NCBI GenBank assembly: GCA_963847655.1
Contig: CAWKAS010000005.1
Span: 364,319 to 428,318, forward strand
Source: an uncultured Acidobacteriota bacterium
Lineage (GTDB): Bacteria; Acidobacteriota; Vicinamibacteria; Fen-336
Length of the DNA stretch: 64,000 nt
Direction: 5' to 3'
The notes under the pieces were generated by a model. It did not search any database, was not told the origin of the DNA, and saw only the letters and a program-made list of their open reading frames with translations. This document shows positions 1-64,000 of the stretch, one piece after another (position 1 is the first letter of the stretch; every line of letters starts with the position of its first letter). Both the position numbers and the translations under genes were made by a program.

Positions 1-2
1 CC

Positions 3-185
3 CTCGGGGTGGTGCTGGCCGAGCCGTTTCTCCTCCGCTTCTCCCCCTCCGCACGGGAGAGGCTCAACCCCATTGGTCGAGCCTCCTACTACGTCGCCGC
101 CCTGAGCGGCGTCGTGGCGGGCTGGATCCTCCAGGCGATGCTGGCTCCCTTCTGGGCCCGCTGGCTCCGCGCTCTCCTGCCCTGA
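3..185 (+). CDS. 3' end of a probable membrane protein (partial, runs off window)
   Basis: Open frame LGVVLAEPFLL...WARWLRALLP ending at TGA 183-185; hydrophobic, high GC3. Confidence 0.4.
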   Translation, partial: LGVVLAEPFLLRFSPSARERLNPIGRASYYVAALSGVVAGWILQAMLAPFWARWLRALLP

Positions 186-249
186 GGGCGGGCGAAGCGC
201 CCGGCTCCGGACCTCCCCTGTCCGGCCCCGTCCCTACAATGGGCCTCAC

Positions 250-2190
<1,941 letters not shown>

Positions 2191-2338
2191 CGTCTCGAGG
2201 CCGAGCGTCTCCGCTCGGCTCCGGGACGGAGACGTGGCAGAATGTCGCGTTGCCGCCCGGCACGCTGGTCGCCGAGCGGCTCGCGATGTCGTCTCAGCCG
2301 TTCGTCACGCTCTCTTGAACGAAGGAAGCCCGAAAGAC

Positions 2339-2710
2339 ATGAAGATCCAATCCACGCGCACGTTGATGTTTCTCCTCGCCGCCCTTGCCGTCGTCCTACC
2401 GCTGGCCCTCGCCGGCGACGCCCCGCAGGTCATGGGCACCTGGGACGCGGTGGCGGTCACGCCCGAGGGCGACATGCCCGCCCTGCTGACGATCGCCGAG
2501 AAGGAAGGCACGCTCGAGGTCGAGATGGACATCGGCGGCATGATGCGCCGGGTCGACGATGAGAAGCTCGAGGGCGATGTCCTCACCATGAAGGTGATCT
2601 ACGACGGAGCCCCCTACGAGGTGGAGCTGAAGGTCGACGGCGACACGATGGAGGGAACCTACACCGGGGCCGCCGCCAGCGGGGCCCTGACCGCGAAGCG
2701 CCAGCCGTAG
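2339..2710 (+). CDS. secreted hypothetical beta-rich protein
   Basis: Signal peptide MKIQSTRTLMFLLAALAVVLPLALA followed by GTW...MEGTY beta pattern. Confidence 0.7.
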   Translation: MKIQSTRTLMFLLAALAVVLPLALAGDAPQVMGTWDAVAVTPEGDMPALLTIAEKEGTLEVEMDIGGMMRRVDDEKLEGDVLTMKVIYDGAPYEVELKVDGDTMEGTYTGAAASGALTAKRQP

Positions 2711-2805
2711 CCGGCCGCGCCCCACCGGCCCGTCCGATTCCGAGACGGATCCCCCGGGCCACTCTCGCACGGATCCGGTTGCGGCAGCGGCGAAGGGAGG
2801 GACCC

Positions 2806-3276
2806 ATGGACGACTCTCGCCTACGACGGGACCTGCTCGAGCTGCTCGAGGGGAGGAGTGCGCACGTCGGAGCGGAGGCGGCCTTCGCCGGCCTGCGACC
2901 GGAGCACCGCGCCGTTCGCGGGGACGGCGAGGGCCACTCGATCTGGGAGATCCTCGAGCACCTGCGGATCGCCCAGGAGGACATCCTCCGCTACACCCTC
3001 GAGCGGGGGTGGACATCGCCGGCCTGGCCGGACGGCTACTGGCCGGAGATCGAGACACCCACCGAGGAGCAGTGGCGGGCGTCGTTGGAGGCCTTCTGTC
3101 GGGATCTCGAGGAGGTGAAGGGTCTGGTCGCCGACCCGCAACGCGACCTCACCGCGGAGATCCCCCACGGGGAGGGGCGCAGCTGTCTGCGCGAGGTCCT
3201 CCTCGTCGCCGACCACAACGCCTACCACCTCGGCCAGGTGGTGGAGATCCGTCGCCGCCTGGGGGCCTGGGAATAG
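2806..3276 (+). CDS. DinB/DUF664-family protein
   Basis: HSIWEILEHLRIAQ and DHNAYHLGQ His motifs; GGAGG RBS before ATG 2806. Confidence 0.85.
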   Translation: MDDSRLRRDLLELLEGRSAHVGAEAAFAGLRPEHRAVRGDGEGHSIWEILEHLRIAQEDILRYTLERGWTSPAWPDGYWPEIETPTEEQWRASLEAFCRDLEEVKGLVADPQRDLTAEIPHGEGRSCLREVLLVADHNAYHLGQVVEIRRRLGAWE

Positions 3277-3337
3277 CGGCGGTCGTCGGCGGATGCCGGA
3301 CGAACGAGGATGAGCGGAGAGGATTGAGGAGATCGCG

Positions 3338-4723
3338 ATGGTCGTGATGAAGTTCGGAGGAACCTCCGTGCGGGACGTGGAGGCCGTGCGCCGGGTCATC
3401 GGGATCGTGGGTGGCGAGACCCGGCCGCGGCTGGTGGTGGTGTCGGCCCTGGCCGGGGTCACCGACGGACTGCTGGAAATCGCCGGCCAGATCGAGAGCG
3501 GCGAGGAGGCGGCGGCCAGGGAAGCGGTCAGAGAGCTCCGCCGGCGCCACGAGGGGATGACGTCTCTGGTCCGCGACGCGGAGCGGAAGGCGGCGCTCCT
3601 GGCCGACCTCGACAGGCGCTTCGACGATCTCGAGGCGATCGTCCACGCCCTGGCCGTGGTCGAGGAGGTCTCTCCCCGCTCCCGGGACACCATCGTCTCC
3701 TTCGGGGAGCTCTCGAGCAGCGCGATCGTCGCGGCCGCCCTCGAGGACGCGGGGATCCCGTCCCGCTCCGTCGACCCCCGCACCGTCCTCTTGACGAACG
3801 ACGGGCACGGCAGCGCGCAGCCCGACCTCGAGGCCACGGACACGCGCCTCCGCGAGATCGTGGTGCCACTCCTGGCCGAGGGCCTGGTGCCCGTGCTCGG
3901 CGGCTTCGTGGGCGCGACCGCCGCCGGTCTCACGACCACGCTCGGCCGCGGCGGCTCGGACTACTCCGCCGCCCTCTTCGGGGCCGGCCTGAGGGCGGAG
4001 GAGATCCAGATCTGGACGGACGTGGACGGCATGCTGACCGCCGACCCCAGGATGGTCCCGGGCTCCCGCGTGGTGCCCCACCTCTCGTTCGACGAGGCGG
4101 CGGAGCTCGCCTACTTCGGGGCCAAGGTGCTCCACCCGAGCACCATCCTCCCCGCGGTCCGTCGCGACATCCCCGTGCGCATCCTCAACTCCCACCGGCC
4201 CGAGGCGCCCGGGACCCGCATCACGCGGACCCCGGCACCGGGAGGCACGGGCCCTGCGGCCATCGCCTGCAAGCGGGGGCAGATCCGTCTCGACATCGCC
4301 TCCACCCGCATGCTGGAGGCCTACGGGTTCCTGCGCCGGGTCTTCGAGGTGTTCGAGCGCTACCGGACGTCGATCGACGTCGTGACGACCTCCGAGGTCA
4401 GCGTGTCGGTGACCATCGACGACCGGCGCGCCCTCGACGCCATCGTGGCCGACCTCTCGGAGTTCGCCGAGGTCTCGAGCGAGGACCACATGGCCATCGT
4501 CTGCGCGGTCGGGGAGGGGCTGCGGCGGGATCCGACCCTGGCCACTCGCATGCTGGGGGCCCTCGAGGGCCTGCCCCTGATGATGGTCTCCCAGGGCGGG
4601 TCGCGCCAGAACATCACCGCGGTGGTGCGGGACGAGGACACCGCCAGCGCGATGGACCGTCTGCACCGCCGCTTCTTCGAGACCGGGGACGCGGGCGGCG
4701 ACGCGCACCCGCCCGGCGCCTGA
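3338..4723 (+). CDS. lysC: aspartate kinase
   Basis: MKFGGTSV, TTLGRGGSD, WTDVDG, GAKVLHP, C-terminal ACT domains. Confidence 0.95.
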   Translation: MVVMKFGGTSVRDVEAVRRVIGIVGGETRPRLVVVSALAGVTDGLLEIAGQIESGEEAAAREAVRELRRRHEGMTSLVRDAERKAALLADLDRRFDDLEAIVHALAVVEEVSPRSRDTIVSFGELSSSAIVAAALEDAGIPSRSVDPRTVLLTNDGHGSAQPDLEATDTRLREIVVPLLAEGLVPVLGGFVGATAAGLTTTLGRGGSDYSAALFGAGLRAEEIQIWTDVDGMLTADPRMVPGSRVVPHLSFDEAAELAYFGAKVLHPSTILPAVRRDIPVRILNSHRPEAPGTRITRTPAPGGTGPAAIACKRGQIRLDIASTRMLEAYGFLRRVFEVFERYRTSIDVVTTSEVSVSVTIDDRRALDAIVADLSEFAEVSSEDHMAIVCAVGEGLRRDPTLATRMLGALEGLPLMMVSQGGSRQNITAVVRDEDTASAMDRLHRRFFETGDAGGDAHPPGA

Positions 4724-4732
4724 GGAGGGGCC

Positions 4733-5428
4733 TTGCAACTGCTCGTCGTCGGTCACGGGAGGATGGGGCGGCTCATCGAGGGGCTGGCCCCGGACTATGG
4801 CTTCGAGGTGGCCGGGGTCCTCGAGGTCGAGGAGAACGCCGAGGGCCGCGGGGTGACGGCGGAGAGGTGCCGCGGCGTCGACGTGGCCGTCGACTTCTCC
4901 ACCGCTGCGGCGACATGGGCCACCGTCCCCCGCCTGGCCGCGGCCGGGGTGAACCTCGTGGTGGGGACCACCGGCTGGCAGGAGCACGAGGCCGAGGTCC
5001 GCGAGGCGGTGGAGGCCGCGGGCGTGGGGGCGGTGGTGGCGGCCAACTTCTCCCTCGGCGCCAACCTGACGAACGCCCTCGTGGCGACGCTGGGCCGGCT
5101 GCTCCGCGACAAGGAGGCCTACGGGGCCTGGATCCACGAGGCGCACCACAAGGCCAAGGTCGACGCGCCGTCGGGCACCGCCCTGATGCTCAAGCGTGCC
5201 CTCGAGGCCGCGGGCTACGCCCTGCCCATCGACGTCTCGTCCACGCGAGCGGGCTGGGCCCCCGGCACGCACTCCGTGGGTTTCGACGGCCCCGCCGAGA
5301 GCCTGACCCTGACCCACGCGGTGCGGGACCGGGCGACCTTCGCCCACGGGGCGCTGGAGGCGGCCCGGTGGGTGGTGGGTCGCCGGGGGTGGTTCACGAT
5401 GCGGGACGTCCTGGGTCTCGGAGGCTGA
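4733..5428 (+). CDS. dapB: 4-hydroxy-tetrahydrodipicolinate reductase
   Basis: GHGRMG, VVGTTG, EAHHKAKVDAPSGTA; TTG start. Confidence 0.92.
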   Translation: MQLLVVGHGRMGRLIEGLAPDYGFEVAGVLEVEENAEGRGVTAERCRGVDVAVDFSTAAATWATVPRLAAAGVNLVVGTTGWQEHEAEVREAVEAAGVGAVVAANFSLGANLTNALVATLGRLLRDKEAYGAWIHEAHHKAKVDAPSGTALMLKRALEAAGYALPIDVSSTRAGWAPGTHSVGFDGPAESLTLTHAVRDRATFAHGALEAARWVVGRRGWFTMRDVLGLGG

Positions 5429-5448
5429 GAAAGAAAGCGAGGATCGTC

Positions 5449-6351
5449 ATGCGGACTCCGTTCACCGGTTGCGGCACGGCCCTGGTCACGCCCTTCGACT
5501 CGGCGGGCGCCCTCGACGAGGCCGGGGTCAAGCGTCTCGCTCGCCGGCAGATCGAGGCCGGGATCCACTTCCTGGTGCCCTGCGGCACCACCGGCGAGAC
5601 CCCCACCCTCTCCGGAGCGGAGAGGCGGCGCGTGGTGGAGCTCGTGGTCGAGGAGGCCGCGGGCAAGGTGCCGGTTCTCGCCGGGGCCGGCGGCTACGAC
5701 ACCGCCGGGGTCGTGGAGGCCGCGAAGGCCATGCAGGCCGCCGGGGCCGACGGGCTGCTCTCGGTGACGCCGTACTACAACAAGCCGACGCCGGAGGGAC
5801 TCTTCCGCCACTACTCGGCCATCGCCGAAGCCACCCCGCTCCCCATCGTCGTCTACAACGTCCCCGGGCGCACGGGGTGCAACGTCACCCCTCCGACGCT
5901 GGAGCGGCTGGCCACCATCCCCACGGTGGCCGCGGTCAAGGAAGCCTCGGGGAACATCAACCAGATCAGCGAGGTCTGCCGCACCGTCCCCGACGGCTTC
6001 ATCGTCCTCTCCGGCGACGACGCCATGACGTTGCCGGCCATGGCGGTGGGGGCCCAGGGCCTGATCTCGGTGGCTTCCAACGAGGCCCCGGCCGAGATGG
6101 CCCAGCTCGTGGAGGCCGCGGAGAGGGGCGATTACGCCGACGCCAGGCAGCGGCACCAGCGCCTCCTGCCCCTCCTCACCGCCAACTTCCTCGAGTCCAA
6201 CCCCATCCCGGTCAAGGCGGCCATGGCCCTCATGGGGCTCCTGGAGGAGTCGTTCCGTCTTCCGATGGTGCCGCCGCAGCCCGAGACTCGGGAGCGCCTC
6301 GCCATCGTCCTCGGGGAGCTCGGCCTGATGCCCGCGGGGGCCCGGCGATGA
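5449..6351 (+). CDS. dapA: 4-hydroxy-tetrahydrodipicolinate synthase
   Basis: ALVTPF, CGTTGE, TPYYNKP, YNVPGRT, VKEASG, LSGDD, NPIPVK. Confidence 0.95.
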   Translation: MRTPFTGCGTALVTPFDSAGALDEAGVKRLARRQIEAGIHFLVPCGTTGETPTLSGAERRRVVELVVEEAAGKVPVLAGAGGYDTAGVVEAAKAMQAAGADGLLSVTPYYNKPTPEGLFRHYSAIAEATPLPIVVYNVPGRTGCNVTPPTLERLATIPTVAAVKEASGNINQISEVCRTVPDGFIVLSGDDAMTLPAMAVGAQGLISVASNEAPAEMAQLVEAAERGDYADARQRHQRLLPLLTANFLESNPIPVKAAMALMGLLEESFRLPMVPPQPETRERLAIVLGELGLMPAGARR

Positions 6352-7205
6352 GCGCGGGCCTCGACGGACTCCGCCAGACCATCGAGGGGCTGACCGCGGC
6401 GGGCGACGGGGCCGATCCCGCCGCCGCTCGGGAGGCCTTCGGCGCCTTGCGTGCCGCGCTGTCGCGAGGCGAGGCCCGGGCGGCGCAGCCCGATCCCGGC
6501 TCGACCACCGGCTGGCGCGTCAACGAGTGGGTGAAGCAGGGCATCCTCCTCGGGTTCCGTCACGGGAACCTCGCCGACGCGTCCCTGGACCACGGACGCC
6601 TCCCCTTCTTCGACAAGGACACGCTGCCCCTCAAGCCCCTGGATCTGGCGTCGGGCGTGCGCATCGTCCCCGGCGGCTCCGCCGTTCGCGACGGGGCCTT
6701 CCTCGGGCGCGGGGTGATCGCCATGCCCCCGATGTACGTCAACATCGGGGCCTATGTGGACGAGGGGACGATGATCGACTCCCACGCCCTCGTGGGCTCG
6801 TGCGCGCAGGTGGGCAAGCGCGTCCACGTGAGCGCCGCCGCCCAGATCGGCGGCGTCCTCGAGCCCATCGGGGCGATGCCGGTGATCGTGGAGGACGACG
6901 TCCTCATCGGAGGGAACACGGGGCTCTACGAGGGCGCGGTGGTCAAGAAGCGCGCGGTGATCGGGGCGGGCACCGTCCTCACCGGCTCGACCCCGGTCTA
7001 CGACCTCCCCCACGAGCAGATCCTCCGACCCGGGCCAGGGAATCCCCTCGTGGTCCCGGAGGGGGCGGTGGTCGTCCCCGGGGCCCGTGCGGTCAGCGTG
7101 GGAGCAGGGCGCGAGTGGGGGCTCTCGCTCGCCACCCCGGTCATCGTCAAGTACCGGGACGAGAAGACCGACGCCCGCACCGAGCTCGAGAAGTGGCTCC
7201 GATGA
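6348..7205 (+). CDS. dapD: tetrahydrodipicolinate N-succinyltransferase
   Basis: WRVNEWVKQGILLGFR, FFDKD, VGSCAQVG, IGGVLEP hexapeptide repeats; ATGA overlap with dapA. Confidence 0.92.
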   Translation: MSAGLDGLRQTIEGLTAAGDGADPAAAREAFGALRAALSRGEARAAQPDPGSTTGWRVNEWVKQGILLGFRHGNLADASLDHGRLPFFDKDTLPLKPLDLASGVRIVPGGSAVRDGAFLGRGVIAMPPMYVNIGAYVDEGTMIDSHALVGSCAQVGKRVHVSAAAQIGGVLEPIGAMPVIVEDDVLIGGNTGLYEGAVVKKRAVIGAGTVLTGSTPVYDLPHEQILRPGPGNPLVVPEGAVVVPGARAVSVGAGREWGLSLATPVIVKYRDEKTDARTELEKWLR

Positions 7206-8194
7206 CCACCCTCGACCTCGCCCGGAGCCTCATCGACATCGACTCCACGACGGGGCGCGAGGGCGAGGCCTGCCGGTGGCTCGCCGACCACCTGCGGCAG
7301 CGTGGCTTCACCGTGACCGAGCAGCCGGTCGACGGGGCCCGGGTCAATCTCACGGCCTTCGTCGACCCCAAGCCGGACGTGGTCCTCTCGACCCACATCG
7401 ACTGCGTGCCCCCCTTCTTCCCGAGCCGGGTGTCCGAGGGTCGTCTGTACGGCCGCGGCGCCTGCGACGCCAAGGGGATCCTCGCCGCCCAGGTCACCGC
7501 CGCCGAGCGCCTGCGCGACGAGGGCGAGGAGCGGGTGGGTCTCCTCTTCGTGGTCGGCGAGGAGCGGGGCAGCGACGGGGCCGCGGCCGCGAACAGCGCC
7601 GGCCCGGGGTCGCGGTACCTGATCGACGGCGAGCCCACCGACAGCCGTCTGGGCACGGCGACGCGCGGCGTCCTTCGTCTGAGGCTGCGAGCCGAGGGCC
7701 GGGCCGCACACTCCTCCCAGCCCGACCTCGGGATCTCCGCAATCGACAAGCTCGTGGACGCCCTGGTCGCCCTGCGCGCTCTCCCGCTGCCCGAGGACCC
7801 GGACCTCGGGACCACCTTCTACGTGGTGGGCCTCCTCTCCGGGGGCATCGCCCCCAACGTCGTCTCCCCATCGGCGGAGGCGGAGCTCAACTTCCGCACG
7901 GTGGGGCCGGGGGCGGACGTCATCGAGAGCCTCAGCCGGCTGAAGGAGCGCGTCGCCGTCGAGCAGGTCCTCGAGGTGCCGCCGGTGCGGTTGCACACCG
8001 TGCCCGGCTTCGAGACCGCGGCCTTCGCCTTCACCACCGACATCCCCCTGCTCCGCGAGTGGGGCCAACCGCTCCTGTTCGGACCCGGCTCGATCCTGGT
8101 GGCCCACACCGAGGACGAGAGCATCGAGATCGCGGAGATGGAGGCGTCGGTGGACACCTACGCCGCGTTGGCGAAGGCGCTTCTGGAGGGCTGA
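7202..8194 (+). CDS. M20 metallohydrolase (DapE/ArgE-like; probable DAP desuccinylase)
   Basis: STHIDCVP, GRGACDAKG, VGEE, DGEPT, AHT metal ligands; coupled to dapD. Confidence 0.8.
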   Translation: MTTLDLARSLIDIDSTTGREGEACRWLADHLRQRGFTVTEQPVDGARVNLTAFVDPKPDVVLSTHIDCVPPFFPSRVSEGRLYGRGACDAKGILAAQVTAAERLRDEGEERVGLLFVVGEERGSDGAAAANSAGPGSRYLIDGEPTDSRLGTATRGVLRLRLRAEGRAAHSSQPDLGISAIDKLVDALVALRALPLPEDPDLGTTFYVVGLLSGGIAPNVVSPSAEAELNFRTVGPGADVIESLSRLKERVAVEQVLEVPPVRLHTVPGFETAAFAFTTDIPLLREWGQPLLFGPGSILVAHTEDESIEIAEMEASVDTYAALAKALLEG

Positions 8195-8284
8195 GGCCGG
8201 GCGCCGACGCTGACCCCTTCGGTCGTCCACGCTCGGTCACGCGGGCACTTCTCCCTCGGGCCGGGGTGTGGTTCACTTCTGCCC

Positions 8285-9421
8285 ATGGATCCCGCGCACG
8301 ACGCCGAAGAGGCCCGCCTCCGACCGACCTACGCCGTCGTGAGCCTCTCCCGGCTGCGGGCCAACCTGGCCGCGGTCAAGGCGCACGTGGCCCCGGCCCG
8401 GGTGATGGTGATCCTGAAGGCGAACGCCTACGGCCACGGCCTCGAGGCCGTAGCGAAGTGCCTCGCTCCCCAGGCCGACGCCTTCGGCGTGGCGCTCGTG
8501 GAAGAGGGGATCGCCCTGCGCCGCCTCGGGGTCGAGACCCCGATCCTGGTCATGGGGGGGATCTGGACCCGACAGATCCCCCTCTTCCTCGAGCACGGGC
8601 TCACCTTCACTGTCCCCTCCCTCGCCCGCCTGCGCGACGTCGAAGAGGCCGCGGCGGCCCACAGGGGCACGGCCAGGGTGCACCTCAAGATCGACACCGG
8701 CATGGAGCGGATCGGCGTGCACCACTACCACGCGGAGGAGCTGCTCGAGGCCGCGGCGCGCTCCCCGCACGTCGAGGCGGAAGGCGTCTACTCCCACCTC
8801 GCCAACGCCGATGCGGAGGACCTCACCGACGCCCGACGGCAGCTCTCACGCTTCGAGGAGACGATGGCCTTCTACGCGCGGCACTCGCTGCCGACTCCCC
8901 GGCGCCACATCGCGAACTCGGCGGCGCTCCTGCGCATGCCCGAGAGCCACCTGGACGTCGTGCGGTCGGGGATCCTCGTCTACGGCGTCTACCCCCACCC
9001 CGGCGGGCCCCGTGCGGTGGAGGTGCGGCCCGCCCTGGCCTGGAAGTCCCGCGTCGTCTTCTTCAAGGTCGTCGAGGCCGGCAGTCCCGTGAGCTACGGC
9101 GGGACCTGGTCGAGCGACCACCGGGTGCGGATCGTGACGGTGCCGGTGGGCTACGGCGACGGCTACTTCCGCAGCATGTCGAACCGGGCCGAGGTCCTCC
9201 TGCGGGGCCGCCGCTACCGACAGGTCGGACGGATCTGCATGGACCAGATCATGGTCAACATCGAGTGGGGCACGGGCTACAACGGCGACGAGGTGGTCCT
9301 CATCGGCCAGCAGGGAGACGAGCGGGTCACCGTCGAGGAGCTGGCGGAGTGGGCCGGCACCATCCCCTACGAGATCCTGACCGCGATCAACGACCGGGTG
9401 CCCCGGCTGTACGAACCCTGA
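8285..9421 (+). CDS. alr: alanine racemase family PLP enzyme
   Basis: LKANAYGHG, HLKIDTGMERIG, VSYGG, GYGDG, GRICMDQ, TIPYE. Confidence 0.9.
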   Translation: MDPAHDAEEARLRPTYAVVSLSRLRANLAAVKAHVAPARVMVILKANAYGHGLEAVAKCLAPQADAFGVALVEEGIALRRLGVETPILVMGGIWTRQIPLFLEHGLTFTVPSLARLRDVEEAAAAHRGTARVHLKIDTGMERIGVHHYHAEELLEAAARSPHVEAEGVYSHLANADAEDLTDARRQLSRFEETMAFYARHSLPTPRRHIANSAALLRMPESHLDVVRSGILVYGVYPHPGGPRAVEVRPALAWKSRVVFFKVVEAGSPVSYGGTWSSDHRVRIVTVPVGYGDGYFRSMSNRAEVLLRGRRYRQVGRICMDQIMVNIEWGTGYNGDEVVLIGQQGDERVTVEELAEWAGTIPYEILTAINDRVPRLYEP

Positions 9422-9490
9422 CGACGACAGTCTGGTAGCGCCGAGCCGCGTGTCGGAGCATCATTGGGGTGCGGCGCGCGTCGTTGCTGC

Positions 9491-9506
9491 TGGCACGGCG
9501 AGTGCA
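9491..9506 (+). promoter_or_regulatory. sigma54 (-24/-12) promoter
   Basis: TGGCACGGCGAGTGCA, GG-N10-GC, ~65 nt upstream of ATG 9573. Confidence 0.6.
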
Positions 9507-9572
9507 GACGACGGGGCGGGTCATTGTCGGCCCGGTCGACCTGAGGCGCAGCCAGGAATCGAGGAGGAAGCC

Positions 9573-10394
9573 ATGGCCATCATCACGATCTCGCGCGGGT
9601 CGCTCAGCGGGGGCCGGAGCCTGGCACGGTGTCTCGGGGCCAGCCTGGGCTACAAGGTCGTCAGCCGGGAGGACCTGGTCCAGGAGAGCTCGCGGAGATA
9701 CGGAATCGACGAGAAGACCCTCCAGAAGGGTCTGGAGGAAGCACCCCGCTTCTGGGACCGCTTCCGCGTCGACCGACGCATCTACGTCAGCGTGGCCCAG
9801 GCGACCCTGTGCCACCTCGTCCAGAGCGACAACGTGGTCTACCACGGTCACGCCGGGCATCTCCTCCTCCGCGGCGTCGGCCACGTCCTCCGCGTGCGCA
9901 TCATCATGCCCATGAACCAGCGCATTCCCCTGGCCATCCGGGAGCACGGCCTGTCGGAGGGGGCGGCGGAGGGCTTCATCCGCAAGCGCGACGAGGAACG
10001 GGCCTCCTGGACCCGCTTCCTCTACGGCATCGACTGGCTGGACCCGGTCCTCTACGACATGACCCTGAACCTCGAGAAGCTCACCATCGAGGCGGCCTGC
10101 TCCCTGATCCTGACGATGGTCGAGCGACAGGAGTTCGAGGTCACGGACGAGAACCGGCGTGAGCTCGCCGACCTCGAGCTCGCCTCCCACACCCATGCGA
10201 AGCTCTTCCTGAACCCCAAGATCGCCGCGGCGGCGGCGAAGATCGACGTGAAGGCCCGCGACGGCGTCGTGCACCTCTCGGGCATCCTCCCCGGCGACAC
10301 CCTCCTCGACGACGTCCTCAAGACCTGCCGGGAGCTCCCTGAGGTCCAGGACGTCCGGGCCGAGTGGCTCGGGGCACGTGAGGAGCCACTCTAG
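9573..10394 (+). CDS. cytidylate kinase-like family protein with C-terminal BON-like domain
   Basis: IITISRGSLSGG, NVVYHG, LRVRIIMP, D..R, YDMTLN; C-terminal IDVKARDGVVHLSG; GAGGAGG RBS. Confidence 0.8.
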   Translation: MAIITISRGSLSGGRSLARCLGASLGYKVVSREDLVQESSRRYGIDEKTLQKGLEEAPRFWDRFRVDRRIYVSVAQATLCHLVQSDNVVYHGHAGHLLLRGVGHVLRVRIIMPMNQRIPLAIREHGLSEGAAEGFIRKRDEERASWTRFLYGIDWLDPVLYDMTLNLEKLTIEAACSLILTMVERQEFEVTDENRRELADLELASHTHAKLFLNPKIAAAAAKIDVKARDGVVHLSGILPGDTLLDDVLKTCRELPEVQDVRAEWLGAREEPL

Positions 10395-10471
10395 ACCCTA
10401 GGCTCTATCGGCTCTAGTCCCTCTGGAGGAGACGAGACCTCCCGACGCCGTGGGGCCCCGAGGGCTCGTGT

Positions 10472-10487
10472 GTTTCGCTCGCGTAAC
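10472..10487. promoter_or_regulatory. putative upstream activator site (GTTWC-N6-GWAAC) for the apr operon
   Basis: GTTTC-GCTCGC-GTAAC; same motif at 27373-27388; ~107 bp upstream of a sigma54 element. Confidence 0.5.
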
Positions 10488-10592
10488 GCCCGGTCCCCTC
10501 AGCCCGCCGATCTTGCCGATCCGGGCGCACCTGAAGGCCCCCAGGAGCCCGTCGTGGCGCGCCGCGTCCGCCCCGCGCCCCCATTCGAGGGG

Positions 10593-10608
10593 TGGCGTAG
10601 AGCTTGCT
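10593..10608 (+). promoter_or_regulatory. sigma54 promoter of aprBA-qmo-sat operon
   Basis: TGGCGTAGAGCTTGCT (TGGC-N7-TTGCT). Confidence 0.65.
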
Positions 10609-10797
10609 TCTCTCGGTCCCGAGCAGCGGCATCGGACTGCAACGAGAGGCGCTGCCTCGGAAGAGCGACATTGATGATCTCCGCAACGAACCACCCGGCG
10701 CTGCGTGCTTTTTCCGCCGCCCCGGTGTGCCGCCGTCGGGCGGCGCCGGAGATTGGGCGTTTCTGCCGATCGACAAGCCGATGCCACGGAGGTGTCA

Positions 10798-11235
10798 ATG
10801 CCAAGTTTCGTCAATCCTGAGAAGTGTGACGGGTGCAAGGCGCTCGACAAGACCGCCTGCCAGTACATCTGTCCCAACGACCTCATGGTGCTCAACAACG
10901 ACACCATGAAGGCGTACAACCGGGAGCCGGACATGTGCTGGGAGTGCTACAACTGCGTGAAGATCTGCCCCACGCAGGCCGTCGACGTCCGCGGCTATGC
11001 CGACTTCGTCCCCATGGGGGCGTCCGTCGTGCCTCTGCGGTCCACCGACTCCATCATGTGGACCGTGAAGTTCCGCAACGGAACCCTCAAGCGGTTCAAG
11101 TTCCCGATCCGCACCACCCCGGAAGGCAAGGCTGAGCCGTCCGGAGGCTTCGCCGAGACCGCCGAGCTCGAAGGCCCCACGCTGTACTCGGAGCCCGAGG
11201 CCCTCGGTCTGCCCGAAGTCTGGACGCGGAAGTAG
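10798..11235 (+). CDS. aprB: adenylylsulfate reductase beta subunit
   Basis: MPSFVNPEKCDGCK...ACQYICP, CWECYNCVKICP, RGYADF, KRFKFPIRTT. Confidence 0.97.
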   Translation: MPSFVNPEKCDGCKALDKTACQYICPNDLMVLNNDTMKAYNREPDMCWECYNCVKICPTQAVDVRGYADFVPMGASVVPLRSTDSIMWTVKFRNGTLKRFKFPIRTTPEGKAEPSGGFAETAELEGPTLYSEPEALGLPEVWTRK

Positions 11236-11251
11236 GGGAGGAGAGAGGCAC

Positions 11252-13159
11252 ATGAAAGACTTCGAAACCGTCGTCGTCGAGACCGATCTCCTGATCCTCG
11301 GAGGCGGGATGGCCGCCTGCGGCGCGGCCGTCGAGGCCGCCCACTGGGCCAAGAAGAACAACCTCAAGGTCACCATGGTCGACAAGGCCGCGGTCGACCG
11401 CTCCGGCGCGGTGGCGATGGGCCTCAGCGCCATCAACCAGTACGTCGGCCTCAAGGACGGCCAGAACACCGTCAAGAACTATGTCGACTACGTGCGCAAC
11501 GACCTCATGGGCGTCACCCGCGAGGACCTCGTCGCCGACATCGCCCGCCACGTCGACTCCTCGGTCCACCTCTTCGAGAAGTGGGGCCTGCCCATCTGGA
11601 AGGACGAGAACGGCGGCTACGTGCACGAGGGCCGCTGGCAGCTGATGATCAACGGCGAGTCCTACAAGGTCGTCGTGGCCGAGGCCGCCAAGAACGCCAT
11701 CGGCGCGGACAACATCTACGAGCGCGTCTTCATCACCGGGCCGATCATGGACGGTGACACGTGCAAGGGCGCCTACGGGTTCTCCGTCCGCGAGAACAAG
11801 TTCTACGTCTTCAAGTCCCGGGCGACCCTGGTGTCCATGGGTGGCGCGGTTCACGTGTTCAAGCCCCGGTCCTCCGGCGAGGGTGCGGGCCGCGCCTGGT
11901 ACCCGCCGTGGAACGCCGGTGCGTCCGCCTACTTCACGCTGGCCGCCGGCGCCGAGATGACCTGCCAGGAAGTCCGCTTCATCCCGGTGCGGTTCAAGGA
12001 CGCCTACGGCCCGGTCGGCGCCTGGTTCCTGCTCTTCAAGTCGCGGGCGACCAACGCCTTCGGCGGCGAGTACATGCAGGAGCGCCGTCCCGAGCTGGCC
12101 AACTGGGGCCCCTACGGTCAGGTGAAGCCGATCCCGGCCAACCTGCGGAACTACCTCGGGATGCTCGACGTGCTGGAGGGCAAGGGCCCGATCTACATGC
12201 GCACCGAGGAGGCCATCAAGAAGATCGCCGACCAGACGCCCGATCCCAAGGCCTACAAGAAGAAGATGAAGGAGCTGGAGTCCGAGGCCTGGGAGGACTT
12301 CCTCGACATGACCATCTCGCAGGCCATCCTGTGGGCGGCCACCAACACCGCCCCCGAGGAGAAGTCCTCCGAGATCGCCGCCGCCGAGCCCTACTTCATC
12401 GGCTCGCACTCCGGCGCCTCCGGCGCCTGGGTGAGCGGTCCCAAGGACCTGGCCCCCGAGCCGTACTTCTGGGGCTACGAGACGATGTCCACGGTCAAGG
12501 GCGTCTTCTGCGCCGGTGACGCATCCGGCGCGTCTTCGCACAAGTTCTCCTCCGGCTCCCACGCCGAGGGGCGCATCTCCGGCAAGGCGGCCGTCCGGTA
12601 CCTGGTCAACGAGAAGCCGGCCAAGCCCGAGGTCAGCGACGCCGAGATCGAGAAGCTCAAGAACGCGACCTACAAGCCCCTCGCCACCTTCGATGAGCAC
12701 AAGGGCGCATCGACGCAACCTGACGTCAACCCGAACTACATCAGGCCGGACATGTTCATGCGTCGCCTGCAGAAGATCATGGACGAGTACGCCGGCGGAG
12801 TGACCGCCCAGTTCACCACCTCCAAGCCGATGCTGGACCGGGGCCTGGAGCTCCTCGACTTCCTCCGGGAGGACGCGGACAAGCTGGGCGCCCAGGATCT
12901 CCACGAGCTGATGCGCTGCTGGGAGAATTACCACCGCATGTTCCAGGCCGAGGCCCACGTCCGCACCGTGCTCTTCCGCGAGGAGACGCGTTGGCCCGGC
13001 TACTACTTCCGCTCCGACTTCCCCAAGATCGACGAGAACAACTGGCACTGCTTCGTCAACTGCAAGTACGACGCGGCCACCGGGAAGTGGGACATCATGA
13101 AGCGGGAGATCATCCCCGCCTTCAAGCCCGCCGAAGAGCACGAGCTCGTCGGCGGCTAG
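11252..13159 (+). CDS. aprA: adenylylsulfate reductase alpha subunit
   Basis: RSGAVAMGLSAIN, WQLMINGESYK, RFKDAYGPVGAWFL, HKFSSGSHAEGR, REETRWPG. Confidence 0.97.
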   Translation: MKDFETVVVETDLLILGGGMAACGAAVEAAHWAKKNNLKVTMVDKAAVDRSGAVAMGLSAINQYVGLKDGQNTVKNYVDYVRNDLMGVTREDLVADIARHVDSSVHLFEKWGLPIWKDENGGYVHEGRWQLMINGESYKVVVAEAAKNAIGADNIYERVFITGPIMDGDTCKGAYGFSVRENKFYVFKSRATLVSMGGAVHVFKPRSSGEGAGRAWYPPWNAGASAYFTLAAGAEMTCQEVRFIPVRFKDAYGPVGAWFLLFKSRATNAFGGEYMQERRPELANWGPYGQVKPIPANLRNYLGMLDVLEGKGPIYMRTEEAIKKIADQTPDPKAYKKKMKELESEAWEDFLDMTISQAILWAATNTAPEEKSSEIAAAEPYFIGSHSGASGAWVSGPKDLAPEPYFWGYETMSTVKGVFCAGDASGASSHKFSSGSHAEGRISGKAAVRYLVNEKPAKPEVSDAEIEKLKNATYKPLATFDEHKGASTQPDVNPNYIRPDMFMRRLQKIMDEYAGGVTAQFTTSKPMLDRGLELLDFLREDADKLGAQDLHELMRCWENYHRMFQAEAHVRTVLFREETRWPGYYFRSDFPKIDENNWHCFVNCKYDAATGKWDIMKREIIPAFKPAEEHELVGG

Positions 13160-13172
13160 CCTGCCGGTTTCC

Positions 13173-13211
13173 GTGCCCCAGGCGTTCTCGAGCCGAGAGC
13201 GCCTGGGGCGC
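13173..13211 (+). terminator. long stem-loop after aprA (partial terminator or mRNA stabiliser)
   Basis: GTGCCCCAGGCGTTCTCG-AGC-CGAGAGCGCCTGGGGCGC; no clear U-tract. Confidence 0.55.
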
Positions 13212-13243
13212 TCTCTCCCGGGCTTCTTTCGAAGGGGGATCGC

Positions 13244-13555
13244 ATGAGCCCGACATGCCCGTACTGTGGCGAGCCTCTCCAGGCCTTCGCCCTGCCCGAG
13301 GAAGGGTGCTGGGACTCCGCGTTCCACGTCGCCTGCTTCAACGACGACTGCCCGTACTTCGTGCGAGGCCGGCAGCGGATGGAGGACGTCTACGGGGTCA
13401 AGGTGTCCTACCGCTATCGGATCGACCCGACCACCGGCCAGTCCTCACCCCTGGCCGTCTGGTCTCCTGACGCCCTGAAGGACCGCATCCTGGAGGCCGA
13501 GATCACCACCGACGTCGCGCCAGCGGAGTCGGCACCGAACGGGAGCTCACGATGA
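13244..13555 (+). CDS. small Cys-rich (zinc-ribbon-like) hypothetical protein
   Basis: CPYC...CFNDDCPYF; ATGA overlap with next gene. Confidence 0.75.
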   Translation: MSPTCPYCGEPLQAFALPEEGCWDSAFHVACFNDDCPYFVRGRQRMEDVYGVKVSYRYRIDPTTGQSSPLAVWSPDALKDRILEAEITTDVAPAESAPNGSSR

Positions 13556-14349
13556 ACGACGCAACGCTGGACGTCCCGCCCGATCTCGCCGACAAGCGCC
13601 GCCTGGCGCCGCACGAGTCGTTCTGCTTCGGCTGCCGCTCCGACCTCCCGTGCTTCACGCGCTGCTGCGCCGACGTAAACATCCTGCTCACCCCGGTCGA
13701 CGTCCTCCGCCTGTCGCGCCGCCTGGGAATCAGCACTACCGAGTTCATCGACCAGCACACCCTGCTCCCGATCACCAGGGACCTCAAGCTCCCGACGGTC
13801 ATGCTCAAGATGAGCGACGCCGAGGACAAGCGCTGCTCCTTCGTCAGCGAGAAGGGCTGCGGGGTGTACGAGGACCGGCCCTGGTCCTGCCGGATGTACC
13901 CGGTGGCCATGGCCGTACCCCCGGCCCGGGTCGGCGTGGAGCCGAAGCCGGTCTACTTCCTTCTGGAAGACGGTTTCTGCGAGGGCCACCGGGAACCGCG
14001 CCAGTGGACGGTCGACCAGTGGCGCGAGGACCAGGACGTGGCCGCCCGCGAGGAGCTCGAGGCGGGCTTCCGCGAGATCGTGTCCCACCCCTGGTTCATC
14101 GGCGGCACGCGCCAGCTCGACTCCAAGCGGCTCGACATGTTCTTCACCGCCTGCTACGACCTGGACAAGTTCCGCACCTTCGTCTTCGACTCGACCTTCC
14201 TGGAGCGTTTCGACCTGGAGCCGGAGCTGGTAGACAAGCTGCGCGAGGACGACGACGAGCTCCTCCGCTTCGCGTTCCGCTGGCTGAAGCTCGCCCTGTT
14301 CGGCGAGCCGGTGCTCAAGGTCCGGGACTCCGCGAGGAGAACTGCATGA
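13552..14349 (+). CDS. YkgJ-family cysteine-cluster (putative Fe-S/Zn) protein
   Basis: FGC...CFTRCC, CSFV...GCGVYEDRPWSCRMYP. Confidence 0.85.
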   Translation: MNDATLDVPPDLADKRRLAPHESFCFGCRSDLPCFTRCCADVNILLTPVDVLRLSRRLGISTTEFIDQHTLLPITRDLKLPTVMLKMSDAEDKRCSFVSEKGCGVYEDRPWSCRMYPVAMAVPPARVGVEPKPVYFLLEDGFCEGHREPRQWTVDQWREDQDVAAREELEAGFREIVSHPWFIGGTRQLDSKRLDMFFTACYDLDKFRTFVFDSTFLERFDLEPELVDKLREDDDELLRFAFRWLKLALFGEPVLKVRDSARRTA

Positions 14350-15578
14350 GTGAACCCACGCCCCGGCCCCTGCTGGTGGTGGGAGCGGGGATCGCGGGGG
14401 TGACCGCCGCGATCGAGGCGGCCGAGGCCGGCCGCGACGTCGTCCTGCTCGAGAAGGAGGCCTCCATCGGGGGTCGGGTCCTTCAGCTCCACCACTACTT
14501 CCCGAAGCTGTGTCCCCCCTCGTGCGGGATGGAGATCAACACCCGTCGGCTGGAGCGCAACCCGCGGGTGCGGGTCCTGACCCGGGGCGAGGTCACCGCG
14601 GCCCGGAACGGGACGGTCACCCTTCGGCAGAGGCCGGCGTACGTGAACGACCGGTGCACCGCCTGCGGGAGGTGCAGCGAGGTGTGCCCGGCGAAGGTGA
14701 GGGACCCGCACAACCTGGGGATGAGCGAGGTCCCGGCCATCCGCCTCCCCCACCCCAACGCCTGGCCCTACCGCTACACCCTGGACCGCGACGCCTGCCC
14801 GAACGGCTGCCGGGCCTGCGTCGACGCCTGCGCCTACGACGCGATCGATCTCGACGCGAAGGAGCGCGAGGAGACCCTCGAGGTCGGCTCGGTGGTGGTC
14901 GCCACCGGCTGGCACGCCTACCCCCTGGAGAAGCTCCCGGAGCTGGGCGGGGGCACGCTGCCCAACGTGATCTCGAACGTCCAGATGGAGCGCCTGGCCT
15001 CGAAGAGCGGGCCCAACGGCGGCAGGATCCAGCGCCCCTCGGACGGCGAGGCCCCGAAGAAGGTGGCCTTCGTCCAGTGCGCAGGCTCGAGGGACCACAA
15101 CCACCTGGCCTACTGCTCCTCGGTCTGCTGCCTCGGCTCGTTCAAGCAGGCCCTCTACGTGAAGGAGCAGGACCCCGAGGCAGAGGTGGTCATCTTCTAC
15201 ATCGACCGCCGGGCCTTCGGCCGCAACGAGGAGATCCTCGCCCGCCTCGCGGAGGAGAAGGGCGTGCGCCTGATCAAGGGCAAGGTCGGCCACGTCGAGG
15301 CCGGCGACGGTGGAGCCCTGAAGCTCCGCGCCGAGGACGTGGAGGCCGGGCGTCTCGTCGAGGAGCAGGCCGACCTGGTCGTGCTCGCCACGGGCATGGT
15401 GCCCAACCTCAAGGACGGCGTGCTGCCGCTGGAGCTCGAGCGCGACGACGACGGTTTCGGCCTGGACAGCACCAGGGCGCGGGTGGCGGGCGTGGCCCGG
15501 CGGCCGGCGGACGTGGCCACCTGCGTGCGCGACGCCACCGGGGCCGCGGCGCGCGCTCTGGCATCGGGGAGGGCGTGA
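14346..15578 (+). CDS. qmoA: QmoA (HdrA-like flavoprotein)
   Basis: VVGAGIAG, YFPKLCPPSCG, ferredoxin insert CTACGRC, FVQCAGSRD..HLAYCSSVCC. Confidence 0.92.
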   Translation: MSEPTPRPLLVVGAGIAGVTAAIEAAEAGRDVVLLEKEASIGGRVLQLHHYFPKLCPPSCGMEINTRRLERNPRVRVLTRGEVTAARNGTVTLRQRPAYVNDRCTACGRCSEVCPAKVRDPHNLGMSEVPAIRLPHPNAWPYRYTLDRDACPNGCRACVDACAYDAIDLDAKEREETLEVGSVVVATGWHAYPLEKLPELGGGTLPNVISNVQMERLASKSGPNGGRIQRPSDGEAPKKVAFVQCAGSRDHNHLAYCSSVCCLGSFKQALYVKEQDPEAEVVIFYIDRRAFGRNEEILARLAEEKGVRLIKGKVGHVEAGDGGALKLRAEDVEAGRLVEEQADLVVLATGMVPNLKDGVLPLELERDDDGFGLDSTRARVAGVARRPADVATCVRDATGAAARALASGRA

Positions 15579-17826
15579 TGGAGCGAGTCGGCGTCTTCAC
15601 CTGCACGGGCTGCGGCATCGGGGAGGCCCTGGACATCGAGGCCCTGCACGCCGCGCCCGACAGCCCGAAGCCCACCTGCACCGCCAGCCATCCCTGCCTC
15701 TGCGCACCCGAGGGGATGGACAACGTCCGCAAGGCCGTGGACGAGGAGAAGCTGGAGGGCGTGATCCTCGCGGCCTGCTCCCCCCGGGCCAAGCAGCAGG
15801 AGCTGCAGCTCGACCGGGCGGCGACCATGGTGCGAGCGCGTGAGCCTGCGCGAGCAGGTCGTCTGGTCCCATCCGCCGAACGAAGAAGACTCGCAGATGC
15901 TGGCCGAGGACCTGCTGCTGATGGGCATAGCCAAGGTCACGCGAGCGAAGGCCGCGACGCCGACCTCGGAGCCCGTCGAGACCGGAGTGCTGGTGGTCGG
16001 CGGGGGCGTGGCCGGCCTCGAGGCCGCCCGCGGCGCCTCCGGTCTCGGGCACGCGGTGGTGCTGGTCGAGAAGGACGAGGCCCTCGGGGGCCGGACGAGG
16101 GGCCTCCGCTTCCAGACGCCGGGGCGGCCGCCCTACGACACCCTGGTGCCCAGCTCGCTTCCGGACCTGGTCGCCGCGGTCGAGGCCGACCCGCAGATCA
16201 AGGTCCTCACGCACGCGCGGGTCAAGGGCATCAAGGGCCAGCCCGGCCAGTTCAGCGTCGAAGTCGAGACCCCCTCCGGAGTGGAGAGCTTCCGGTCCGG
16301 GGCCATCGTCCAGGCCACCGGCGCACGTCCCTACGACGCCACGAAGCTCGGACACCTCGGGTACGGGTCCTCCTCCAACGTCATCACCTCGCACGAGCTG
16401 GAGGCCATGCTCTCGCGGGGCGAGCTGGGACGGCCTTCCGACGGGAAGGTCCCGGGTCGCGTGGTCTTCATCCAGTGCGCCGGCTCCAGGGACCCCGAGC
16501 ACCTGCCCTACTGCTCGTCCGAGTGCTGCGGCGTGACGCTGCGGCAAATGGCCACCATCCACAAGGACCACCCCGGGGTCGAGACCGCCACCGTCTACAA
16601 GGACATGCGGACCGGTGGCCAGCTCGAGCGCTTCTACCAGGCGGTGCAGACCCAGCCCGGGAGCCTCTTCACCCGCGGCGAGGTCAGCGCGGTGGAGGGC
16701 AACGGCGACCTGAAGGTTCACCTGAAGGAGTCCCTGCTGGGCGAAGACGTCAGCCTGGACGCGGACCTCGTGGTCCTGGCGGTGGGGATGGTCCCCAACT
16801 CCGCCGACGGCGAGGCCATCCGGGCCCTGCACGACGCCCGGGCGCGCTCCGAGAAGGGCGACTCCGAGATCCAGAAGAAGGAGGCCCTGAAGGTCGTCGG
16901 GCAGCTCGAGCACCACGAGGGCACGGAGATCCTGAACCTCGACTACCGCCAGGGGCCGGACCTCCCGGTCCTGCGCTACGGGTTCCCCGACTCCCACTTC
17001 ATCTGCTTTCCCTACGAGACACGCCGCACCGGCATCTACGCCGCCGGCACGCTGCGCGCGCCGATGGACGGGGCCCAGGCCGCGGAGGACGGCTGGGGCG
17101 CGGCCATGAAGGCCGCCCAGTGCATCGAGGAGGCCCGCCACGGCGAGGCGGTGCACCCGCGCTCCGGGGACGTGGGGGTGCCCGACTTCTTCCTGCAGCG
17201 CTGCACGCAGTGCAAGCGCTGCACCGAGGAGTGTCCGTTCGGCACCCTCAACGAGGACGAGAAGGGCACCCCGCAGCTCAACGTCCTGCGCTGCCGCCGT
17301 TGCGGCATCTGCATGGGGGCGTGCCCCGAGCGCATCATCAACTTCGCGGACTACTCCGTGGACTCCACCGCGGCCGCGATCAAGGCCATGTCGGTTCCGG
17401 ACGAGTTCGACGAGAAGCCCCGGATCCTGGCGCTGCTGTGCGAGAACGACGCGCTGCCGGCCCTCGACGCCGCCGCGCTGGCACGGACGCAGTGGAACCC
17501 GTGGGTGAGAGTCGTACCGCTGCGCTGTCTCGGCTCCACCAACCTGGTGTGGATCGCCGACGCGCTCTCGCGGGGGATCGACGGGGTGATCCTCATCGGC
17601 TGCAAGCACGGCGACGACTACCAGTGCCACTACATTCGGGGGTCCGAGCTCGCCAACACCCGCCTGGGCAACCTCCAGGAGACCCTGACCCGCCTCGCCG
17701 TCGAGCCGGAGCGGGTCAAGGTCGTGGAGCTCGCCCACGACGAGAGCGACCGGATCCCGCGGATCCTCGACGAGTTCGCCGAGCGAGCTCGAGGAGCTGG
17801 GCGCGAGCCCGCTGAAGGGCTTCTGA
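15578..17826 (+). CDS. qmoB: QmoB (HdrA-MvhD fusion), interrupted by two +1 frameshifts (~15832, ~17784)
   Basis: MERVGVFTCTGCG in one frame; SLREQVVW..FIQCAGSRD..CTQCKRC..CENDA..GCKHGDDYQCHY in another; terminal ELEELGASPLKGF* in a third. Confidence 0.88.
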
Positions 17827-17836
17827 GGGAGGGAGT

Positions 17837-18961
17837 ATGGCGTCGACATCAGCGATCGTGTCCTCCCCGGCCTTCCGCCAGGAGCTGCTCACGCGCGGCG
17901 GGGAGACGGCGGCGCGCTGCTACCAGTGCGCCACCTGCTCCAGCGTGTGCGAGCTGGCCCCGGCCGAGGCCCCGTTCCCCCGCCGCCAGATGCTCTGGGC
18001 GCAGTGGGGCCTGGCCGACCGGCTGGCCGGCGACCCTGCGGTCTGGCTCTGCCACCAGTGCAACGACTGCACCACCCACTGCCCTCGGGACGCCCGACCG
18101 GGCGACATCCTGCAGGTCGTGCGCGGCCTGGTGGTGGAGAGCCTGGCGTTCCCGAAGGGCCTGGGACGCCTGGTGGCGGGCGCCCGCAAGACGTGGCCGA
18201 TTCTCTTCGGGGTGCCCCTGCTCTTCTGGATCGCGCTCCTGGCCACGATGGGGCTGCTCCAGCCTCCGGCCGACTTCCACGCCTACGAGCAGATCGTGCC
18301 CCACTCGGTCCTCTACTCCGTCTTCTTCCCGCTGGCCGGGTTCGTGACCCTGGCCGCCGTCGTCAGCGGGCGCCGTTACTGGCAGATGATGGGAGGGGCG
18401 GCGCCGCGCTCGAGATCGTTCCTCTCCGGGCTGTGGTCGACCGGCGTCGACATCGCCACCCACAAGCGCTTCGGAAGCTGCGGCACCGCCCGCTTCCGGC
18501 GCATGGGACACCTGCTGCTCTTCTGGGGCTTCGTGGGAGCGGCGGTCACGTCGGGGTTGCTGATCTTCGCCATCTACGTCCAGGGCTACGAGCTACCCCT
18601 CCCCCTGATGCACCCCTACAAGCTCCTCGGCAACGTCTCCGCGGTGGCTCTCGTGGTCGGGGCCGGCATCCTCGTGGCCGCACGAGTCTCGGACGGCAAG
18701 GGGGCGGGGGCGTCCACTGCGTTCGACTCGTTCTTCGCCACGGCGGTGGTCCTGGTGATCGTCAGCGGAGTGCTCGTGGAGTCGGTGCGCCTCCTGGCCC
18801 CGGAGGTGCCGGCGGTGGCGGTGGCTCTCTACGTGGTGCACCTGGGCGTGGTGACGACCCTCTTCCTGACCTTTCCCTACTCGAAGTTCGCCCACATGCT
18901 CTACCGCACGCTGGCCATGGTCCACGAGCAGGCGGCCGCGGGACAAGCCAGGGGAGACTGA
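17837..18961 (+). CDS. qmoC: QmoC (Fe-S plus heme b membrane subunit)
   Basis: CYQCATCSSVC, CHQCNDCTTHCPR, multiple TM helices, PYSKFAH. Confidence 0.93.
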   Translation: MASTSAIVSSPAFRQELLTRGGETAARCYQCATCSSVCELAPAEAPFPRRQMLWAQWGLADRLAGDPAVWLCHQCNDCTTHCPRDARPGDILQVVRGLVVESLAFPKGLGRLVAGARKTWPILFGVPLLFWIALLATMGLLQPPADFHAYEQIVPHSVLYSVFFPLAGFVTLAAVVSGRRYWQMMGGAAPRSRSFLSGLWSTGVDIATHKRFGSCGTARFRRMGHLLLFWGFVGAAVTSGLLIFAIYVQGYELPLPLMHPYKLLGNVSAVALVVGAGILVAARVSDGKGAGASTAFDSFFATAVVLVIVSGVLVESVRLLAPEVPAVAVALYVVHLGVVTTLFLTFPYSKFAHMLYRTLAMVHEQAAAGQARGD

Positions 18962-18971
18962 GGGGCGAGCC

Positions 18972-20909
18972 ATGGGCCCTGTCCACCGTGGCGCCTCCCT
19001 GATCGGCCTTCTTCTCCTGGCCGTCGGAGCCCGGGCCGGCGACACCCCGGTCGCCCCCCCTCACGACGGCGTCGACTGCGAGGCCTGTCACCCGAGCGGG
19101 ACCACGCCTGGGGAGCCCGTGACGTGCGTGACCACGCAGTGCCACACGCCGCAGGACACCGGCTTCTTCCAGAGCGATCACGACCGGACCCACCGAGCCG
19201 AGGACGCCCCCACCTGCGCGGATTGCCACGGGGGGCACGAGCTGCGCTCCGGGGCCGACGCCCTGGACGCCGCCTGCCAGGGCCGGATGGACCGGACCTG
19301 TCTGACCTGCCACTCCGCAGAGCAGTACTTCCCCGGCCGGGACGGCGCCCCCCGCCCCACCGGGCTGTCGGCCAGCATCCATGCCGTCCCCGCCCTGAGG
19401 GAGGGCTGCCCCACCGCGGCCATGAGCTGCTTCAGCTGCCACGGGACGCACGGGGTCGTCCCCGCCGAGGATCCGGCGTCCCGCATCCACCGCGGCCGGA
19501 TCGCCGAGACCTGCGGCGCCTGTCACGCCGAGGTCCTCTCGGCCTTCGCCACGAGCGCCCACGGCCGCAGCCTCGCCGCCGGGTCGGCCTTCGCCCCCAC
19601 CTGCACGAACTGCCACGGAGTCCACGGCATCCAGTCCGCCGGCGGCGACGGCGCCTCGACCTCGGCGGGGCGGGTGGTCTTCACCTGCGCCGAGTGTCAC
19701 GAGGACCCGGCGGTCATCCGCGGCACGGACCTCCACGGAGGCGTGGTCGAGAGCTACGAGAGGACGTTCCACGGCCTCGCCTACGCCCACGGGGTCACCG
19801 ACGTCGCCACCTGCGTCTCCTGCCACGGTGCTCACGACGTCCTCTCTTCGAGAGACCCGGAGGCGAGGACCCACCCCTCCCGCATCGAGAGCACCTGTAA
19901 GAGCTGCCACGCCGAGGTGGACCCGGCCACGATCGCCAGGGTCACCCACCCCAGCGAGTGGCCGGGATTCTGGGGGGCCTTGAAGGGCTTGAACCTGTAC
20001 TTCCCGGTGGCCCGCACCGCGCTCAACCCGGCCCTGGTGTCGGGCATGGGCGCGCTGGTCGGCTTCCTCTCGGGCCTCTTCGGGGTGGGCGGCGGCTTTC
20101 TGATGACGCCGCTGCTCATCTTCATCGGCATTCCGGCCGCGGTGGCGGCGGCCACCGACGCCGCCCAGATCACCGCCGGAGCCAGCTCCGGGGCCCTCTC
20201 CCACGCGCGGCTCGGGAACGTCGATTTCAAGATGGGCCTCACCATCGTGGCCGGGGGCTGGACCGGGGGCTTTGCCGGGGTGCAGCTCGTCGCCCTTCTG
20301 CGCCACCTGGGGAACTTCGACTTCTACCTCAAGGCGGTGTACGTCCTGGTCCTGGGCTTCATCGGCGTCGCGATGTTCCTCGAGGGGGTGCGCACCCTCC
20401 GGGGCAAGGCGCCCTCCGGAGAGCCGAGGCCCGGACGGCTCGCGACCTTCTTCAAGCGGCTACCCCTCCAGACGCACTTCCCGAAGTCGGGGCTGACGAC
20501 GTCGGCGCTGCTGCCGATCGGAGCCGGCTTCATGGTCGGTGTCCTGGCGGCGTTCCTCGGTGTTGGCGGTGGCTTCATCATGCTGCCGGCCATGATCTAC
20601 GTGATCGGAATCCCCACCCGGGTGGCCATCGGGACCGACCTCTTCCAGATCGTCCTCACCTCGGCCAACGTGGCCCTGCAGCAGGCCATCACCAACCACA
20701 CGGTGGACGTGCTCCTGGCCGTCGCCCTCTTCGCGGGCTCGGTCATCGGGGCCCGCTTCGGGGTGATGGCCAGCCGCCGCCTGCGGGGCGAGCAGATCCG
20801 TGTCTTCCTGGCCATCATCGTCCTCGCGGTGATGGGGGCGTTGCTCTACCAGCTCCTGGCCACACCGCGCTTCCTGATCGACTTCGCGCGGTCCGGGGGA
20901 GGTCACTGA
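18972..20909 (+). CDS. multiheme (~10) cytochrome c fused to TauE/SafE (TSUP) sulfur-oxyanion transporter
   Basis: Signal peptide, 9 CxxCH plus 1 CX4CH, then LNLYFPVA...GFLSGLFGVGGGFLMTP and GVGGGFIMLP TauE repeats. Confidence 0.85.
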   Translation: MGPVHRGASLIGLLLLAVGARAGDTPVAPPHDGVDCEACHPSGTTPGEPVTCVTTQCHTPQDTGFFQSDHDRTHRAEDAPTCADCHGGHELRSGADALDAACQGRMDRTCLTCHSAEQYFPGRDGAPRPTGLSASIHAVPALREGCPTAAMSCFSCHGTHGVVPAEDPASRIHRGRIAETCGACHAEVLSAFATSAHGRSLAAGSAFAPTCTNCHGVHGIQSAGGDGASTSAGRVVFTCAECHEDPAVIRGTDLHGGVVESYERTFHGLAYAHGVTDVATCVSCHGAHDVLSSRDPEARTHPSRIESTCKSCHAEVDPATIARVTHPSEWPGFWGALKGLNLYFPVARTALNPALVSGMGALVGFLSGLFGVGGGFLMTPLLIFIGIPAAVAAATDAAQITAGASSGALSHARLGNVDFKMGLTIVAGGWTGGFAGVQLVALLRHLGNFDFYLKAVYVLVLGFIGVAMFLEGVRTLRGKAPSGEPRPGRLATFFKRLPLQTHFPKSGLTTSALLPIGAGFMVGVLAAFLGVGGGFIMLPAMIYVIGIPTRVAIGTDLFQIVLTSANVALQQAITNHTVDVLLAVALFAGSVIGARFGVMASRRLRGEQIRVFLAIIVLAVMGALLYQLLATPRFLIDFARSGGGH

Positions 20910-21709
20910 TGCCCGGGACCCTGGCGATCACCCTGGCTCTCCTCGGAGTCCTGCCCCAGGTCGTCCCCGAGAGCTCGACGCGGGTCGCGACGCGACGCGT
21001 GCCGATCTCGTACAGCTTCTCCGGCCAGCAGGTCTTCCTCTACGGACAGCTGCCCCCCGGCAGCAACGGCGTCTTCGCGGTGATGGAGGGGCCGGCCTCG
21101 GGCGAGGCCCGCCTGATGAAGAAGGGCAAGGTCGTGTTCTTCTGGATGGGCGTGCGCCAGTACAAGCTTGCGCACGCACCGGGGCTGTACCTCGTGAACC
21201 TCCACTGCCCGCTCTGCAACGGCCAGGGCGAGTGCACCCACGCGACCGACCTGGAGAAGATCAACCAGAGCCTGGGCTCGGCCGCCGACCCCATCGGCCC
21301 CGGCGCCATCCTGGCGCGGACCTCCCTCGAGATCCTCAACGGGAACATCGAGGAAGGCGAGCACGCGGAGGTGGTCGAGGGCTTCTGGAAGCTCCAGGAG
21401 AGCCACGGGCTCTACGGGCTGCACGAGAACGCGATCCGGGTGACCGCGGACGGCACGCTCTACCACGTGTTCAACCTCCCGGCCGAGGCCCCCGAGGGGA
21501 AGTACCGCATCCTCACCCACTTTCTCCGCGACGACACGCTGGTGGCCGTCACCCGCAACGACCTGTTCGTTCGGCAGTCGGGCGTCATCGCGTGGCTGAG
21601 CCGCCTCGCGGAGAGACACGCGCTGACCTATGGCGGCTTCACGGTCGCCATCGCGCTCCTGGCCGGCTTCCTCGCCGGCAGCCTGTTCAAGGGAGGGGCG
21701 AAACATTGA
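20909..21709 (+). CDS. TIGR02186-type membrane-anchored protein (usual TauE partner)
   Basis: ISYSFSGQQVFLYG, KKGKVVFFW, LPAEAPEGKY, C-terminal TM; TGATG coupling. Confidence 0.75.
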   Translation: MPGTLAITLALLGVLPQVVPESSTRVATRRVPISYSFSGQQVFLYGQLPPGSNGVFAVMEGPASGEARLMKKGKVVFFWMGVRQYKLAHAPGLYLVNLHCPLCNGQGECTHATDLEKINQSLGSAADPIGPGAILARTSLEILNGNIEEGEHAEVVEGFWKLQESHGLYGLHENAIRVTADGTLYHVFNLPAEAPEGKYRILTHFLRDDTLVAVTRNDLFVRQSGVIAWLSRLAERHALTYGGFTVAIALLAGFLAGSLFKGGAKH

Positions 21710-21739
21710 TTGACGGACGTTCCTGACAAGGAGGACCCA

Positions 21740-23008
21740 ATGGCCAAGCTCGTTCCACCCCACGGCGGCGGGGAGCTCAAGCCGCTGCTGCTGGAAGGCC
21801 AGGCGCTGGCCGACGAGAAGAAGAAGGCGGAGACCCTGAAGAAGGTCCCCATGACCTCGCGCGAGACGTCGGACCTCATCATGATGGGGATCGGCGCCTT
21901 CACTCCGCTCGACGGGTTCATGGGCAAGAAGGACTGGCAGGGCGTCTGTGACGGCTTCCAGATGCCCACGATGGGCAACACGTTCTGGCCCATCCCCATC
22001 ACCCTGTCCGCGGAGCAGGCGCTGGCCGACTCGATCAAGGTCGGTGAGGAGGTCGCGCTCCAGGACACGGAGACCGGCACCCTCATGGGGACCATGAAGG
22101 TCACCGAGAAGTACACCATCGACAAGAAGCACGAGTGCGAGAAGGTCTTCGCCACCAGCGACGACAAGCATCCCGGCGTCCAGAAGGTGATGGCCCAGGG
22201 GCCGGTCAACCTCGCCGGACCGGTGAAGGTGCTCTCCGAGTCCTACTACCCCGAGATGTTCGCCTCCATCTACCAGCGGCCGGCGGAGGCCCGCAAGCTC
22301 TTCGAGGAGCGGGGCTGGAACACGGTGGCCGCGCTGCAGCTCCGGAACCCCATGCACGGCTCGCACGCCTACCTCGCCTGGGTCGCCATCGAGGTCTGCG
22401 ACGGCGTCTACATCCACCAGCTGGTGGGCAAGCTGAAGCCCGGCGACATCCCGGCCGAGGTGCGGGTCAAGGCCATCGACGCCCTGGTCAACAACTACTT
22501 CCGCAAGGAGCGGGTGATCCAGGGCGGCTACCCCATGGAGATGCGGTACGCGGGGCCGCGCGAGGCGCTGCTCCACGCCGTCTTCCGCCAGAACTACGGC
22601 TGCTCGCATCTGATCGTGGGCCGAGATCACGCCGGGGTCGGCGACTACTACGGCCCCTTCGACGCCCAGAAGATCTTCTCGGAGATTCCCCAGGGATCGC
22701 TCGTCCTGCAGCCCCTGGCCATGGACTGGACCTTCTACTGCTACGACTGCGGCACCATGGCCTCGATGAAGACCTGCCCCCACGAGAGCAAGGCCGAGAT
22801 CGACGACAACGGCGAGTACAAGGGCGGCTCGCGTCTGCTCCTGTCGGGGACCCTGCTGCGCAAGCTCATGAGCGAGGGCAAGCCGGTCCCCAAGGAGTTC
22901 TCCAAGCCCGAGGTGATCGCGGTGCTCAAGGAGTACTACGACAACCTCGAGGAGAAGGTGGAGGTCAAGCTACACGGCGCCGCCACCGGCGACGTCAAGA
23001 AGAAATAG
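21740..23008 (+). CDS. sat: sulfate adenylyltransferase (dissimilatory type)
   Basis: [51 protein letters not shown]. Confidence 0.96.
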
Positions 23009-23010
23009 CC

Positions 23011-23062
23011 GTCGGCGGGGGGAATCGCCCCGGGATCGAGGCGGTTCCCCCCCCACGTCGAC
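23011..23062 (+). terminator. GC-rich stem-loop after sat
   Basis: GGGGGGAATCGCC / GGCGGTTCCCCCC arms plus flanking GTCGGCG / CGTCGAC. Confidence 0.5.
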
Positions 23063-23130
23063 CGGGCGGAACCTGGCGGCCGGCCGAAGCCCGGGCGGCG
23101 GCGCCCGGCGAACGGAGTAAGGAGAACGAC

Positions 23131-24006
23131 ATGGCTCTGCTCTTGTGGGTGTGGCTCGGCTGCACGGTCTTCGTGCTGGGCTGCGCCTATCGCGCGTATC
23201 GCTACGCCAGCGCACCGGCGCACCTGCGGTGGGACTTGTACCCCGTCGCCCACGAGCCGAACGACCACGGCGGCTCCTACCTGGAAGAGAAGAGCTGGTG
23301 GACGAAGCCACGCAAGAGCAGCATCCTGGGGGAGGTGGTGGTCATGGGCGAGGAGATCTTCCTCCTCGCCGGGGTGTGGAAGCACAACCGCCGGCTGTGG
23401 TGGGGGTCGTTTCCCTTCCACTGGGGCCTCTACCTGATGGTGGTCGTGACGCTCGGACTCGTGGTCGCCGGCCTGGGCTTCGGCGACACGGTGCTGCTCG
23501 CGGGCCTCGCCGCGCTCGGCGGCCTCGCCGGAGCCCTGGTGGCGATCGGATCGATCGCCCTCCTCGCCCTGCGCGCCGGCGACCCGAAGCTCAAGCCGTA
23601 CACCGCGCCTGTCGATCTCATCAACCTTGCACTCGTGGCAGTACTGGGTATCTTGAGCTTCATGGTCGCTCTGGGCGGAATGGAAGATACGGCGGCTGCG
23701 GTGGGCAAGCTCCTTCGAGTCCAGCCGGTCGACGTCTCGCCGCTGCTGGCGTCCCAGATGGCCGTCGCGACGCTGTTTCTCTTCTACCTCCCGGCCACGC
23801 GCATGATCCACTTCTTCTCGAAGTACTTCACCTACCACGAGGTCCGCTGGGACGATCGGCCGCGCGAGACGGGCAGCCGGCTCGATCGCCGGCTTCGCCA
23901 GGCGCTCGACTTCGGCGTACACTGGTCGGCGCCGCACGCGCGCACCGGGAAGACCTGGGCCGAGGTGGCCACTCACGTTCCGGAAGACGCGGCGGCGGGA
24001 GAGTGA
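23131..24006 (+). CDS. dsrM2: NarI/DsrM-like membrane cytochrome b (second dsrM copy)
   Basis: HLRWDLYPVAHE, FPFHWGLYL, TRMIHFFSKYF; AAGGAG RBS. Confidence 0.8.
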   Translation: MALLLWVWLGCTVFVLGCAYRAYRYASAPAHLRWDLYPVAHEPNDHGGSYLEEKSWWTKPRKSSILGEVVVMGEEIFLLAGVWKHNRRLWWGSFPFHWGLYLMVVVTLGLVVAGLGFGDTVLLAGLAALGGLAGALVAIGSIALLALRAGDPKLKPYTAPVDLINLALVAVLGILSFMVALGGMEDTAAAVGKLLRVQPVDVSPLLASQMAVATLFLFYLPATRMIHFFSKYFTYHEVRWDDRPRETGSRLDRRLRQALDFGVHWSAPHARTGKTWAEVATHVPEDAAAGE

Positions 24007-25685
24007 CCGTGGAACAGCAGAGAGCCTCCGAGCTCGGCCAGGAGGAGTTGCCCGGGGGGCCCTCGCCGGCCTCGCCGAGGACCGGAGCGCACCAGACGCC
24101 GGACGACATCATCCACCTGATGGAGAAGGACACCACGCTCGACGTCGACCAGCTGGTGCCCCTTCCCGCTCCCTACGAGGAGTGGAAGGACACCCCCATC
24201 CCCACCCTCAGCGACGAGCAGCGCGGCCGCTTCGAGGTCGGCCCGGACGGGGTGAGCGCGCTCCAGATCCCGAAGCCCGCCAGCGAGGAGGAGAAGGAAG
24301 AGCGGGTGGCCCAGTTCCTGGCCGGCCTGGCCAAGCTCCTCGATCGGGAGGACAACTGGACCTTTCTCCAGCCGCTCATGCTGTCGCTGGAGAACTGCGT
24401 CAAGTGCCAGACGTGCAACGACGCCTGTGGGATCTACACCGACTCGGGGCGGGCGGAGATGTACCGACCCACCTTCCGGGGGGAGATCCTCCGCAAGATC
24501 ATCGACCGGCACCTCAAGCCGGGTGGCGGCATCCTCCCGAAGCTCCGAGGACACGACATCAAGGTCGACTGGAACCTGCTGGTGAACCTGGCGGAGCTCT
24601 CGTACCGGTGCACGCTGTGCCGCCGCTGCGCCCAGGTGTGCCCCATCGGTGTCGACAACGGCCTCATCACCCGGGAGATTCGGAAGCTCTTCAGCCAGGA
24701 GCTCGGCATCGCGATGCCCGAGCTGCACACCCTGGGGACGGTCAAGCAGCTCAAGACGGGCTCGTCGACGGGGTTGAACCCGGCGGGCGTCGCCGACATC
24801 ATCGAGTTCGCCGAGGAGGACATCCAGGAGAAGACGGGCCTCGAGATCAAGATCCCCTTCAACAAGGAGGGGGCCGAGTACCTCGTGATGCACAACGCCG
24901 GGGAGTTCCTCTCCTGGCCCGAGAACCTCCAGGCCTTCGTCATCATCCTCGAGAAGGCCGGCATCAGCTGGACCATGGCCTCCGAGCCGGTGGGCTACGA
25001 CTCGGTGAACTACGGGCTCTTCTACGACGACATCCAGTACTCGCGGATCGTGCTCAAGCACTTCGGCGTCGCCAAGCACCTGGGCGTGGAGAAGATCCTC
25101 GAGGGCGAGTGTGGTCACGCCCACAAGGCGGCGATGCCCGTGGCCGACCGGCTCGTCCCCCGCGACATGTTCGTGCACACGGAGTCCTCGCTCGTGCTCC
25201 TCGAGGACATCGTGATGAACGACCGGGTCAAGCTCGATCCCTCCCGGAACGACTTCCCGGTCACTCTCCACGACCCCTGCAACATCACCCGCTCGATGGG
25301 CATCATCGAGCCCCAGCGCAACGTCCTGAAGAAGATCTGCCCGCAGTTCCGGGAGATGACCCCCCACGGCGTCGACAACTACTGCTGCGGCGGGGGCTCG
25401 GGCTTCGCGGTCGGAAACTCCGTGAACTTCCCGGACTGGCGCACGCGGGTGGCGGGACGGATGAAGTTCCGTCAGATCCTGAACGCCTTCTCCGACTCGA
25501 TCGGCCCGGAGACGAACAAATACGTGTGCGCCCCCTGCTCCAACTGCAAGGGACAGCTCCGGGACATCATCCGCTACTACGAGGGCTGGGACCGCTGCCG
25601 GATCATGTACGGCGGCCTGGTCGAGCTCGTGGTCAACGCCATGGTGGACGTCCCCGAGGGCTTCCTGGAGTGGGAGTTCCACTGA
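24003..25685 (+). CDS. dsrK2: DsrK-like Fe-S/CCG-domain protein (second dsrK copy)
   Basis: CVKCQTCNDAC, CTLCRRCAQVCP, GECGH, LHDPCN, CCGGG, CAPCSNC; start uncertain. Confidence 0.85.
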   Translation: MTVEQQRASELGQEELPGGPSPASPRTGAHQTPDDIIHLMEKDTTLDVDQLVPLPAPYEEWKDTPIPTLSDEQRGRFEVGPDGVSALQIPKPASEEEKEERVAQFLAGLAKLLDREDNWTFLQPLMLSLENCVKCQTCNDACGIYTDSGRAEMYRPTFRGEILRKIIDRHLKPGGGILPKLRGHDIKVDWNLLVNLAELSYRCTLCRRCAQVCPIGVDNGLITREIRKLFSQELGIAMPELHTLGTVKQLKTGSSTGLNPAGVADIIEFAEEDIQEKTGLEIKIPFNKEGAEYLVMHNAGEFLSWPENLQAFVIILEKAGISWTMASEPVGYDSVNYGLFYDDIQYSRIVLKHFGVAKHLGVEKILEGECGHAHKAAMPVADRLVPRDMFVHTESSLVLLEDIVMNDRVKLDPSRNDFPVTLHDPCNITRSMGIIEPQRNVLKKICPQFREMTPHGVDNYCCGGGSGFAVGNSVNFPDWRTRVAGRMKFRQILNAFSDSIGPETNKYVCAPCSNCKGQLRDIIRYYEGWDRCRIMYGGLVELVVNAMVDVPEGFLEWEFH

Positions 25686-25914
25686 GGACCGTTCCGAGCT
25701 GAGCCCCGCCTCGAGCTCCCTCGTCGTCGAGGAACCAACGGACGTCGCTGACCTCGGTGTAGAAGTAGGCCCCGGCCTCGACCCCCTGCGCCCGACTTCG
25801 GGCCATGACGTCGCCCGCCCACCAGCTGGCGCGGTCGAGGGCGACGACAGTGACGGCGATGGCGGCCAGGCCCAGGACGAAACACATCCATCGCCGGAGC
25901 GGGTCTCCCCTCAC
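25633..25914 (-). CDS. small single-TM hypothetical protein coupled to the YeiH gene
   Basis: GTGA overlap with YeiH stop; WMCFVLGLAAIAVTVVAL, GVEAGAYFYTEV; overlaps the dsrK2 3' end. Confidence 0.4.
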   Translation of the reverse strand: MRGDPLRRWMCFVLGLAAIAVTVVALDRASWWAGDVMARSRAQGVEAGAYFYTEVSDVRWFLDDEGARGGAQLGTVLSGTPTPGSPRGRPPWR

Positions 25915-27203
25915 TCGAATGCCTCGAAGAGGATCCCCCCGAACGCCAGCCACGACATCAGGAGCGTCAAGGCGAGGTTGAAGCTCTGCCCGACGATGTA
26001 GAGGATGATCGGCCTGCCGCCCACGAGCTGACTCGCCAGCTCCTTGAAGTTGGACTCGAGGCCGATCGCGACGAAGGCCAGGCAGAAGAACCACCCGCGG
26101 AGACCCTTGGACAAATCCAGGATCTCGGAGACGCGAGCGTCGCCGATGACCGGCATCAGCACGAAGCTGAACAGCAGCGACATCCCGGCGAAGCCCAGGA
26201 TGAACTTCGGGAAGCGGTACCAGATCTCCATCGCGCTCGGACGGAGGGCATCGGGGTCCCGGTCGACCCGGGTGATCCAGAACACCGCCACCACGAACGC
26301 CACCACGCCGATGAGCACGTTCTGGATCATCTTGACGACGGCGGCGACCTTCTCCGCGGTCTCGCCCAGGAAGGCGCCGGCGGCGACCACTGCCCCGGTG
26401 GAGTCGATCGTGCCGCCAAGCCAGGCGCCGGCCACCGCCGGTGACATCCCCACCATGCTGGCGAACGGGGGCATCCCGATCATCATGAGAACGGTGAAGA
26501 TCATGGTCATGCCCACCGCCAGGGTGAGCTCCGCCTTCCTCGCCCGGCAGGCCGCGGCGACCGCGATGGCCGCCGAGACGCCGCAAACCGAGGTGGCGGC
26601 GGCGATGATGATCGTAAGGGTCTTCGAGGGCAACTTGAGCCAGCGCGTACCGTAGAGCCACATGAAGACGATCACGATCGGAGTGACGACCCAGGCCACG
26701 AGCAGGCCGGGCAGGCCCAGCTGCAGGATCTCGGAGAAGAGGATCTCTGCGCCGAGGAGGACGAGCCCGGTCTTGATGAACATCTCGGACCTCGCCCCCT
26801 CGAGGACCCAGGCCGGGGTGCCCACGGTGTTGGCGACCAGCAGGCCGAGCCCCAGGGCCCAGATAGCGTAGCCGAACCCCCAGGCCTTGACCCCCGCCTG
26901 CTGGGCGAGGAGGTCGGAGAGCACCGCGAGGGCGAAGACCACGAGATAGCCGAGGAGGAACGGCTTCCACCGGCCCGTCATGACGGCCACGCCCACGGCC
27001 AGGAGCCCCCCGAGCCCGGTCCCCAGCAGGGCGATCTCCAGCGGCGCCGCGCCGGGGAAGGCGTCGAAGGGATTGGAGGTCCAACCCGCCATCTCCGGCA
27101 CCATCGTCAAGGCGCCGAGCGAAATCGCCAGCACGAGGACAACCGCGAACCAGATGGCCCAGTAGTCCTCCGCCTTCCAGAGCTTCTCGATCTCCTTGCC
27201 CAT
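25911..27203 (-). CDS. YeiH / putative sulfate exporter (PSE) family transporter
   Basis: KTGLVLLGA, SVCGVSAAIA, GAWLGGTIDSTGAVVAAG, VKMIQNVLIG, FPKFILGF. Confidence 0.9.
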   Translation of the reverse strand: MGKEIEKLWKAEDYWAIWFAVVLVLAISLGALTMVPEMAGWTSNPFDAFPGAAPLEIALLGTGLGGLLAVGVAVMTGRWKPFLLGYLVVFALAVLSDLLAQQAGVKAWGFGYAIWALGLGLLVANTVGTPAWVLEGARSEMFIKTGLVLLGAEILFSEILQLGLPGLLVAWVVTPIVIVFMWLYGTRWLKLPSKTLTIIIAAATSVCGVSAAIAVAAACRARKAELTLAVGMTMIFTVLMMIGMPPFASMVGMSPAVAGAWLGGTIDSTGAVVAAGAFLGETAEKVAAVVKMIQNVLIGVVAFVVAVFWITRVDRDPDALRPSAMEIWYRFPKFILGFAGMSLLFSFVLMPVIGDARVSEILDLSKGLRGWFFCLAFVAIGLESNFKELASQLVGGRPIILYIVGQSFNLALTLLMSWLAFGGILFEAFE

Positions 27204-27372
27204 GTGGCTCCGTCCTGTGGTCTTCGCTTCTCGTTCGAGAGGGCGTGTCGATTCGATTGCCGCGGCATCTTAGCATCTGCCCCGGCACGACTCTCTGGGC
27301 CAAACGAACCAGCGGTGTGCGACTCCTCGGACCGGGCCACGGCGCAGAGGTCGCGGCTCGGGCGATGTCGAC

Positions 27373-27388
27373 GTTACGGCACCGAAAC
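27373..27388. promoter_or_regulatory. putative upstream activator site (GTTWC-N6-GWAAC) for the dsr operon
   Basis: GTTAC-GGCACC-GAAAC; ~96 bp upstream of a sigma54 element. Confidence 0.5.
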
Positions 27389-27482
27389 GCTCCTCCGGCA
27401 ACGGAGTCGCTGCCGGCGGACGTGACCCCCTAAAACGCCCTGCTTGAGGGGTTTACTTGCGGCACGTGCTTGGCGGCAGCTT

Positions 27483-27498
27483 TGGCCCGAGGGTTGCT
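27483..27498 (+). promoter_or_regulatory. sigma54 promoter of dsr operon
   Basis: TGGCCCGAGGGTTGCT (TGGC-N7-TTGCT). Confidence 0.6.
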
Positions 27499-27544
27499 AT
27501 GAAAGGTGCCGAGGGCTGGGAATCGTCCGACCGCCCGGGGGCAA

Positions 27545-27874
27545 ATGCACCAAATGGGCCAGAGGCTCAAGGCACTGACGAAGACCGAAGCGCTGCCCGC
27601 GCACCGCGCGGACCGGGAAGCGATGGACGAGGCCTTCGAGCGCCCGGCCGAGGCGTTCGATCTCGCGGCCAGTCCGTCGGATCCCACCCCGAGCCACGCA
27701 CCGGTCCCCACACGACACCGTACACCAGCACGCACACGCACCGCCCGGTTCGCCGAGCTGGCGAGCTTCGGGCTCCGGCCCTCCTGGGCCTTCACCATCG
27801 ACGCGCTGATCCAGGCGCCCTTCCGATCCGGTCGCACCGGGATCGGGTCCTCGCACTGCCAGGCGCGGATCTAG
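27545..27874 (+). CDS. uncharacterised ORF at head of dsr operon
   Basis: 109 codons, mostly high GC3, stop 18 nt before dsrA; no family recognised. Confidence 0.35.
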   Translation: MHQMGQRLKALTKTEALPAHRADREAMDEAFERPAEAFDLAASPSDPTPSHAPVPTRHRTPARTRTARFAELASFGLRPSWAFTIDALIQAPFRSGRTGIGSSHCQARI

Positions 27875-27892
27875 CCGTCGAAAGGAGTATCA

Positions 27893-29089
27893 ATGACTAA
27901 GAAGAAGACCCCGGCCACACCGCTTCTCGACGAGCTCGAGAAGGGGCCGTGGCCCAGCTTCGTCAAGGAGATCAAGAAGGAAGCGGGCCGCCCCATGGTG
28001 CAGGACCTGCTCGGCGTCCTCGAGCGGTCCTACGAGGAGCACATCGGCCACTGGAAGCACGGCGGCCTGGTGGGCGTCCTGGGATACGGCGGGGGCGTGA
28101 TCGGCCGGTACTCGGACCTGCAGGAGGAGTTCCCGGAGGTCGCCGAGTTCCACACCTACCGCGTGAACCAGCCTTCCGCCTGGTTCTACACCTCGCAGGC
28201 GCTGCGTGACATCTGTGACATCTGGGACGAGCACGGCTCGGGCCTCACCAACATGCACGGCTCGACCGGGGACATCATCTTCCTCGGCTCCAAGACCGCG
28301 GCCCTCGAGCCGGTCTTCAAGAAGTTGACCGAGAAGGGCTGGGACCTGGGTGGCTCCGGCTCCGACATGCGCACCCCGAGCTGCTGCGTGGGCCCGGCCC
28401 GGTGCGAGTGGGCCTGCTACGACACCCTGAATGCCTGCTACGACATCACCCAGAACTACCAGGACGAGCTCCACCGCCCCGCGTTCCCCTACAAGTTCAA
28501 GTTCAAGTTCGCCGGCTGCCCGAACGACTGCGTGGCCTCGGTGGCGCGTTCCGACATGTCGATCATCGGCACGTGGAAGGACGACATCCAGGTCGACCAG
28601 GCGAAGGTGCAGGAGTACGCGAAGGCCGGCACCGACATCGAGAAGGAGGTCTGCGCGCTCTGTCCCTCGCAGTGCATCGCCTGGGACGGCAAGAAGCTCC
28701 ACATCGAGAACGGCGAGTGCGTGAAGTGCATGCACTGCATCAACGTGTTGCCGAAGGCCCTGAAGCCCGGGAAGGAGCGGGGCGCCACCATCCTCATCGG
28801 TGCCAAGGCCCCCATCATCGGCGGGGCGCTGCTCGCCGCGGTCTTCGTCCCCTTCCTCGAGATGGAGCCCCCCTACGAGGACCTGAAGGAGTTGGCGGAG
28901 GCCATCTGGGACTTCTGGGGCGAGCACGGCAAGAACCGCGAGCGCGTCGGGGAGTTCATCCAGCGGGTCGGCCTGGGGACATTCCTGGAGCAGATCGGGC
29001 TCGACCCGGTCCCCGAGATGATCAGCCACCCCCGGACCAACCCCTACATCTTCTTCAAGGACGAAGTCGTCGAGCAGGGCGCCAAGTAG
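27893..29089 (+). CDS. dsrA: dissimilatory sulfite reductase alpha subunit
   Basis: [63 protein letters not shown]. Confidence 0.98.
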
Positions 29090-29111
29090 CGCGGCCCGAG
29101 GAGGACTATTC

Positions 29112-30188
29112 ATGGCAACCCCCGAGCGAAAGACCGACATCGGGCCCCCCCACTACGAGAAGCACCTCCCGCCGATCGTCAAGAAGAACTACGGGAAGTG
29201 GGCCTACCACGAGATCCCCGAGCCTGGCGTGCTGCTGCACGTGGCGGAGTCCGGGGACAAGCTCTACTCGGTGCGGGCCGCCAGCCCGCGCCTTCTGGCG
29301 ATCGCCACGATCCGGCAGTTCGCCGACCTCGCCGACAAGTACTGCGACGGCTACCTGCGCTTCACGAGCCGCAACAACGTGGAGTTCCTGGTGACCGACG
29401 AGTCGAAGATCAAGCCGCTGAAGAAGGACCTGCAGGACCTGGGCTACCCCGTGGGCGGCACCGGCAACGCCATCTCCAACATCGTCCACACCCAGGGCTG
29501 GGTGCACTGCCACTCTTCGGCCACCGACGCCTCCGGTGTGGTCAAGTCCGTGATGGACGAGATCTATCCGCACTTCGTCAACATGGACATGCCGGCCAAG
29601 CTCCGCATCGCCTTCGCCTGCTGCCTCAACATGTGCGGCGCCGTCCACTGCTCCGACATCGCGATCCTCGGCGTCCACACCCGCGCTCCGAAGATCGACC
29701 ACAACGAGCTGCCGAAGGTCTGCGAGATCCCGACCCTGGTCTCCTCCTGCCCCACCGGCGCCATCCGGCCCGCGACCGTCAATGACAAGCCCTCGGTCGA
29801 GATCGAGGACGAGCAGTGCATGTACTGCGGCAACTGCTACACCGTCTGCCCCTCCGTCAAGATCAACAATCCGAAGACCGACGGCATCTCCATCTGGGTC
29901 GGGGGCAAGGTCTCCAACGCCCGCCACGAGCCGATGTTCTCCAAGCTCGCCGTCCCCTTCCTGCCCAACAACCCGCCGCGGTGGCCGGAGGTCGTGGACG
30001 CGGTCAAGAACCTCGTGGACGTCTACGCGAAGAACGCCCGCAAGCACGAGCGGATGGGCGAGTGGATCGAGCGCATCGGCTGGCCGCGCTTCTTCAAGAT
30101 CGCGGACATCCCCTTCACCCAGTACCACATCGACGACTTCACCCACGCCGGCGAGACCTACAAGCGGTCGGCGCAGCTCAAGCATTAG
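29112..30188 (+). CDS. dsrB: dissimilatory sulfite reductase beta subunit
   Basis: [44 protein letters not shown]. Confidence 0.98.
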
Positions 30189-30198
30189 GAGTAGACCC

Positions 30199-30435
30199 AT
30201 GACCGAGCCGTCGGTGGACGACGTGGCCAACGCCATGTTCGAGCTGGTGAAGTCGACCCATGGCAAGAAGAACCTCAAGGCCATGGACCTCACCAAGGCC
30301 ATGATCGAGCAGTACGGGGACGCCTGCGACAAGAAGACGTGCAAGCTGGCGATCCGGCAGCTGATCGACTCCGGCCGCTGCATCTACAGCTACGTCGGGG
30401 GAAGCTACGTCACGCTCCCCCCGGACCAGGCGTGA
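30199..30435 (+). CDS. dsrD: DsrD
   Basis: 78 aa directly after dsrB; KKNLK..DL, KLAIRQLIDSGRCIYSYVGGS winged-helix pattern. Confidence 0.85.
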   Translation: MTEPSVDDVANAMFELVKSTHGKKNLKAMDLTKAMIEQYGDACDKKTCKLAIRQLIDSGRCIYSYVGGSYVTLPPDQA

Positions 30436-30474
30436 GACAGAGGCCGCCCGAACGACGGCCAGAACGGTCGAGCC

Positions 30475-30507
30475 CGACGGGGGCCGGAGGCCCTCCCGCC
30501 CCCGTCG
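30475..30507 (+). terminator. stem-loop after dsrABD
   Basis: CGACGGGGGCcGGAG-GCC-CTCCcGCCCCCGTCG. Confidence 0.45.
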
Positions 30508-30537
30508 CTCGGCAGTGGACACACAACGGAGAGTGAA

Positions 30538-31008
30538 ATGCCCAAGCTGAAGGCCTCCGGGAAGAAGGCCGTGAAGAAGAAGACGGGACCGCAGCGGACC
30601 CAGGAGATGGTCGACGCCATGAGGCAGTGGCAGGGGATCGAGCGCGACGCGATCGACACCTGCACCGAGCTCATGGAGAAGAGCGACAACCTCCTCGTGC
30701 GCCAGATCATGGAGATCATCCGCAACGACTCCGTGCAGCACCACCGTGTGCAGCAGTTCATCATCGACAGCCTCACGTCGACCCCGGTGCACCTGAGGCC
30801 CGAGGATCTCGCCGTCATCTGGGACGAGATCGAGAAGCACGACGCCGTCGAGAGGGAGACGATCAAGCTCGGGAAGGAGCTGGCCAAGGACTGCCCCTTC
30901 TTCGTTCAGAAGACCCTGCTCGACTACCTGATCTACGACGAGGAGAAGCACGACAAGCTCCTCGGCGAGCTCGAGAAGTTCAAGAAGAACCTGTATCCGT
31001 ACGCCTAG
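30538..31008 (+). CDS. ferritin/rubrerythrin-like four-helix protein
   Basis: Duplicated E..D/ExxH pattern: GIERD, RNDSVQH, AVERE, DEEKH. Confidence 0.7.
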   Translation: MPKLKASGKKAVKKKTGPQRTQEMVDAMRQWQGIERDAIDTCTELMEKSDNLLVRQIMEIIRNDSVQHHRVQQFIIDSLTSTPVHLRPEDLAVIWDEIEKHDAVERETIKLGKELAKDCPFFVQKTLLDYLIYDEEKHDKLLGELEKFKKNLYPYA

Positions 31009-31053
31009 CCCACGCCACGACCAACGGGGACGAAGCACGAGGAGGCCACTGAG

Positions 31054-32787
31054 ATGGGACTGTTGAAGAAGAAGAAGGACGCCGAGCCCTTCAAGGCCCG
31101 TTCCACCGGGGGCGGCGGCTCGCCCTCCGAGATCTCCTCGCTTCGTCCCCAGGCCGTGGAGAAGCTGCCCCCCTGCACCGGCCACTGCCCCAGCGGCAAC
31201 GACATCCGCGGCTGGCTGACCACCATCGCCCAGCGCGAGAAGATCGGGCTGAGCCTGGAGGAGGCCTGCGACGCCGCGTTCTACCTCGAGGTCGAGACCA
31301 ACCCGTTCCCGTCGGTCATGGGACGGGTGTGCCCGCACCCGTGCGAAGCGGAGTGCAACCGGAAGGAGAAGGACGGGGCGGTCGACATCAACTCCGTGGA
31401 GCGCTTCATCGGCGATTGGGGCATCGAGCGCAAGCTGGCCCTCAAGCCTCTCGACGAAGGCAGCGGTCCCTACGAGGAGAAGATCGCGGTGGTCGGCTCG
31501 GGCCCCTCGGGAATGTCCTGCGCCTACCAGCTGGCCCGGCGCGGGTACAAGGTCACGGTCTTCGAGGCCTTCGAGAAGCCCGGCGGGATGCTCCGCTACG
31601 GGATCCCCCAGTACCGTCTGCCGCGCCACATCATCGACGCCGAGGTCCGGCGCATCCTCGACCTGGGTGTCGAGCTGAAGACGGGGACGACGATCGGCAA
31701 GGACGTCACCCTCGAGGACCTGAAGAAGGACTACGCCGCGGTCTTCGTGGGCATCGGTGCCCACAAGGGCAAGACCATGGGGCTCCCCGGAGAGGAGGGC
31801 CCCGGCGTCTTCACCGGGACCGAGTTCCTCAACAAGGCCAACAGCGGCGAGACGGTAGATCTGGGACACAAGGTGGTGATCGTGGGCGGCGGCGACACCG
31901 CCATCGACGCCGCCCGGGTGTCGCTCCGCCTCAGCTCGGATGCCGCCAGCATGTCCCGCCGACTGGGGGCCGAGGTCACGATCCTCTATCGTCGGACCCG
32001 GGCGGAGATGCCGGCGATCGCGCGCGAGATCGAGGAGGCCCTCGAGGAGGGCATCAAGATCGAGTTCCTGGCCGCCCCCGCCCGCATCGAGAGAGGCGCC
32101 GACGGCAAGATCGGCAAGCTGTCGGTGCAGCGCATGGAGCTCGGCGAGCCCGACGACTCGGGCCGGCGCCGCCCCGTTCCCATCGAAGGCGACGTCTACG
32201 ACATGGAGGCGGACTCGGTCATCATGGCCGTCAGCCAGGCCCCTGACTGGTCCACCCTCGGCGCCATCGAGACGAAGGGCTCCTGGCTCGACGTGGACGA
32301 GTGGGGGCGCACCGCCATCGAGGGTGTCTGGTCCGGCGGCGACACCCTGGCCCTGGGCCTGGCCACGATCTCGATCGGGCAGGGCCGCAAGGCCGCCGAG
32401 AGCATCCACGCCCAGCTGCGGGGACAGACCCCGCGGCCGTGGTCGTCCAAGCCCACGATCGGCCCCGAGCGGATCAAGATGGACTACTACGACGAGAAGC
32501 CCCGGGCGGAGCGGAAGGTCCTGTCCGCCGAGGAGCGGCTGGCGAAGCCCATGGACGAGGTCGATCTCGGCATCACTCAGGAGGCCGCCCTCGAGGAGAC
32601 CACCCGCTGCTTCAGCTGCGGGAACTGCTTCGGCTGCGAGCGCTGTTGGATGTACTGCCAGACCAACGTCTTCAAGAAGATCCCACAGCCCACCCAGGGC
32701 CACTACTACAAGATCGACCTGAGCACCTGCGACGGCTGCAAGAAGTGCGGCCCGGAGTGCCCCTGCGGCTTCCTGGACCTCGTGTAG
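31054..32787 (+). CDS. dsrL: DsrL Fe-S flavoprotein (DsrL-2 type)
   Basis: PPCTGHCP, MGRVCPHPCE, GSGPSG, GGGDTAID, YRR, C-terminal ferredoxin CDGCKKC..ECPCG; dsr context. Confidence 0.9.
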   Translation: MGLLKKKKDAEPFKARSTGGGGSPSEISSLRPQAVEKLPPCTGHCPSGNDIRGWLTTIAQREKIGLSLEEACDAAFYLEVETNPFPSVMGRVCPHPCEAECNRKEKDGAVDINSVERFIGDWGIERKLALKPLDEGSGPYEEKIAVVGSGPSGMSCAYQLARRGYKVTVFEAFEKPGGMLRYGIPQYRLPRHIIDAEVRRILDLGVELKTGTTIGKDVTLEDLKKDYAAVFVGIGAHKGKTMGLPGEEGPGVFTGTEFLNKANSGETVDLGHKVVIVGGGDTAIDAARVSLRLSSDAASMSRRLGAEVTILYRRTRAEMPAIAREIEEALEEGIKIEFLAAPARIERGADGKIGKLSVQRMELGEPDDSGRRRPVPIEGDVYDMEADSVIMAVSQAPDWSTLGAIETKGSWLDVDEWGRTAIEGVWSGGDTLALGLATISIGQGRKAAESIHAQLRGQTPRPWSSKPTIGPERIKMDYYDEKPRAERKVLSAEERLAKPMDEVDLGITQEAALEETTRCFSCGNCFGCERCWMYCQTNVFKKIPQPTQGHYYKIDLSTCDGCKKCGPECPCGFLDLV

Positions 32788-32814
32788 ATGGTCCAGAGAA
32801 GGGATGGCCGCTGA

Positions 32815-34212
32815 GTGCGCTTCACCACGCCCCGCCTCGTCGTCGCCGGCCTCTCGGGTGACAGTGGGAAGACACTCGTCACGCTGGGAATCGCCTCCGC
32901 CCTCCGGCAGCGCGGTGTCGTCGTGGCCCCCTTCAAGAAGGGGCCCGACTACATCGACGCGGCGTGGCTGGGGGCGGCCACCGGGAGACCGGGCCGGAAC
33001 CTCGACACCTTTCTTCAGGGCCCCGAGGCCCTGGGGGCGATCCTGGCCCGCGGGGCCTCGGCCGGTCTCGCGCTGATCGAGGGCAACCGCGGTCTCTTCG
33101 ACGGCCTCGACGCCGCGGGCACCCACTCCACGGCGGAGCTGGCGAAGCGGCTCGCGGCCCCGGTGGTTCTCGTCGTCGACGTCACGAAGACGACGCGCAC
33201 GGTGGCGGCCATGGTGCTCGGATGCCGGGCCCTCGACCCCGACGTCCCCCTGGCCGGGGTGGTGCTCAACCGGGTCGCCACCGCGCGCCAGGAGCGCGTG
33301 ATCCGCGAGGCCCTCGCGCGGGCGGGCGGCCCCAGGGTGCTGGGCGCGGTTCCCCGCGTGGGGGACGACCCCCTCCCCGGCCGGCACCTGGGCCTGGTCA
33401 CCGCCGCCGAGCACGCGTCGACCCAGGAGGCCATCGCCGCCGCCGCTCGACTCGCCGAGGCCCACATCGACCTCGAGGCGCTCCTGGAGATCGCCGGCCG
33501 GGCGCGGGCGGTGGAGCTCCCGGACCGCGAGCCCCCGGCCCGAGCCGAAGGGGTCCGGATCGGCGTCCTCCGGGACGAGGCATTCAGCTTCTACTATCCC
33601 GAGAACCTGGAGACGCTGGAGGAGCTGGGGGCCGAGCTCGTGCCCTTCGCGGCGCTCGCCGGCGACACCCTGCCCGCGGTGGACGCCCTGTACGTGGGCG
33701 GCGGCTTCCCCGAGCTCTACGCGGCGGACCTGGCCGCCAACCGCAGGCTCAAGGAGTCCCTGCGCGCCGCGGTCGCCGGCGGGCTGCCGGTGTACGCGGA
33801 GTGCGGCGGCCTGATGTACCTGGCCCGGGAGCTCGTCACCGACGGCGTCTCCCATCCGATGGTGGGGATCCTGGACCTGGTGGTCGAGCAGACCACGCGG
33901 CCCCACGGACACGGCTATGCCGAGGGCACCGTGGACCGGGCGAATCCCTTCTTCGAGAGCGGGTCCCGGCTTCGTGGTCACGAGTTCCACTACTCCCGTC
34001 CCCGGGGCGGGGCCGACCGGGCGGTGACCGTCGTCGGTCTCGAGCGGGGCACGGGCGTGGGCGAGGGGCGCGACGGCATCGTCACCGGGCGCGTCTGGGC
34101 CTCGTATCTGCACCTGCACGCCCTCGGAACCCCGGCGTGGGCGCCGGCCCTGGTGGACCTGGCGCGGTCCTACCGGCGCGAGAGATCGGAGATCTCGGCC
34201 GCATGCGGCTGA
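32815..34212 (+). CDS. dsrN: siroheme/cobyrinate a,c-diamide synthase (DsrN)
   Basis: GDSGKT, FKKGPDYID, EGNRGLFDG, AFSFYY, YAECGGLMYL, GHEFHYS. Confidence 0.9.
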   Translation: MRFTTPRLVVAGLSGDSGKTLVTLGIASALRQRGVVVAPFKKGPDYIDAAWLGAATGRPGRNLDTFLQGPEALGAILARGASAGLALIEGNRGLFDGLDAAGTHSTAELAKRLAAPVVLVVDVTKTTRTVAAMVLGCRALDPDVPLAGVVLNRVATARQERVIREALARAGGPRVLGAVPRVGDDPLPGRHLGLVTAAEHASTQEAIAAAARLAEAHIDLEALLEIAGRARAVELPDREPPARAEGVRIGVLRDEAFSFYYPENLETLEELGAELVPFAALAGDTLPAVDALYVGGGFPELYAADLAANRRLKESLRAAVAGGLPVYAECGGLMYLARELVTDGVSHPMVGILDLVVEQTTRPHGHGYAEGTVDRANPFFESGSRLRGHEFHYSRPRGGADRAVTVVGLERGTGVGEGRDGIVTGRVWASYLHLHALGTPAWAPALVDLARSYRRERSEISAACG

Positions 34213-34718
34213 GCGAGGAGGTCAGGGATTTGTTGCGGCGGGGTCGAGAGACGGAGCTGGTGGATCGGGTGGTCTCGGACGCCCGGGTGGTCCGGCCGCT
34301 GCTGGCCCGACTCTACGACCCGGAGGACGACGTTCGCGACCGTGCCGCCCGGGTGCTGGGCCACGCGGCCGCGGCTCACTCCGAGCTGGGCCGCGACGTC
34401 GCCCGGCGCCTCGTCTGGGCCCTCAACGACGAGTCGGCCACGAACGGGGTCCACGCCATCCCGGCCCTGGGCCAGATCGGCCGACGGGCACCGGAGCTCG
34501 TTGCCGCCCACGTCCCGGCTCTCGCGCGCATGTCGTGGGACCACGGCCTGCGCCTCGCCATCCTCGAGGCGCTGGCCGAGGTGGCCCGAGCCGCCCCCGA
34601 CCTCGTCGCGCCAGAGCTCGAGGCGATCGGGCCTCGGATCGACGTCTCCCGGCCCGAGGAGGACGCGGCCTGGCGAAAGCTCAACGACGCGGTCAGAGGA
34701 GACGCGACCCATGAGTGA
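34203..34718 (+). CDS. HEAT-repeat protein (DVU0298-like)
   Basis: RRLVWALNDES, helical repeats; overlaps both neighbours. Confidence 0.7.
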   Translation: MRLSEEVRDLLRRGRETELVDRVVSDARVVRPLLARLYDPEDDVRDRAARVLGHAAAAHSELGRDVARRLVWALNDESATNGVHAIPALGQIGRRAPELVAAHVPALARMSWDHGLRLAILEALAEVARAAPDLVAPELEAIGPRIDVSRPEEDAAWRKLNDAVRGDATHE

Positions 34719-35298
34719 CGAAAGCAGACAGGACCGCGTCGCCCGGTGGCAGAGGCGGGTCGAGGAGGCCCCGGACTCGGCGGCAGCCCACTTCAACCTC
34801 GGCCTGGCCCACACCGAGCGTGGACGCATGCTCGAGGCCGAGAAGGCCTACCGCCGGGCGGTCGAGCTCGACCCGGAGCTGGTCCAGGCCTGGGTGAACC
34901 TCGGGGGCGCCCTCCTGATGAAGTGGGACTTCCAGGGCTGCCTCGAGGCCAACCAGGAAGCCGTCCGGCGGAAGGGTGACCTCGTCGAGGCCCACTACAA
35001 CATGGGACAGGCGTACCTCTACCTGAAGAACGCCCCGCAGCTGGTTCGCTGCAACCGTCGGGTGCTGGAGCTCCAGCAGAATCACCCTGCCGCCCACTAC
35101 TTCCTGGCGGTGGGGCTTCTCGCGACCGACCAGGTCGCCGAGGCCCGTGCCGAGTGCGCCCGCGCCGCGAGCCTCGGCTACCAGCCCCGACCCGAGTTTC
35201 TCAAGAGTCTCGACCGCGCCGAGGAGGCGCTGGTCCGGAAGGTCAACATGAACGCTCCCCCCGAGGCCCCGGCTGAGGGCGGCGCAAAGGAGGAATGA
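34711..35298 (+). CDS. tetratricopeptide repeat protein
   Basis: AHFNLG, AWVNLG, AHYNMG, AHYFLA repeats. Confidence 0.85.
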   Translation: MSDESRQDRVARWQRRVEEAPDSAAAHFNLGLAHTERGRMLEAEKAYRRAVELDPELVQAWVNLGGALLMKWDFQGCLEANQEAVRRKGDLVEAHYNMGQAYLYLKNAPQLVRCNRRVLELQQNHPAAHYFLAVGLLATDQVAEARAECARAASLGYQPRPEFLKSLDRAEEALVRKVNMNAPPEAPAEGGAKEE

Positions 35299-35300
35299 CA

Positions 35301-35618
35301 ATGCCCACCTTCACTCACGGAGAGGTCGCCATCGAAGTCGACGAGGACGGCTTCATGCAGGAGCCGGACAACTGGAACGAGACGGTCGCGGCCGCCATCG
35401 CCACCACGGAGGGCGTCGAAGGCCTCACCGAGGAGCACTGGAAGGTCGTCAACTACCTGCGCGACTACTACCTGAAGTTCGGCGTCGCTCCGATGATCCG
35501 CAAGCTCTGCAAGGAGACCGGGTTCAAGCTCAACAAGATCTACGAGCTCTTCCCGTCCGGTCCGGCCAAGGGCGCCTGCAAGGTGGCAGGCCTCCCCAAG
35601 CCCACCGGCTGCGTCTAG
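35301..35618 (+). CDS. dsrC: DsrC sulfur carrier
   Basis: DEDGF, LTEEHW, LFPSGPAKGACKVAGLPKPTGCV with both C-terminal Cys. Confidence 0.97.
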   Translation: MPTFTHGEVAIEVDEDGFMQEPDNWNETVAAAIATTEGVEGLTEEHWKVVNYLRDYYLKFGVAPMIRKLCKETGFKLNKIYELFPSGPAKGACKVAGLPKPTGCV

Positions 35619-35709
35619 CTTCGCCGGGCTCAGGCGAGGGCGAACCCGGGGGTCGGCGTGGCCCCCGAAGCCTCGCCGAAACCCGGTCGTCTGTTCGCTC
35701 GAGCGTCAG

Positions 35710-36258
35710 ATGACGTCTCAAGATCTCGTCCTGCGTGACGTGCTCCAGGCCCACCGGTCGGAGGCCCTTGACCTGTGGCGCAGCCTGGTCCTCGATTCCT
35801 ACCCCGAGGAGGCGGCCCGCTTCTTCCGCAAGGAGAAGGACCGCTTCAAGAACCCCGTCGGCCAGTCGATTCACCGGGCGACCGAGACCATCTTCGATGG
35901 GGTACTCCTGGAGCGGAGCGCGGAGGGCGTCCCCGAGGCCCTCGAGGCCCTCGTGCGCATCCGCGCCGTCCAGGACTTCTCGCCGTCCGAGGCCGTGGCC
36001 TTCGTCTTCCTGCTCAAGCGCGCGGTGCGTGAGGCGCTTCAAGAGCCCTCGGCGAGCACCGCCGTCCTCTCGGACCTCGATTCGCGGGTGGACGGCCTGG
36101 CCCTGGCCGCCTTCGAAACCTACACGCGCTGCCGGGAGGAGCTCTTCGAGATCCGCCTGCGGTCGTCGCAACGCCGGGTGGCCGTCCTGCTCGAGCGCTA
36201 CGGACGGGAGGTCCCCGAGGACGAGCCCCGGGACACCGAGGATGAACCCGCCGGATGA
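35710..36258 (+). CDS. dsrT: DsrT (RsbRD N-terminal domain)
   Basis: KDRFKNPVG, IRAVQDFSPSEAVAFVF, AFETY..CRE. Confidence 0.9.
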   Translation: MTSQDLVLRDVLQAHRSEALDLWRSLVLDSYPEEAARFFRKEKDRFKNPVGQSIHRATETIFDGVLLERSAEGVPEALEALVRIRAVQDFSPSEAVAFVFLLKRAVREALQEPSASTAVLSDLDSRVDGLALAAFETYTRCREELFEIRLRSSQRRVAVLLERYGREVPEDEPRDTEDEPAG

Positions 36259-36271
36259 AGGGAGTTCGAAC

Positions 36272-37264
36272 ATGAACGGCCTTTCCGCATTGATCGTCGT
36301 CGCCGTGCTGCTCGGAGCCGTCTGGATGGGGGTCGGGGTGGCCGGGCTGGAGTCGCTCTTCGGGGTCGTCATCCCCTACGCGGCCATCACCGTATTCCTG
36401 CTCGGCCTCGTCTACCGGATCCTGCGCTGGGCCCGGGCGCCGGTCCCGTTCAAGATCACGTCGTCGAGCGGGCAGCAGACGTCGCTGCCGTGGATTACCC
36501 CCGAGAGGCTCGAGAGCCCGCCCGACGCGAAGTGGACGGTCGGTCGGATGGCGCTCGAGATCCTCGTCTTCCGGTCCCTCTTCCGGAACACGAGGGCCTC
36601 GCTCACCTCCGGGCAGAAGCTGGTCCATCAGTCGGATCGGCTCCTCTGGCTCGGAGCCCTGGCCTTCCACTGGAGCTTCCTGATCATCTTTCTCCGGCAC
36701 CTGCGCTTCTTCCTGGAGCCGGTCCCCGCCTTCGTCCAGGGGCTGGAGCGTATCGACGAGCTCTTCCAGGTCGCGGTGCCCTCTCTCTTCCTCACGGACG
36801 TGGTCATCGTTCTTTCGCTGCTCTACCTCCTGGGACGCCGCTTCTTCAACCCGCTGGTGCGCTACATCTCCCTCACCGCCGACTACCTCGCCCTCTACCT
36901 GCTGCTCGCGGTGGCCCTCTCCGGAATCCTCATGCGCTACTTCACCAGGGTCGATCTCCTGGCCGCCAAGCAACTCGCGCTGGGCCTCGTCACTCTCCGG
37001 CCCGCCACGCCCGAGGGCCTCGGTCTCGCCTTCTACGTCCACGTCTTCTTCGTCAGCGTCCTCTTCGCCTACTTCCCCTTCAGCAAGCTGATGCACCTGG
37101 GCGGTGTCTTCCTGAGCCCCACCCGGAACATGCCGAACGACAACCGGCGGCGCCGCCACGTGAACCCCATCAACCCGGAGGTGGAGGTTCACACCTACGC
37201 GCAGTGGGAAGAGGAGTTCAGGGACAAGCTGGAGGCAGCGGGAATCCCACTCGACAGGGGCTAA
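36272..37264 (+). CDS. dsrM: DsrM membrane cytochrome b
   Basis: GQQTSLPW, FRSLFRN, FHWSF..RHLR, YFPFSKLMH, SPTRN. Confidence 0.95.
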   Translation: MNGLSALIVVAVLLGAVWMGVGVAGLESLFGVVIPYAAITVFLLGLVYRILRWARAPVPFKITSSSGQQTSLPWITPERLESPPDAKWTVGRMALEILVFRSLFRNTRASLTSGQKLVHQSDRLLWLGALAFHWSFLIIFLRHLRFFLEPVPAFVQGLERIDELFQVAVPSLFLTDVVIVLSLLYLLGRRFFNPLVRYISLTADYLALYLLLAVALSGILMRYFTRVDLLAAKQLALGLVTLRPATPEGLGLAFYVHVFFVSVLFAYFPFSKLMHLGGVFLSPTRNMPNDNRRRRHVNPINPEVEVHTYAQWEEEFRDKLEAAGIPLDRG

Positions 37265-37268
37265 CGAC

Positions 37269-38894
37269 ATGACTACCAAGACACCCGAAGAGCTGCTGCA
37301 GATCACCTACCGCCCGCCCGCACGCGACTGGCGGGATCCCCACGTGGACTTCGAGGCGCGAAAGGGTTCGTGGAACTACCCCGGCGCCGCGAAGAACCTG
37401 AAGTACATGGGCTTCCCCAACCCGCGAGAGTGGTCGCCCGTCGACGACGACTGGAAGCTGCCCGACAACTGGAAGGAGGTCATCCAGAAGGGCTTCAAGG
37501 AGCGCCTGGGCCGCTACCGCTCCCTCCAGGTCTTCCTCGACACCTGCGTCCGCTGCGGGGCCTGCGCCGACAAGTGCCACTTCTTCCTGGGCTCCGGGGA
37601 TCCCAAGAACATGCCGGTGCTCCGGGCGGAGCTGCTGCGGTCCATCTATCGCAACGACTTCACCCTGGCCGGCAGGATCCTGGGCAGCCTGGCCGGGGGT
37701 CGGGAGCTCACCAAGGAGGTGCTGAAGGAGTGGTACTACTACTTCTACCAGTGCACCGAGTGCCGGCGGTGCTCGGTCTTCTGCCCCTACGGGATCGACA
37801 CCGCCGAGATCACCGCCTTCGCCCGCGAGCTCATGAACCTCGTGGGGCTGAACATCAACTGGGTCATGGAGCCGGTGGCCAACTGCCAGCGCACCGGCAA
37901 CCACATGGGGATCCAGCCCCACACCTTCAAGGACAACGTCGACTTCCTGGCGGACGAGCTGCAGGAGGTCACCGGGATCAAGGTCAACCCCAGCATCAAC
38001 CGCAAGGGCGCGGAGATCCTGTTCGTCATCCCCTCCGCCGACTACTTCGCCGACCCGGGCATCTACACCTTCATGGGGTACCTGCTCCTCTTCGAGCACC
38101 TCGGCCTCGACTACTCCCTGAGCGCCTACGCCTCGGAGGGCGGCAACTTCGGGCTCTTCACCTCCCACGAGACCATCAAGCGGCTCAACTACAAGATCTA
38201 CGCGGAGGCGAAGCGCCTGGGAGTGAAGTGGATTCTCGGCGGGGAGTGCGGCCACATGTGGCGGGTGGTCCACCAGTACATGGACACCATGAACGGCCCG
38301 GCCGACTTCCTGGAGGAGCCAGTCTCGCCGCTCACCGGGACGCACTTCGAGAACGCCGTCTCCACCAGGATGGTCCACATCTGCGAGTTCACCTCCGACC
38401 TCATCCAGCACGGCAAGCTGAAGCTCGACCCGAGCCGCAACGATCACCGCCGGGTCACCTTCCACGACTCGTGCAACCCGGCCCGAGCGGTGGGGCTGCT
38501 GGAAGAGCCGCGGCACGTCCTGCGCACGGTCTGCAACCACTTCTACGAGATGCCCGAGAACACCATTCGGGAGGAGACCTTCTGCTGCGCCGGAGGCGCC
38601 GGTCTGGGCAACGACGAGAACATCGAGATGCGCATGCGCGGTGGACTGCCGCGGGGCAACGCCTTGCGCCACGTTCGCGACGAGCACGGGGTCAACCTCA
38701 TGGCCTGCATCTGCGCCATCGACCGGGCGACGCTCCCGCCCCTGGCGGAGTACTGGGCGCCCGGGGTCGAGATCTCCGGTGTCCACGAGCTCGTGGCCAA
38801 CGCCCTGGTGATGGAGGGCGAGAAGGACCGCAAGACCGACCTGCGGGGCGACCCGCTGGCGGGCATGAAGGCCACGGAGGACGACAATGTATGA
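37269..38894 (+). CDS. dsrK: DsrK
   Basis: CVRCGACADKC, CTECRRCSVFCP, GECGHMWR, FHDSCN, CCAGG. Confidence 0.95.
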   Translation: MTTKTPEELLQITYRPPARDWRDPHVDFEARKGSWNYPGAAKNLKYMGFPNPREWSPVDDDWKLPDNWKEVIQKGFKERLGRYRSLQVFLDTCVRCGACADKCHFFLGSGDPKNMPVLRAELLRSIYRNDFTLAGRILGSLAGGRELTKEVLKEWYYYFYQCTECRRCSVFCPYGIDTAEITAFARELMNLVGLNINWVMEPVANCQRTGNHMGIQPHTFKDNVDFLADELQEVTGIKVNPSINRKGAEILFVIPSADYFADPGIYTFMGYLLLFEHLGLDYSLSAYASEGGNFGLFTSHETIKRLNYKIYAEAKRLGVKWILGGECGHMWRVVHQYMDTMNGPADFLEEPVSPLTGTHFENAVSTRMVHICEFTSDLIQHGKLKLDPSRNDHRRVTFHDSCNPARAVGLLEEPRHVLRTVCNHFYEMPENTIREETFCCAGGAGLGNDENIEMRMRGGLPRGNALRHVRDEHGVNLMACICAIDRATLPPLAEYWAPGVEISGVHELVANALVMEGEKDRKTDLRGDPLAGMKATEDDNV

Positions 38895-39270
38895 CGCCGG
38901 CAAGATCATCCCGGGGCTGGTCCTCTTCCTGGCTCTGGCCACCGCCCCCATCTGGTACAACGTCGCGAGCGGCAGCGAGGCGAACGCCCCCGAGATCGAG
39001 AAACCCCGGGGCGAGACCCGGTGCGTGGCCGATACGGAGTTCATGCGTCGCGAGCACATGCAGCTGCTCAACGACTGGCGCGACGAGGTCGTCCGCAGCG
39101 GCGAGCGCGTCTACGTCACCGCCGACGGGCGCCGGTACGACAAGAGCCTGACCCGGACCTGCCTGGGCTGTCACCAGAGCAAGGCCAACTCGTGCGACCG
39201 CTGCCACGACTACCTGGACGTGAAGCCCTACTGCTGGCAGTGCCACGTCGATCCGAAAGGGGGCCTCTAG
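38887..39270 (+). CDS. dsrJ: DsrJ triheme cytochrome c
   Basis: CV...MRREHMQLL, CLGCH, CDRCH, CWQCH. Confidence 0.95.
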   Translation: MYDAGKIIPGLVLFLALATAPIWYNVASGSEANAPEIEKPRGETRCVADTEFMRREHMQLLNDWRDEVVRSGERVYVTADGRRYDKSLTRTCLGCHQSKANSCDRCHDYLDVKPYCWQCHVDPKGGL

Positions 39271-40047
39271 ATGTCAGTGAACAGGAGGCGGTTCTTCCAG
39301 CTCACCGGGGCCACCGCCCTCGGCGTCGCCGGCACCCGGGTGCTCCCGGCGGGGGGCCAGGAACGGCCCTCGGGGCCGGCGAGGCCGGCCGAGAGGCCCC
39401 TGGTCGGCAAGCGCTGGGCCATGGCCATCGACGTCGCGAAGTGCCGCGAGGAGACGGACTGCAGGGATTGCATCGCCGCCTGCGACAAGGCCCACAACGT
39501 GCCGCACTTCGACAACCCCAAGGACGAGGTCAAGTGGATCTGGAAGGAGCCGTTCGAGGAGGCGCTCCAGGATCAGAGCAGCGCCTTCCAGGCCGAGCAC
39601 ATCCAGCACGCCCACGTCCTGGTGTTCTGCAACCACTGCGACCAGCCGCCCTGCACGAAGGTGTGCCCGACCGGCGCCACCTGGAAGCGGGAGGACGGCG
39701 TGGTGATGATGGACTGGCACCGCTGCATCGGGTGCCGGTACTGCGTCGCCGGCTGTCCCTACGGCTCGCGAAGCTTCAACTGGCGCGATCCCCGTCCCCA
39801 CATCGACGAGGTCAACCCCGACTTCCCCACCCGCACCCGCGGCGTGGTGGAAAAGTGCAACTTCTGTGAGGAGCGGCTGGGCCGGGGTGAGATGCCCGCG
39901 TGCGTCGTCGCCTGCAAGGGCCAGGCCCTGGTCTTCGGCGACCTCGAGGACCCGGAGTCCGACATCCGGAGGGTCCTGCGGGAGCGGCCCTCGGTGCGGC
40001 GCAAGGTCGCCCTGGGGACCCAGCCCGACGTCTTCTACCTTCTGTGA
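39271..40047 (+). CDS. dsrO: DsrO periplasmic Fe-S protein
   Basis: Tat NRRRFF, CNHCDQPPC, CIGCRYC, VEKCNFC. Confidence 0.95.
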   Translation: MSVNRRRFFQLTGATALGVAGTRVLPAGGQERPSGPARPAERPLVGKRWAMAIDVAKCREETDCRDCIAACDKAHNVPHFDNPKDEVKWIWKEPFEEALQDQSSAFQAEHIQHAHVLVFCNHCDQPPCTKVCPTGATWKREDGVVMMDWHRCIGCRYCVAGCPYGSRSFNWRDPRPHIDEVNPDFPTRTRGVVEKCNFCEERLGRGEMPACVVACKGQALVFGDLEDPESDIRRVLRERPSVRRKVALGTQPDVFYLL

Positions 40048-40054
40048 GGCACCC

Positions 40055-41209
40055 ATGATCGAGAGAGCACTGACCGGAGACCGCCGATACTGGGGCTGGA
40101 TCGTCGCCCTCGCCGCCGTCATCACCGTGGGGTCGCTGTTCTACCTCCGCCAGCTCACCGTGGGCCTCGCCATCACCGGCCTGAGCCGGGGCGTGACCTG
40201 GGGCTTCTACATCGCCCAGTTCACCTTCATGGTCGGGGTCGCCGCCTCGGCGGTGATGGTGGTCCTGCCCTACTACCTCCACGACTTCAAGGTGTTCGGA
40301 AGGATCGCCATCCTGGGCGAGTTCCTCGCCATCGGCTCGGTGGTGATGTGCGTGCTCTTCATCATGGTGGACCTGGGACAGCCGGCCCGTGCCTTCAACA
40401 TGCTCCTCCACCCCAGCCCCAGGTCCATCCTGTTCTGGGACGGCATCGTCCTTTCGGGCTACCTGCTCCTGAACGCGCTCATCGCCCACCAGACCCTGAA
40501 GGCGGAGGACCAGGGGACCTCCGTTCCCGGCTGGGTCAAGCCCGTCATCTACCTGTCGATTCCCTGGGCCATCAGCATCCACACCGTGACCGCCTTCATC
40601 TACCAGGGCCTGGCCGCCCGGCCGTATTGGATGACCGCCATCCTGGCCCCCCGTTTCCTGGCCTCTGCCTTCGCCTCGGGGCCGGCGCTGCTCATCCTCA
40701 TCTGCCTCGCCCTCAGGCGGCTGACGCGCTTCGATCCCGGCCGGGAAGCCGTCCAGAAGCTGGCCACCATCGTGACCTACGCGATGCTGGCCAACCTGTT
40801 CTTCGTCCTGATGGAGGTGTTCACCGCCCTCTACAGCGGGATCCCCGAGCACATGGCGCACTTCCAGTACCTGTTCCTGGGTCTGGACGGTCACGCCGAG
40901 TTGGTCCCGTGGATGTGGGCGGGTCTGGCCCTCGCCGTGGCGGCCCTGGCGATCCTGCTCCGGCCCTCGGTGCGGAGCCGGACGGGCTGGCTGACGGCGG
41001 CCTGCGTGGCCGTGGTGGTCTCGGTCTGGATCGAGAAGGGCCTGGGGATGATCGTCGCCGGGTTCAACCCCTCGCCTCTCGGCCACGTGACGCGGTACGT
41101 TCCCACGGCTCCCGAGGTCCTCATCGGCCTCGGGGTGTACGGCATCGGGGCCCTCATCATCACGGTCCTCTACAAGACGGCGCTCTCCGTGCGGGGCGAG
41201 GTGGCCTGA
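40055..41209 (+). CDS. dsrP: DsrP (NrfD family)
   Basis: WGFYIAQFTF, DLGQP, SIHTVTAF, APRFLASAF. Confidence 0.95.
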   Translation: MIERALTGDRRYWGWIVALAAVITVGSLFYLRQLTVGLAITGLSRGVTWGFYIAQFTFMVGVAASAVMVVLPYYLHDFKVFGRIAILGEFLAIGSVVMCVLFIMVDLGQPARAFNMLLHPSPRSILFWDGIVLSGYLLLNALIAHQTLKAEDQGTSVPGWVKPVIYLSIPWAISIHTVTAFIYQGLAARPYWMTAILAPRFLASAFASGPALLILICLALRRLTRFDPGREAVQKLATIVTYAMLANLFFVLMEVFTALYSGIPEHMAHFQYLFLGLDGHAELVPWMWAGLALAVAALAILLRPSVRSRTGWLTAACVAVVVSVWIEKGLGMIVAGFNPSPLGHVTRYVPTAPEVLIGLGVYGIGALIITVLYKTALSVRGEVA

Positions 41210-41221
41210 GGGGGGCATGCC

Positions 41222-42943
41222 GTGGCCCCGAGCGACCGGTCGGTCGTGGTGGTGGGCGCCTCGGCGGCCGGCCTGCGGTGCGCCTGCCGCCTCGCCCGGC
41301 TGAAGCCCGGATGGCAGGTGGGCGTCGTCGAGGCCAACCCGATCTTCTCCTACGCGGCTTGCGGCCTCCCCTACGTCCTCTCCGGGGACATCAGCGACCC
41401 GGATGCCCTCCGCCAGACGTCGTATCGGGCGGTGCGGGACGCCCGCTTCTTTGCCGAGGAGAAGGGGGTCACCGTCCTGGCCGGCTGGCGAGCCACCGAG
41501 GTCCGGCTGGCCGAAGGGCTCCTGAAGGTCGAGAGCCCGGAGGGCGAGCGCCAGCTACGGTGGGACGATCTGGTCCTGGCCACCGGGGCCCGACCGCGTC
41601 GGCTGCCGGGTCAGCCGGCCCATCCCCGGGTGCGAAGCTTCCATCGGTGGGACGACCTGCATCCCCTCCTCCAGGGGCTGCGCCGGGGTGAGATCGGGCG
41701 CGTGGCCGTGGTCGGGGCGGGCCTCGTCGGCTGTGAGCTGGCCGAGGCCTTCGGGGGCCTGTGGGGCGCGGAGGTGGTCCTCGTGGAAGCGGCGACCACT
41801 CCCCTGCCGGAGCTCCTCGACCCGGAGGTCGGAGCCTGCGTCGCCCGCCAGCTGGAGTCGAGCGGCATCGAGCTCCGCCTGGGATCACCGGTTCGGAAGC
41901 TGGAGGCCACCGACGCCGGTGTCAGTCTGCTCCTCGACTCGGGGAGGCTCACCGCGGACGTCGCCGTCGTGGCCATCGGGGTGGAGCCGGAGGTCGAGCT
42001 GGCGCGCGGCGTGGGGGCCCGGATCGGGCCCACCGGCGCGATCGCCGTCGACGAGCGTCTGGCCACCAGCCTGCCCCACGTCTGGGCCGCCGGTGACTGC
42101 GTCGAGGTGCGGGACGCGGTGACCGGGGGACCGGTGTTCCGTCCCCTCGGCTCGCTCGCCAACCGGCAGGGCCGCACGCTGGCCAACATCCTCGCCGGCC
42201 GGCGGGACGCCTTCCCCCCCGCGGCGGGGGCGGCGGCGGTCAAGGTCTTCGACTTCGGCGTCGCCGCCACCGGGTGCACCGAGACCCGCGCCCGGGAGCG
42301 GGGCATCGCCGTCCGCTCGGTCTGGATCACCGCCGACGACTGCGCGCACTACTGGCCCCAGGCGCAGAGGATCCACCTCAAGCTGGTCTACGAGCGCGGC
42401 TCCCAGCGGGTGGTGGGCGTGCAGGCGGTCGGAGAGGGCGAGGTGGTCAAGCGCGTCGACGTGGCCACCCAGCTGGTGGTCCGGGGGGCCACGGTGGCCG
42501 AGCTGGCGCAGGTGGAGCACGCCTACGCCCCGCCCTACGCCCCGGCGGTCGAGCCCCTCGCGGTGGCGGCCTGTGCGGCCCAGAACCAGGAGGACGGTGT
42601 CGAGGCCGAGACTCCCACTCGCCCGCTCGGAGACGTCGTCGACGTCCGTCTCCTCGAAGAGCGGGAACGCCGCCCGGCAGACGCGTCGCACGTCGAGGAG
42701 ATCTCGGTGGTGGAGCTCCGGGACGGTCAGCAGGCTCGCCCCTCTGGGCTGGTGGTGTGTGAGCGTGGGACCCGCTCATCGGAGGCCGCGCGGCTCCTGC
42801 TGGAGCGGGGGGCGGCCCACTACCTCGGCGGCGGGCTGCAGTGGCGGGATGCGGCCCTGGCCGCAGAGTCCAAGGACACGCGCGCGGTGCCCTCCAAGGC
42901 CGAGGGCGCCCCGCCAGAGCCCGCTACCCGCGACCGGCGCTGA
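41222..42943 (+). CDS. CoA-disulfide/persulfide reductase with C-terminal rhodanese domain (Npsr-like)
   Basis: SYAACGLPY, GAGLVG, AAGDC, YAPPY, rhodanese VVCERGTRS..LGGG. Confidence 0.85.
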   Translation: MAPSDRSVVVVGASAAGLRCACRLARLKPGWQVGVVEANPIFSYAACGLPYVLSGDISDPDALRQTSYRAVRDARFFAEEKGVTVLAGWRATEVRLAEGLLKVESPEGERQLRWDDLVLATGARPRRLPGQPAHPRVRSFHRWDDLHPLLQGLRRGEIGRVAVVGAGLVGCELAEAFGGLWGAEVVLVEAATTPLPELLDPEVGACVARQLESSGIELRLGSPVRKLEATDAGVSLLLDSGRLTADVAVVAIGVEPEVELARGVGARIGPTGAIAVDERLATSLPHVWAAGDCVEVRDAVTGGPVFRPLGSLANRQGRTLANILAGRRDAFPPAAGAAAVKVFDFGVAATGCTETRARERGIAVRSVWITADDCAHYWPQAQRIHLKLVYERGSQRVVGVQAVGEGEVVKRVDVATQLVVRGATVAELAQVEHAYAPPYAPAVEPLAVAACAAQNQEDGVEAETPTRPLGDVVDVRLLEERERRPADASHVEEISVVELRDGQQARPSGLVVCERGTRSSEAARLLLERGAAHYLGGGLQWRDAALAAESKDTRAVPSKAEGAPPEPATRDRR

Positions 42944-43088
42944 TCCCCTCCTCCCGTGGGCCCGCACCTCCCTCCCGGCGGGAGAGGCGGGGACCCCCGA
43001 GGTCGTGTAAGCTCGGCCGGTACCGACTGTGTCCGGCTCGCGCCCCGGGTCCCGTCCGGCCGCGAGGCGCACTTCCGAGGAGGGCCTC

Positions 43089-44885
43089 TTGTACCCGGTC
43101 ACGCTGAGTCTCGGGGGCCGTCGCTGCCTGGTCGTGGGGGGAGGGGCGGTGGCTCTCCGCAAGGTCCTCGGGCTGCTCGAGGAGGGGGCACGAGTGACGG
43201 TGGTGGCCCCCGAGGTGGTGCCCGATCTCGAGGAGCAGGCCCGCTCCGGGCGGGTGATCCTGGAGAGGCGTGACTACCGGGCCGGCGAGGCTGCCGGCTA
43301 CGCCCTGGTGCTCGCGGCCACGGACCGGGAGGAGGTGAACCGCAGGGCCTTCGACGACGCGGCGGCGGCCGGGATCTGGGTGAACGTGGCCGACGACCCC
43401 GATCTGTGCAGCTTCCACCTCCCGGCCCGCGTCCGGCGTGGGCCCCTGGAGATCGCGATTGGCTCCGGGGGAAACGCGCCCTTCGCCACCCGCCGCTTTC
43501 GGCAGCTGCTCGAGCGCCGTCTCGGCGCGGAGTGGGGCCCGTGGGCGGAGGCCGCGGCGCGGTTCCGTGACGAAGTGAGACGGCGAGACCTGTCCGTTCC
43601 CGAGAGGGAGAGGGCGTTCGACTCCTTCTTCAGCGAGACCGTCGACGGCGCGGGCCTCCGGACGCGAGTGCCTTCCGCCGAAGAGCAGGACGCCTGGATC
43701 CAGGCCGCGAGGGCCGGGACACGGGACGACGCGACGGTCGCCCGGCCCCGCCAGGTGGCGGTGCCCCGGGCCGAGGCCCCCCGCGGTTTCGTGTCTCTCG
43801 TCGGCGCGGGCCCCGGCTGCGCGGGCCTCCTCACCCTCCGCGGCCGCCAGCGCCTGCTGGCCGCCCACGACGTCGTCTACGACCGGCTGGCCGCCCCCGC
43901 CCTCCCCTGCGACCTGCCGGAGACGGTCAAGCTCCACCCCGTGGGCAAGGAGGCCGGCAACCACCCGATGCCCCAGGAGGAGATCAACGCCCTCCTGGTG
44001 CGTCTCGGGGGCCAGGGCCGTCGCGTGGTGCGCTTGAAGGGCGGGGATCCGGACGTGTTCGGGCGAGGCGGAGAGGAGGCCGAGGCCCTGGCCGCAGCCG
44101 GGGTGGCGTTCGAGATCGTTCCCGGAGTCACCTCGGGGGTCGCGGTCCCGGCCTGGATCGGCGTCCCCGTCACCCACCGGCGGGAGGCCGTCCGCCTCAC
44201 CCTGGTCACCGCCCACGAGAGCGCCAAGGGAGGCGGTCCGCAGGTGCGGTGGGACCTGATGGCGCAGGACCCGCACGCCACGATCGTGGGGTACATGGGG
44301 GTGACCGCCCTGCCCGACGTCGTCGCCGCGCTTCTCCGGAGCGGGATGGCACCCCGCACCCCGGCGGCCATGATCCAGCAGGGGACCACCGCCGCCCAGC
44401 GCTCGGTCGTCTCGACGCTCGAGAGGCTGCCCGACGCCGTCAAGGAGGCAGGCCTGGGCCCGCCGGGTCTCTTCGTCATCGGCCCCACGGTCGAGCACGC
44501 CGTGCGGCTCGACTGGGTCGGCCGGCTGCCCCTCCGGGAGGAGCGGCTCCTCGTCCCCGATTCCGCCCCGGACGTGGTGGAGGCGCTCGAGACCGCGGGA
44601 GCAGAGGTGGTGGCCGTACCCCGCCCCCTCACAGCGGCGGCGCGTGTGGTCATGCGGGCGCTCCCCCTCACCGGCTGCCTCATGCGCACCCGGGCCGACG
44701 TCGAGGCGCTGGATGGGGAACGGGACGGGCTGGAGTGGCGCGAGGGGGCCGCGGTCTGGTGCCTGGGCCCGGACGTGGCGCAGCGCGCCCGGACCCGACG
44801 GTGGCCCGGGGTGCGGGAGATCGAGGCCGGCTCGGTCGGCCGGGGGCTCGTGGAGCGGATCCGTGCGCGGACGAGCGACGTCTAG
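43089..44885 (+). CDS. cysG: siroheme synthase with degenerate HemD-like tail
   Basis: LYPV..LVVGGGAVA, VNVADD, VGAGPG, RLKGGDP, VPGVTS; TTG start after GAGGAGG (alternative GTG 43029). Confidence 0.9.
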   Translation: MYPVTLSLGGRRCLVVGGGAVALRKVLGLLEEGARVTVVAPEVVPDLEEQARSGRVILERRDYRAGEAAGYALVLAATDREEVNRRAFDDAAAAGIWVNVADDPDLCSFHLPARVRRGPLEIAIGSGGNAPFATRRFRQLLERRLGAEWGPWAEAAARFRDEVRRRDLSVPERERAFDSFFSETVDGAGLRTRVPSAEEQDAWIQAARAGTRDDATVARPRQVAVPRAEAPRGFVSLVGAGPGCAGLLTLRGRQRLLAAHDVVYDRLAAPALPCDLPETVKLHPVGKEAGNHPMPQEEINALLVRLGGQGRRVVRLKGGDPDVFGRGGEEAEALAAAGVAFEIVPGVTSGVAVPAWIGVPVTHRREAVRLTLVTAHESAKGGGPQVRWDLMAQDPHATIVGYMGVTALPDVVAALLRSGMAPRTPAAMIQQGTTAAQRSVVSTLERLPDAVKEAGLGPPGLFVIGPTVEHAVRLDWVGRLPLREERLLVPDSAPDVVEALETAGAEVVAVPRPLTAAARVVMRALPLTGCLMRTRADVEALDGERDGLEWREGAAVWCLGPDVAQRARTRRWPGVREIEAGSVGRGLVERIRARTSDV

Positions 44886-45771
44886 CCTGCTGGCGTTGCT
44901 GGCCCTGGCCCTGGCCCTGGTCCTGCCGCTCCCGCTTCTCGCCGGAGGCCAGGCCCCCGGCGAGAAGCCTCTCCGGCTCGGCGTCGTCACCTTCTACAGC
45001 CCGCGGCTCATGTTCGTGAAGTACCAGCCCCTGGTGGACTACCTCAGCGCGCGGACCGGGCGACGCTGGGCCCTGAACGTGAGCTCCTCCTACGAGACCA
45101 CCGTCGACGATCTGTGCTCGGGGCGAGTGACGCTCGCCTACCTCGGTCCCCTGAGCTACCTCAGGGCGCACGCCCGGTGCGGGGCGGAGCCCATTCTGCG
45201 CCTCCAGACGCGCGGAAGCGCCGTGTTCCACAGCGACATCCTGGTGCGCTCGGACAGCCCCTTCGAGCGACTCGAGGACCTCAGGGGACACCGCGTCGGC
45301 TTCGGCGATCCCCTGTCGACGTCGTCGCATCTCCTGCCCAGGGCTCTGCTCCAGGACGCGGGACTCGAGGCGGGACGCGATTTCGCGTGTCGCTACTTCG
45401 GGCAGCACGAGCGCGCCGCCCGCGCCGTCCTGATGGGGGAGGTCGAGGCCTGTGGGGTCCGCGACCTCATCGGCGAGCTCTTTCTCCGGCGCGGGTTGCG
45501 ACGCCTCGCCCGCTCCGGCCCCGTCCCCGCCTATCCGCTGGTCGTCTCGCCCGGCACCCCGTCGGAGCTTCGTGAGAGCCTCACCTCCTTCCTCCTCGGT
45601 TTCCCCGGCAGCGCCCGCCCGGCTCTCGGCGACGAGCGCTGGGACCTGGAGCTGACCGGGGGCTTCGCCGCCGCCGTCGACTCGGACTACGACCCCGTGC
45701 GTCGGATCGCGGAGCGGGTCTTCGGACCCGACTTCCCCAGCCGGCCCGAGGGAGAGCTGCGTTGTCACTGA
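44863..45771 (+). CDS. PhnD/PtxB-like periplasmic oxyanion-binding protein (no ABC partners)
   Basis: Signal peptide, YQPLVDYL, YLGPLSY, FGDPLSTSSHL, H..AVL.G. Confidence 0.85.
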   Translation: MRGRATSSLLALLALALALVLPLPLLAGGQAPGEKPLRLGVVTFYSPRLMFVKYQPLVDYLSARTGRRWALNVSSSYETTVDDLCSGRVTLAYLGPLSYLRAHARCGAEPILRLQTRGSAVFHSDILVRSDSPFERLEDLRGHRVGFGDPLSTSSHLLPRALLQDAGLEAGRDFACRYFGQHERAARAVLMGEVEACGVRDLIGELFLRRGLRRLARSGPVPAYPLVVSPGTPSELRESLTSFLLGFPGSARPALGDERWDLELTGGFAAAVDSDYDPVRRIAERVFGPDFPSRPEGELRCH

Positions 45772-47249
45772 GGTCGAGGCTGGGCCTCCCGCGCCTCGGC
45801 TTGAGGCCGAAGATCTTCCTCTTCACCAACGTGGCCATCTCCGCCACCCTGGGCCTGGTCACGGTGCTGGGCGCCGCCAACGAGCGTCGCCACCAGTACG
45901 AGGGCCTCGAGCAGCGCGCGCGCAGCGTGGCCGCGGCGCTGGCCGTCCCCATCACCGACGCCCTCATGAACGAGGACCTCGGGATCGTCCCCGACACTGG
46001 TCTCACCGACACCTACATCTCCGAGATCCTGGCCAGCAACCGCGACTCGATGCTGTACGTCATCGTGACGGACGCCGCCGGCACGGTGACGCACTCCAAC
46101 CTCTGGTCGCGGGTCGGGCGCCCCTTCGAGCGAGCCCTCGACCGGTCGTCGGTCGCGGCCCCTCCGGCCCCGGAGATCCGGACGGCCGACGACGGCGAGC
46201 GCGTGATGGAGGTGCGGGAGCCACTCCACATCTCGACGCGATTCTGGGGCTCGCTCGCGGTGGGCTTCTCCGTGGAGCCGGTGGAGCGCCGCATCGAGGT
46301 CATCGTCTCCCGTCTGGTGGTGATCGCGCTGCTGGTCATCGCCGCCAACTCCGTGATCAGCGCGATCTCGATGGAGTGGCTGATCCGGCCCATCCTCAAC
46401 CTGCACCAGGTCATGCAGCGCGCGGGGCGCGGCGATCTCACCGCCCGCGCTGGCGCCGAGCGTCACGACGAGATCGGGGAGCTCGCCCGGGCCTTCAACG
46501 GCATGATGGACGAGCTGGAGGAGAGCCGCGAGCGCGAGAAGGTGCGTCGGGCGCAGCTCGCTCACACGGAGAAGATGGCGGCGGTCGGAACCCTCGCCGC
46601 CGGGGTGGCCCACGAGGTGAACAACCCCGTGGCCGGAGTCCTCACCTGCATCGAGAACATGCGTGCCGACCCCGAGAACCGGGAGATGCGGGATCGCTAC
46701 CTCGAGCTCATCCACGACGGGCTGAAGCGCATCGAGAAGACCGTCGCAAACCTGCTCGACTTCTCGAGGCCACGCTCCATGCGGCTGGGGCCGACCTCGC
46801 TCAACCAGAGCCTCACCCAGGTCCTCGAGCTCGTACGTTTCCAGCTCCGCAAGGGCGGCGTGCAGACGCGCTTCGAGCTCGATCCCCGGGACCCCTGGAT
46901 CGCCGGTGACCGCTTCCAGATCGAGCAGCTCTTCCTGAACCTCGTGCTCAACGCCCTCCAGGCCATGCCGGAGGGAGGTACGTTGACCCTGCGAACGCGG
47001 CGACAGGGTGCCTGGGAGCTGGTCGAGGTCGGCGACACCGGCACCGGCATCCCCGAGGCCATTCGCGAGCGGATATTCGACCCCTTCTTCACGACCCGCG
47101 AGGTCGGCCAGGGCACGGGCCTGGGACTCGCCGTCAGCTACAACATCGCCGCCGCCCATGGAGGCGGGATCGAGGTGGAGACGACCGTGGGCGAAGGGTC
47201 GGTCTTTCGGATCCTCTTCCCCGCCGACGGGGACGAGGAGGAGGGGTGA
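45762..47249 (+). CDS. HAMP-domain sensor histidine kinase
   Basis: 2 TM, DEIGELARAFN, AHEVNNP, NLVLNA, DTGTGI, GTGLGL. Confidence 0.93.
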   Translation: MSLRSRLGLPRLGLRPKIFLFTNVAISATLGLVTVLGAANERRHQYEGLEQRARSVAAALAVPITDALMNEDLGIVPDTGLTDTYISEILASNRDSMLYVIVTDAAGTVTHSNLWSRVGRPFERALDRSSVAAPPAPEIRTADDGERVMEVREPLHISTRFWGSLAVGFSVEPVERRIEVIVSRLVVIALLVIAANSVISAISMEWLIRPILNLHQVMQRAGRGDLTARAGAERHDEIGELARAFNGMMDELEESREREKVRRAQLAHTEKMAAVGTLAAGVAHEVNNPVAGVLTCIENMRADPENREMRDRYLELIHDGLKRIEKTVANLLDFSRPRSMRLGPTSLNQSLTQVLELVRFQLRKGGVQTRFELDPRDPWIAGDRFQIEQLFLNLVLNALQAMPEGGTLTLRTRRQGAWELVEVGDTGTGIPEAIRERIFDPFFTTREVGQGTGLGLAVSYNIAAAHGGGIEVETTVGEGSVFRILFPADGDEEEG

Positions 47250-48646
47250 TGGCGATCTGCGGCAACCGCCTCCTGATCGCCGAGGACGAGCCCCTGCTCC
47301 GCGTGAGCATGTCCGACGCGCTCCGGAAGGAGGGGTGGACGGTCGACGTCGCCGCCGACGGGGTCAAGGCCGCGGCCCTGTTCGAGCAGTACCTCCACGA
47401 CGTCGTCGTCAGCGACCTGGTGATGCCGTCCCTCGACGGAATGGGGCTGCTCCGTCGAGTGAAGGAGCTGCACGCCGACTCCACCGTGGTCATCATCACC
47501 GCCCACGGGTCAGTGGAGAAGGCGGTGGAGGCCATGCGCCAGGGGGCGGCGGACTTCGTCACCAAGCCCTTCTCGATGACACAGCTGCTGGTCCGCCTCG
47601 AGAGCGTGTGCTCGCGGCGACAGCTCCAGCAGGAGAACGTCCGCCTGCGGGAGCAGCTCGCGGACCGTTACTCGTTCTCCAACATCATCGGGAAGTCCCG
47701 GAAGATGCAGGAGGTGTTCTGGCTGATCCGGGAGGTGGCCCACTCCGACGCCACCGTCATGATCCAGGGAGAGAGCGGAACGGGCAAGGAGCTCGTGGCC
47801 TCCGCCATCCACTACAATTCCAGGCGCAAGGCCCGACCCTACGTCCGCGTCAGCTGTGCGTCGCTGCCCGAGTCGCTGGTCGAGTCGGAGCTGTTCGGCT
47901 ACGAGAAGGGAGCCTTCACCGGGGCCGGCCAGAGGCGCATCGGCCGCTTCGAGGCCGCCGCGGGCGGGACGCTCTTCCTCGACGAGATCGGCGACCTTCC
48001 CCTGGCCGTACAGGCCAAGCTCCTCCGCGTGCTGCAGGAGCGGCAGATCGAGCGGCTGGGATCGAACCATCCCATCGACGTCGACGTCCGCTGGGTCTCG
48101 GCGTCTCTCCGATCGCTGGAAGAGGAGGTCGCCCAGGGTCGTTTCCGCGAGGACCTCTTCTTCCGCGTCAACACGGTGCCCATCCACCTGCCGCCCCTCC
48201 GGGAGCGACGCGAGGACATCCCGCTCCTCGCGGAGGCGTTCCTGCGCGAGTTCGCCGGGGAGCGGGGCAAGGACCTCGAGGGCCTCTCCGACGCCGCCCT
48301 CGAGGTCCTCGACGGACACGGCTGGCCCGGCAACGTGCGCGAGCTCCGCAACGTCATCGAGCGGGCCGTCGTGTTCTGCCACGCCCCGCGCATCACGCCC
48401 GAACACCTGCCCCCGGGCCTCCGCGACGCGCCCGTGTCGTCTCCCTCGCCGGGGCCCCCCGGTCCGCCGGAGCCCCTTCGTCAGGCGGTGGAGCGCGCCG
48501 AAGCCGAGGCGATCCGGACCGCCCTGGCCGCCACCGACGGCCGCCGAAACGAGGCCGCCGAGATCCTCGGCATCAGCCGCAAGACCCTCTGGGAGAAGAT
48601 CAAGGCCTACGGCCTTGACGCGCCGGCATCTCCGAAGAGGGCGTAG
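47249..48646 (+). CDS. sigma54-dependent response regulator (NtrC/AtoC family)
   Basis: REC, GESGTGKE, GAFTGA, LDEIG, WPGNVREL, Fis HTH. Confidence 0.95.
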   Translation: MAICGNRLLIAEDEPLLRVSMSDALRKEGWTVDVAADGVKAAALFEQYLHDVVVSDLVMPSLDGMGLLRRVKELHADSTVVIITAHGSVEKAVEAMRQGAADFVTKPFSMTQLLVRLESVCSRRQLQQENVRLREQLADRYSFSNIIGKSRKMQEVFWLIREVAHSDATVMIQGESGTGKELVASAIHYNSRRKARPYVRVSCASLPESLVESELFGYEKGAFTGAGQRRIGRFEAAAGGTLFLDEIGDLPLAVQAKLLRVLQERQIERLGSNHPIDVDVRWVSASLRSLEEEVAQGRFREDLFFRVNTVPIHLPPLRERREDIPLLAEAFLREFAGERGKDLEGLSDAALEVLDGHGWPGNVRELRNVIERAVVFCHAPRITPEHLPPGLRDAPVSSPSPGPPGPPEPLRQAVERAEAEAIRTALAATDGRRNEAAEILGISRKTLWEKIKAYGLDAPASPKRA

Positions 48647-48842
48647 ATGCCGGCGCCGTCCGTTCTTCGTTCCTGGGCGGGGCCGACACCACATCCCGAC
48701 CCGGGCCGCAGCCCGCCGATGCCGGCAGTCCCTTCGCGCGCTCGTCCACTCTCCCAGGCCCGGCCTCGACCGCCCCGCCCACACAAGGCCCTGCTCCACC
48801 CGACCCCGCTGTGAGGCCCTCGAAGCAGCGTGGCGCGGACGT

Positions 48843-49241
48843 TCAGCGGGCGGCCGGGCTGCAGACCTGCTCGAGTGTCTTCAGGAGCTTCTCGGCGTCG
48901 ACGGGCTTCTCGAGGTACGCATCCGGGTGGTGCTTCTTGAATCGGTTCAGGAAGTTGCCGAAATCGTGCGTCAGCGTGTCCTGGATCCCGGTGACCAGCA
49001 CCACCGGCACCGCCTGGGTCGTCGGGTCCTTGCGCAGGGCGATCAGGGTGCTGAGGCCGCCGCGCTCGGGCATCATCACGTCGAGGAGCACCACGTCCGG
49101 CACCTCTTCGCGGGCCAGGGCGAGGCCCTCGTCGGCCGAGTTGGCGGTGCGCGTCTTCCACCCCTGGTCGTCCAGGAGGGTGGACAGGTAGGTCGTCTGA
49201 TCAGGCTCGTCGTCGATGACGAGCGCGCGGAGCTGGGCCAT
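48843..49241 (-). CDS. stand-alone response-regulator receiver
   Basis: VIDDE, LLDVMMP, VTG, EKP; GGAGG RBS. Confidence 0.9.
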   Translation of the reverse strand: MAQLRALVIDDEPDQTTYLSTLLDDQGWKTRTANSADEGLALAREEVPDVVLLDVMMPERGGLSTLIALRKDPTTQAVPVVLVTGIQDTLTHDFGNFLNRFKKHHPDAYLEKPVDAEKLLKTLEQVCSPAAR

Positions 49242-49312
49242 CTCGCCTCCCTGGCGATCCCGGAATCGGGCCGCCGCGTCAATGTGCGCCAAGCATAGCA
49301 CCGGGGAGCAGG

Positions 49313-49711
49313 CTATCCCGGGGTCGAGCTCACGAGCGCGGTCCCCTGCAGGATCGAGAGGAGGAGATCGCGCTCCATGGGTTTCCCGAGCACGTGGTCG
49401 GGACCCTTGACGTCTTGATGGGTTTCGAGATAGGAACGACACTCGTCTCTGAGCACGTTGTCGTCCCCGGTCACGAGAACGAGGGGGATTTCCGCCCGCC
49501 GCGGGTCGCGCCGCAGGCGGACGAGGAGATCGAGGCCCGACTTCCCCGGCAGCATGACGTCGATCAGGATGACGTCGGGGCTCGAGCGCTCCACCTGGGC
49601 CAGGGCCGAGCGCTCGTCCTGGGCCGCCACGACCTCGTAACCTTCGTCCTCGAGGAAGGAGGACAGGTACTCGACGACGTCCGGGTCGTCGTCCACCACC
49701 AGGACCCTCAT
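49313..49711 (-). CDS. stand-alone response-regulator receiver
   Basis: VVDDD, LIDVMLP, VTG, GKP; ATGA overlap with kinase. Confidence 0.9.
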   Translation of the reverse strand: MRVLVVDDDPDVVEYLSSFLEDEGYEVVAAQDERSALAQVERSSPDVILIDVMLPGKSGLDLLVRLRRDPRRAEIPLVLVTGDDNVLRDECRSYLETHQDVKGPDHVLGKPMERDLLLSILQGTALVSSTPG

Positions 49712-51195
49712 GTGGCCTCCGCCGTCGTCCGCTCGGGGGGCCGAGTGCTCGGCCGCGCCTGCAGGGGCAGGCGCACGAGGAAGCGGGTCCCGCGCCCCGG
49801 CTCCGACTCGACCTCGATGCTGCCCCCGTGCCTGTCGACGATCTTGTTGGCGATGAAGAGCCCGAGCCCCGTTCCCTTGATGCCCTTGGAGGAGAAGAAG
49901 AGCGAGAAGATCTTCTCCCGGGTCTCCCGGTCCATCCCGATCCCGTTGTCCTCGATCTCGAAGACCATCCAGGGCGGGGTCCGCCACGCGCCGAGAATGA
50001 CCCGGTGCCCGTCCTTCTGCCGATCGCCCCGGCAGGCCTCGAGCGAGTTCTCCAGGATGTTCACCAGCATCGAGCGGATGGCCTTGTAGTCGCCCTGGAG
50101 CGCGCCCGCGTCGCCACGGATCTCCACCTCGAGCACCGTGCCCTGGTCGTTCGCCTTCTTCTCGATCACCTCCCGGAGCTCGGAGACGAGCTGCTCGACG
50201 CTCACCTCGCTCAGCATCAGCTCCCGGTCCTTCGCATAGTAGAGGATGTCCAGGACCATGCTCCGGATCGCGGTCACGTTCCGCTGGACCATGTCCCAGC
50301 CTTTCTTGACACGCTCGGGACGCTCCTTTTCCAGGCCGGTGTTGACCAGGTAGATCCCCCCGTCCAGCCCGCTCAGCAGCCCCTTGATCCCGTGGGAGAT
50401 GGAGCCCACCAGGAGCCCGATCGAGGCGAGCTGGGGCTGGAGCCGGCGCAGCTCGGTGATGTCGACGGACATCTCGATGGCACCCTCGACGTGGCCTTCG
50501 CCGTCGTGGACCGGAGCGGTCGTGCAGAGGACGTTGATCCTCTCCCCCTCGGCCGAGAAGACGACCTCCTCGTGATGACGCACCTCGCCGTCGGTGAGGG
50601 TCCGCAGGGTCGGGCACACGAGGCACTGCTCCTCCCGGTGCTTGTAGACCCGGTAGCAGTGGTTCCCCACCGCGGGCCCGAAGGTCTCGCGAAACTTGCG
50701 GTTGGCGTGACGCACCACCAGGTCGGGACCCTGGACGGTGACGTAGCAGGGCACCTCCTCGAAGAGCTGGGCCAGACGGTCCTGGCTCTGCTGGAGCATC
50801 CTCTCGAGACGCTTCATCTCGGTGAGGTCGGTGTGCATCTCCATGACCGCCACCACCTTGCCGGCCTCGTCGCGGACGGGGGTGGTGTTGACCATGACCG
50901 GGACCTTCCGGCCCCGCCGGTTGATGAGGGTCTGCTCGCTGCTGTGGCTCTCTCCGTCGGCGAAGGTCGCCTCCACCGGGCAGTCCGGGCAGACGCCCTC
51001 GAGACCCTTGTAGACCTCGTAGCAGGGCTCGCCCAGCCGGCCTCCGAAGTCCTCGCGAAACCGGCGATTCCCGTCGACGATCCGGAACTTCCGGTCGTGG
51101 ATCGACAGGTAGCACGGCATGTCCTCGAAGTACTGCCGGTACGGCTCTTCCGGGCCCGCAGCGGCCATTCGCGGCGCGGCGCTGTCAGCCGGCAT
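49708..51195 (-). CDS. cytoplasmic histidine kinase with two Cys-rich PAS domains
   Basis: Two C-X10-C-X2-CP motifs, SHGIKG H-box, ENSLEA, DNGIG, GTGLGL. Confidence 0.9.
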   Translation of the reverse strand: MPADSAAPRMAAAGPEEPYRQYFEDMPCYLSIHDRKFRIVDGNRRFREDFGGRLGEPCYEVYKGLEGVCPDCPVEATFADGESHSSEQTLINRRGRKVPVMVNTTPVRDEAGKVVAVMEMHTDLTEMKRLERMLQQSQDRLAQLFEEVPCYVTVQGPDLVVRHANRKFRETFGPAVGNHCYRVYKHREEQCLVCPTLRTLTDGEVRHHEEVVFSAEGERINVLCTTAPVHDGEGHVEGAIEMSVDITELRRLQPQLASIGLLVGSISHGIKGLLSGLDGGIYLVNTGLEKERPERVKKGWDMVQRNVTAIRSMVLDILYYAKDRELMLSEVSVEQLVSELREVIEKKANDQGTVLEVEIRGDAGALQGDYKAIRSMLVNILENSLEACRGDRQKDGHRVILGAWRTPPWMVFEIEDNGIGMDRETREKIFSLFFSSKGIKGTGLGLFIANKIVDRHGGSIEVESEPGRGTRFLVRLPLQARPSTRPPERTTAEAT

Positions 51196-51238
51196 CGCTC
51201 GTCGCTCCCGTGGCCTCCCTCACGGCGCAGCCTTGCGC

Positions 51239-53044
51239 CTACGCCTTCCTCTCTCGCAGGTCGAGGATGCGCTTCAGGTTGGAGACCAGCTCCTCCTCGT
51301 CCACCGGCTTGTCCATGTAGCCCTCGGGCGGCGGGACCGCCCGGTCGTAGATGACCTTGCGGAACTCCGGGTGTCCGGTCACCACACACACCGGGATCTC
51401 CTTCACCTCCGGGTGCCTCCGCATCTCGGCGAAGGTCTCGACCCCGTCCTTGCCCGGCATCGAGAGGTCGAGGGTCACGAGGTCCGGCTTCTCCTTCACC
51501 ATGAGGGCGATGGCCTCGTCCCCGTCCGTGGCCTCCAGGGTCTCGGCCCCCGCGTCCTCGAGTACGGTGGTGAGGAAGACTCGGACGTCCTCCTCGTCGT
51601 CGACGACGAGGATCCGCCGACCGCCGAGGGCCGCCAGTGGCTCCGGCTTCGGCTCGCCCGCCTCGACCGGCGGCGGGGCTGGGGCCGGGCCCTCCTTCGG
51701 TGCCACCACCTCCGGCTTCTCGAGCTCGTCCAGGACCAGGGCCTTCGCCACCAGGTCCACGAGCTGCTTGACCTCGCAGTCGAGCTTGTAGTGCTTGATG
51801 AGGTCCCCGAGCCCGTCCACGCAGTTGTGGCAGGAGGTGACCACGATCTTCGCCCCGGTGGCCCGGATCTGGTCGGCCTTGACCTTCGCCGAGGCGAGCC
51901 GCCGCGGCGTGTACTCCGACATGGACATGGCCCCGCCCCCGCCGGTGCAGCAGTAGTTCTCGGCGCGGTTCGGGTACATCTCCTGGAAGTCGGTAACCAC
52001 CAGCTCGAGCAGCTCCCGGGGCTCCTCGTAGAAGCCGCAGCTGCGGGCGTTGTTGCACGAGTCGTGGAACGTGACCCGGTCGGTGTTGCGCGTCTTGTCG
52101 ACCTTGATCCGCCCCTCCTCGATGTAGCGGAGCATGGTCATGACCGAGCTCTCCATGGTGAAGCCCACGTCGACCCCGGCCCAGTTGGGGGCCTCGCAGC
52201 GGGTCGAGCGATAGCCATGTCCGCACTCGGAGATGACCAGGCGTTCCGAGCCGAGCTCGGCGCACTTCTCGTAGACGCGCTTGCCGCAGACACCGCCGAG
52301 CTGATCGTCACCGGAGAAGAGGCCGAAGTTCGTCTGGTCCCACCCCTCGCTCGGCATCGTCCAGTCCTCGCCGGCGGCGTAGAAGATGAGGGCGGCGGCC
52401 TTGATCGTCCGCGGGTCATACTTGGCCTCCCGCGGGTTGATCGCATACATCACCTTCGCGCCCTTCTTGTCCACCGGGATCTTTGCGCGATCGTGACCGA
52501 GCTGCTCCTCGAGCTCCTCGGACATCCACTCGAGGGTGTCCAGGTAGTCCTCCTTGAGGACCCCCATCTGGTTCCCGATCTCCCACTGGTCCTTGCTGAC
52601 CACGCGCACGCCCTCGGGCATCACCCCCACGCGGGACAGCAGCCCCCGCATGATGCGGTTGAGGGTCGCGGTGTCCACCCCCATGGGGCAGTTGTAGGTG
52701 CAGCGGCGGCAGTTGGTGCAGGTCCCGAAGGCGATGTCCTTCAGCTCTTCGAGGTCCTCGTCGGTCAGCGGCGTGCCCGCCTTGACCCACGTCGGGAAGA
52801 CCCGACCCGTCCAGTCGTGGTGCTGCTTGAAGATCTTGCGCAGCTGGTCCGCCTTGTACGACGGCGTCATCCTCGGGTCGTCGGGGAAGGCCAGGGCGTA
52901 GTGGCACGCCTCGTGGCACATGCCGCAGTGCACGCAGCCGACCAGCGACCCGACCACCTGCCGGGTCAGCTTCTTGGGGAGCTGCTCGAGGATCTTCTCG
53001 ACCTTGTGGGATGGCGCGGGCGTGCTCAAGTCGGCCTCCTTCAC
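51239..53044 (-). CDS. HmcF/TmcB/DsrK-like Fe-S CCG oxidoreductase fused to a C-terminal receiver domain
   Basis: CVHCGMCHEAC, CTNCRRC, ECGH, FHDSCN, CCTGGG, SCHNC; Pro-rich linker; VVDDEE..LDLSMP..TG..KP. Confidence 0.88.
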   Translation of the reverse strand: MKEADLSTPAPSHKVEKILEQLPKKLTRQVVGSLVGCVHCGMCHEACHYALAFPDDPRMTPSYKADQLRKIFKQHHDWTGRVFPTWVKAGTPLTDEDLEELKDIAFGTCTNCRRCTYNCPMGVDTATLNRIMRGLLSRVGVMPEGVRVVSKDQWEIGNQMGVLKEDYLDTLEWMSEELEEQLGHDRAKIPVDKKGAKVMYAINPREAKYDPRTIKAAALIFYAAGEDWTMPSEGWDQTNFGLFSGDDQLGGVCGKRVYEKCAELGSERLVISECGHGYRSTRCEAPNWAGVDVGFTMESSVMTMLRYIEEGRIKVDKTRNTDRVTFHDSCNNARSCGFYEEPRELLELVVTDFQEMYPNRAENYCCTGGGGAMSMSEYTPRRLASAKVKADQIRATGAKIVVTSCHNCVDGLGDLIKHYKLDCEVKQLVDLVAKALVLDELEKPEVVAPKEGPAPAPPPVEAGEPKPEPLAALGGRRILVVDDEEDVRVFLTTVLEDAGAETLEATDGDEAIALMVKEKPDLVTLDLSMPGKDGVETFAEMRRHPEVKEIPVCVVTGHPEFRKVIYDRAVPPPEGYMDKPVDEEELVSNLKRILDLRERKA

Positions 53045-53727
53045 CCACGGACGTAGGGCATGCTGCCCCGGTGGCCCAGGCTTCGGCCCAGCCAGTAGCG
53101 GGTGAACGGGTAGTACAGGTAGTGGGAGATCTTCGAGAACGGCACGTAGATCAGGAAGAAGCTCGTGGCGAGGAGGAACGCCACGAGGAAGAGCTCGCTC
53201 TGGAGCCAGCCCCGGAAGTAGGCCTGGGCGAGCGTCCCGGACCCGAACCAGCCGGTGAGCATGATCACCGAGAAGTAGTCGTCGGGGGAGCTGATGAGAC
53301 GGAGGTGCGGAAGGGTGAAGCGCCGCACGATCCGGTATAGGCCGATCAGGAAGGCGACCCCCAGAATCCCCATCACCGTCGTCCCCACCGCCGGGATCTC
53401 CACCGCCGGCCGGTAGAGCGAGCTCACGAAGGCGAGCCCGATGCCGGCGGCCACGCCGAGGTGGAAGAGGATGAAGGTCGCGTAGAAGGGCAGGCCCTTC
53501 CGGGTGCTCTCCATGGCCCAGGGCATGAGGACGTTGCCCAGCGAGTAGAAGCCTCCCCTGGTGGCGTTCGTCTTGTCGGGCCGTCCGGGCGGCTGGCGCT
53601 CACGGGCGTTGCGGAACTGGTGCAGCCAGACGAGGCGCACGGTATAGACGAGGACCATGATGGCGAGAGCGATCCAGTGGATCGTCTCCGCGGTGGCCAG
53701 GAGCGTGCTGGGCTCATGGTGCTCCAT
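53041..53727 (-). CDS. HmcE/TmcC/NarI-like membrane protein
   Basis: PWAMES, FHLG, ISSPDDYF, YVPFSKISHY; GTGA coupling to the Fe-S gene. Confidence 0.8.
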   Translation of the reverse strand: MEHHEPSTLLATAETIHWIALAIMVLVYTVRLVWLHQFRNARERQPPGRPDKTNATRGGFYSLGNVLMPWAMESTRKGLPFYATFILFHLGVAAGIGLAFVSSLYRPAVEIPAVGTTVMGILGVAFLIGLYRIVRRFTLPHLRLISSPDDYFSVIMLTGWFGSGTLAQAYFRGWLQSELFLVAFLLATSFFLIYVPFSKISHYLYYPFTRYWLGRSLGHRGSMPYVRG

Positions 53728-53728
53728 T

Positions 53729-54280
53729 TCAGGCTCCTTCCTGGATCCGGGCCTCGAAGGCCCCGCGCTCGCGGGAGTCCGGGATCACGAACAACACCGC
53801 CCGGAGCCCGGTCTCGCCGGCGAGGTGCTCGACGACGGCGTCGACCAGCACCCGCGCGCAGAGGTCCACCGGCACCTGGTAAAGGCCCGTGCCCATCGGG
53901 GGAAACGCCAGGGTCTCGACCCCGTTCTCGTCGGCCAGCCGAAGGGCCGCCTGCGCGGCCCGGCGGAGCTTGCCCTCCTCGTCCGGCTCGCAGAACTTGG
54001 GACCGTTGGCGTGGATGATGTGCTTCGCCTTGAGGAGCCCCGCTGTGGTGATGACCGCCTCGCCCACGGGACACGTTCCGATGGCGTCGAGGGCCTCCTG
54101 GATCTTGACGCCCCCTCGCTGCTGGATGGCGCTCCCGTGACCCGAGCCCAGCTTGACGTCCTCCGTGATGTCGTAGACGAAGGCGTCGACCTCCATGGCC
54201 GTGATGTCGTCGCGCACCAGCCTGATGAACTTGTCTCCGATCTTCCGTTCCACCATGTGCTCCACCATCACCGGTGTCAT
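53729..54280 (-). CDS. macro-domain protein (divergent)
   Basis: DIT..VDAFV, GEAVITTAGLL.AKHIIHANGP, LAFPPMGTG. Confidence 0.85.
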   Translation of the reverse strand: MTPVMVEHMVERKIGDKFIRLVRDDITAMEVDAFVYDITEDVKLGSGHGSAIQQRGGVKIQEALDAIGTCPVGEAVITTAGLLKAKHIIHANGPKFCEPDEEGKLRRAAQAALRLADENGVETLAFPPMGTGLYQVPVDLCARVLVDAVVEHLAGETGLRAVLFVIPDSRERGAFEARIQEGA

Positions 54281-54843
54281 CCCGTGGGGCTCCTTTGCGC
54301 GACTCCCCTGGCGGTGGCCGGCGTCTTGCGGGCTCGACGGCGGCCGCGCCGGGGCCCGTGCGACGCGGTGCACGGATCGGGGCCGTCGGGGGTCGAGGCC
54401 AGAGCGGCGGGCGTGATGCCGCCGTGCTCGGCCAGCCAGTCCGCGTCCATCAGATCCGCCAGCGTGAGCGAGTGCAGGGTGTCTTCGATCCGCCGGTTGA
54501 GGAGACAATACAGGGCCCTGGTCTCGCAGCGGACCGCCCGCTCGCAGAGGGACGGCCTTCGCACGCAGTCGACGAGACAGACCTCCCCGATGGAGGCCTC
54601 GACCACGTCCCCGATCCGGATCCCCGCAGGCTCCGACCCGAGCATGTAGCCGCCCTTGCGGCCCGCCACGCCGCGCAGGAGACGGGCTCGGCGCAGCCCC
54701 ATGGCCAGCTGCTCCAGGTAGCCGTGGGACAGGTCGGTTCGGAGGGCCACCTGGGCCAGGGGCACGGGGTTCTTCCCGCCCCCATGGCGAGCGATGTCGA
54801 GCATCACGCGAAGGGCGTATCGAGCCCGGGTCGAGAGCTTCAT
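54277..54843 (-). CDS. Rrf2-family (IscR-like) transcriptional regulator
   Basis: MKLSTRARYALR, YLEQL, GRKGGY, CLVDC..C..C. Confidence 0.92.
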   Translation of the reverse strand: MKLSTRARYALRVMLDIARHGGGKNPVPLAQVALRTDLSHGYLEQLAMGLRRARLLRGVAGRKGGYMLGSEPAGIRIGDVVEASIGEVCLVDCVRRPSLCERAVRCETRALYCLLNRRIEDTLHSLTLADLMDADWLAEHGGITPAALASTPDGPDPCTASHGPRRGRRRARKTPATARGVAQRSPTG

Positions 54844-54860
54844 CCGTCCTCCCCGCGCTC

Positions 54861-54887
54861 AATTACCCACCATTCTGGTAGGCAATT
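54861..54887. promoter_or_regulatory. probable Rrf2 operator (AT-rich inverted repeat)
   Basis: AATTACCCACCA-TTC-TGGTAGGCAATT (10/12 arm match) 17 nt upstream of the rrf2 start. Confidence 0.6.
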
Positions 54888-55192
54888 TCCATGAGCCTCT
54901 TGCCTCAGTTGACCGGCTCTTTGTCTCACCCGGGAGAACCGGGCGGGGGCGCCTCCCAGGACGGAAGGACGCAGGTCGGGTCAGGACGACCAGGACTGGA
55001 GCTGGATGACGTTGTCTTCCGGGTAGAAGCGCGAGAGCCGCTTCCAGTCTCTCGCGACGATCCTCACGTGTCCGAAGACCGGCTCCGCCGAGCTCATGGC
55101 CGCCCTCCCGCTCGCCCCAGGTCCCTCATCCTATCCGAGGCGCCGGGGACCCGAGGCGAGCGGCGGGCGGGTGCGTCACGCCCGCCGAGCCG

Positions 55193-56143
55193 TCACTCGA
55201 GCGGGATGCGGTCCTTGTTCTCGGCCAGCCAGACGTCGAAGCTCTGCAGGGCCGGGTTGAGCTCCCTCGTCCTGTCGACGCTGCGGGGGCCACAGAAGGC
55301 GTCCTGGAAGTCGCGCTTGAACTGGAACATGTTCCCGAGGTCGTCCGCTCCCGGGAAGCCAAATCCGCGGTAGACCTCCGGCGGCACGTCGTTGTACTTG
55401 ACCTCGTCGCCGAGGGCGCGGCCCAGGGCGGCCGCCATCTCGGCACCGGTCAGGTGCTCGCCGGCGATGGCGACGGTCTTGCCGACCAGCCCGGGGCCCT
55501 TCTTGAAGATCCCGTAGGCGGCCTTGCCGATGTCGACCGCGGCGATGCCGGGCAGCTTGCCCGTGCCCATCGGCATGGTGATGGCGAGGACGCCGTCGGG
55601 TCCCTTCTTCGGACCCATCCCGAAGTGGATGAAGTTGTCCCAGTAGAACGACGTCAGGAGGAAGGTGGTCGGCACCCCGAGCTCGGTGAAGATCGCGTTG
55701 CCCTCGCCCTTGGCGTCGAAGTGCGGCACCTTGTACTTCTCCTGGAGCGTCGGCATGCGGTCGTCGGTCAGGGGAACCCACTTCCGTGTGTCCTCGAGCG
55801 TCGACCAGACGACGTGCTTGAGGCCCGTCTCCTTCGCCGCCGTCGCCATCGCCCGGATCTGAGCGAGCTCCTTCTCCGGCGAGAAGTGCTCCCAGAAGAA
55901 GGTGACGCAGTAGGCCCCGTAGGCCCCGGCAAACGCCTTCTTCAGGCTGCCGACGTCGTCGACGTCGGCCTCGACGACCTCGGCCCCGAGCTTCGCGAGG
56001 CCCAGGGCCTTGTCGGAGCTCGCCTTCCTCGTGATGGCCCGCACGGCGAAGCCGCCGTCCGGGTCGGCGAGTATGGCCCTCACCAGGCCGCTACCCTGGG
56101 CTCCGGTGGCTCCCACTACGGCAATGATCTTCTTCTCAGGCAT
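55193..56143 (-). CDS. NmrA/HSCARG-family NAD(P)-binding protein
   Basis: VVGATGAQG, VTFFWE, WSTLED, VPHFDAK. Confidence 0.92.
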   Translation of the reverse strand: MPEKKIIAVVGATGAQGSGLVRAILADPDGGFAVRAITRKASSDKALGLAKLGAEVVEADVDDVGSLKKAFAGAYGAYCVTFFWEHFSPEKELAQIRAMATAAKETGLKHVVWSTLEDTRKWVPLTDDRMPTLQEKYKVPHFDAKGEGNAIFTELGVPTTFLLTSFYWDNFIHFGMGPKKGPDGVLAITMPMGTGKLPGIAAVDIGKAAYGIFKKGPGLVGKTVAIAGEHLTGAEMAAALGRALGDEVKYNDVPPEVYRGFGFPGADDLGNMFQFKRDFQDAFCGPRSVDRTRELNPALQSFDVWLAENKDRIPLE

Positions 56144-56446
56144 CGACTCTCCTCACTTCGATTGACAGGGCCCTCAAACGACTCGGGGGCGGCACGCTCC
56201 ACTCTCCGGCTCGCGCTCACGAGCGATCCGATCGCCCTTCGGTGTCGCCACCCCTCGACCGCTGCCGTCACGGCGCAGACGGCGAAACGGCCCGGGGTGA
56301 CCGGGTCCGATGGGCTCTCGTTGACCGGAATGGAAGCTGCGTCCATCGTAACCCAGGTCGCGCTTTCGGGGAATGACGCCGGGAACGGGCCACGGTGGGG
56401 GCCGGTCCAATCCCCGGGCAGGGCGGGCGGGGCGCCTCGGCCGAGC

Positions 56447-57295
56447 TCAGGCGAAGATGTCGAGGGCGACGTCGAGGGAGGGGGCGCTGTGGGTGAGCCA
56501 GCCGAGAGAGAGGAGGTCCACCCCGGTCTCGGCGACCTCACGCACGTCGTCGGGGCGGATGCCTCCCGAGGCCTCGGTCAGCGCACGTCCGCGGGCGCGG
56601 CGGACGGCCTCGCGCAGGGTCCCGAGGTCCATGTTGTCGAGCAGGATCACGTCGACGCCGAGCCCCAGGGCCTCGTCGAGCTGCTCGAGGGTGTCCACCT
56701 CCAGCTCGACCTTGACCATGTGGCCCACGCCCTTCCGCACGCGCTCCACCGCGGGGGTGATTCCCCCGGCCACGGCCACGTGGTTGTCCTTGATCAGCAC
56801 GGCGTCGTCGAGGCCGTAGCGGTGGCTCTCTCCCCCTCCGACCAGGACGGCGTACTTCTCCAGGGCCCGGAGCCCGGGAGTGGTCTTGCGGGTGCACGCG
56901 ACCCTCGTGGGCAGCCCCTCGAGGCGCCGGACCACGTCTCGCGTCACGGTGGCGATCCCGCTCAGGTGCCCCAGGAAGTTGAGCGCCGTGCGCTCGCCGG
57001 TGAGGAGCGCGCGCGCCGTGGCGCGCACCCGGGCCAGGACCTCCGCCCCGGCCACGCGGCTCCCGTCGGGCTGCAGCACCTCTGCCGTCGTCGCCGGGTC
57101 GAGGGCACGGAAGACGGACAGGGCCACCTCGAGACCGGCCACGCAGCCCGGAGCCCGGGCGACGATGGCCGCCTCTCCGGAGCGGTCGGCGGGGACGGTG
57201 GCGTCGGTCGTGATGTCCCCGGCCCGCCCCAGGTCCTCGGCGAGAGCGCGCCGCACGACATCGTCGTACAGCAGGGGGGGCAGGGCGGGGCTCAC
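56447..57295 (-). CDS. nadC: quinolinate phosphoribosyltransferase
   Basis: [36 protein letters not shown]. Confidence 0.95.
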
Positions 57296-58896
57296 GCCGT
57301 AACCACCTGACGCTCCCTCGGCGGCGACGGGATCGGCTCGATGGCCAGCTGCTCCCGGTCGCGGCTCCGGCTCAGGACGATCCGTCGCGCCCAGGCAGTC
57401 CGGGTGTCGGGGTGGTCGGCGCGGAAATGCCCCCCACGGCTCTCCGGTCGCGCCAGCGCGGCGCGCGCCACGAGGCGCGCGACGGTGCAGAGGTTGTGAG
57501 CCTCCGAGACGCCCCGGGGAAGCTCGGCGGCCAGGACGTCGATCTCGTCCAGGGCGTCCCTCAGCCCTTCACCGGTGCGCACGAGGCCGACCTTCTCCCA
57601 CATCAGCCGACGCAGGCGGACCGACTGCCCGTGTCCCACCGCGGAGTCCGCCAGCGCCGCCGACACGACCTCGGGAGGCGGGGGCGACGCGGGCCGAGGG
57701 CCCCGGGACAGCTCCTTCCCCACCGAGCGGGCCACCCGCGCACCGTAGACGAGGGCCTCGAGGAGGGAGTTGCTGGCCAGCCGGTTGGCGCCGTGCACGC
57801 CGGTGCAGGCCACCTCTCCCGCCGCCCAGAGCCCCGGGCGCGACGTGCGCCCGTCGGCGTCCACCAGGACGCCCCCCATGTGGTAGTGCGCCGCCGGGGC
57901 CACCGGGATCGGCTCGACCCGGGGGTCCAGCCCGTGGGCCCGACAGGCCTCGAAGACGGTCGGGAACCTTGCCGGGAAGGCGTCTCCCACGGCCGCGAGG
58001 GCATCCAGGAGCGGCCGGCGGCCCTGGGCCAGGGCCTTCCAGATTCCCCGGGCCACGATGTCGCGGGCCTGCAGCTCCCCCCCGGGGGCGTCGAAGATCG
58101 GACGGTCGTGCTCGTCGACGAGCCGGGCCCCCGCACCGCGCAGGGCCTCGGTCAGAAGGGGCATCGGGTCCTCGCCGACGTCGAGGGCGGTCGGGTGGAA
58201 CTGGACGTACTCCAGGTCGCCGAGCCGCGCCCCGATCCTCCAGGCCAGGGCGAGGCCGTCACCGGTGGCTTCGACCGGGTTCGTGGTGCGGGAGTAGACC
58301 TGGCCGATGCCCCCGGTGGCCAGGACGACGGCACGAGCGCGGTGGAGGACCAGGGCGCCGTCGCGATGCCGCACGAGCACACCCGCCAGCCGTCCGCCGT
58401 CGGTCACCAGCTCGAGGGCAAAGCTCTCCTCGAACACGGTCAGCCCGCTCACCCGCCCCAGGGCGGCGCCGAGGGCACGGACGATCTCGGCTCCGGTGGC
58501 GTCCCGCGCGTGGAGGATGCGCTGCCGGGAGTGGGCCGCCTCGCGGGCCAGGTCGAGCTCCCCGCTGGCGTCACGGTCGAAGCGCGCCCCCAGCTCGATG
58601 AGCGCGGCGAGCCGCTCCGGACCCTCCGCGGTCAGCCGGGCCACGGCCTCGGGATCGCCCACCGCGCCCCCGACGGCCAGGGTGTCGGCGGCGTGGAGGG
58701 CCGGGGTGTCGTCGGGGCCCACCGCCCCGGCCACCCCGCCCTGGGCCAGGGGGCTGTTCCCGGTGCGCGAGAGGGGCCCCTTGGCCAGGAGGTCCACCGA
58801 GCGGTCGGCCAGGCCGAGGGCCACGCTCAGCCCGGCGGCGCCGGCGCCGATCACCACCACGTCGGCATCGCGGATCTCGTCGGGCCGCGTGCTCAT
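57292..58896 (-). CDS. nadB: L-aspartate oxidase
   Basis: [47 protein letters not shown]. Confidence 0.95.
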
Positions 58897-59927
58897 CGGC
58901 CCTCTCCCCGCCCGACCTCCAGCATCCTCTCGACCGCGGCGCGGGCCCGCTCCGCCACCTCCGCCTCCACCTCCACCCGGTGCTCCATCTGCTGGAGCGC
59001 CCGGAGGATGTTGGGCAGGGTGATCCGCTTCATGTGCGGGCAGAGGTTGCAGGGGCGGATGAACTCGGTCTCCGGGAACTCCACCGCCACGTTGTCGCTC
59101 ATGGAGCACTCGGTGATGAGGACCACACGGGGTGGCCGGTGCGCGGCGAGGTGCTGGATCAGTCCGGAGGTCGAGCCCACGAAGTCGGAGGCGGCCAGGA
59201 CGTCGGGCGGGCACTCCGGGTGGGCGAGGACGGCGATGTCCGGGTGCTGCCGGCGGTAGGCCTCGATCTCCTCCCCGGTGAAACGCTCGTGCACCTCGCA
59301 GTGCCCCTTCCAGAGGACGATCTCGGTGTCGGTCTGCGACGCCACGTAGCGCCCCAGGTACTCGTCGGGCAGGAAGACGACTCGTTCCGCCTTCAGGGAC
59401 TCGACGACCTCCACCGCGTTGGCCGACGTGCAGCACACGTCCGACTCCGCCTTCACCGCGGCCGAGGTGTTGACGTACGTCACGACCGGGGCGCCCGGGT
59501 AGCGCTCGCGGAGCAGGCGCACGTCGGCGGCGGTGATCGACTCGGCGAGGGAGCAGCCGGCCTCGAGGTCCGGGATGAGAACGGTCTTCTCCGGGCTCAG
59601 GATCTTGGCGGTCTCCGCCATGAAGTGGACGCCGGCCATCACGATCACGTCGGCGTCGGTGTCCGCGGCCATGCGTGCCAGGGCCAGAGAGTCGCCCTTG
59701 AGGTCGGCCACCCCGTGGAAGATCTCCGGTGTCTGGTAGTTGTGCGCCAGGACGACGGCGTGTCGCCTCGCCTTCCACTCGCGTATGGCGTCGACGTACG
59801 GGGCGTGGACCGGCCACTCCATCTCGGGCACGACGCGGCGCACCCGCTCGAGGACGTCCGCGGTGCGACGGGCCACCTCCGGCGTGTAGCGCGGTTCCTC
59901 TCCCGCCGGGGTCGGGGCCGTGCTCAT
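58893..59927 (-). CDS. nadA: quinolinate synthase
   Basis: LAHNYQ, GVHFMAE, AGCSLA, YVNTSA, HPEC, CPHMK; AAGGAGG RBS. Confidence 0.95.
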
Positions 59928-59940
59928 CTCGGGCCTCCTT

Positions 59941-59961
59941 TTATGCTCCCCATGAGCATAA
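59941..59961. promoter_or_regulatory. NadQ operator 1
   Basis: Perfect 21-bp palindrome TTATGCTC-CCCAT-GAGCATAA next to the nadA RBS. Confidence 0.85.
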
Positions 59962-60006
59962 TAGGTGTTACAAGAAAGGGCGGCCATACCGCCCAAATCA
60001 CCCTCA

Positions 60007-60027
60007 ATATGCTACTTCGGAGCATAA
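60007..60027. promoter_or_regulatory. NadQ operator 2, overlapping a minus-strand sigma70 promoter (TTGACT-17-CATATT)
   Basis: ATATGCTA-CTTCG-GAGCATAA. Confidence 0.75.
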
Positions 60028-60066
60028 AAGTCAAGGCGGCGTCTGGCGGCGGGTGGGCGAACTACT

Positions 60067-61032
60067 CTACCGACGCCCCAGGCCCACGCCGGGAGCGAGG
60101 CGCTCCCGCAGGACCTCACGCCGGAAGCGGAACAGCTCGGCCGGGCGGCCCACGCCCTGGGGCTCGACCACCCCGGTTCCCTCGACCAGGCCTCCCTTCT
60201 CGACGAGGCGACGGAAGTTCTGCTTGTGCAGGCGAGCCCCGGCCAGGGCCTCGACCACGCGCTGAAGGCGCAGGAGGGTGAAGGTCGGTGGCACCAGCTC
60301 GAAGACCACCGGCCGGTACTTGAGCTTGCCGCGCAGACGCCCCAGGGCGGTGGCCATGAGGCGCCGGTGGTCCAGGGCCATTGACACTCCCAGCACGGCG
60401 GGCTTCCCCGCGGAGGTCTTGCCGCGATCACGGCGCGCCTCCCCGACGAGGCCGGCCTCGTAGAGCAGCTCGTACCTCTCCAGCACCCGCTCGCCCCCGA
60501 ACGCGACACCGCGCAGGCCGAAGGCGATGTCGGCCCGCTCGCGGCGGGCCCGCCGGGTCTGGGCGTCCGAGGCCTTCCCCGCCCAGCGGGCCAGCGCCGG
60601 GGCGATCACGCCCTCGATCAGCTCGGGGCGGCCGGTGCGGGCGTCCTCCCAGGGCAGGAACTCGTAGAAGCCCCGCCAGCGGGCCCGGCCCCCTCCGGCC
60701 ACCCGGCCCTCGCGCACGAGAGCGAGGTAGGCGATCGAGAGGACGCGGGGACCGCCCGCCCGCTCCCGGGGGTCGCGGTGACGATCGCCGAAGGTGTACA
60801 GCTGCTCCGCATAGCCGAGCTCGAGGCCGGTCTGCTCGTGCACCCAGTCGCGCAGGCCCAGCTCCAGGGTGCGGTGACCGGCGGGGTCCAGGGGACCGAA
60901 GGGGAGCGCTGTCTCCTGAACGCCCGCTTCCTGCGGCCCGCGCTCCTTGCGCTCCACCGTCAGCAGCCGCGGCTCCTCGTCGGTCACCGCCACGATGACC
61001 GCGTTCAGGCCGACGATGAGGGAGGGGGACAC
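60067..61032 (-). CDS. nadQ: NadQ/NrtR-like Nudix-wHTH NAD regulator
   Basis: LPFGPLDP..HRTLE, EQLYTFGDR, KLKYRP, FTL..LQ, LHKQNFRR, GRPAELF. Confidence 0.85.
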   Translation of the reverse strand: MSPSLIVGLNAVIVAVTDEEPRLLTVERKERGPQEAGVQETALPFGPLDPAGHRTLELGLRDWVHEQTGLELGYAEQLYTFGDRHRDPRERAGGPRVLSIAYLALVREGRVAGGGRARWRGFYEFLPWEDARTGRPELIEGVIAPALARWAGKASDAQTRRARRERADIAFGLRGVAFGGERVLERYELLYEAGLVGEARRDRGKTSAGKPAVLGVSMALDHRRLMATALGRLRGKLKYRPVVFELVPPTFTLLRLQRVVEALAGARLHKQNFRRLVEKGGLVEGTGVVEPQGVGRPAELFRFRREVLRERLAPGVGLGRR

Positions 61033-61279
61033 CCGCGCTCTCCTACCGCGCTCGCCAGCCCCCGAACCGGCTCACCCCGGTGGGGGCTACGATGCGGGCC
61101 TCACCGGCGAAGAACCATGCCGGCGCGACGAGGGCGGGCAGTGAGCGGGGCACGAGGCACCTCCGGGTTGAACGCCGAGAGGACGCTAATGGGGTCCCTC
61201 GGGCATGTCAAGACACGCGCGCCCCTCGAACGGCCGTTCGCCGTCCTCACGGGTAGAATCGTCGCGAACGGAGGATACC

Positions 61280-62469
61280 GTGAGAGCGACGCGACCTGTC
61301 CGGCTGCTGGTTCCGCTGATCCTGGTCGCGCTCTCCCTCCTGGCGGTCTCCGGCGCCGCCGAGTCCCCAGCCAACGTGGTGCTGGTCTTCGCGGACGACC
61401 TGGGGTACGCGGGGAGCACGGCTACGCCACCGCGATATACGGCAAGTGGCACCTGGGGCACCTCCCCCCCTTCCTGCCCACGCGTCACGGCTTCGACGAC
61501 TACTACGGACTCCCCTACTCGAACGACATGTGGCCTTTCCACCCCGAGCGCCCGGACGACTATCCCCCGCTGCCCCTCATCGAGGGCGAAGAGACCATCG
61601 AGACCAATCCCGACCAGTCGAAGCTGACCGGCGCGTACGGGCGGCGGGCGGTGGCCTTCATCGAGGCCCACCGCGACCAGCCCTTCTTCGTGTACCTCCC
61701 CCACTCGATGCCCCACGTCCCGATCTTCGCGTCGGGCGGCTTCCGCGGACGAACGAAGCGAGGACTCTTCGGGGACATCATCGAGGAGATCGACGATACC
61801 GTGGGCCGCATCCTCGAGGCTCTCGAGCGGCTTGGGCTGGACCAGAACACCCTGGTGATCTTCACCTCCGACAACGGGCCGTGGTTGTCCTATGGCGACC
61901 ACGCCGGCTCCGCCGGTCCCCTCCGCGAGGGAAAGGGGACCTCCTTCGAGGGGGGTGTGGCCGTGCCCTTCGTGGCCCGCTGGCCGCGGCGGATCCCCGC
62001 GGGCACGGTGACGAGCGAACCCGCCATGACGATCGACATCCTGCCCACGATCGCCAGCTTGACGGGGGCGCCGCTTCCCCGGCTGCCCATCGACGGGAAG
62101 GACATTCGTCCGCTGCTCCTCGGCGAGCCGGGCGCGGCGTCTCCCCACGAGGCCCTCTTGTTCTACTGGGGCCGGCATCTCCAGGCGGTGCGGAGCGGGA
62201 AGTGGAAGCTCCACTTCCCCCACGAGTACCGGAGCCTGGGCGGACCCGCCGGATCAGGCGGGATGCCCGGCAAGTACATCCAGCGCTCCATCGACCTCGC
62301 GTTGTTCGACCTCGAGGCCGATCGCTCCGAGACCACCAACGTCGCGGCGCGACATCCACACGTCGTCAGGCGGCTGGAAGCCCTCGCCGAGAAGGCGCGA
62401 GCCGAGCTCGGCGACTCCGCTACCGGGCAGAGGGGACGCGGCGTGCGTGAGCCGGGTCACGTGAACTGA
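61280..62469 (+). pseudogene. arylsulfatase-family sulfatase with internal deletion and frameshift (~61410)
   Basis: Signal peptide plus NVVLVFADDLGY joins, out of frame, GYATAIYGKWHLG..FTSDNG; the CxPxR catalytic segment is absent. Confidence 0.8.
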
Positions 62470-62499
62470 TTCTCTTCGCCGTAGACCTCACATTTCCCA

Positions 62500-62528
62500 T
62501 TGACAGAAGTGACTTCGCTGCCTACCTT
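62500..62528 (+). promoter_or_regulatory. sigma70 promoter with spacer palindrome
   Basis: TTGACA-17 bp-TACCTT; GAAGTGACTTC palindrome in spacer. Confidence 0.7.
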
Positions 62529-62562
62529 GTGGAGCGCTGTGTTGAATGGAGTGCAGATCGAG

Positions 62563-62664
62563 ATGACGAGCTTGTTCAGTGCGACGCGCTGGTATGCGCG
62601 GCACCCGGTGTGCCCGCGCGACCTTCGTGTGCCTGGTTCCCGCAAGGAGGGGGCTGCGCCCTAG
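62563..62664 (+). CDS. candidate leader peptide (33 aa)
   Basis: MTSLFSATRWYARHPVCPRDLRVPGSRKEGAAP* between promoter and terminator. Confidence 0.3.
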   Translation: MTSLFSATRWYARHPVCPRDLRVPGSRKEGAAP

Positions 62665-62692
62665 AGACGGCCTGAGCTCGTTTCACGTCTGG

Positions 62693-62732
62693 AGGCCTTC
62701 CGGGGAGCGATCCCGGAGGGCCTTTTTGTTTT
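62693..62732 (+). terminator. rho-independent terminator/attenuator upstream of tRNA
   Basis: AGGCCTTCCGGG...CCCGGAGGGCCT followed by TTTTGTTTT. Confidence 0.8.
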
Positions 62733-62780
62733 GTGGCGATCGGCAGCGCCGATCGAAGAGGAGGAGTGCGTGCGTTCGGA

Positions 62781-62858
62781 GCCCCTGTAGCCCAACTCGG
62801 CAGAGGCCGCCGGCTCAGACCCGGCGCGTTGCAGGTTCGAATCCTGCCGGGGGCACCA
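62781..62858 (+). tRNA. tRNA-Leu(CAG) with short variable loop
   Basis: Acceptor GCCCCTG/CGGGGGC, A73, encoded CCA; anticodon arm GCCGG-CTCAGAC-CCGGC; T arm GCAGG-TTCGAAT-CCTGC; 5-nt variable loop. Confidence 0.85.
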
Positions 62859-62877
62859 GACGACGTGAAGGATGACG

Positions 62878-63420
62878 ATGCGGTGGCGAACGCTGAGAGG
62901 CGAGCGGATCGAGGACGTGCTGAGCTTCGTCCGTGACAACGCGGCCGAGGGGCAGAGCGTCCACGTGGGGACGGACTCGCTCCAGCTCCGGCAGGCGACG
63001 CGTTTCGTGACGGTCGTGGCGATCCTGAACCCGGGGCGGGGCGGGCGGGCGGCCTTCACCCGCGAGACGTCGCCGCGGATCACGTCGCTGCGCCAGCGGC
63101 TCATGCGCGAGGTGTGGCTGTCGGTGGACCTGGGACTGAGGCTCGACCCGGTGGTGCCGGGGGACCTGACCGTCCACATCGACGCCAACCCCGTCGTGAC
63201 GCACCGGAGCAGCGCGTACGTCCAGGAGCTTGTGGGCCTGGTGGTGAGCCAGGGCTTTCGGGCGCAGGTGAAGCCCGAGAGCTGGGCGGCGACCCACGCC
63301 GCGGACCGAATGGTCCGCGCCGCGGCCTGCCCGCCCACGACGAGGCCGCTGTCTCCCGGGCCGGCGGCGCACCCGCCCCGCACGGCGGTCGGCAGGGTGC
63401 GTTCCGTGCACGGGTTCTGA
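62878..63420 (+). CDS. YkuK/DUF458 ribonuclease H-like protein
   Basis: HVGTDS, FVTVVA, GRGG, RLMREVWLS, VHIDAN, KPESWAATHAADR. Confidence 0.85.
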   Translation: MRWRTLRGERIEDVLSFVRDNAAEGQSVHVGTDSLQLRQATRFVTVVAILNPGRGGRAAFTRETSPRITSLRQRLMREVWLSVDLGLRLDPVVPGDLTVHIDANPVVTHRSSAYVQELVGLVVSQGFRAQVKPESWAATHAADRMVRAAACPPTTRPLSPGPAAHPPRTAVGRVRSVHGF

Positions 63421-63458
63421 CGAAGGGAGGTGTCGGCACAGATACCAGCCTGTGACGC

Positions 63459-63531
63459 TGGTGGTTGGCTCAGCTAGGCAGAGCACCGACTGCGAGATCG
63501 GAAGTCGCAGGTTCGAATCCTGCACCACAAC
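63459..63531 (+). ncRNA. degenerate tRNA / tRNA-like element
   Basis: D arm GCTC..GAGC, T arm GCAGG-TTCGAAT-CCTGC; 4-bp anticodon stem with 8-nt loop CTGCGAGA; mismatched acceptor, no CCA. Confidence 0.65.
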
Positions 63532-63905
63532 TGTCGTACCCGTCGCACGCCTTCGGGGGACGTGCGCCGGCCTGTCGGTCCCGTCCCTACGCCCCCACGG
63601 GTCGAGGCGGGGCAGCACCGAACGGTGTCCTGCAGCACACGGATACCGGCCGGCCCGAAACGTCCCGAGCGCCCCGGCGCCCGAGACGCCCGGTCCGAAG
63701 CGCCCCCACCTGGGCTTCTCCGGGCTCTCGGGCGCCGGCTGGTGGCAGGACGGAGAGGGCCGCGCCTCAAGCGTCGCTCCACACCCGAAGGTGCGGCGGG
63801 CCCGGTGGCTCGTCCTCCGGAGGTTCTTTCGCTGACGTCGTCGTCGTTCATCGTTGTCGTTGTCGTGCCGTCTGGACCGTTGGTCGTACGAAAGGAAGGT
63901 GCCCC

Positions 63906-64000
63906 GTGTGGGCGATCGTTCGTCGGATCAAGATCCGGGAGTACGAGCGCGGTCTCGTCTTCCGGGAGAACTCGTTCGAGGGCGTGCTGCGTCCGGGCGT
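63906..64000 (+). CDS. 5' end of probable slipin/SPFH (band 7) protein (partial)
   Basis: AAGGAAGGT RBS; MWAIVRRIKIREYERGLVFRENSFEGVLRPG matches the slipin N-terminal ERGL.F...L.PG pattern. Confidence 0.6.
   Translation, partial: MWAIVRRIKIREYERGLVFRENSFEGVLRPG

Follow-up and report, generated by a model that had tools for sequence, protein, structure and literature searches.

Little is known of how cells control the final, energy-conserving steps of dissimilatory sulfur metabolism, or of what the many paralogues of DsrK, HmcF and TmcB do. The window analysed here, a stretch of 64,000 nucleotides from an uncultured Acidobacteriota bacterium, holds a cassette that couples a respiratory-type enzyme with a phosphorylation switch and a probable redox or sulfide sensor. 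It raises the question of whether the enzyme itself is the output of the signalling proteins encoded beside it. The cassette occupies positions 48843–54843 of the minus strand and consists of seven tightly packed genes identified with Pfam and NCBIfam. An Rrf2-family transcription regulator (54277–54843) and a macro-domain protein with an ADP-ribose-binding/hydrolase fold (53729–54280) are followed by a small membrane subunit resembling DsrM/HmcE/TmcC (NarI type; 53041–53727), a 601-residue Fe-S/CCG protein fused to a receiver (REC) domain (51239–53044), a soluble histidine kinase with two Cys-rich PAS domains (49708–51195) and the stand-alone receivers REC1 (49313–49711) and REC2 (48843–49241), all on the minus strand. 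ATGA overlaps are found at the Rrf2/macro and kinase/REC1 junctions, where the ATG of the second gene lies on the stop of the first, and a GTGA overlap joins the membrane-protein and Fe-S genes. This packing is operon-like, and the compact seven-gene operon described in the earlier note is thus recovered in full.

The catalytic part and tether of the fusion protein (residues 1 to ~475, 51619–53044) contain the Pfam domains Fer4_8 (36–123) and CCG (324–408), with Response_reg following at 478–590. Two four-Cys [4Fe-4S] motifs are present, as in the DsrK/HmcF/TmcB group, with Fer4_8 matches; their eight ferredoxin-type cysteines (C37, C40, C43, C47 and C109, C112, C115, C119) are each found in 74 of 74 sequences. 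A single five-Cys CCG site forms one Pfam CCG stretch, with C330 kept in 73/74 sequences and C365, C366, C405 and C408 each in 74/74; the CC pair is followed by TGGGG, not by G. A further cysteine, C274, lies in a SECGH motif in all 74. The signature of DsrK, HmcF and TmcB, as described in PMC10861901, is one CCG motif (CXnCCGXnCX2C) together with a Cys in T/G-ECGH, and with both elements kept the earlier placement of the enzyme in this group stands. The NCBIfam equivalog cut-offs are nevertheless not reached (HmcF 322.5 against 750 bits, TmcB 310.5 against 735 bits, DsrK 239.9 against 400 bits), which counts against the redox-switch model proposed below. The AF2 model of the fusion protein has a pLDDT of 92 with residues 445–468 disordered, and its best fold match is M. 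smegmatis EtfD.

The receiver of the fusion (residues ~476–601, 51239–51618) matches Pfam Response_reg with 76.9 bits against a cut-off of 30.2, and its fold matches those of RR468, PhoB and DivK. Its pocket residues are D482 (73/74 sequences), D483 (74/74), D526 (74/74), T556 (73/74, with one Ser) and K579 (74/74), of which D526 is the predicted phospho-acceptor. The tether (residues ~441–475, 51619–51727) has a high content of Ala, Glu, Pro and Val, and its length ranges from 13 to 70 residues among orthologues. The Pro-rich linker and complete DD, D, T and K set claimed for this protein are therefore both present. A gap-free contig of another metagenome run covers 50879–51881, across the tether, and 74 orthologous loci out of 78, spread over more than 10 phyla, keep the two parts in one gene; because of these two findings the single reading frame is not an assembly artefact. 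The architecture search and synteny check called for at the outset thus show a fusion that is real and old, with PF00072 in all of the best 120 database matches. Our literature searches turned up no account of a CCG/HdrD-type protein that bears a REC, and nothing published was found on this widespread design. CheB and PleD are REC–enzyme response regulators and likewise combine a complete receiver, a flexible linker and an enzymatic domain with a cognate kinase encoded alongside. Unlike in these proteins, the REC of the cassette is C-terminal, and the enzyme to which it is joined serves not in signalling but as the Fe-S component of a membrane redox module.

The membrane subunit, whose gene lies upstream of the Fe-S gene in 75 of 75 loci, has several hydrophobic segments and no Pfam match, and its NCBIfam scores are below cut-off (HmcE 67.3 against 275 bits, TmcC 60.1 against 240 bits). 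Aligning it with the DsrM of the window using hhalign gives a probability of 89.5% (E 2e-6) over 73 columns that include the PFSK.sH motif. Only two His are invariant, H89 (75/76 copies) and H202 (76/76), whereas the description of DsrM in PMC10861901 gives two bis-His haems (four His); this difference counts against the redox-switch model. DsrMKJOP is described in the same source as a menaquinol:DsrC-trisulfide oxidoreductase, and the cassette shares with its DsrMK part the two-subunit logic, the catalytic signature, co-occurrence with dsrAB and the attachment of DsrC to its nearest relatives. It differs from DsrMK in forming a separate clade, in the smaller membrane subunit with two rather than four conserved His and in the added REC.

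HmcEF and TmcBC of the Desulfovibrio Hmc and Tmc complexes resemble the cassette proteins in their two ferredoxin-type clusters, one CCG site and ECGH cysteine, and their NarI-type partner has a probable counterpart in the membrane subunit of the cassette. HmcF/TmcB is also the nearest named group in the tree, where the cassette family forms its own clade (100/100 support) nearer to HmcF/TmcB than to DsrK. Unlike Hmc and Tmc, the cassette has a fused REC and a dedicated kinase. In the available accounts rrf2 accompanies the hmc operon, as the Rrf2 gene does the cassette, and Hmc has a multihaem cytochrome and further subunits. The cassette contains no genes for HmcB, HmcC, HmcD or TmcD, and neither a cytochrome c nor an NrfD or tail-anchored Fe-S gene occurs in 48843–54887; tblastn with the genes of the window as its only queries likewise found none of the latter three in the conserved core of 80 loci. 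The rrf1 gene of hmc encodes a response regulator, and receiver genes presumably lie beside tmc in D. vulgaris.

The histidine kinase contains two stretches of PAS_4 and a HATPase_c domain (87.6 bits), the Pfam HisKA model not being reported. H268, in the motif SISHGIKG, is found in 65 of 65 kinases, the features of a class I histidine kinase are present, and solved kinases align to the protein from around residue 240. It has no hydrophobic segment (maximum Kyte–Doolittle 19-mer 1.44) and precedes two receiver-only proteins, in agreement with the soluble PAS–PAS kinase first described. The PAS domains contain conserved cysteines: in the first C58, C69 and C72 (each 65/65) and C28 (53/65), and in the second C150, C180, C191 and C194 (each 65/65). 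Fe-S PAS sensors have precedents in OrpR (PMC8359166) and NreB (PMC13478379), which, as far as these accounts go, likewise carry three or four invariant Cys in a PAS domain and regulate anaerobic or sulfur metabolism. The spacing in the cassette kinase is C-x10-C-x2-C with one Cys upstream, compared with C-x8-C-x3-C in the description of OrpR and C-x2-C-x11-C in that of NreB; unlike these sensors as described, the cassette kinase has two such PAS domains, with a putative cofactor.

The kinase and the fused REC travel together, as the earlier note would lead one to expect. All 65 of the 65 fused loci have the kinase gene downstream, and none of three REC-less orthologues (L041, L078 and L081), which are nested inside the fused clade in the tree, has it there; it is also present in one locus where a frame change splits the REC off. 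REC1 (Response_reg 76.7 bits) and REC2 (69.7 bits) are 32–35% and 37% identical to the fused REC, respectively. In 58 of 63 loci the kinase is followed by a REC gene. Of 80 loci, 29 have a copy of REC2 (at least 50% identity), which in 22 cases is divergent and upstream of Rrf2. With three RECs per kinase, phosphate may go mainly to a receiver other than the fused one, which again counts against the redox-switch model.

The cassette matched 357 stretches in a collection with one genome per species, and its enzyme is 64–92% identical across more than 10 phyla. It is found almost only in dsrAB genomes, mostly of uncultured soil, marsh and sediment lineages. In a sample of 401 genomes DsrB was present in 16 of 18 carriers compared with 45 genomes overall, and it was present in 39 of 50 carriers from many phyla; that it was not found in the other 11, for which genome completeness is not given, counts against the redox-switch model. 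As only 16 of the 45 DsrB genomes carry the cassette, it is dispensable for the pathway. A link to DsrC, the sulfur carrier that related enzymes recycle, was claimed from the outset and is backed by this co-occurrence and by the neighbourhood of the relatives: a two-Cys dsrC adjoins the module in 5/5 fetched loci of the nearest unfused (sister) clade, a DsrC-like gene follows the REC-less L041, and one relative (P0126) has a DsrC domain at its C-terminus, where the REC sits in the cassette enzyme.

The window also holds the whole apr-qmo-sat-dsr island, and the genome already has a complete DsrMKJOP, with a true DsrK in the window that scores 717 bits (NCBIfam cut-off 400). The cassette is an accessory paralogue module beside this complex, and the presence of the latter counts against the redox-switch model. 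DsrL is present in the genome, DsrD and DsrH were looked for and not found, and a CoA-disulfide-reductase-like gene closes the neighbouring dsr cluster. The genome encodes the full sulfate-reduction set as well as a haem-copper oxidase, in keeping with the suggested toggling between oxic and sulfate-reducing states.

The reading that we propose, and for which we consider the chances evenly balanced, is that two subunits encoded by the cassette form an accessory membrane redox module of the DsrMK/HmcEF/TmcBC type, which is switched through its receiver by its own kinase and works in parallel to DsrMKJOP. The module would consist of the small b-type-cytochrome-like membrane protein and the cytoplasmic Fe-S protein with the receiver on a flexible tether, and electrons would pass between the menaquinone pool and a DsrC-type protein, parallel to DsrMKJOP. 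Through the Fe-S or thiol chemistry of its PAS domains the kinase may sense redox state, oxygen or sulfide, and it would phosphorylate D526; once phosphorylated, the REC might alter how active the enzyme is, for instance by opening or obstructing the DsrC site or through a change of oligomeric state. The stand-alone RECs, one or two in number, may be competitors for the phosphoryl groups and act as sinks or as a branch, and the three-Cys Rrf2 protein would add transcriptional control. The design of the cassette suggests direct signalling control of sulfur respiration. If the switch works in this way, electron flow to or from DsrC in facultative organisms would have a concrete post-translational control point, the proteins would form a defined set for work in vitro, and the cassette would serve as a genomic marker of this regulatory lifestyle.

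A more specific form of the proposal, which we regard as rather unlikely, is that the REC is a phosphorylation-operated gate or decoy for DsrC docking, with an Fe-S PAS kinase that responds to sulfide, oxygen or redox potential toggling a second, DsrMKJOP-independent menaquinone–DsrC route within seconds. The REC could gate or mimic docking because it sits where the nearest fused relative has its DsrC domain. Were this so, the cassette would represent the first case of a two-component system acting directly on a respiratory quinol oxidoreductase and a Rosetta stone for unfused control on the Hmc- and Tmc-type complexes of classical sulfate reducers.

The direction of signalling could also be the reverse, a live rival albeit a doubtful one. 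The membrane/Fe-S module would then be the input, telling the signalling proteins how reduced the quinone pool or DsrC is, while the fused REC would tether the kinase or drain its phosphate and the output would pass through the stand-alone RECs to targets elsewhere. Signalling genes do dominate the cassette (kinase, two to three RECs and Rrf2), the stand-alone RECs are conserved, the membrane anchor is a small protein in which just two His are invariant, and the cassette is an accessory in the DsrB genomes sampled. However, the membrane and Fe-S proteins are still paired where PAS kinase and REC are missing, namely in the three nested orthologues and throughout the sister clade, so the redox module has a job of its own, and the catalytic Cys set is fully conserved. 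To our knowledge the enzyme is the output in known REC–enzyme fusions.

The macro protein has no place in the redox-switch model, which counts against it, and is as conserved as the enzyme. It scores 92.1 bits with Pfam Macro (cut-off 22) and remains under the cut-off of all NCBIfam macro equivalogs (best 107 against 200 bits), and its closest solved homologue is Thermus TTHA0132. Its presence in 73 of 73 main-clade loci with flank, together with its ADP-ribose-binding fold, favours a substrate other than DsrC (another disulfide or polysulfide) with the REC still acting as regulator, an alternative that we think unlikely. Candidates would be a low-molecular-weight thiol conjugate, possibly with an ADP moiety recognised by the macro protein, or the Cys-rich PAS domains of the kinase, whose eight cysteines are conserved; the CoA-disulfide-reductase-like gene of the dsr cluster and the fact that DsrC is already served by DsrMKJOP point the same way. 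Set against this are the dsrC genes adjacent to the sister loci, the DsrC fusion in P0126, the DsrC-like gene after L041 and the tight restriction of the cassette to DsrB genomes, and the macro gene is absent from a more distant fused subclade (L089 and L090). That the fused REC is a structural or dimerization module no longer phosphorylated, the kinase acting only on the stand-alone RECs, is very improbable: the varying tether and a REC less conserved than the catalytic core would fit, but the five pocket residues are kept in 73–74 of 74 sequences from more than 10 phyla and REC and kinase are lost together.

The Rrf2 protein (Pfam Rrf2 103 bits) belongs to its family by TIGR00738 (rrf2_super; 102 bits, cut-off 73) and does not reach the equivalog cut-offs of IscR, NsrR or RirA. 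Its gene is upstream in 46 of the 68 loci whose flank is long enough, and three Cys (C93, C100 and C106) are invariant in 51 of 51 aligned copies; with this three-Cys protein the cassette has a DNA-binding regulator of its own. The absence of a DNA-binding response regulator, as first reported, holds inside the operon but not at its end, on which a HAMP kinase and a sigma-54 NtrC-type regulator (45762–48646, plus strand) converge; only the three closest relatives (L003–L005) share this pair. Two RNA libraries yielded contigs that match the kinase, REC1 and Fe-S genes in part, with 0–9 differences, which is no more than a weak hint of expression.

The cassette is formed from seven minus-strand genes between 48843 and 54843 in a window of ~69% G+C, and every gene that the earlier note had assigned to a compact operon was found. 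An Rrf2 regulator (54277-54843) and a macro-domain protein (53729-54280) come first, then a membrane protein of 228 aa (53041-53727), an Fe-S protein of 601 aa (51239-53044) and a kinase of 495 aa (49708-51195); two single-domain receivers, REC1 (49313-49711) and REC2 (48843-49241), close the series. Three of the junctions are 4-base start/stop overlaps, which is consistent with one transcription unit; a scan of 48500-55300 for sigma-70 promoters and terminators gave none above chance and none intergenic, and stretches without RNA-contig cover were not counted as silent. The Fe-S protein does end in a receiver (REC), as had been claimed, with Fer4_8 (36-123), CCG (324-408) and Response_reg (478-590; 76.9 bits, cut-off 30.2) within the single polypeptide. 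An Ala/Glu/Pro/Val-rich tether, 13-70 residues long in the family (median 26), connects the CCG part to the REC. The kinase contains two PAS_4 stretches and a HATPase_c domain and has no hydrophobic segment, in agreement with the soluble PAS-PAS kinase described before.

The earlier note had proposed a search for the Fer4/CCG + REC architecture, and had made its reading depend on the REC being part of the enzyme and not a separate gene. In a scan of one genome per species, 357 stretches encode a relative, and the best 80 loci were kept. They belong to metagenome-assembled genomes (MAGs) whose labels include Acidobacteriota, Planctomycetota, Myxococcota, Zixiibacteriota, Thermodesulfobacteriota, Gemmatimonadota, Ignavibacteriales, Spirochaetales and Pseudomonadota. 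A contig end truncates two of the loci; among the 78 scored, the fusion is uninterrupted in 74, the protein stops after the CCG domain in three (L041, L078 and L081), and in one (L082) the REC lies in another frame, with the frame change within the tether. A contig from another metagenome run spans 50879-51881 without a gap, across the tether, and together these results establish the REC as part of the enzyme; the search of metagenome runs with the window gave partial matches only (<=0.35 of words shared). PF00072 is present in all of the best 120 database matches of the fused protein (71-100% identical), and the automatic JGI name 'Fe-S oxidoreductase/CheY-like' means that the architecture is already visible in databases. 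Full-text literature searches of incomplete coverage found no study that describes HmcF, TmcB, DsrK or a CCG protein with a REC; on DVU0258-0260 and rrf1 they gave nothing relevant except a figure legend on hmc rrf1/rrf2. We file the protein as a DsrK/HmcF/TmcB-type enzyme turned response regulator, within a conserved cassette and with an architecture undescribed in the literature found.

Residue conservation was read from an alignment of 74 rows, the window protein plus 73 complete loci; the two contig-end-cut loci, L063 with its truncated N-terminus, the three REC-less loci and split L082 were left out. The eight ferredoxin cysteines, C274, C365, C366, C405 and C408 are each present in 74/74, and C330 in 73/74. 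The phospho-acceptor set of the fused REC is complete, as first noticed in the window: D483, D526 and K579 are invariant (74/74), D482 is kept in 73/74, and T556 likewise, the remaining row having Ser. C553 (51385-51387), three residues before the conserved REC Thr (PVCVVTG), is kept in 73/74 and is unusual for receivers; it might confer redox sensitivity on the REC itself. The part of PMC10861901 that treats DsrK, HmcF and TmcB gives their signature as one CCG motif plus the Cys in T/G-ECGH, and the fused protein carries this catalytic signature, its second motif being SECGH. An AlphaFold2 model built from the 74-row alignment has a mean pLDDT of 92.1, with values <50 only at residues 1-3 and 445-468, and the fold most similar to it is that of M. 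smegmatis EtfD, with receivers next. When the catalytic part (1-445) and the REC (470-601) were given as two chains, complex prediction had run scores of 0.72, 0.00 and 0.00 and returned no answer.

The fused protein scores below the NCBIfam cut-offs for HmcF (322.5 against 750), TmcB (310.5 against 735) and DsrK (239.9 against 400). A true DsrK (717 bits) is already encoded in the window, which makes the fused protein an additional paralogue. The IQ-TREE phylogeny was built on 64 rows picked for diversity: from the main clade 20 fused copies (the window's plus those of 19 loci), then the three REC-less loci, split L082, three more distant fused and five sister-clade proteins, P0126, the window's DsrK and 30 cluster representatives. 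The family forms a clade with 100/100 support. In the midpoint-rooted tree its first branches are two REC-fused lineages of ~53% identity, L089 with L090 and then P0121; the next split separates an unfused clade (100/100) from the main fused clade (100/99), within which REC-less L041, L078 and L081 are nested. Outside the family P0126 branches next, then the HmcF/TmcB group, and the DsrK proteins group apart in a clade of their own. A single old gain of the REC with later losses would be the simplest reading, an order that stays conditional because the tree is midpoint-rooted only. Phylum labels are mixed among near-identical sequences, which suggests horizontal spread. Judged from profile comparison (hhalign against DsrM: probability 89.5%, E 2e-6), the membrane protein is a predicted distant DsrM relative; only two of its His are invariant. 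Other fusions in the enzyme family were seen among the cluster representatives: P0126 is HmcF-like with a C-terminal DsrC domain, P0162 joins an N-terminal NarI-type membrane domain to an Fe-S/CCG protein, and the N-terminus of P0137 is extended in a similar way by 250 aa.

Synteny was counted by tblastn with the window's proteins (E <= 1e-8) wherever the flank was long enough. The gene directly upstream of the enzyme encodes the membrane protein in 75/75 loci, and the macro gene is upstream in 73/73 and Rrf2 in 46/68. Every main-clade locus has the macro gene; the more distant fused L089 and L090 lack it, as does the sister clade. The PAS kinase follows the enzyme in 65/65 fused loci; a REC gene comes after the kinase in 58/63, the other five (L012, L013, L066, L070, L072) having RECs rearranged or on the opposite strand. 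No PAS kinase was found in 4.3-10 kb of sequence downstream of each of the three REC-less orthologues, which argues that receiver and kinase were gained and lost together; split L082 does carry the kinase. Kinase H268 is invariant (65/65), as are C58, C69 and C72 in PAS1 and C150, C180, C191 and C194 in PAS2, with C28 in 53/65; Rrf2 has C93, C100 and C106 in 51/51 copies. In OrpR and NreB, Fe-S clusters are bound by PAS domains that have three conserved Cys, although the Cys spacings differ from those of the cassette kinase. These precedents and the conserved PAS cysteines make a redox, oxygen or sulfide sensor plausible by analogy.

The claim that no DNA-binding response regulator is present holds inside the operon. 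Convergent with the operon end are the genes of a HAMP kinase and of a sigma-54 regulator of NtrC type (45762-48646, plus strand). This pair accompanies the cassette in the three closest relatives only. The three cassette RECs are 32-38% identical to one another and 26-31% identical to the NtrC-type REC. Control of the operon by this regulator is unsupported: a scan of the window for the -24/-12 pattern gave 31 matches against 43 expected, none of them upstream of the operon. One -24/-12-like sequence with a single mismatch (27483-27497, plus strand) lies ~400 bases upstream of dsrA; the pattern is not enriched window-wide. Upstream of the cassette (55193-61032, minus strand) are an NmrA-like gene, nadC, a nadB-like ORF, nadA and an NrtR-type NAD-metabolism regulator, so that NAD-salvage/ADP-ribose themes adjoin the macro-domain gene; NmrA is common to the window and the three closest loci only.

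The family is tied to DsrC and dsrAB by its genomic company. In P0126 (45% identical) a Pfam DsrC domain at 449-537 occupies the position of the window's REC, and in unfused L041 (69% identical) a DsrC-like gene with the last Cys only lies directly after the enzyme. The unfused sister clade occurs in seven genomes, none with a DsrB match, and five of its loci were fetched; all five have a full two-Cys dsrC (56-59% identity to that of the window), which is immediately downstream for L084 and L085 and no more than ~4 kb away for L083, L086 and L087. In L085, from a genome without DsrB, a class-V aminotransferase gene (cysteine-desulfurase-like; 7669-8949, minus strand) adjoins dsrC (7339-7659), which hints at a sulfur relay. 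An even sampling of the window's phylum (401 genomes) contains 18 with a REC-bearing copy, the window's included (17 + G094), and DsrB is found in 16 of these 18 against 45/401 overall; the two carriers without it are 64% and 67% complete. Among 50 of the best 80 loci, selected for taxonomic spread by dropping 30 that were mostly near-duplicate Acidobacteriota, DsrB (E <= 1e-40) is present in 39 carrier genomes, whose completeness is not stated.

From these features we infer, with about even confidence, that the module may be an accessory quinol:DsrC-type oxidoreductase regulated by its phosphorylated REC. The Cys-rich PAS kinase would phosphorylate the fused REC and enzyme activity would be altered; the free RECs would be competing phosphoryl acceptors and Rrf2 the transcriptional layer. 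Neither this model nor any of its rivals accounts for the macro protein. A model in which the module acts instead as sensor input is the strongest alternative, with perhaps one chance in four. A substrate other than DsrC, perhaps tied to the macro protein, is doubtful and somewhat less probable again, beside the DsrC neighbours and DsrB co-occurrence of the family. A structural, non-phosphorylated REC is highly improbable beside the conserved acceptor residues and the constant kinase. True TmcB loci were checked for adjacent receivers in two genomes, with one found at L092 and none at L091. L092 (G402:C10, 5506-15587) is an Hmc-like cluster with cytochrome c, Fe-S, NrfD and a TmcB-like protein of 700 bits, beside which lie a divergent kinase, a 181-aa REC protein and a PAS kinase. 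Upstream of the module in sister loci L084 and L085 are genes for PhoU, a regulator of OmpR type and a membrane kinase; these were read as an ordinary DNA-binding system and not as the PAS-kinase/REC design.

The window contains a complete dissimilatory sulfur set on one strand (10705-45771, plus): aprB, aprA, qmo-like genes, sat, dsrA, dsrB, a dsrL-like gene, dsrN, a TPR gene, dsrC, a dsrT-like gene (RsbRD_N), dsrMKJOP, siroheme synthase and a phosphonate-type binding protein. At 7.15 Mb and 94.5% completeness, the genome includes haem-copper oxidase subunit I, and its gene content is similar to that of the peatland Acidobacteria described in PMC6018796. Pfam DsrH has no match in the genome; nor has DsrD, a search that was silent in every control genome too. 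Between dsrB and the dsrL-like gene, a frequent dsrD site, a 156-aa ORF (30538-31008, plus) shows strong codon-position bias and had no match in Pfam or NCBIfam. A 645-aa ORF (18972-20909, plus) combines multihaem cytochrome c motifs (Cytochrome_C7/c3) with a TauE/SafE sulfite-exporter membrane domain, and a CoA-disulfide-reductase-like flavoprotein (41222-42943, plus; 317 bits, under the cut-off of 579) is encoded directly after dsrP.
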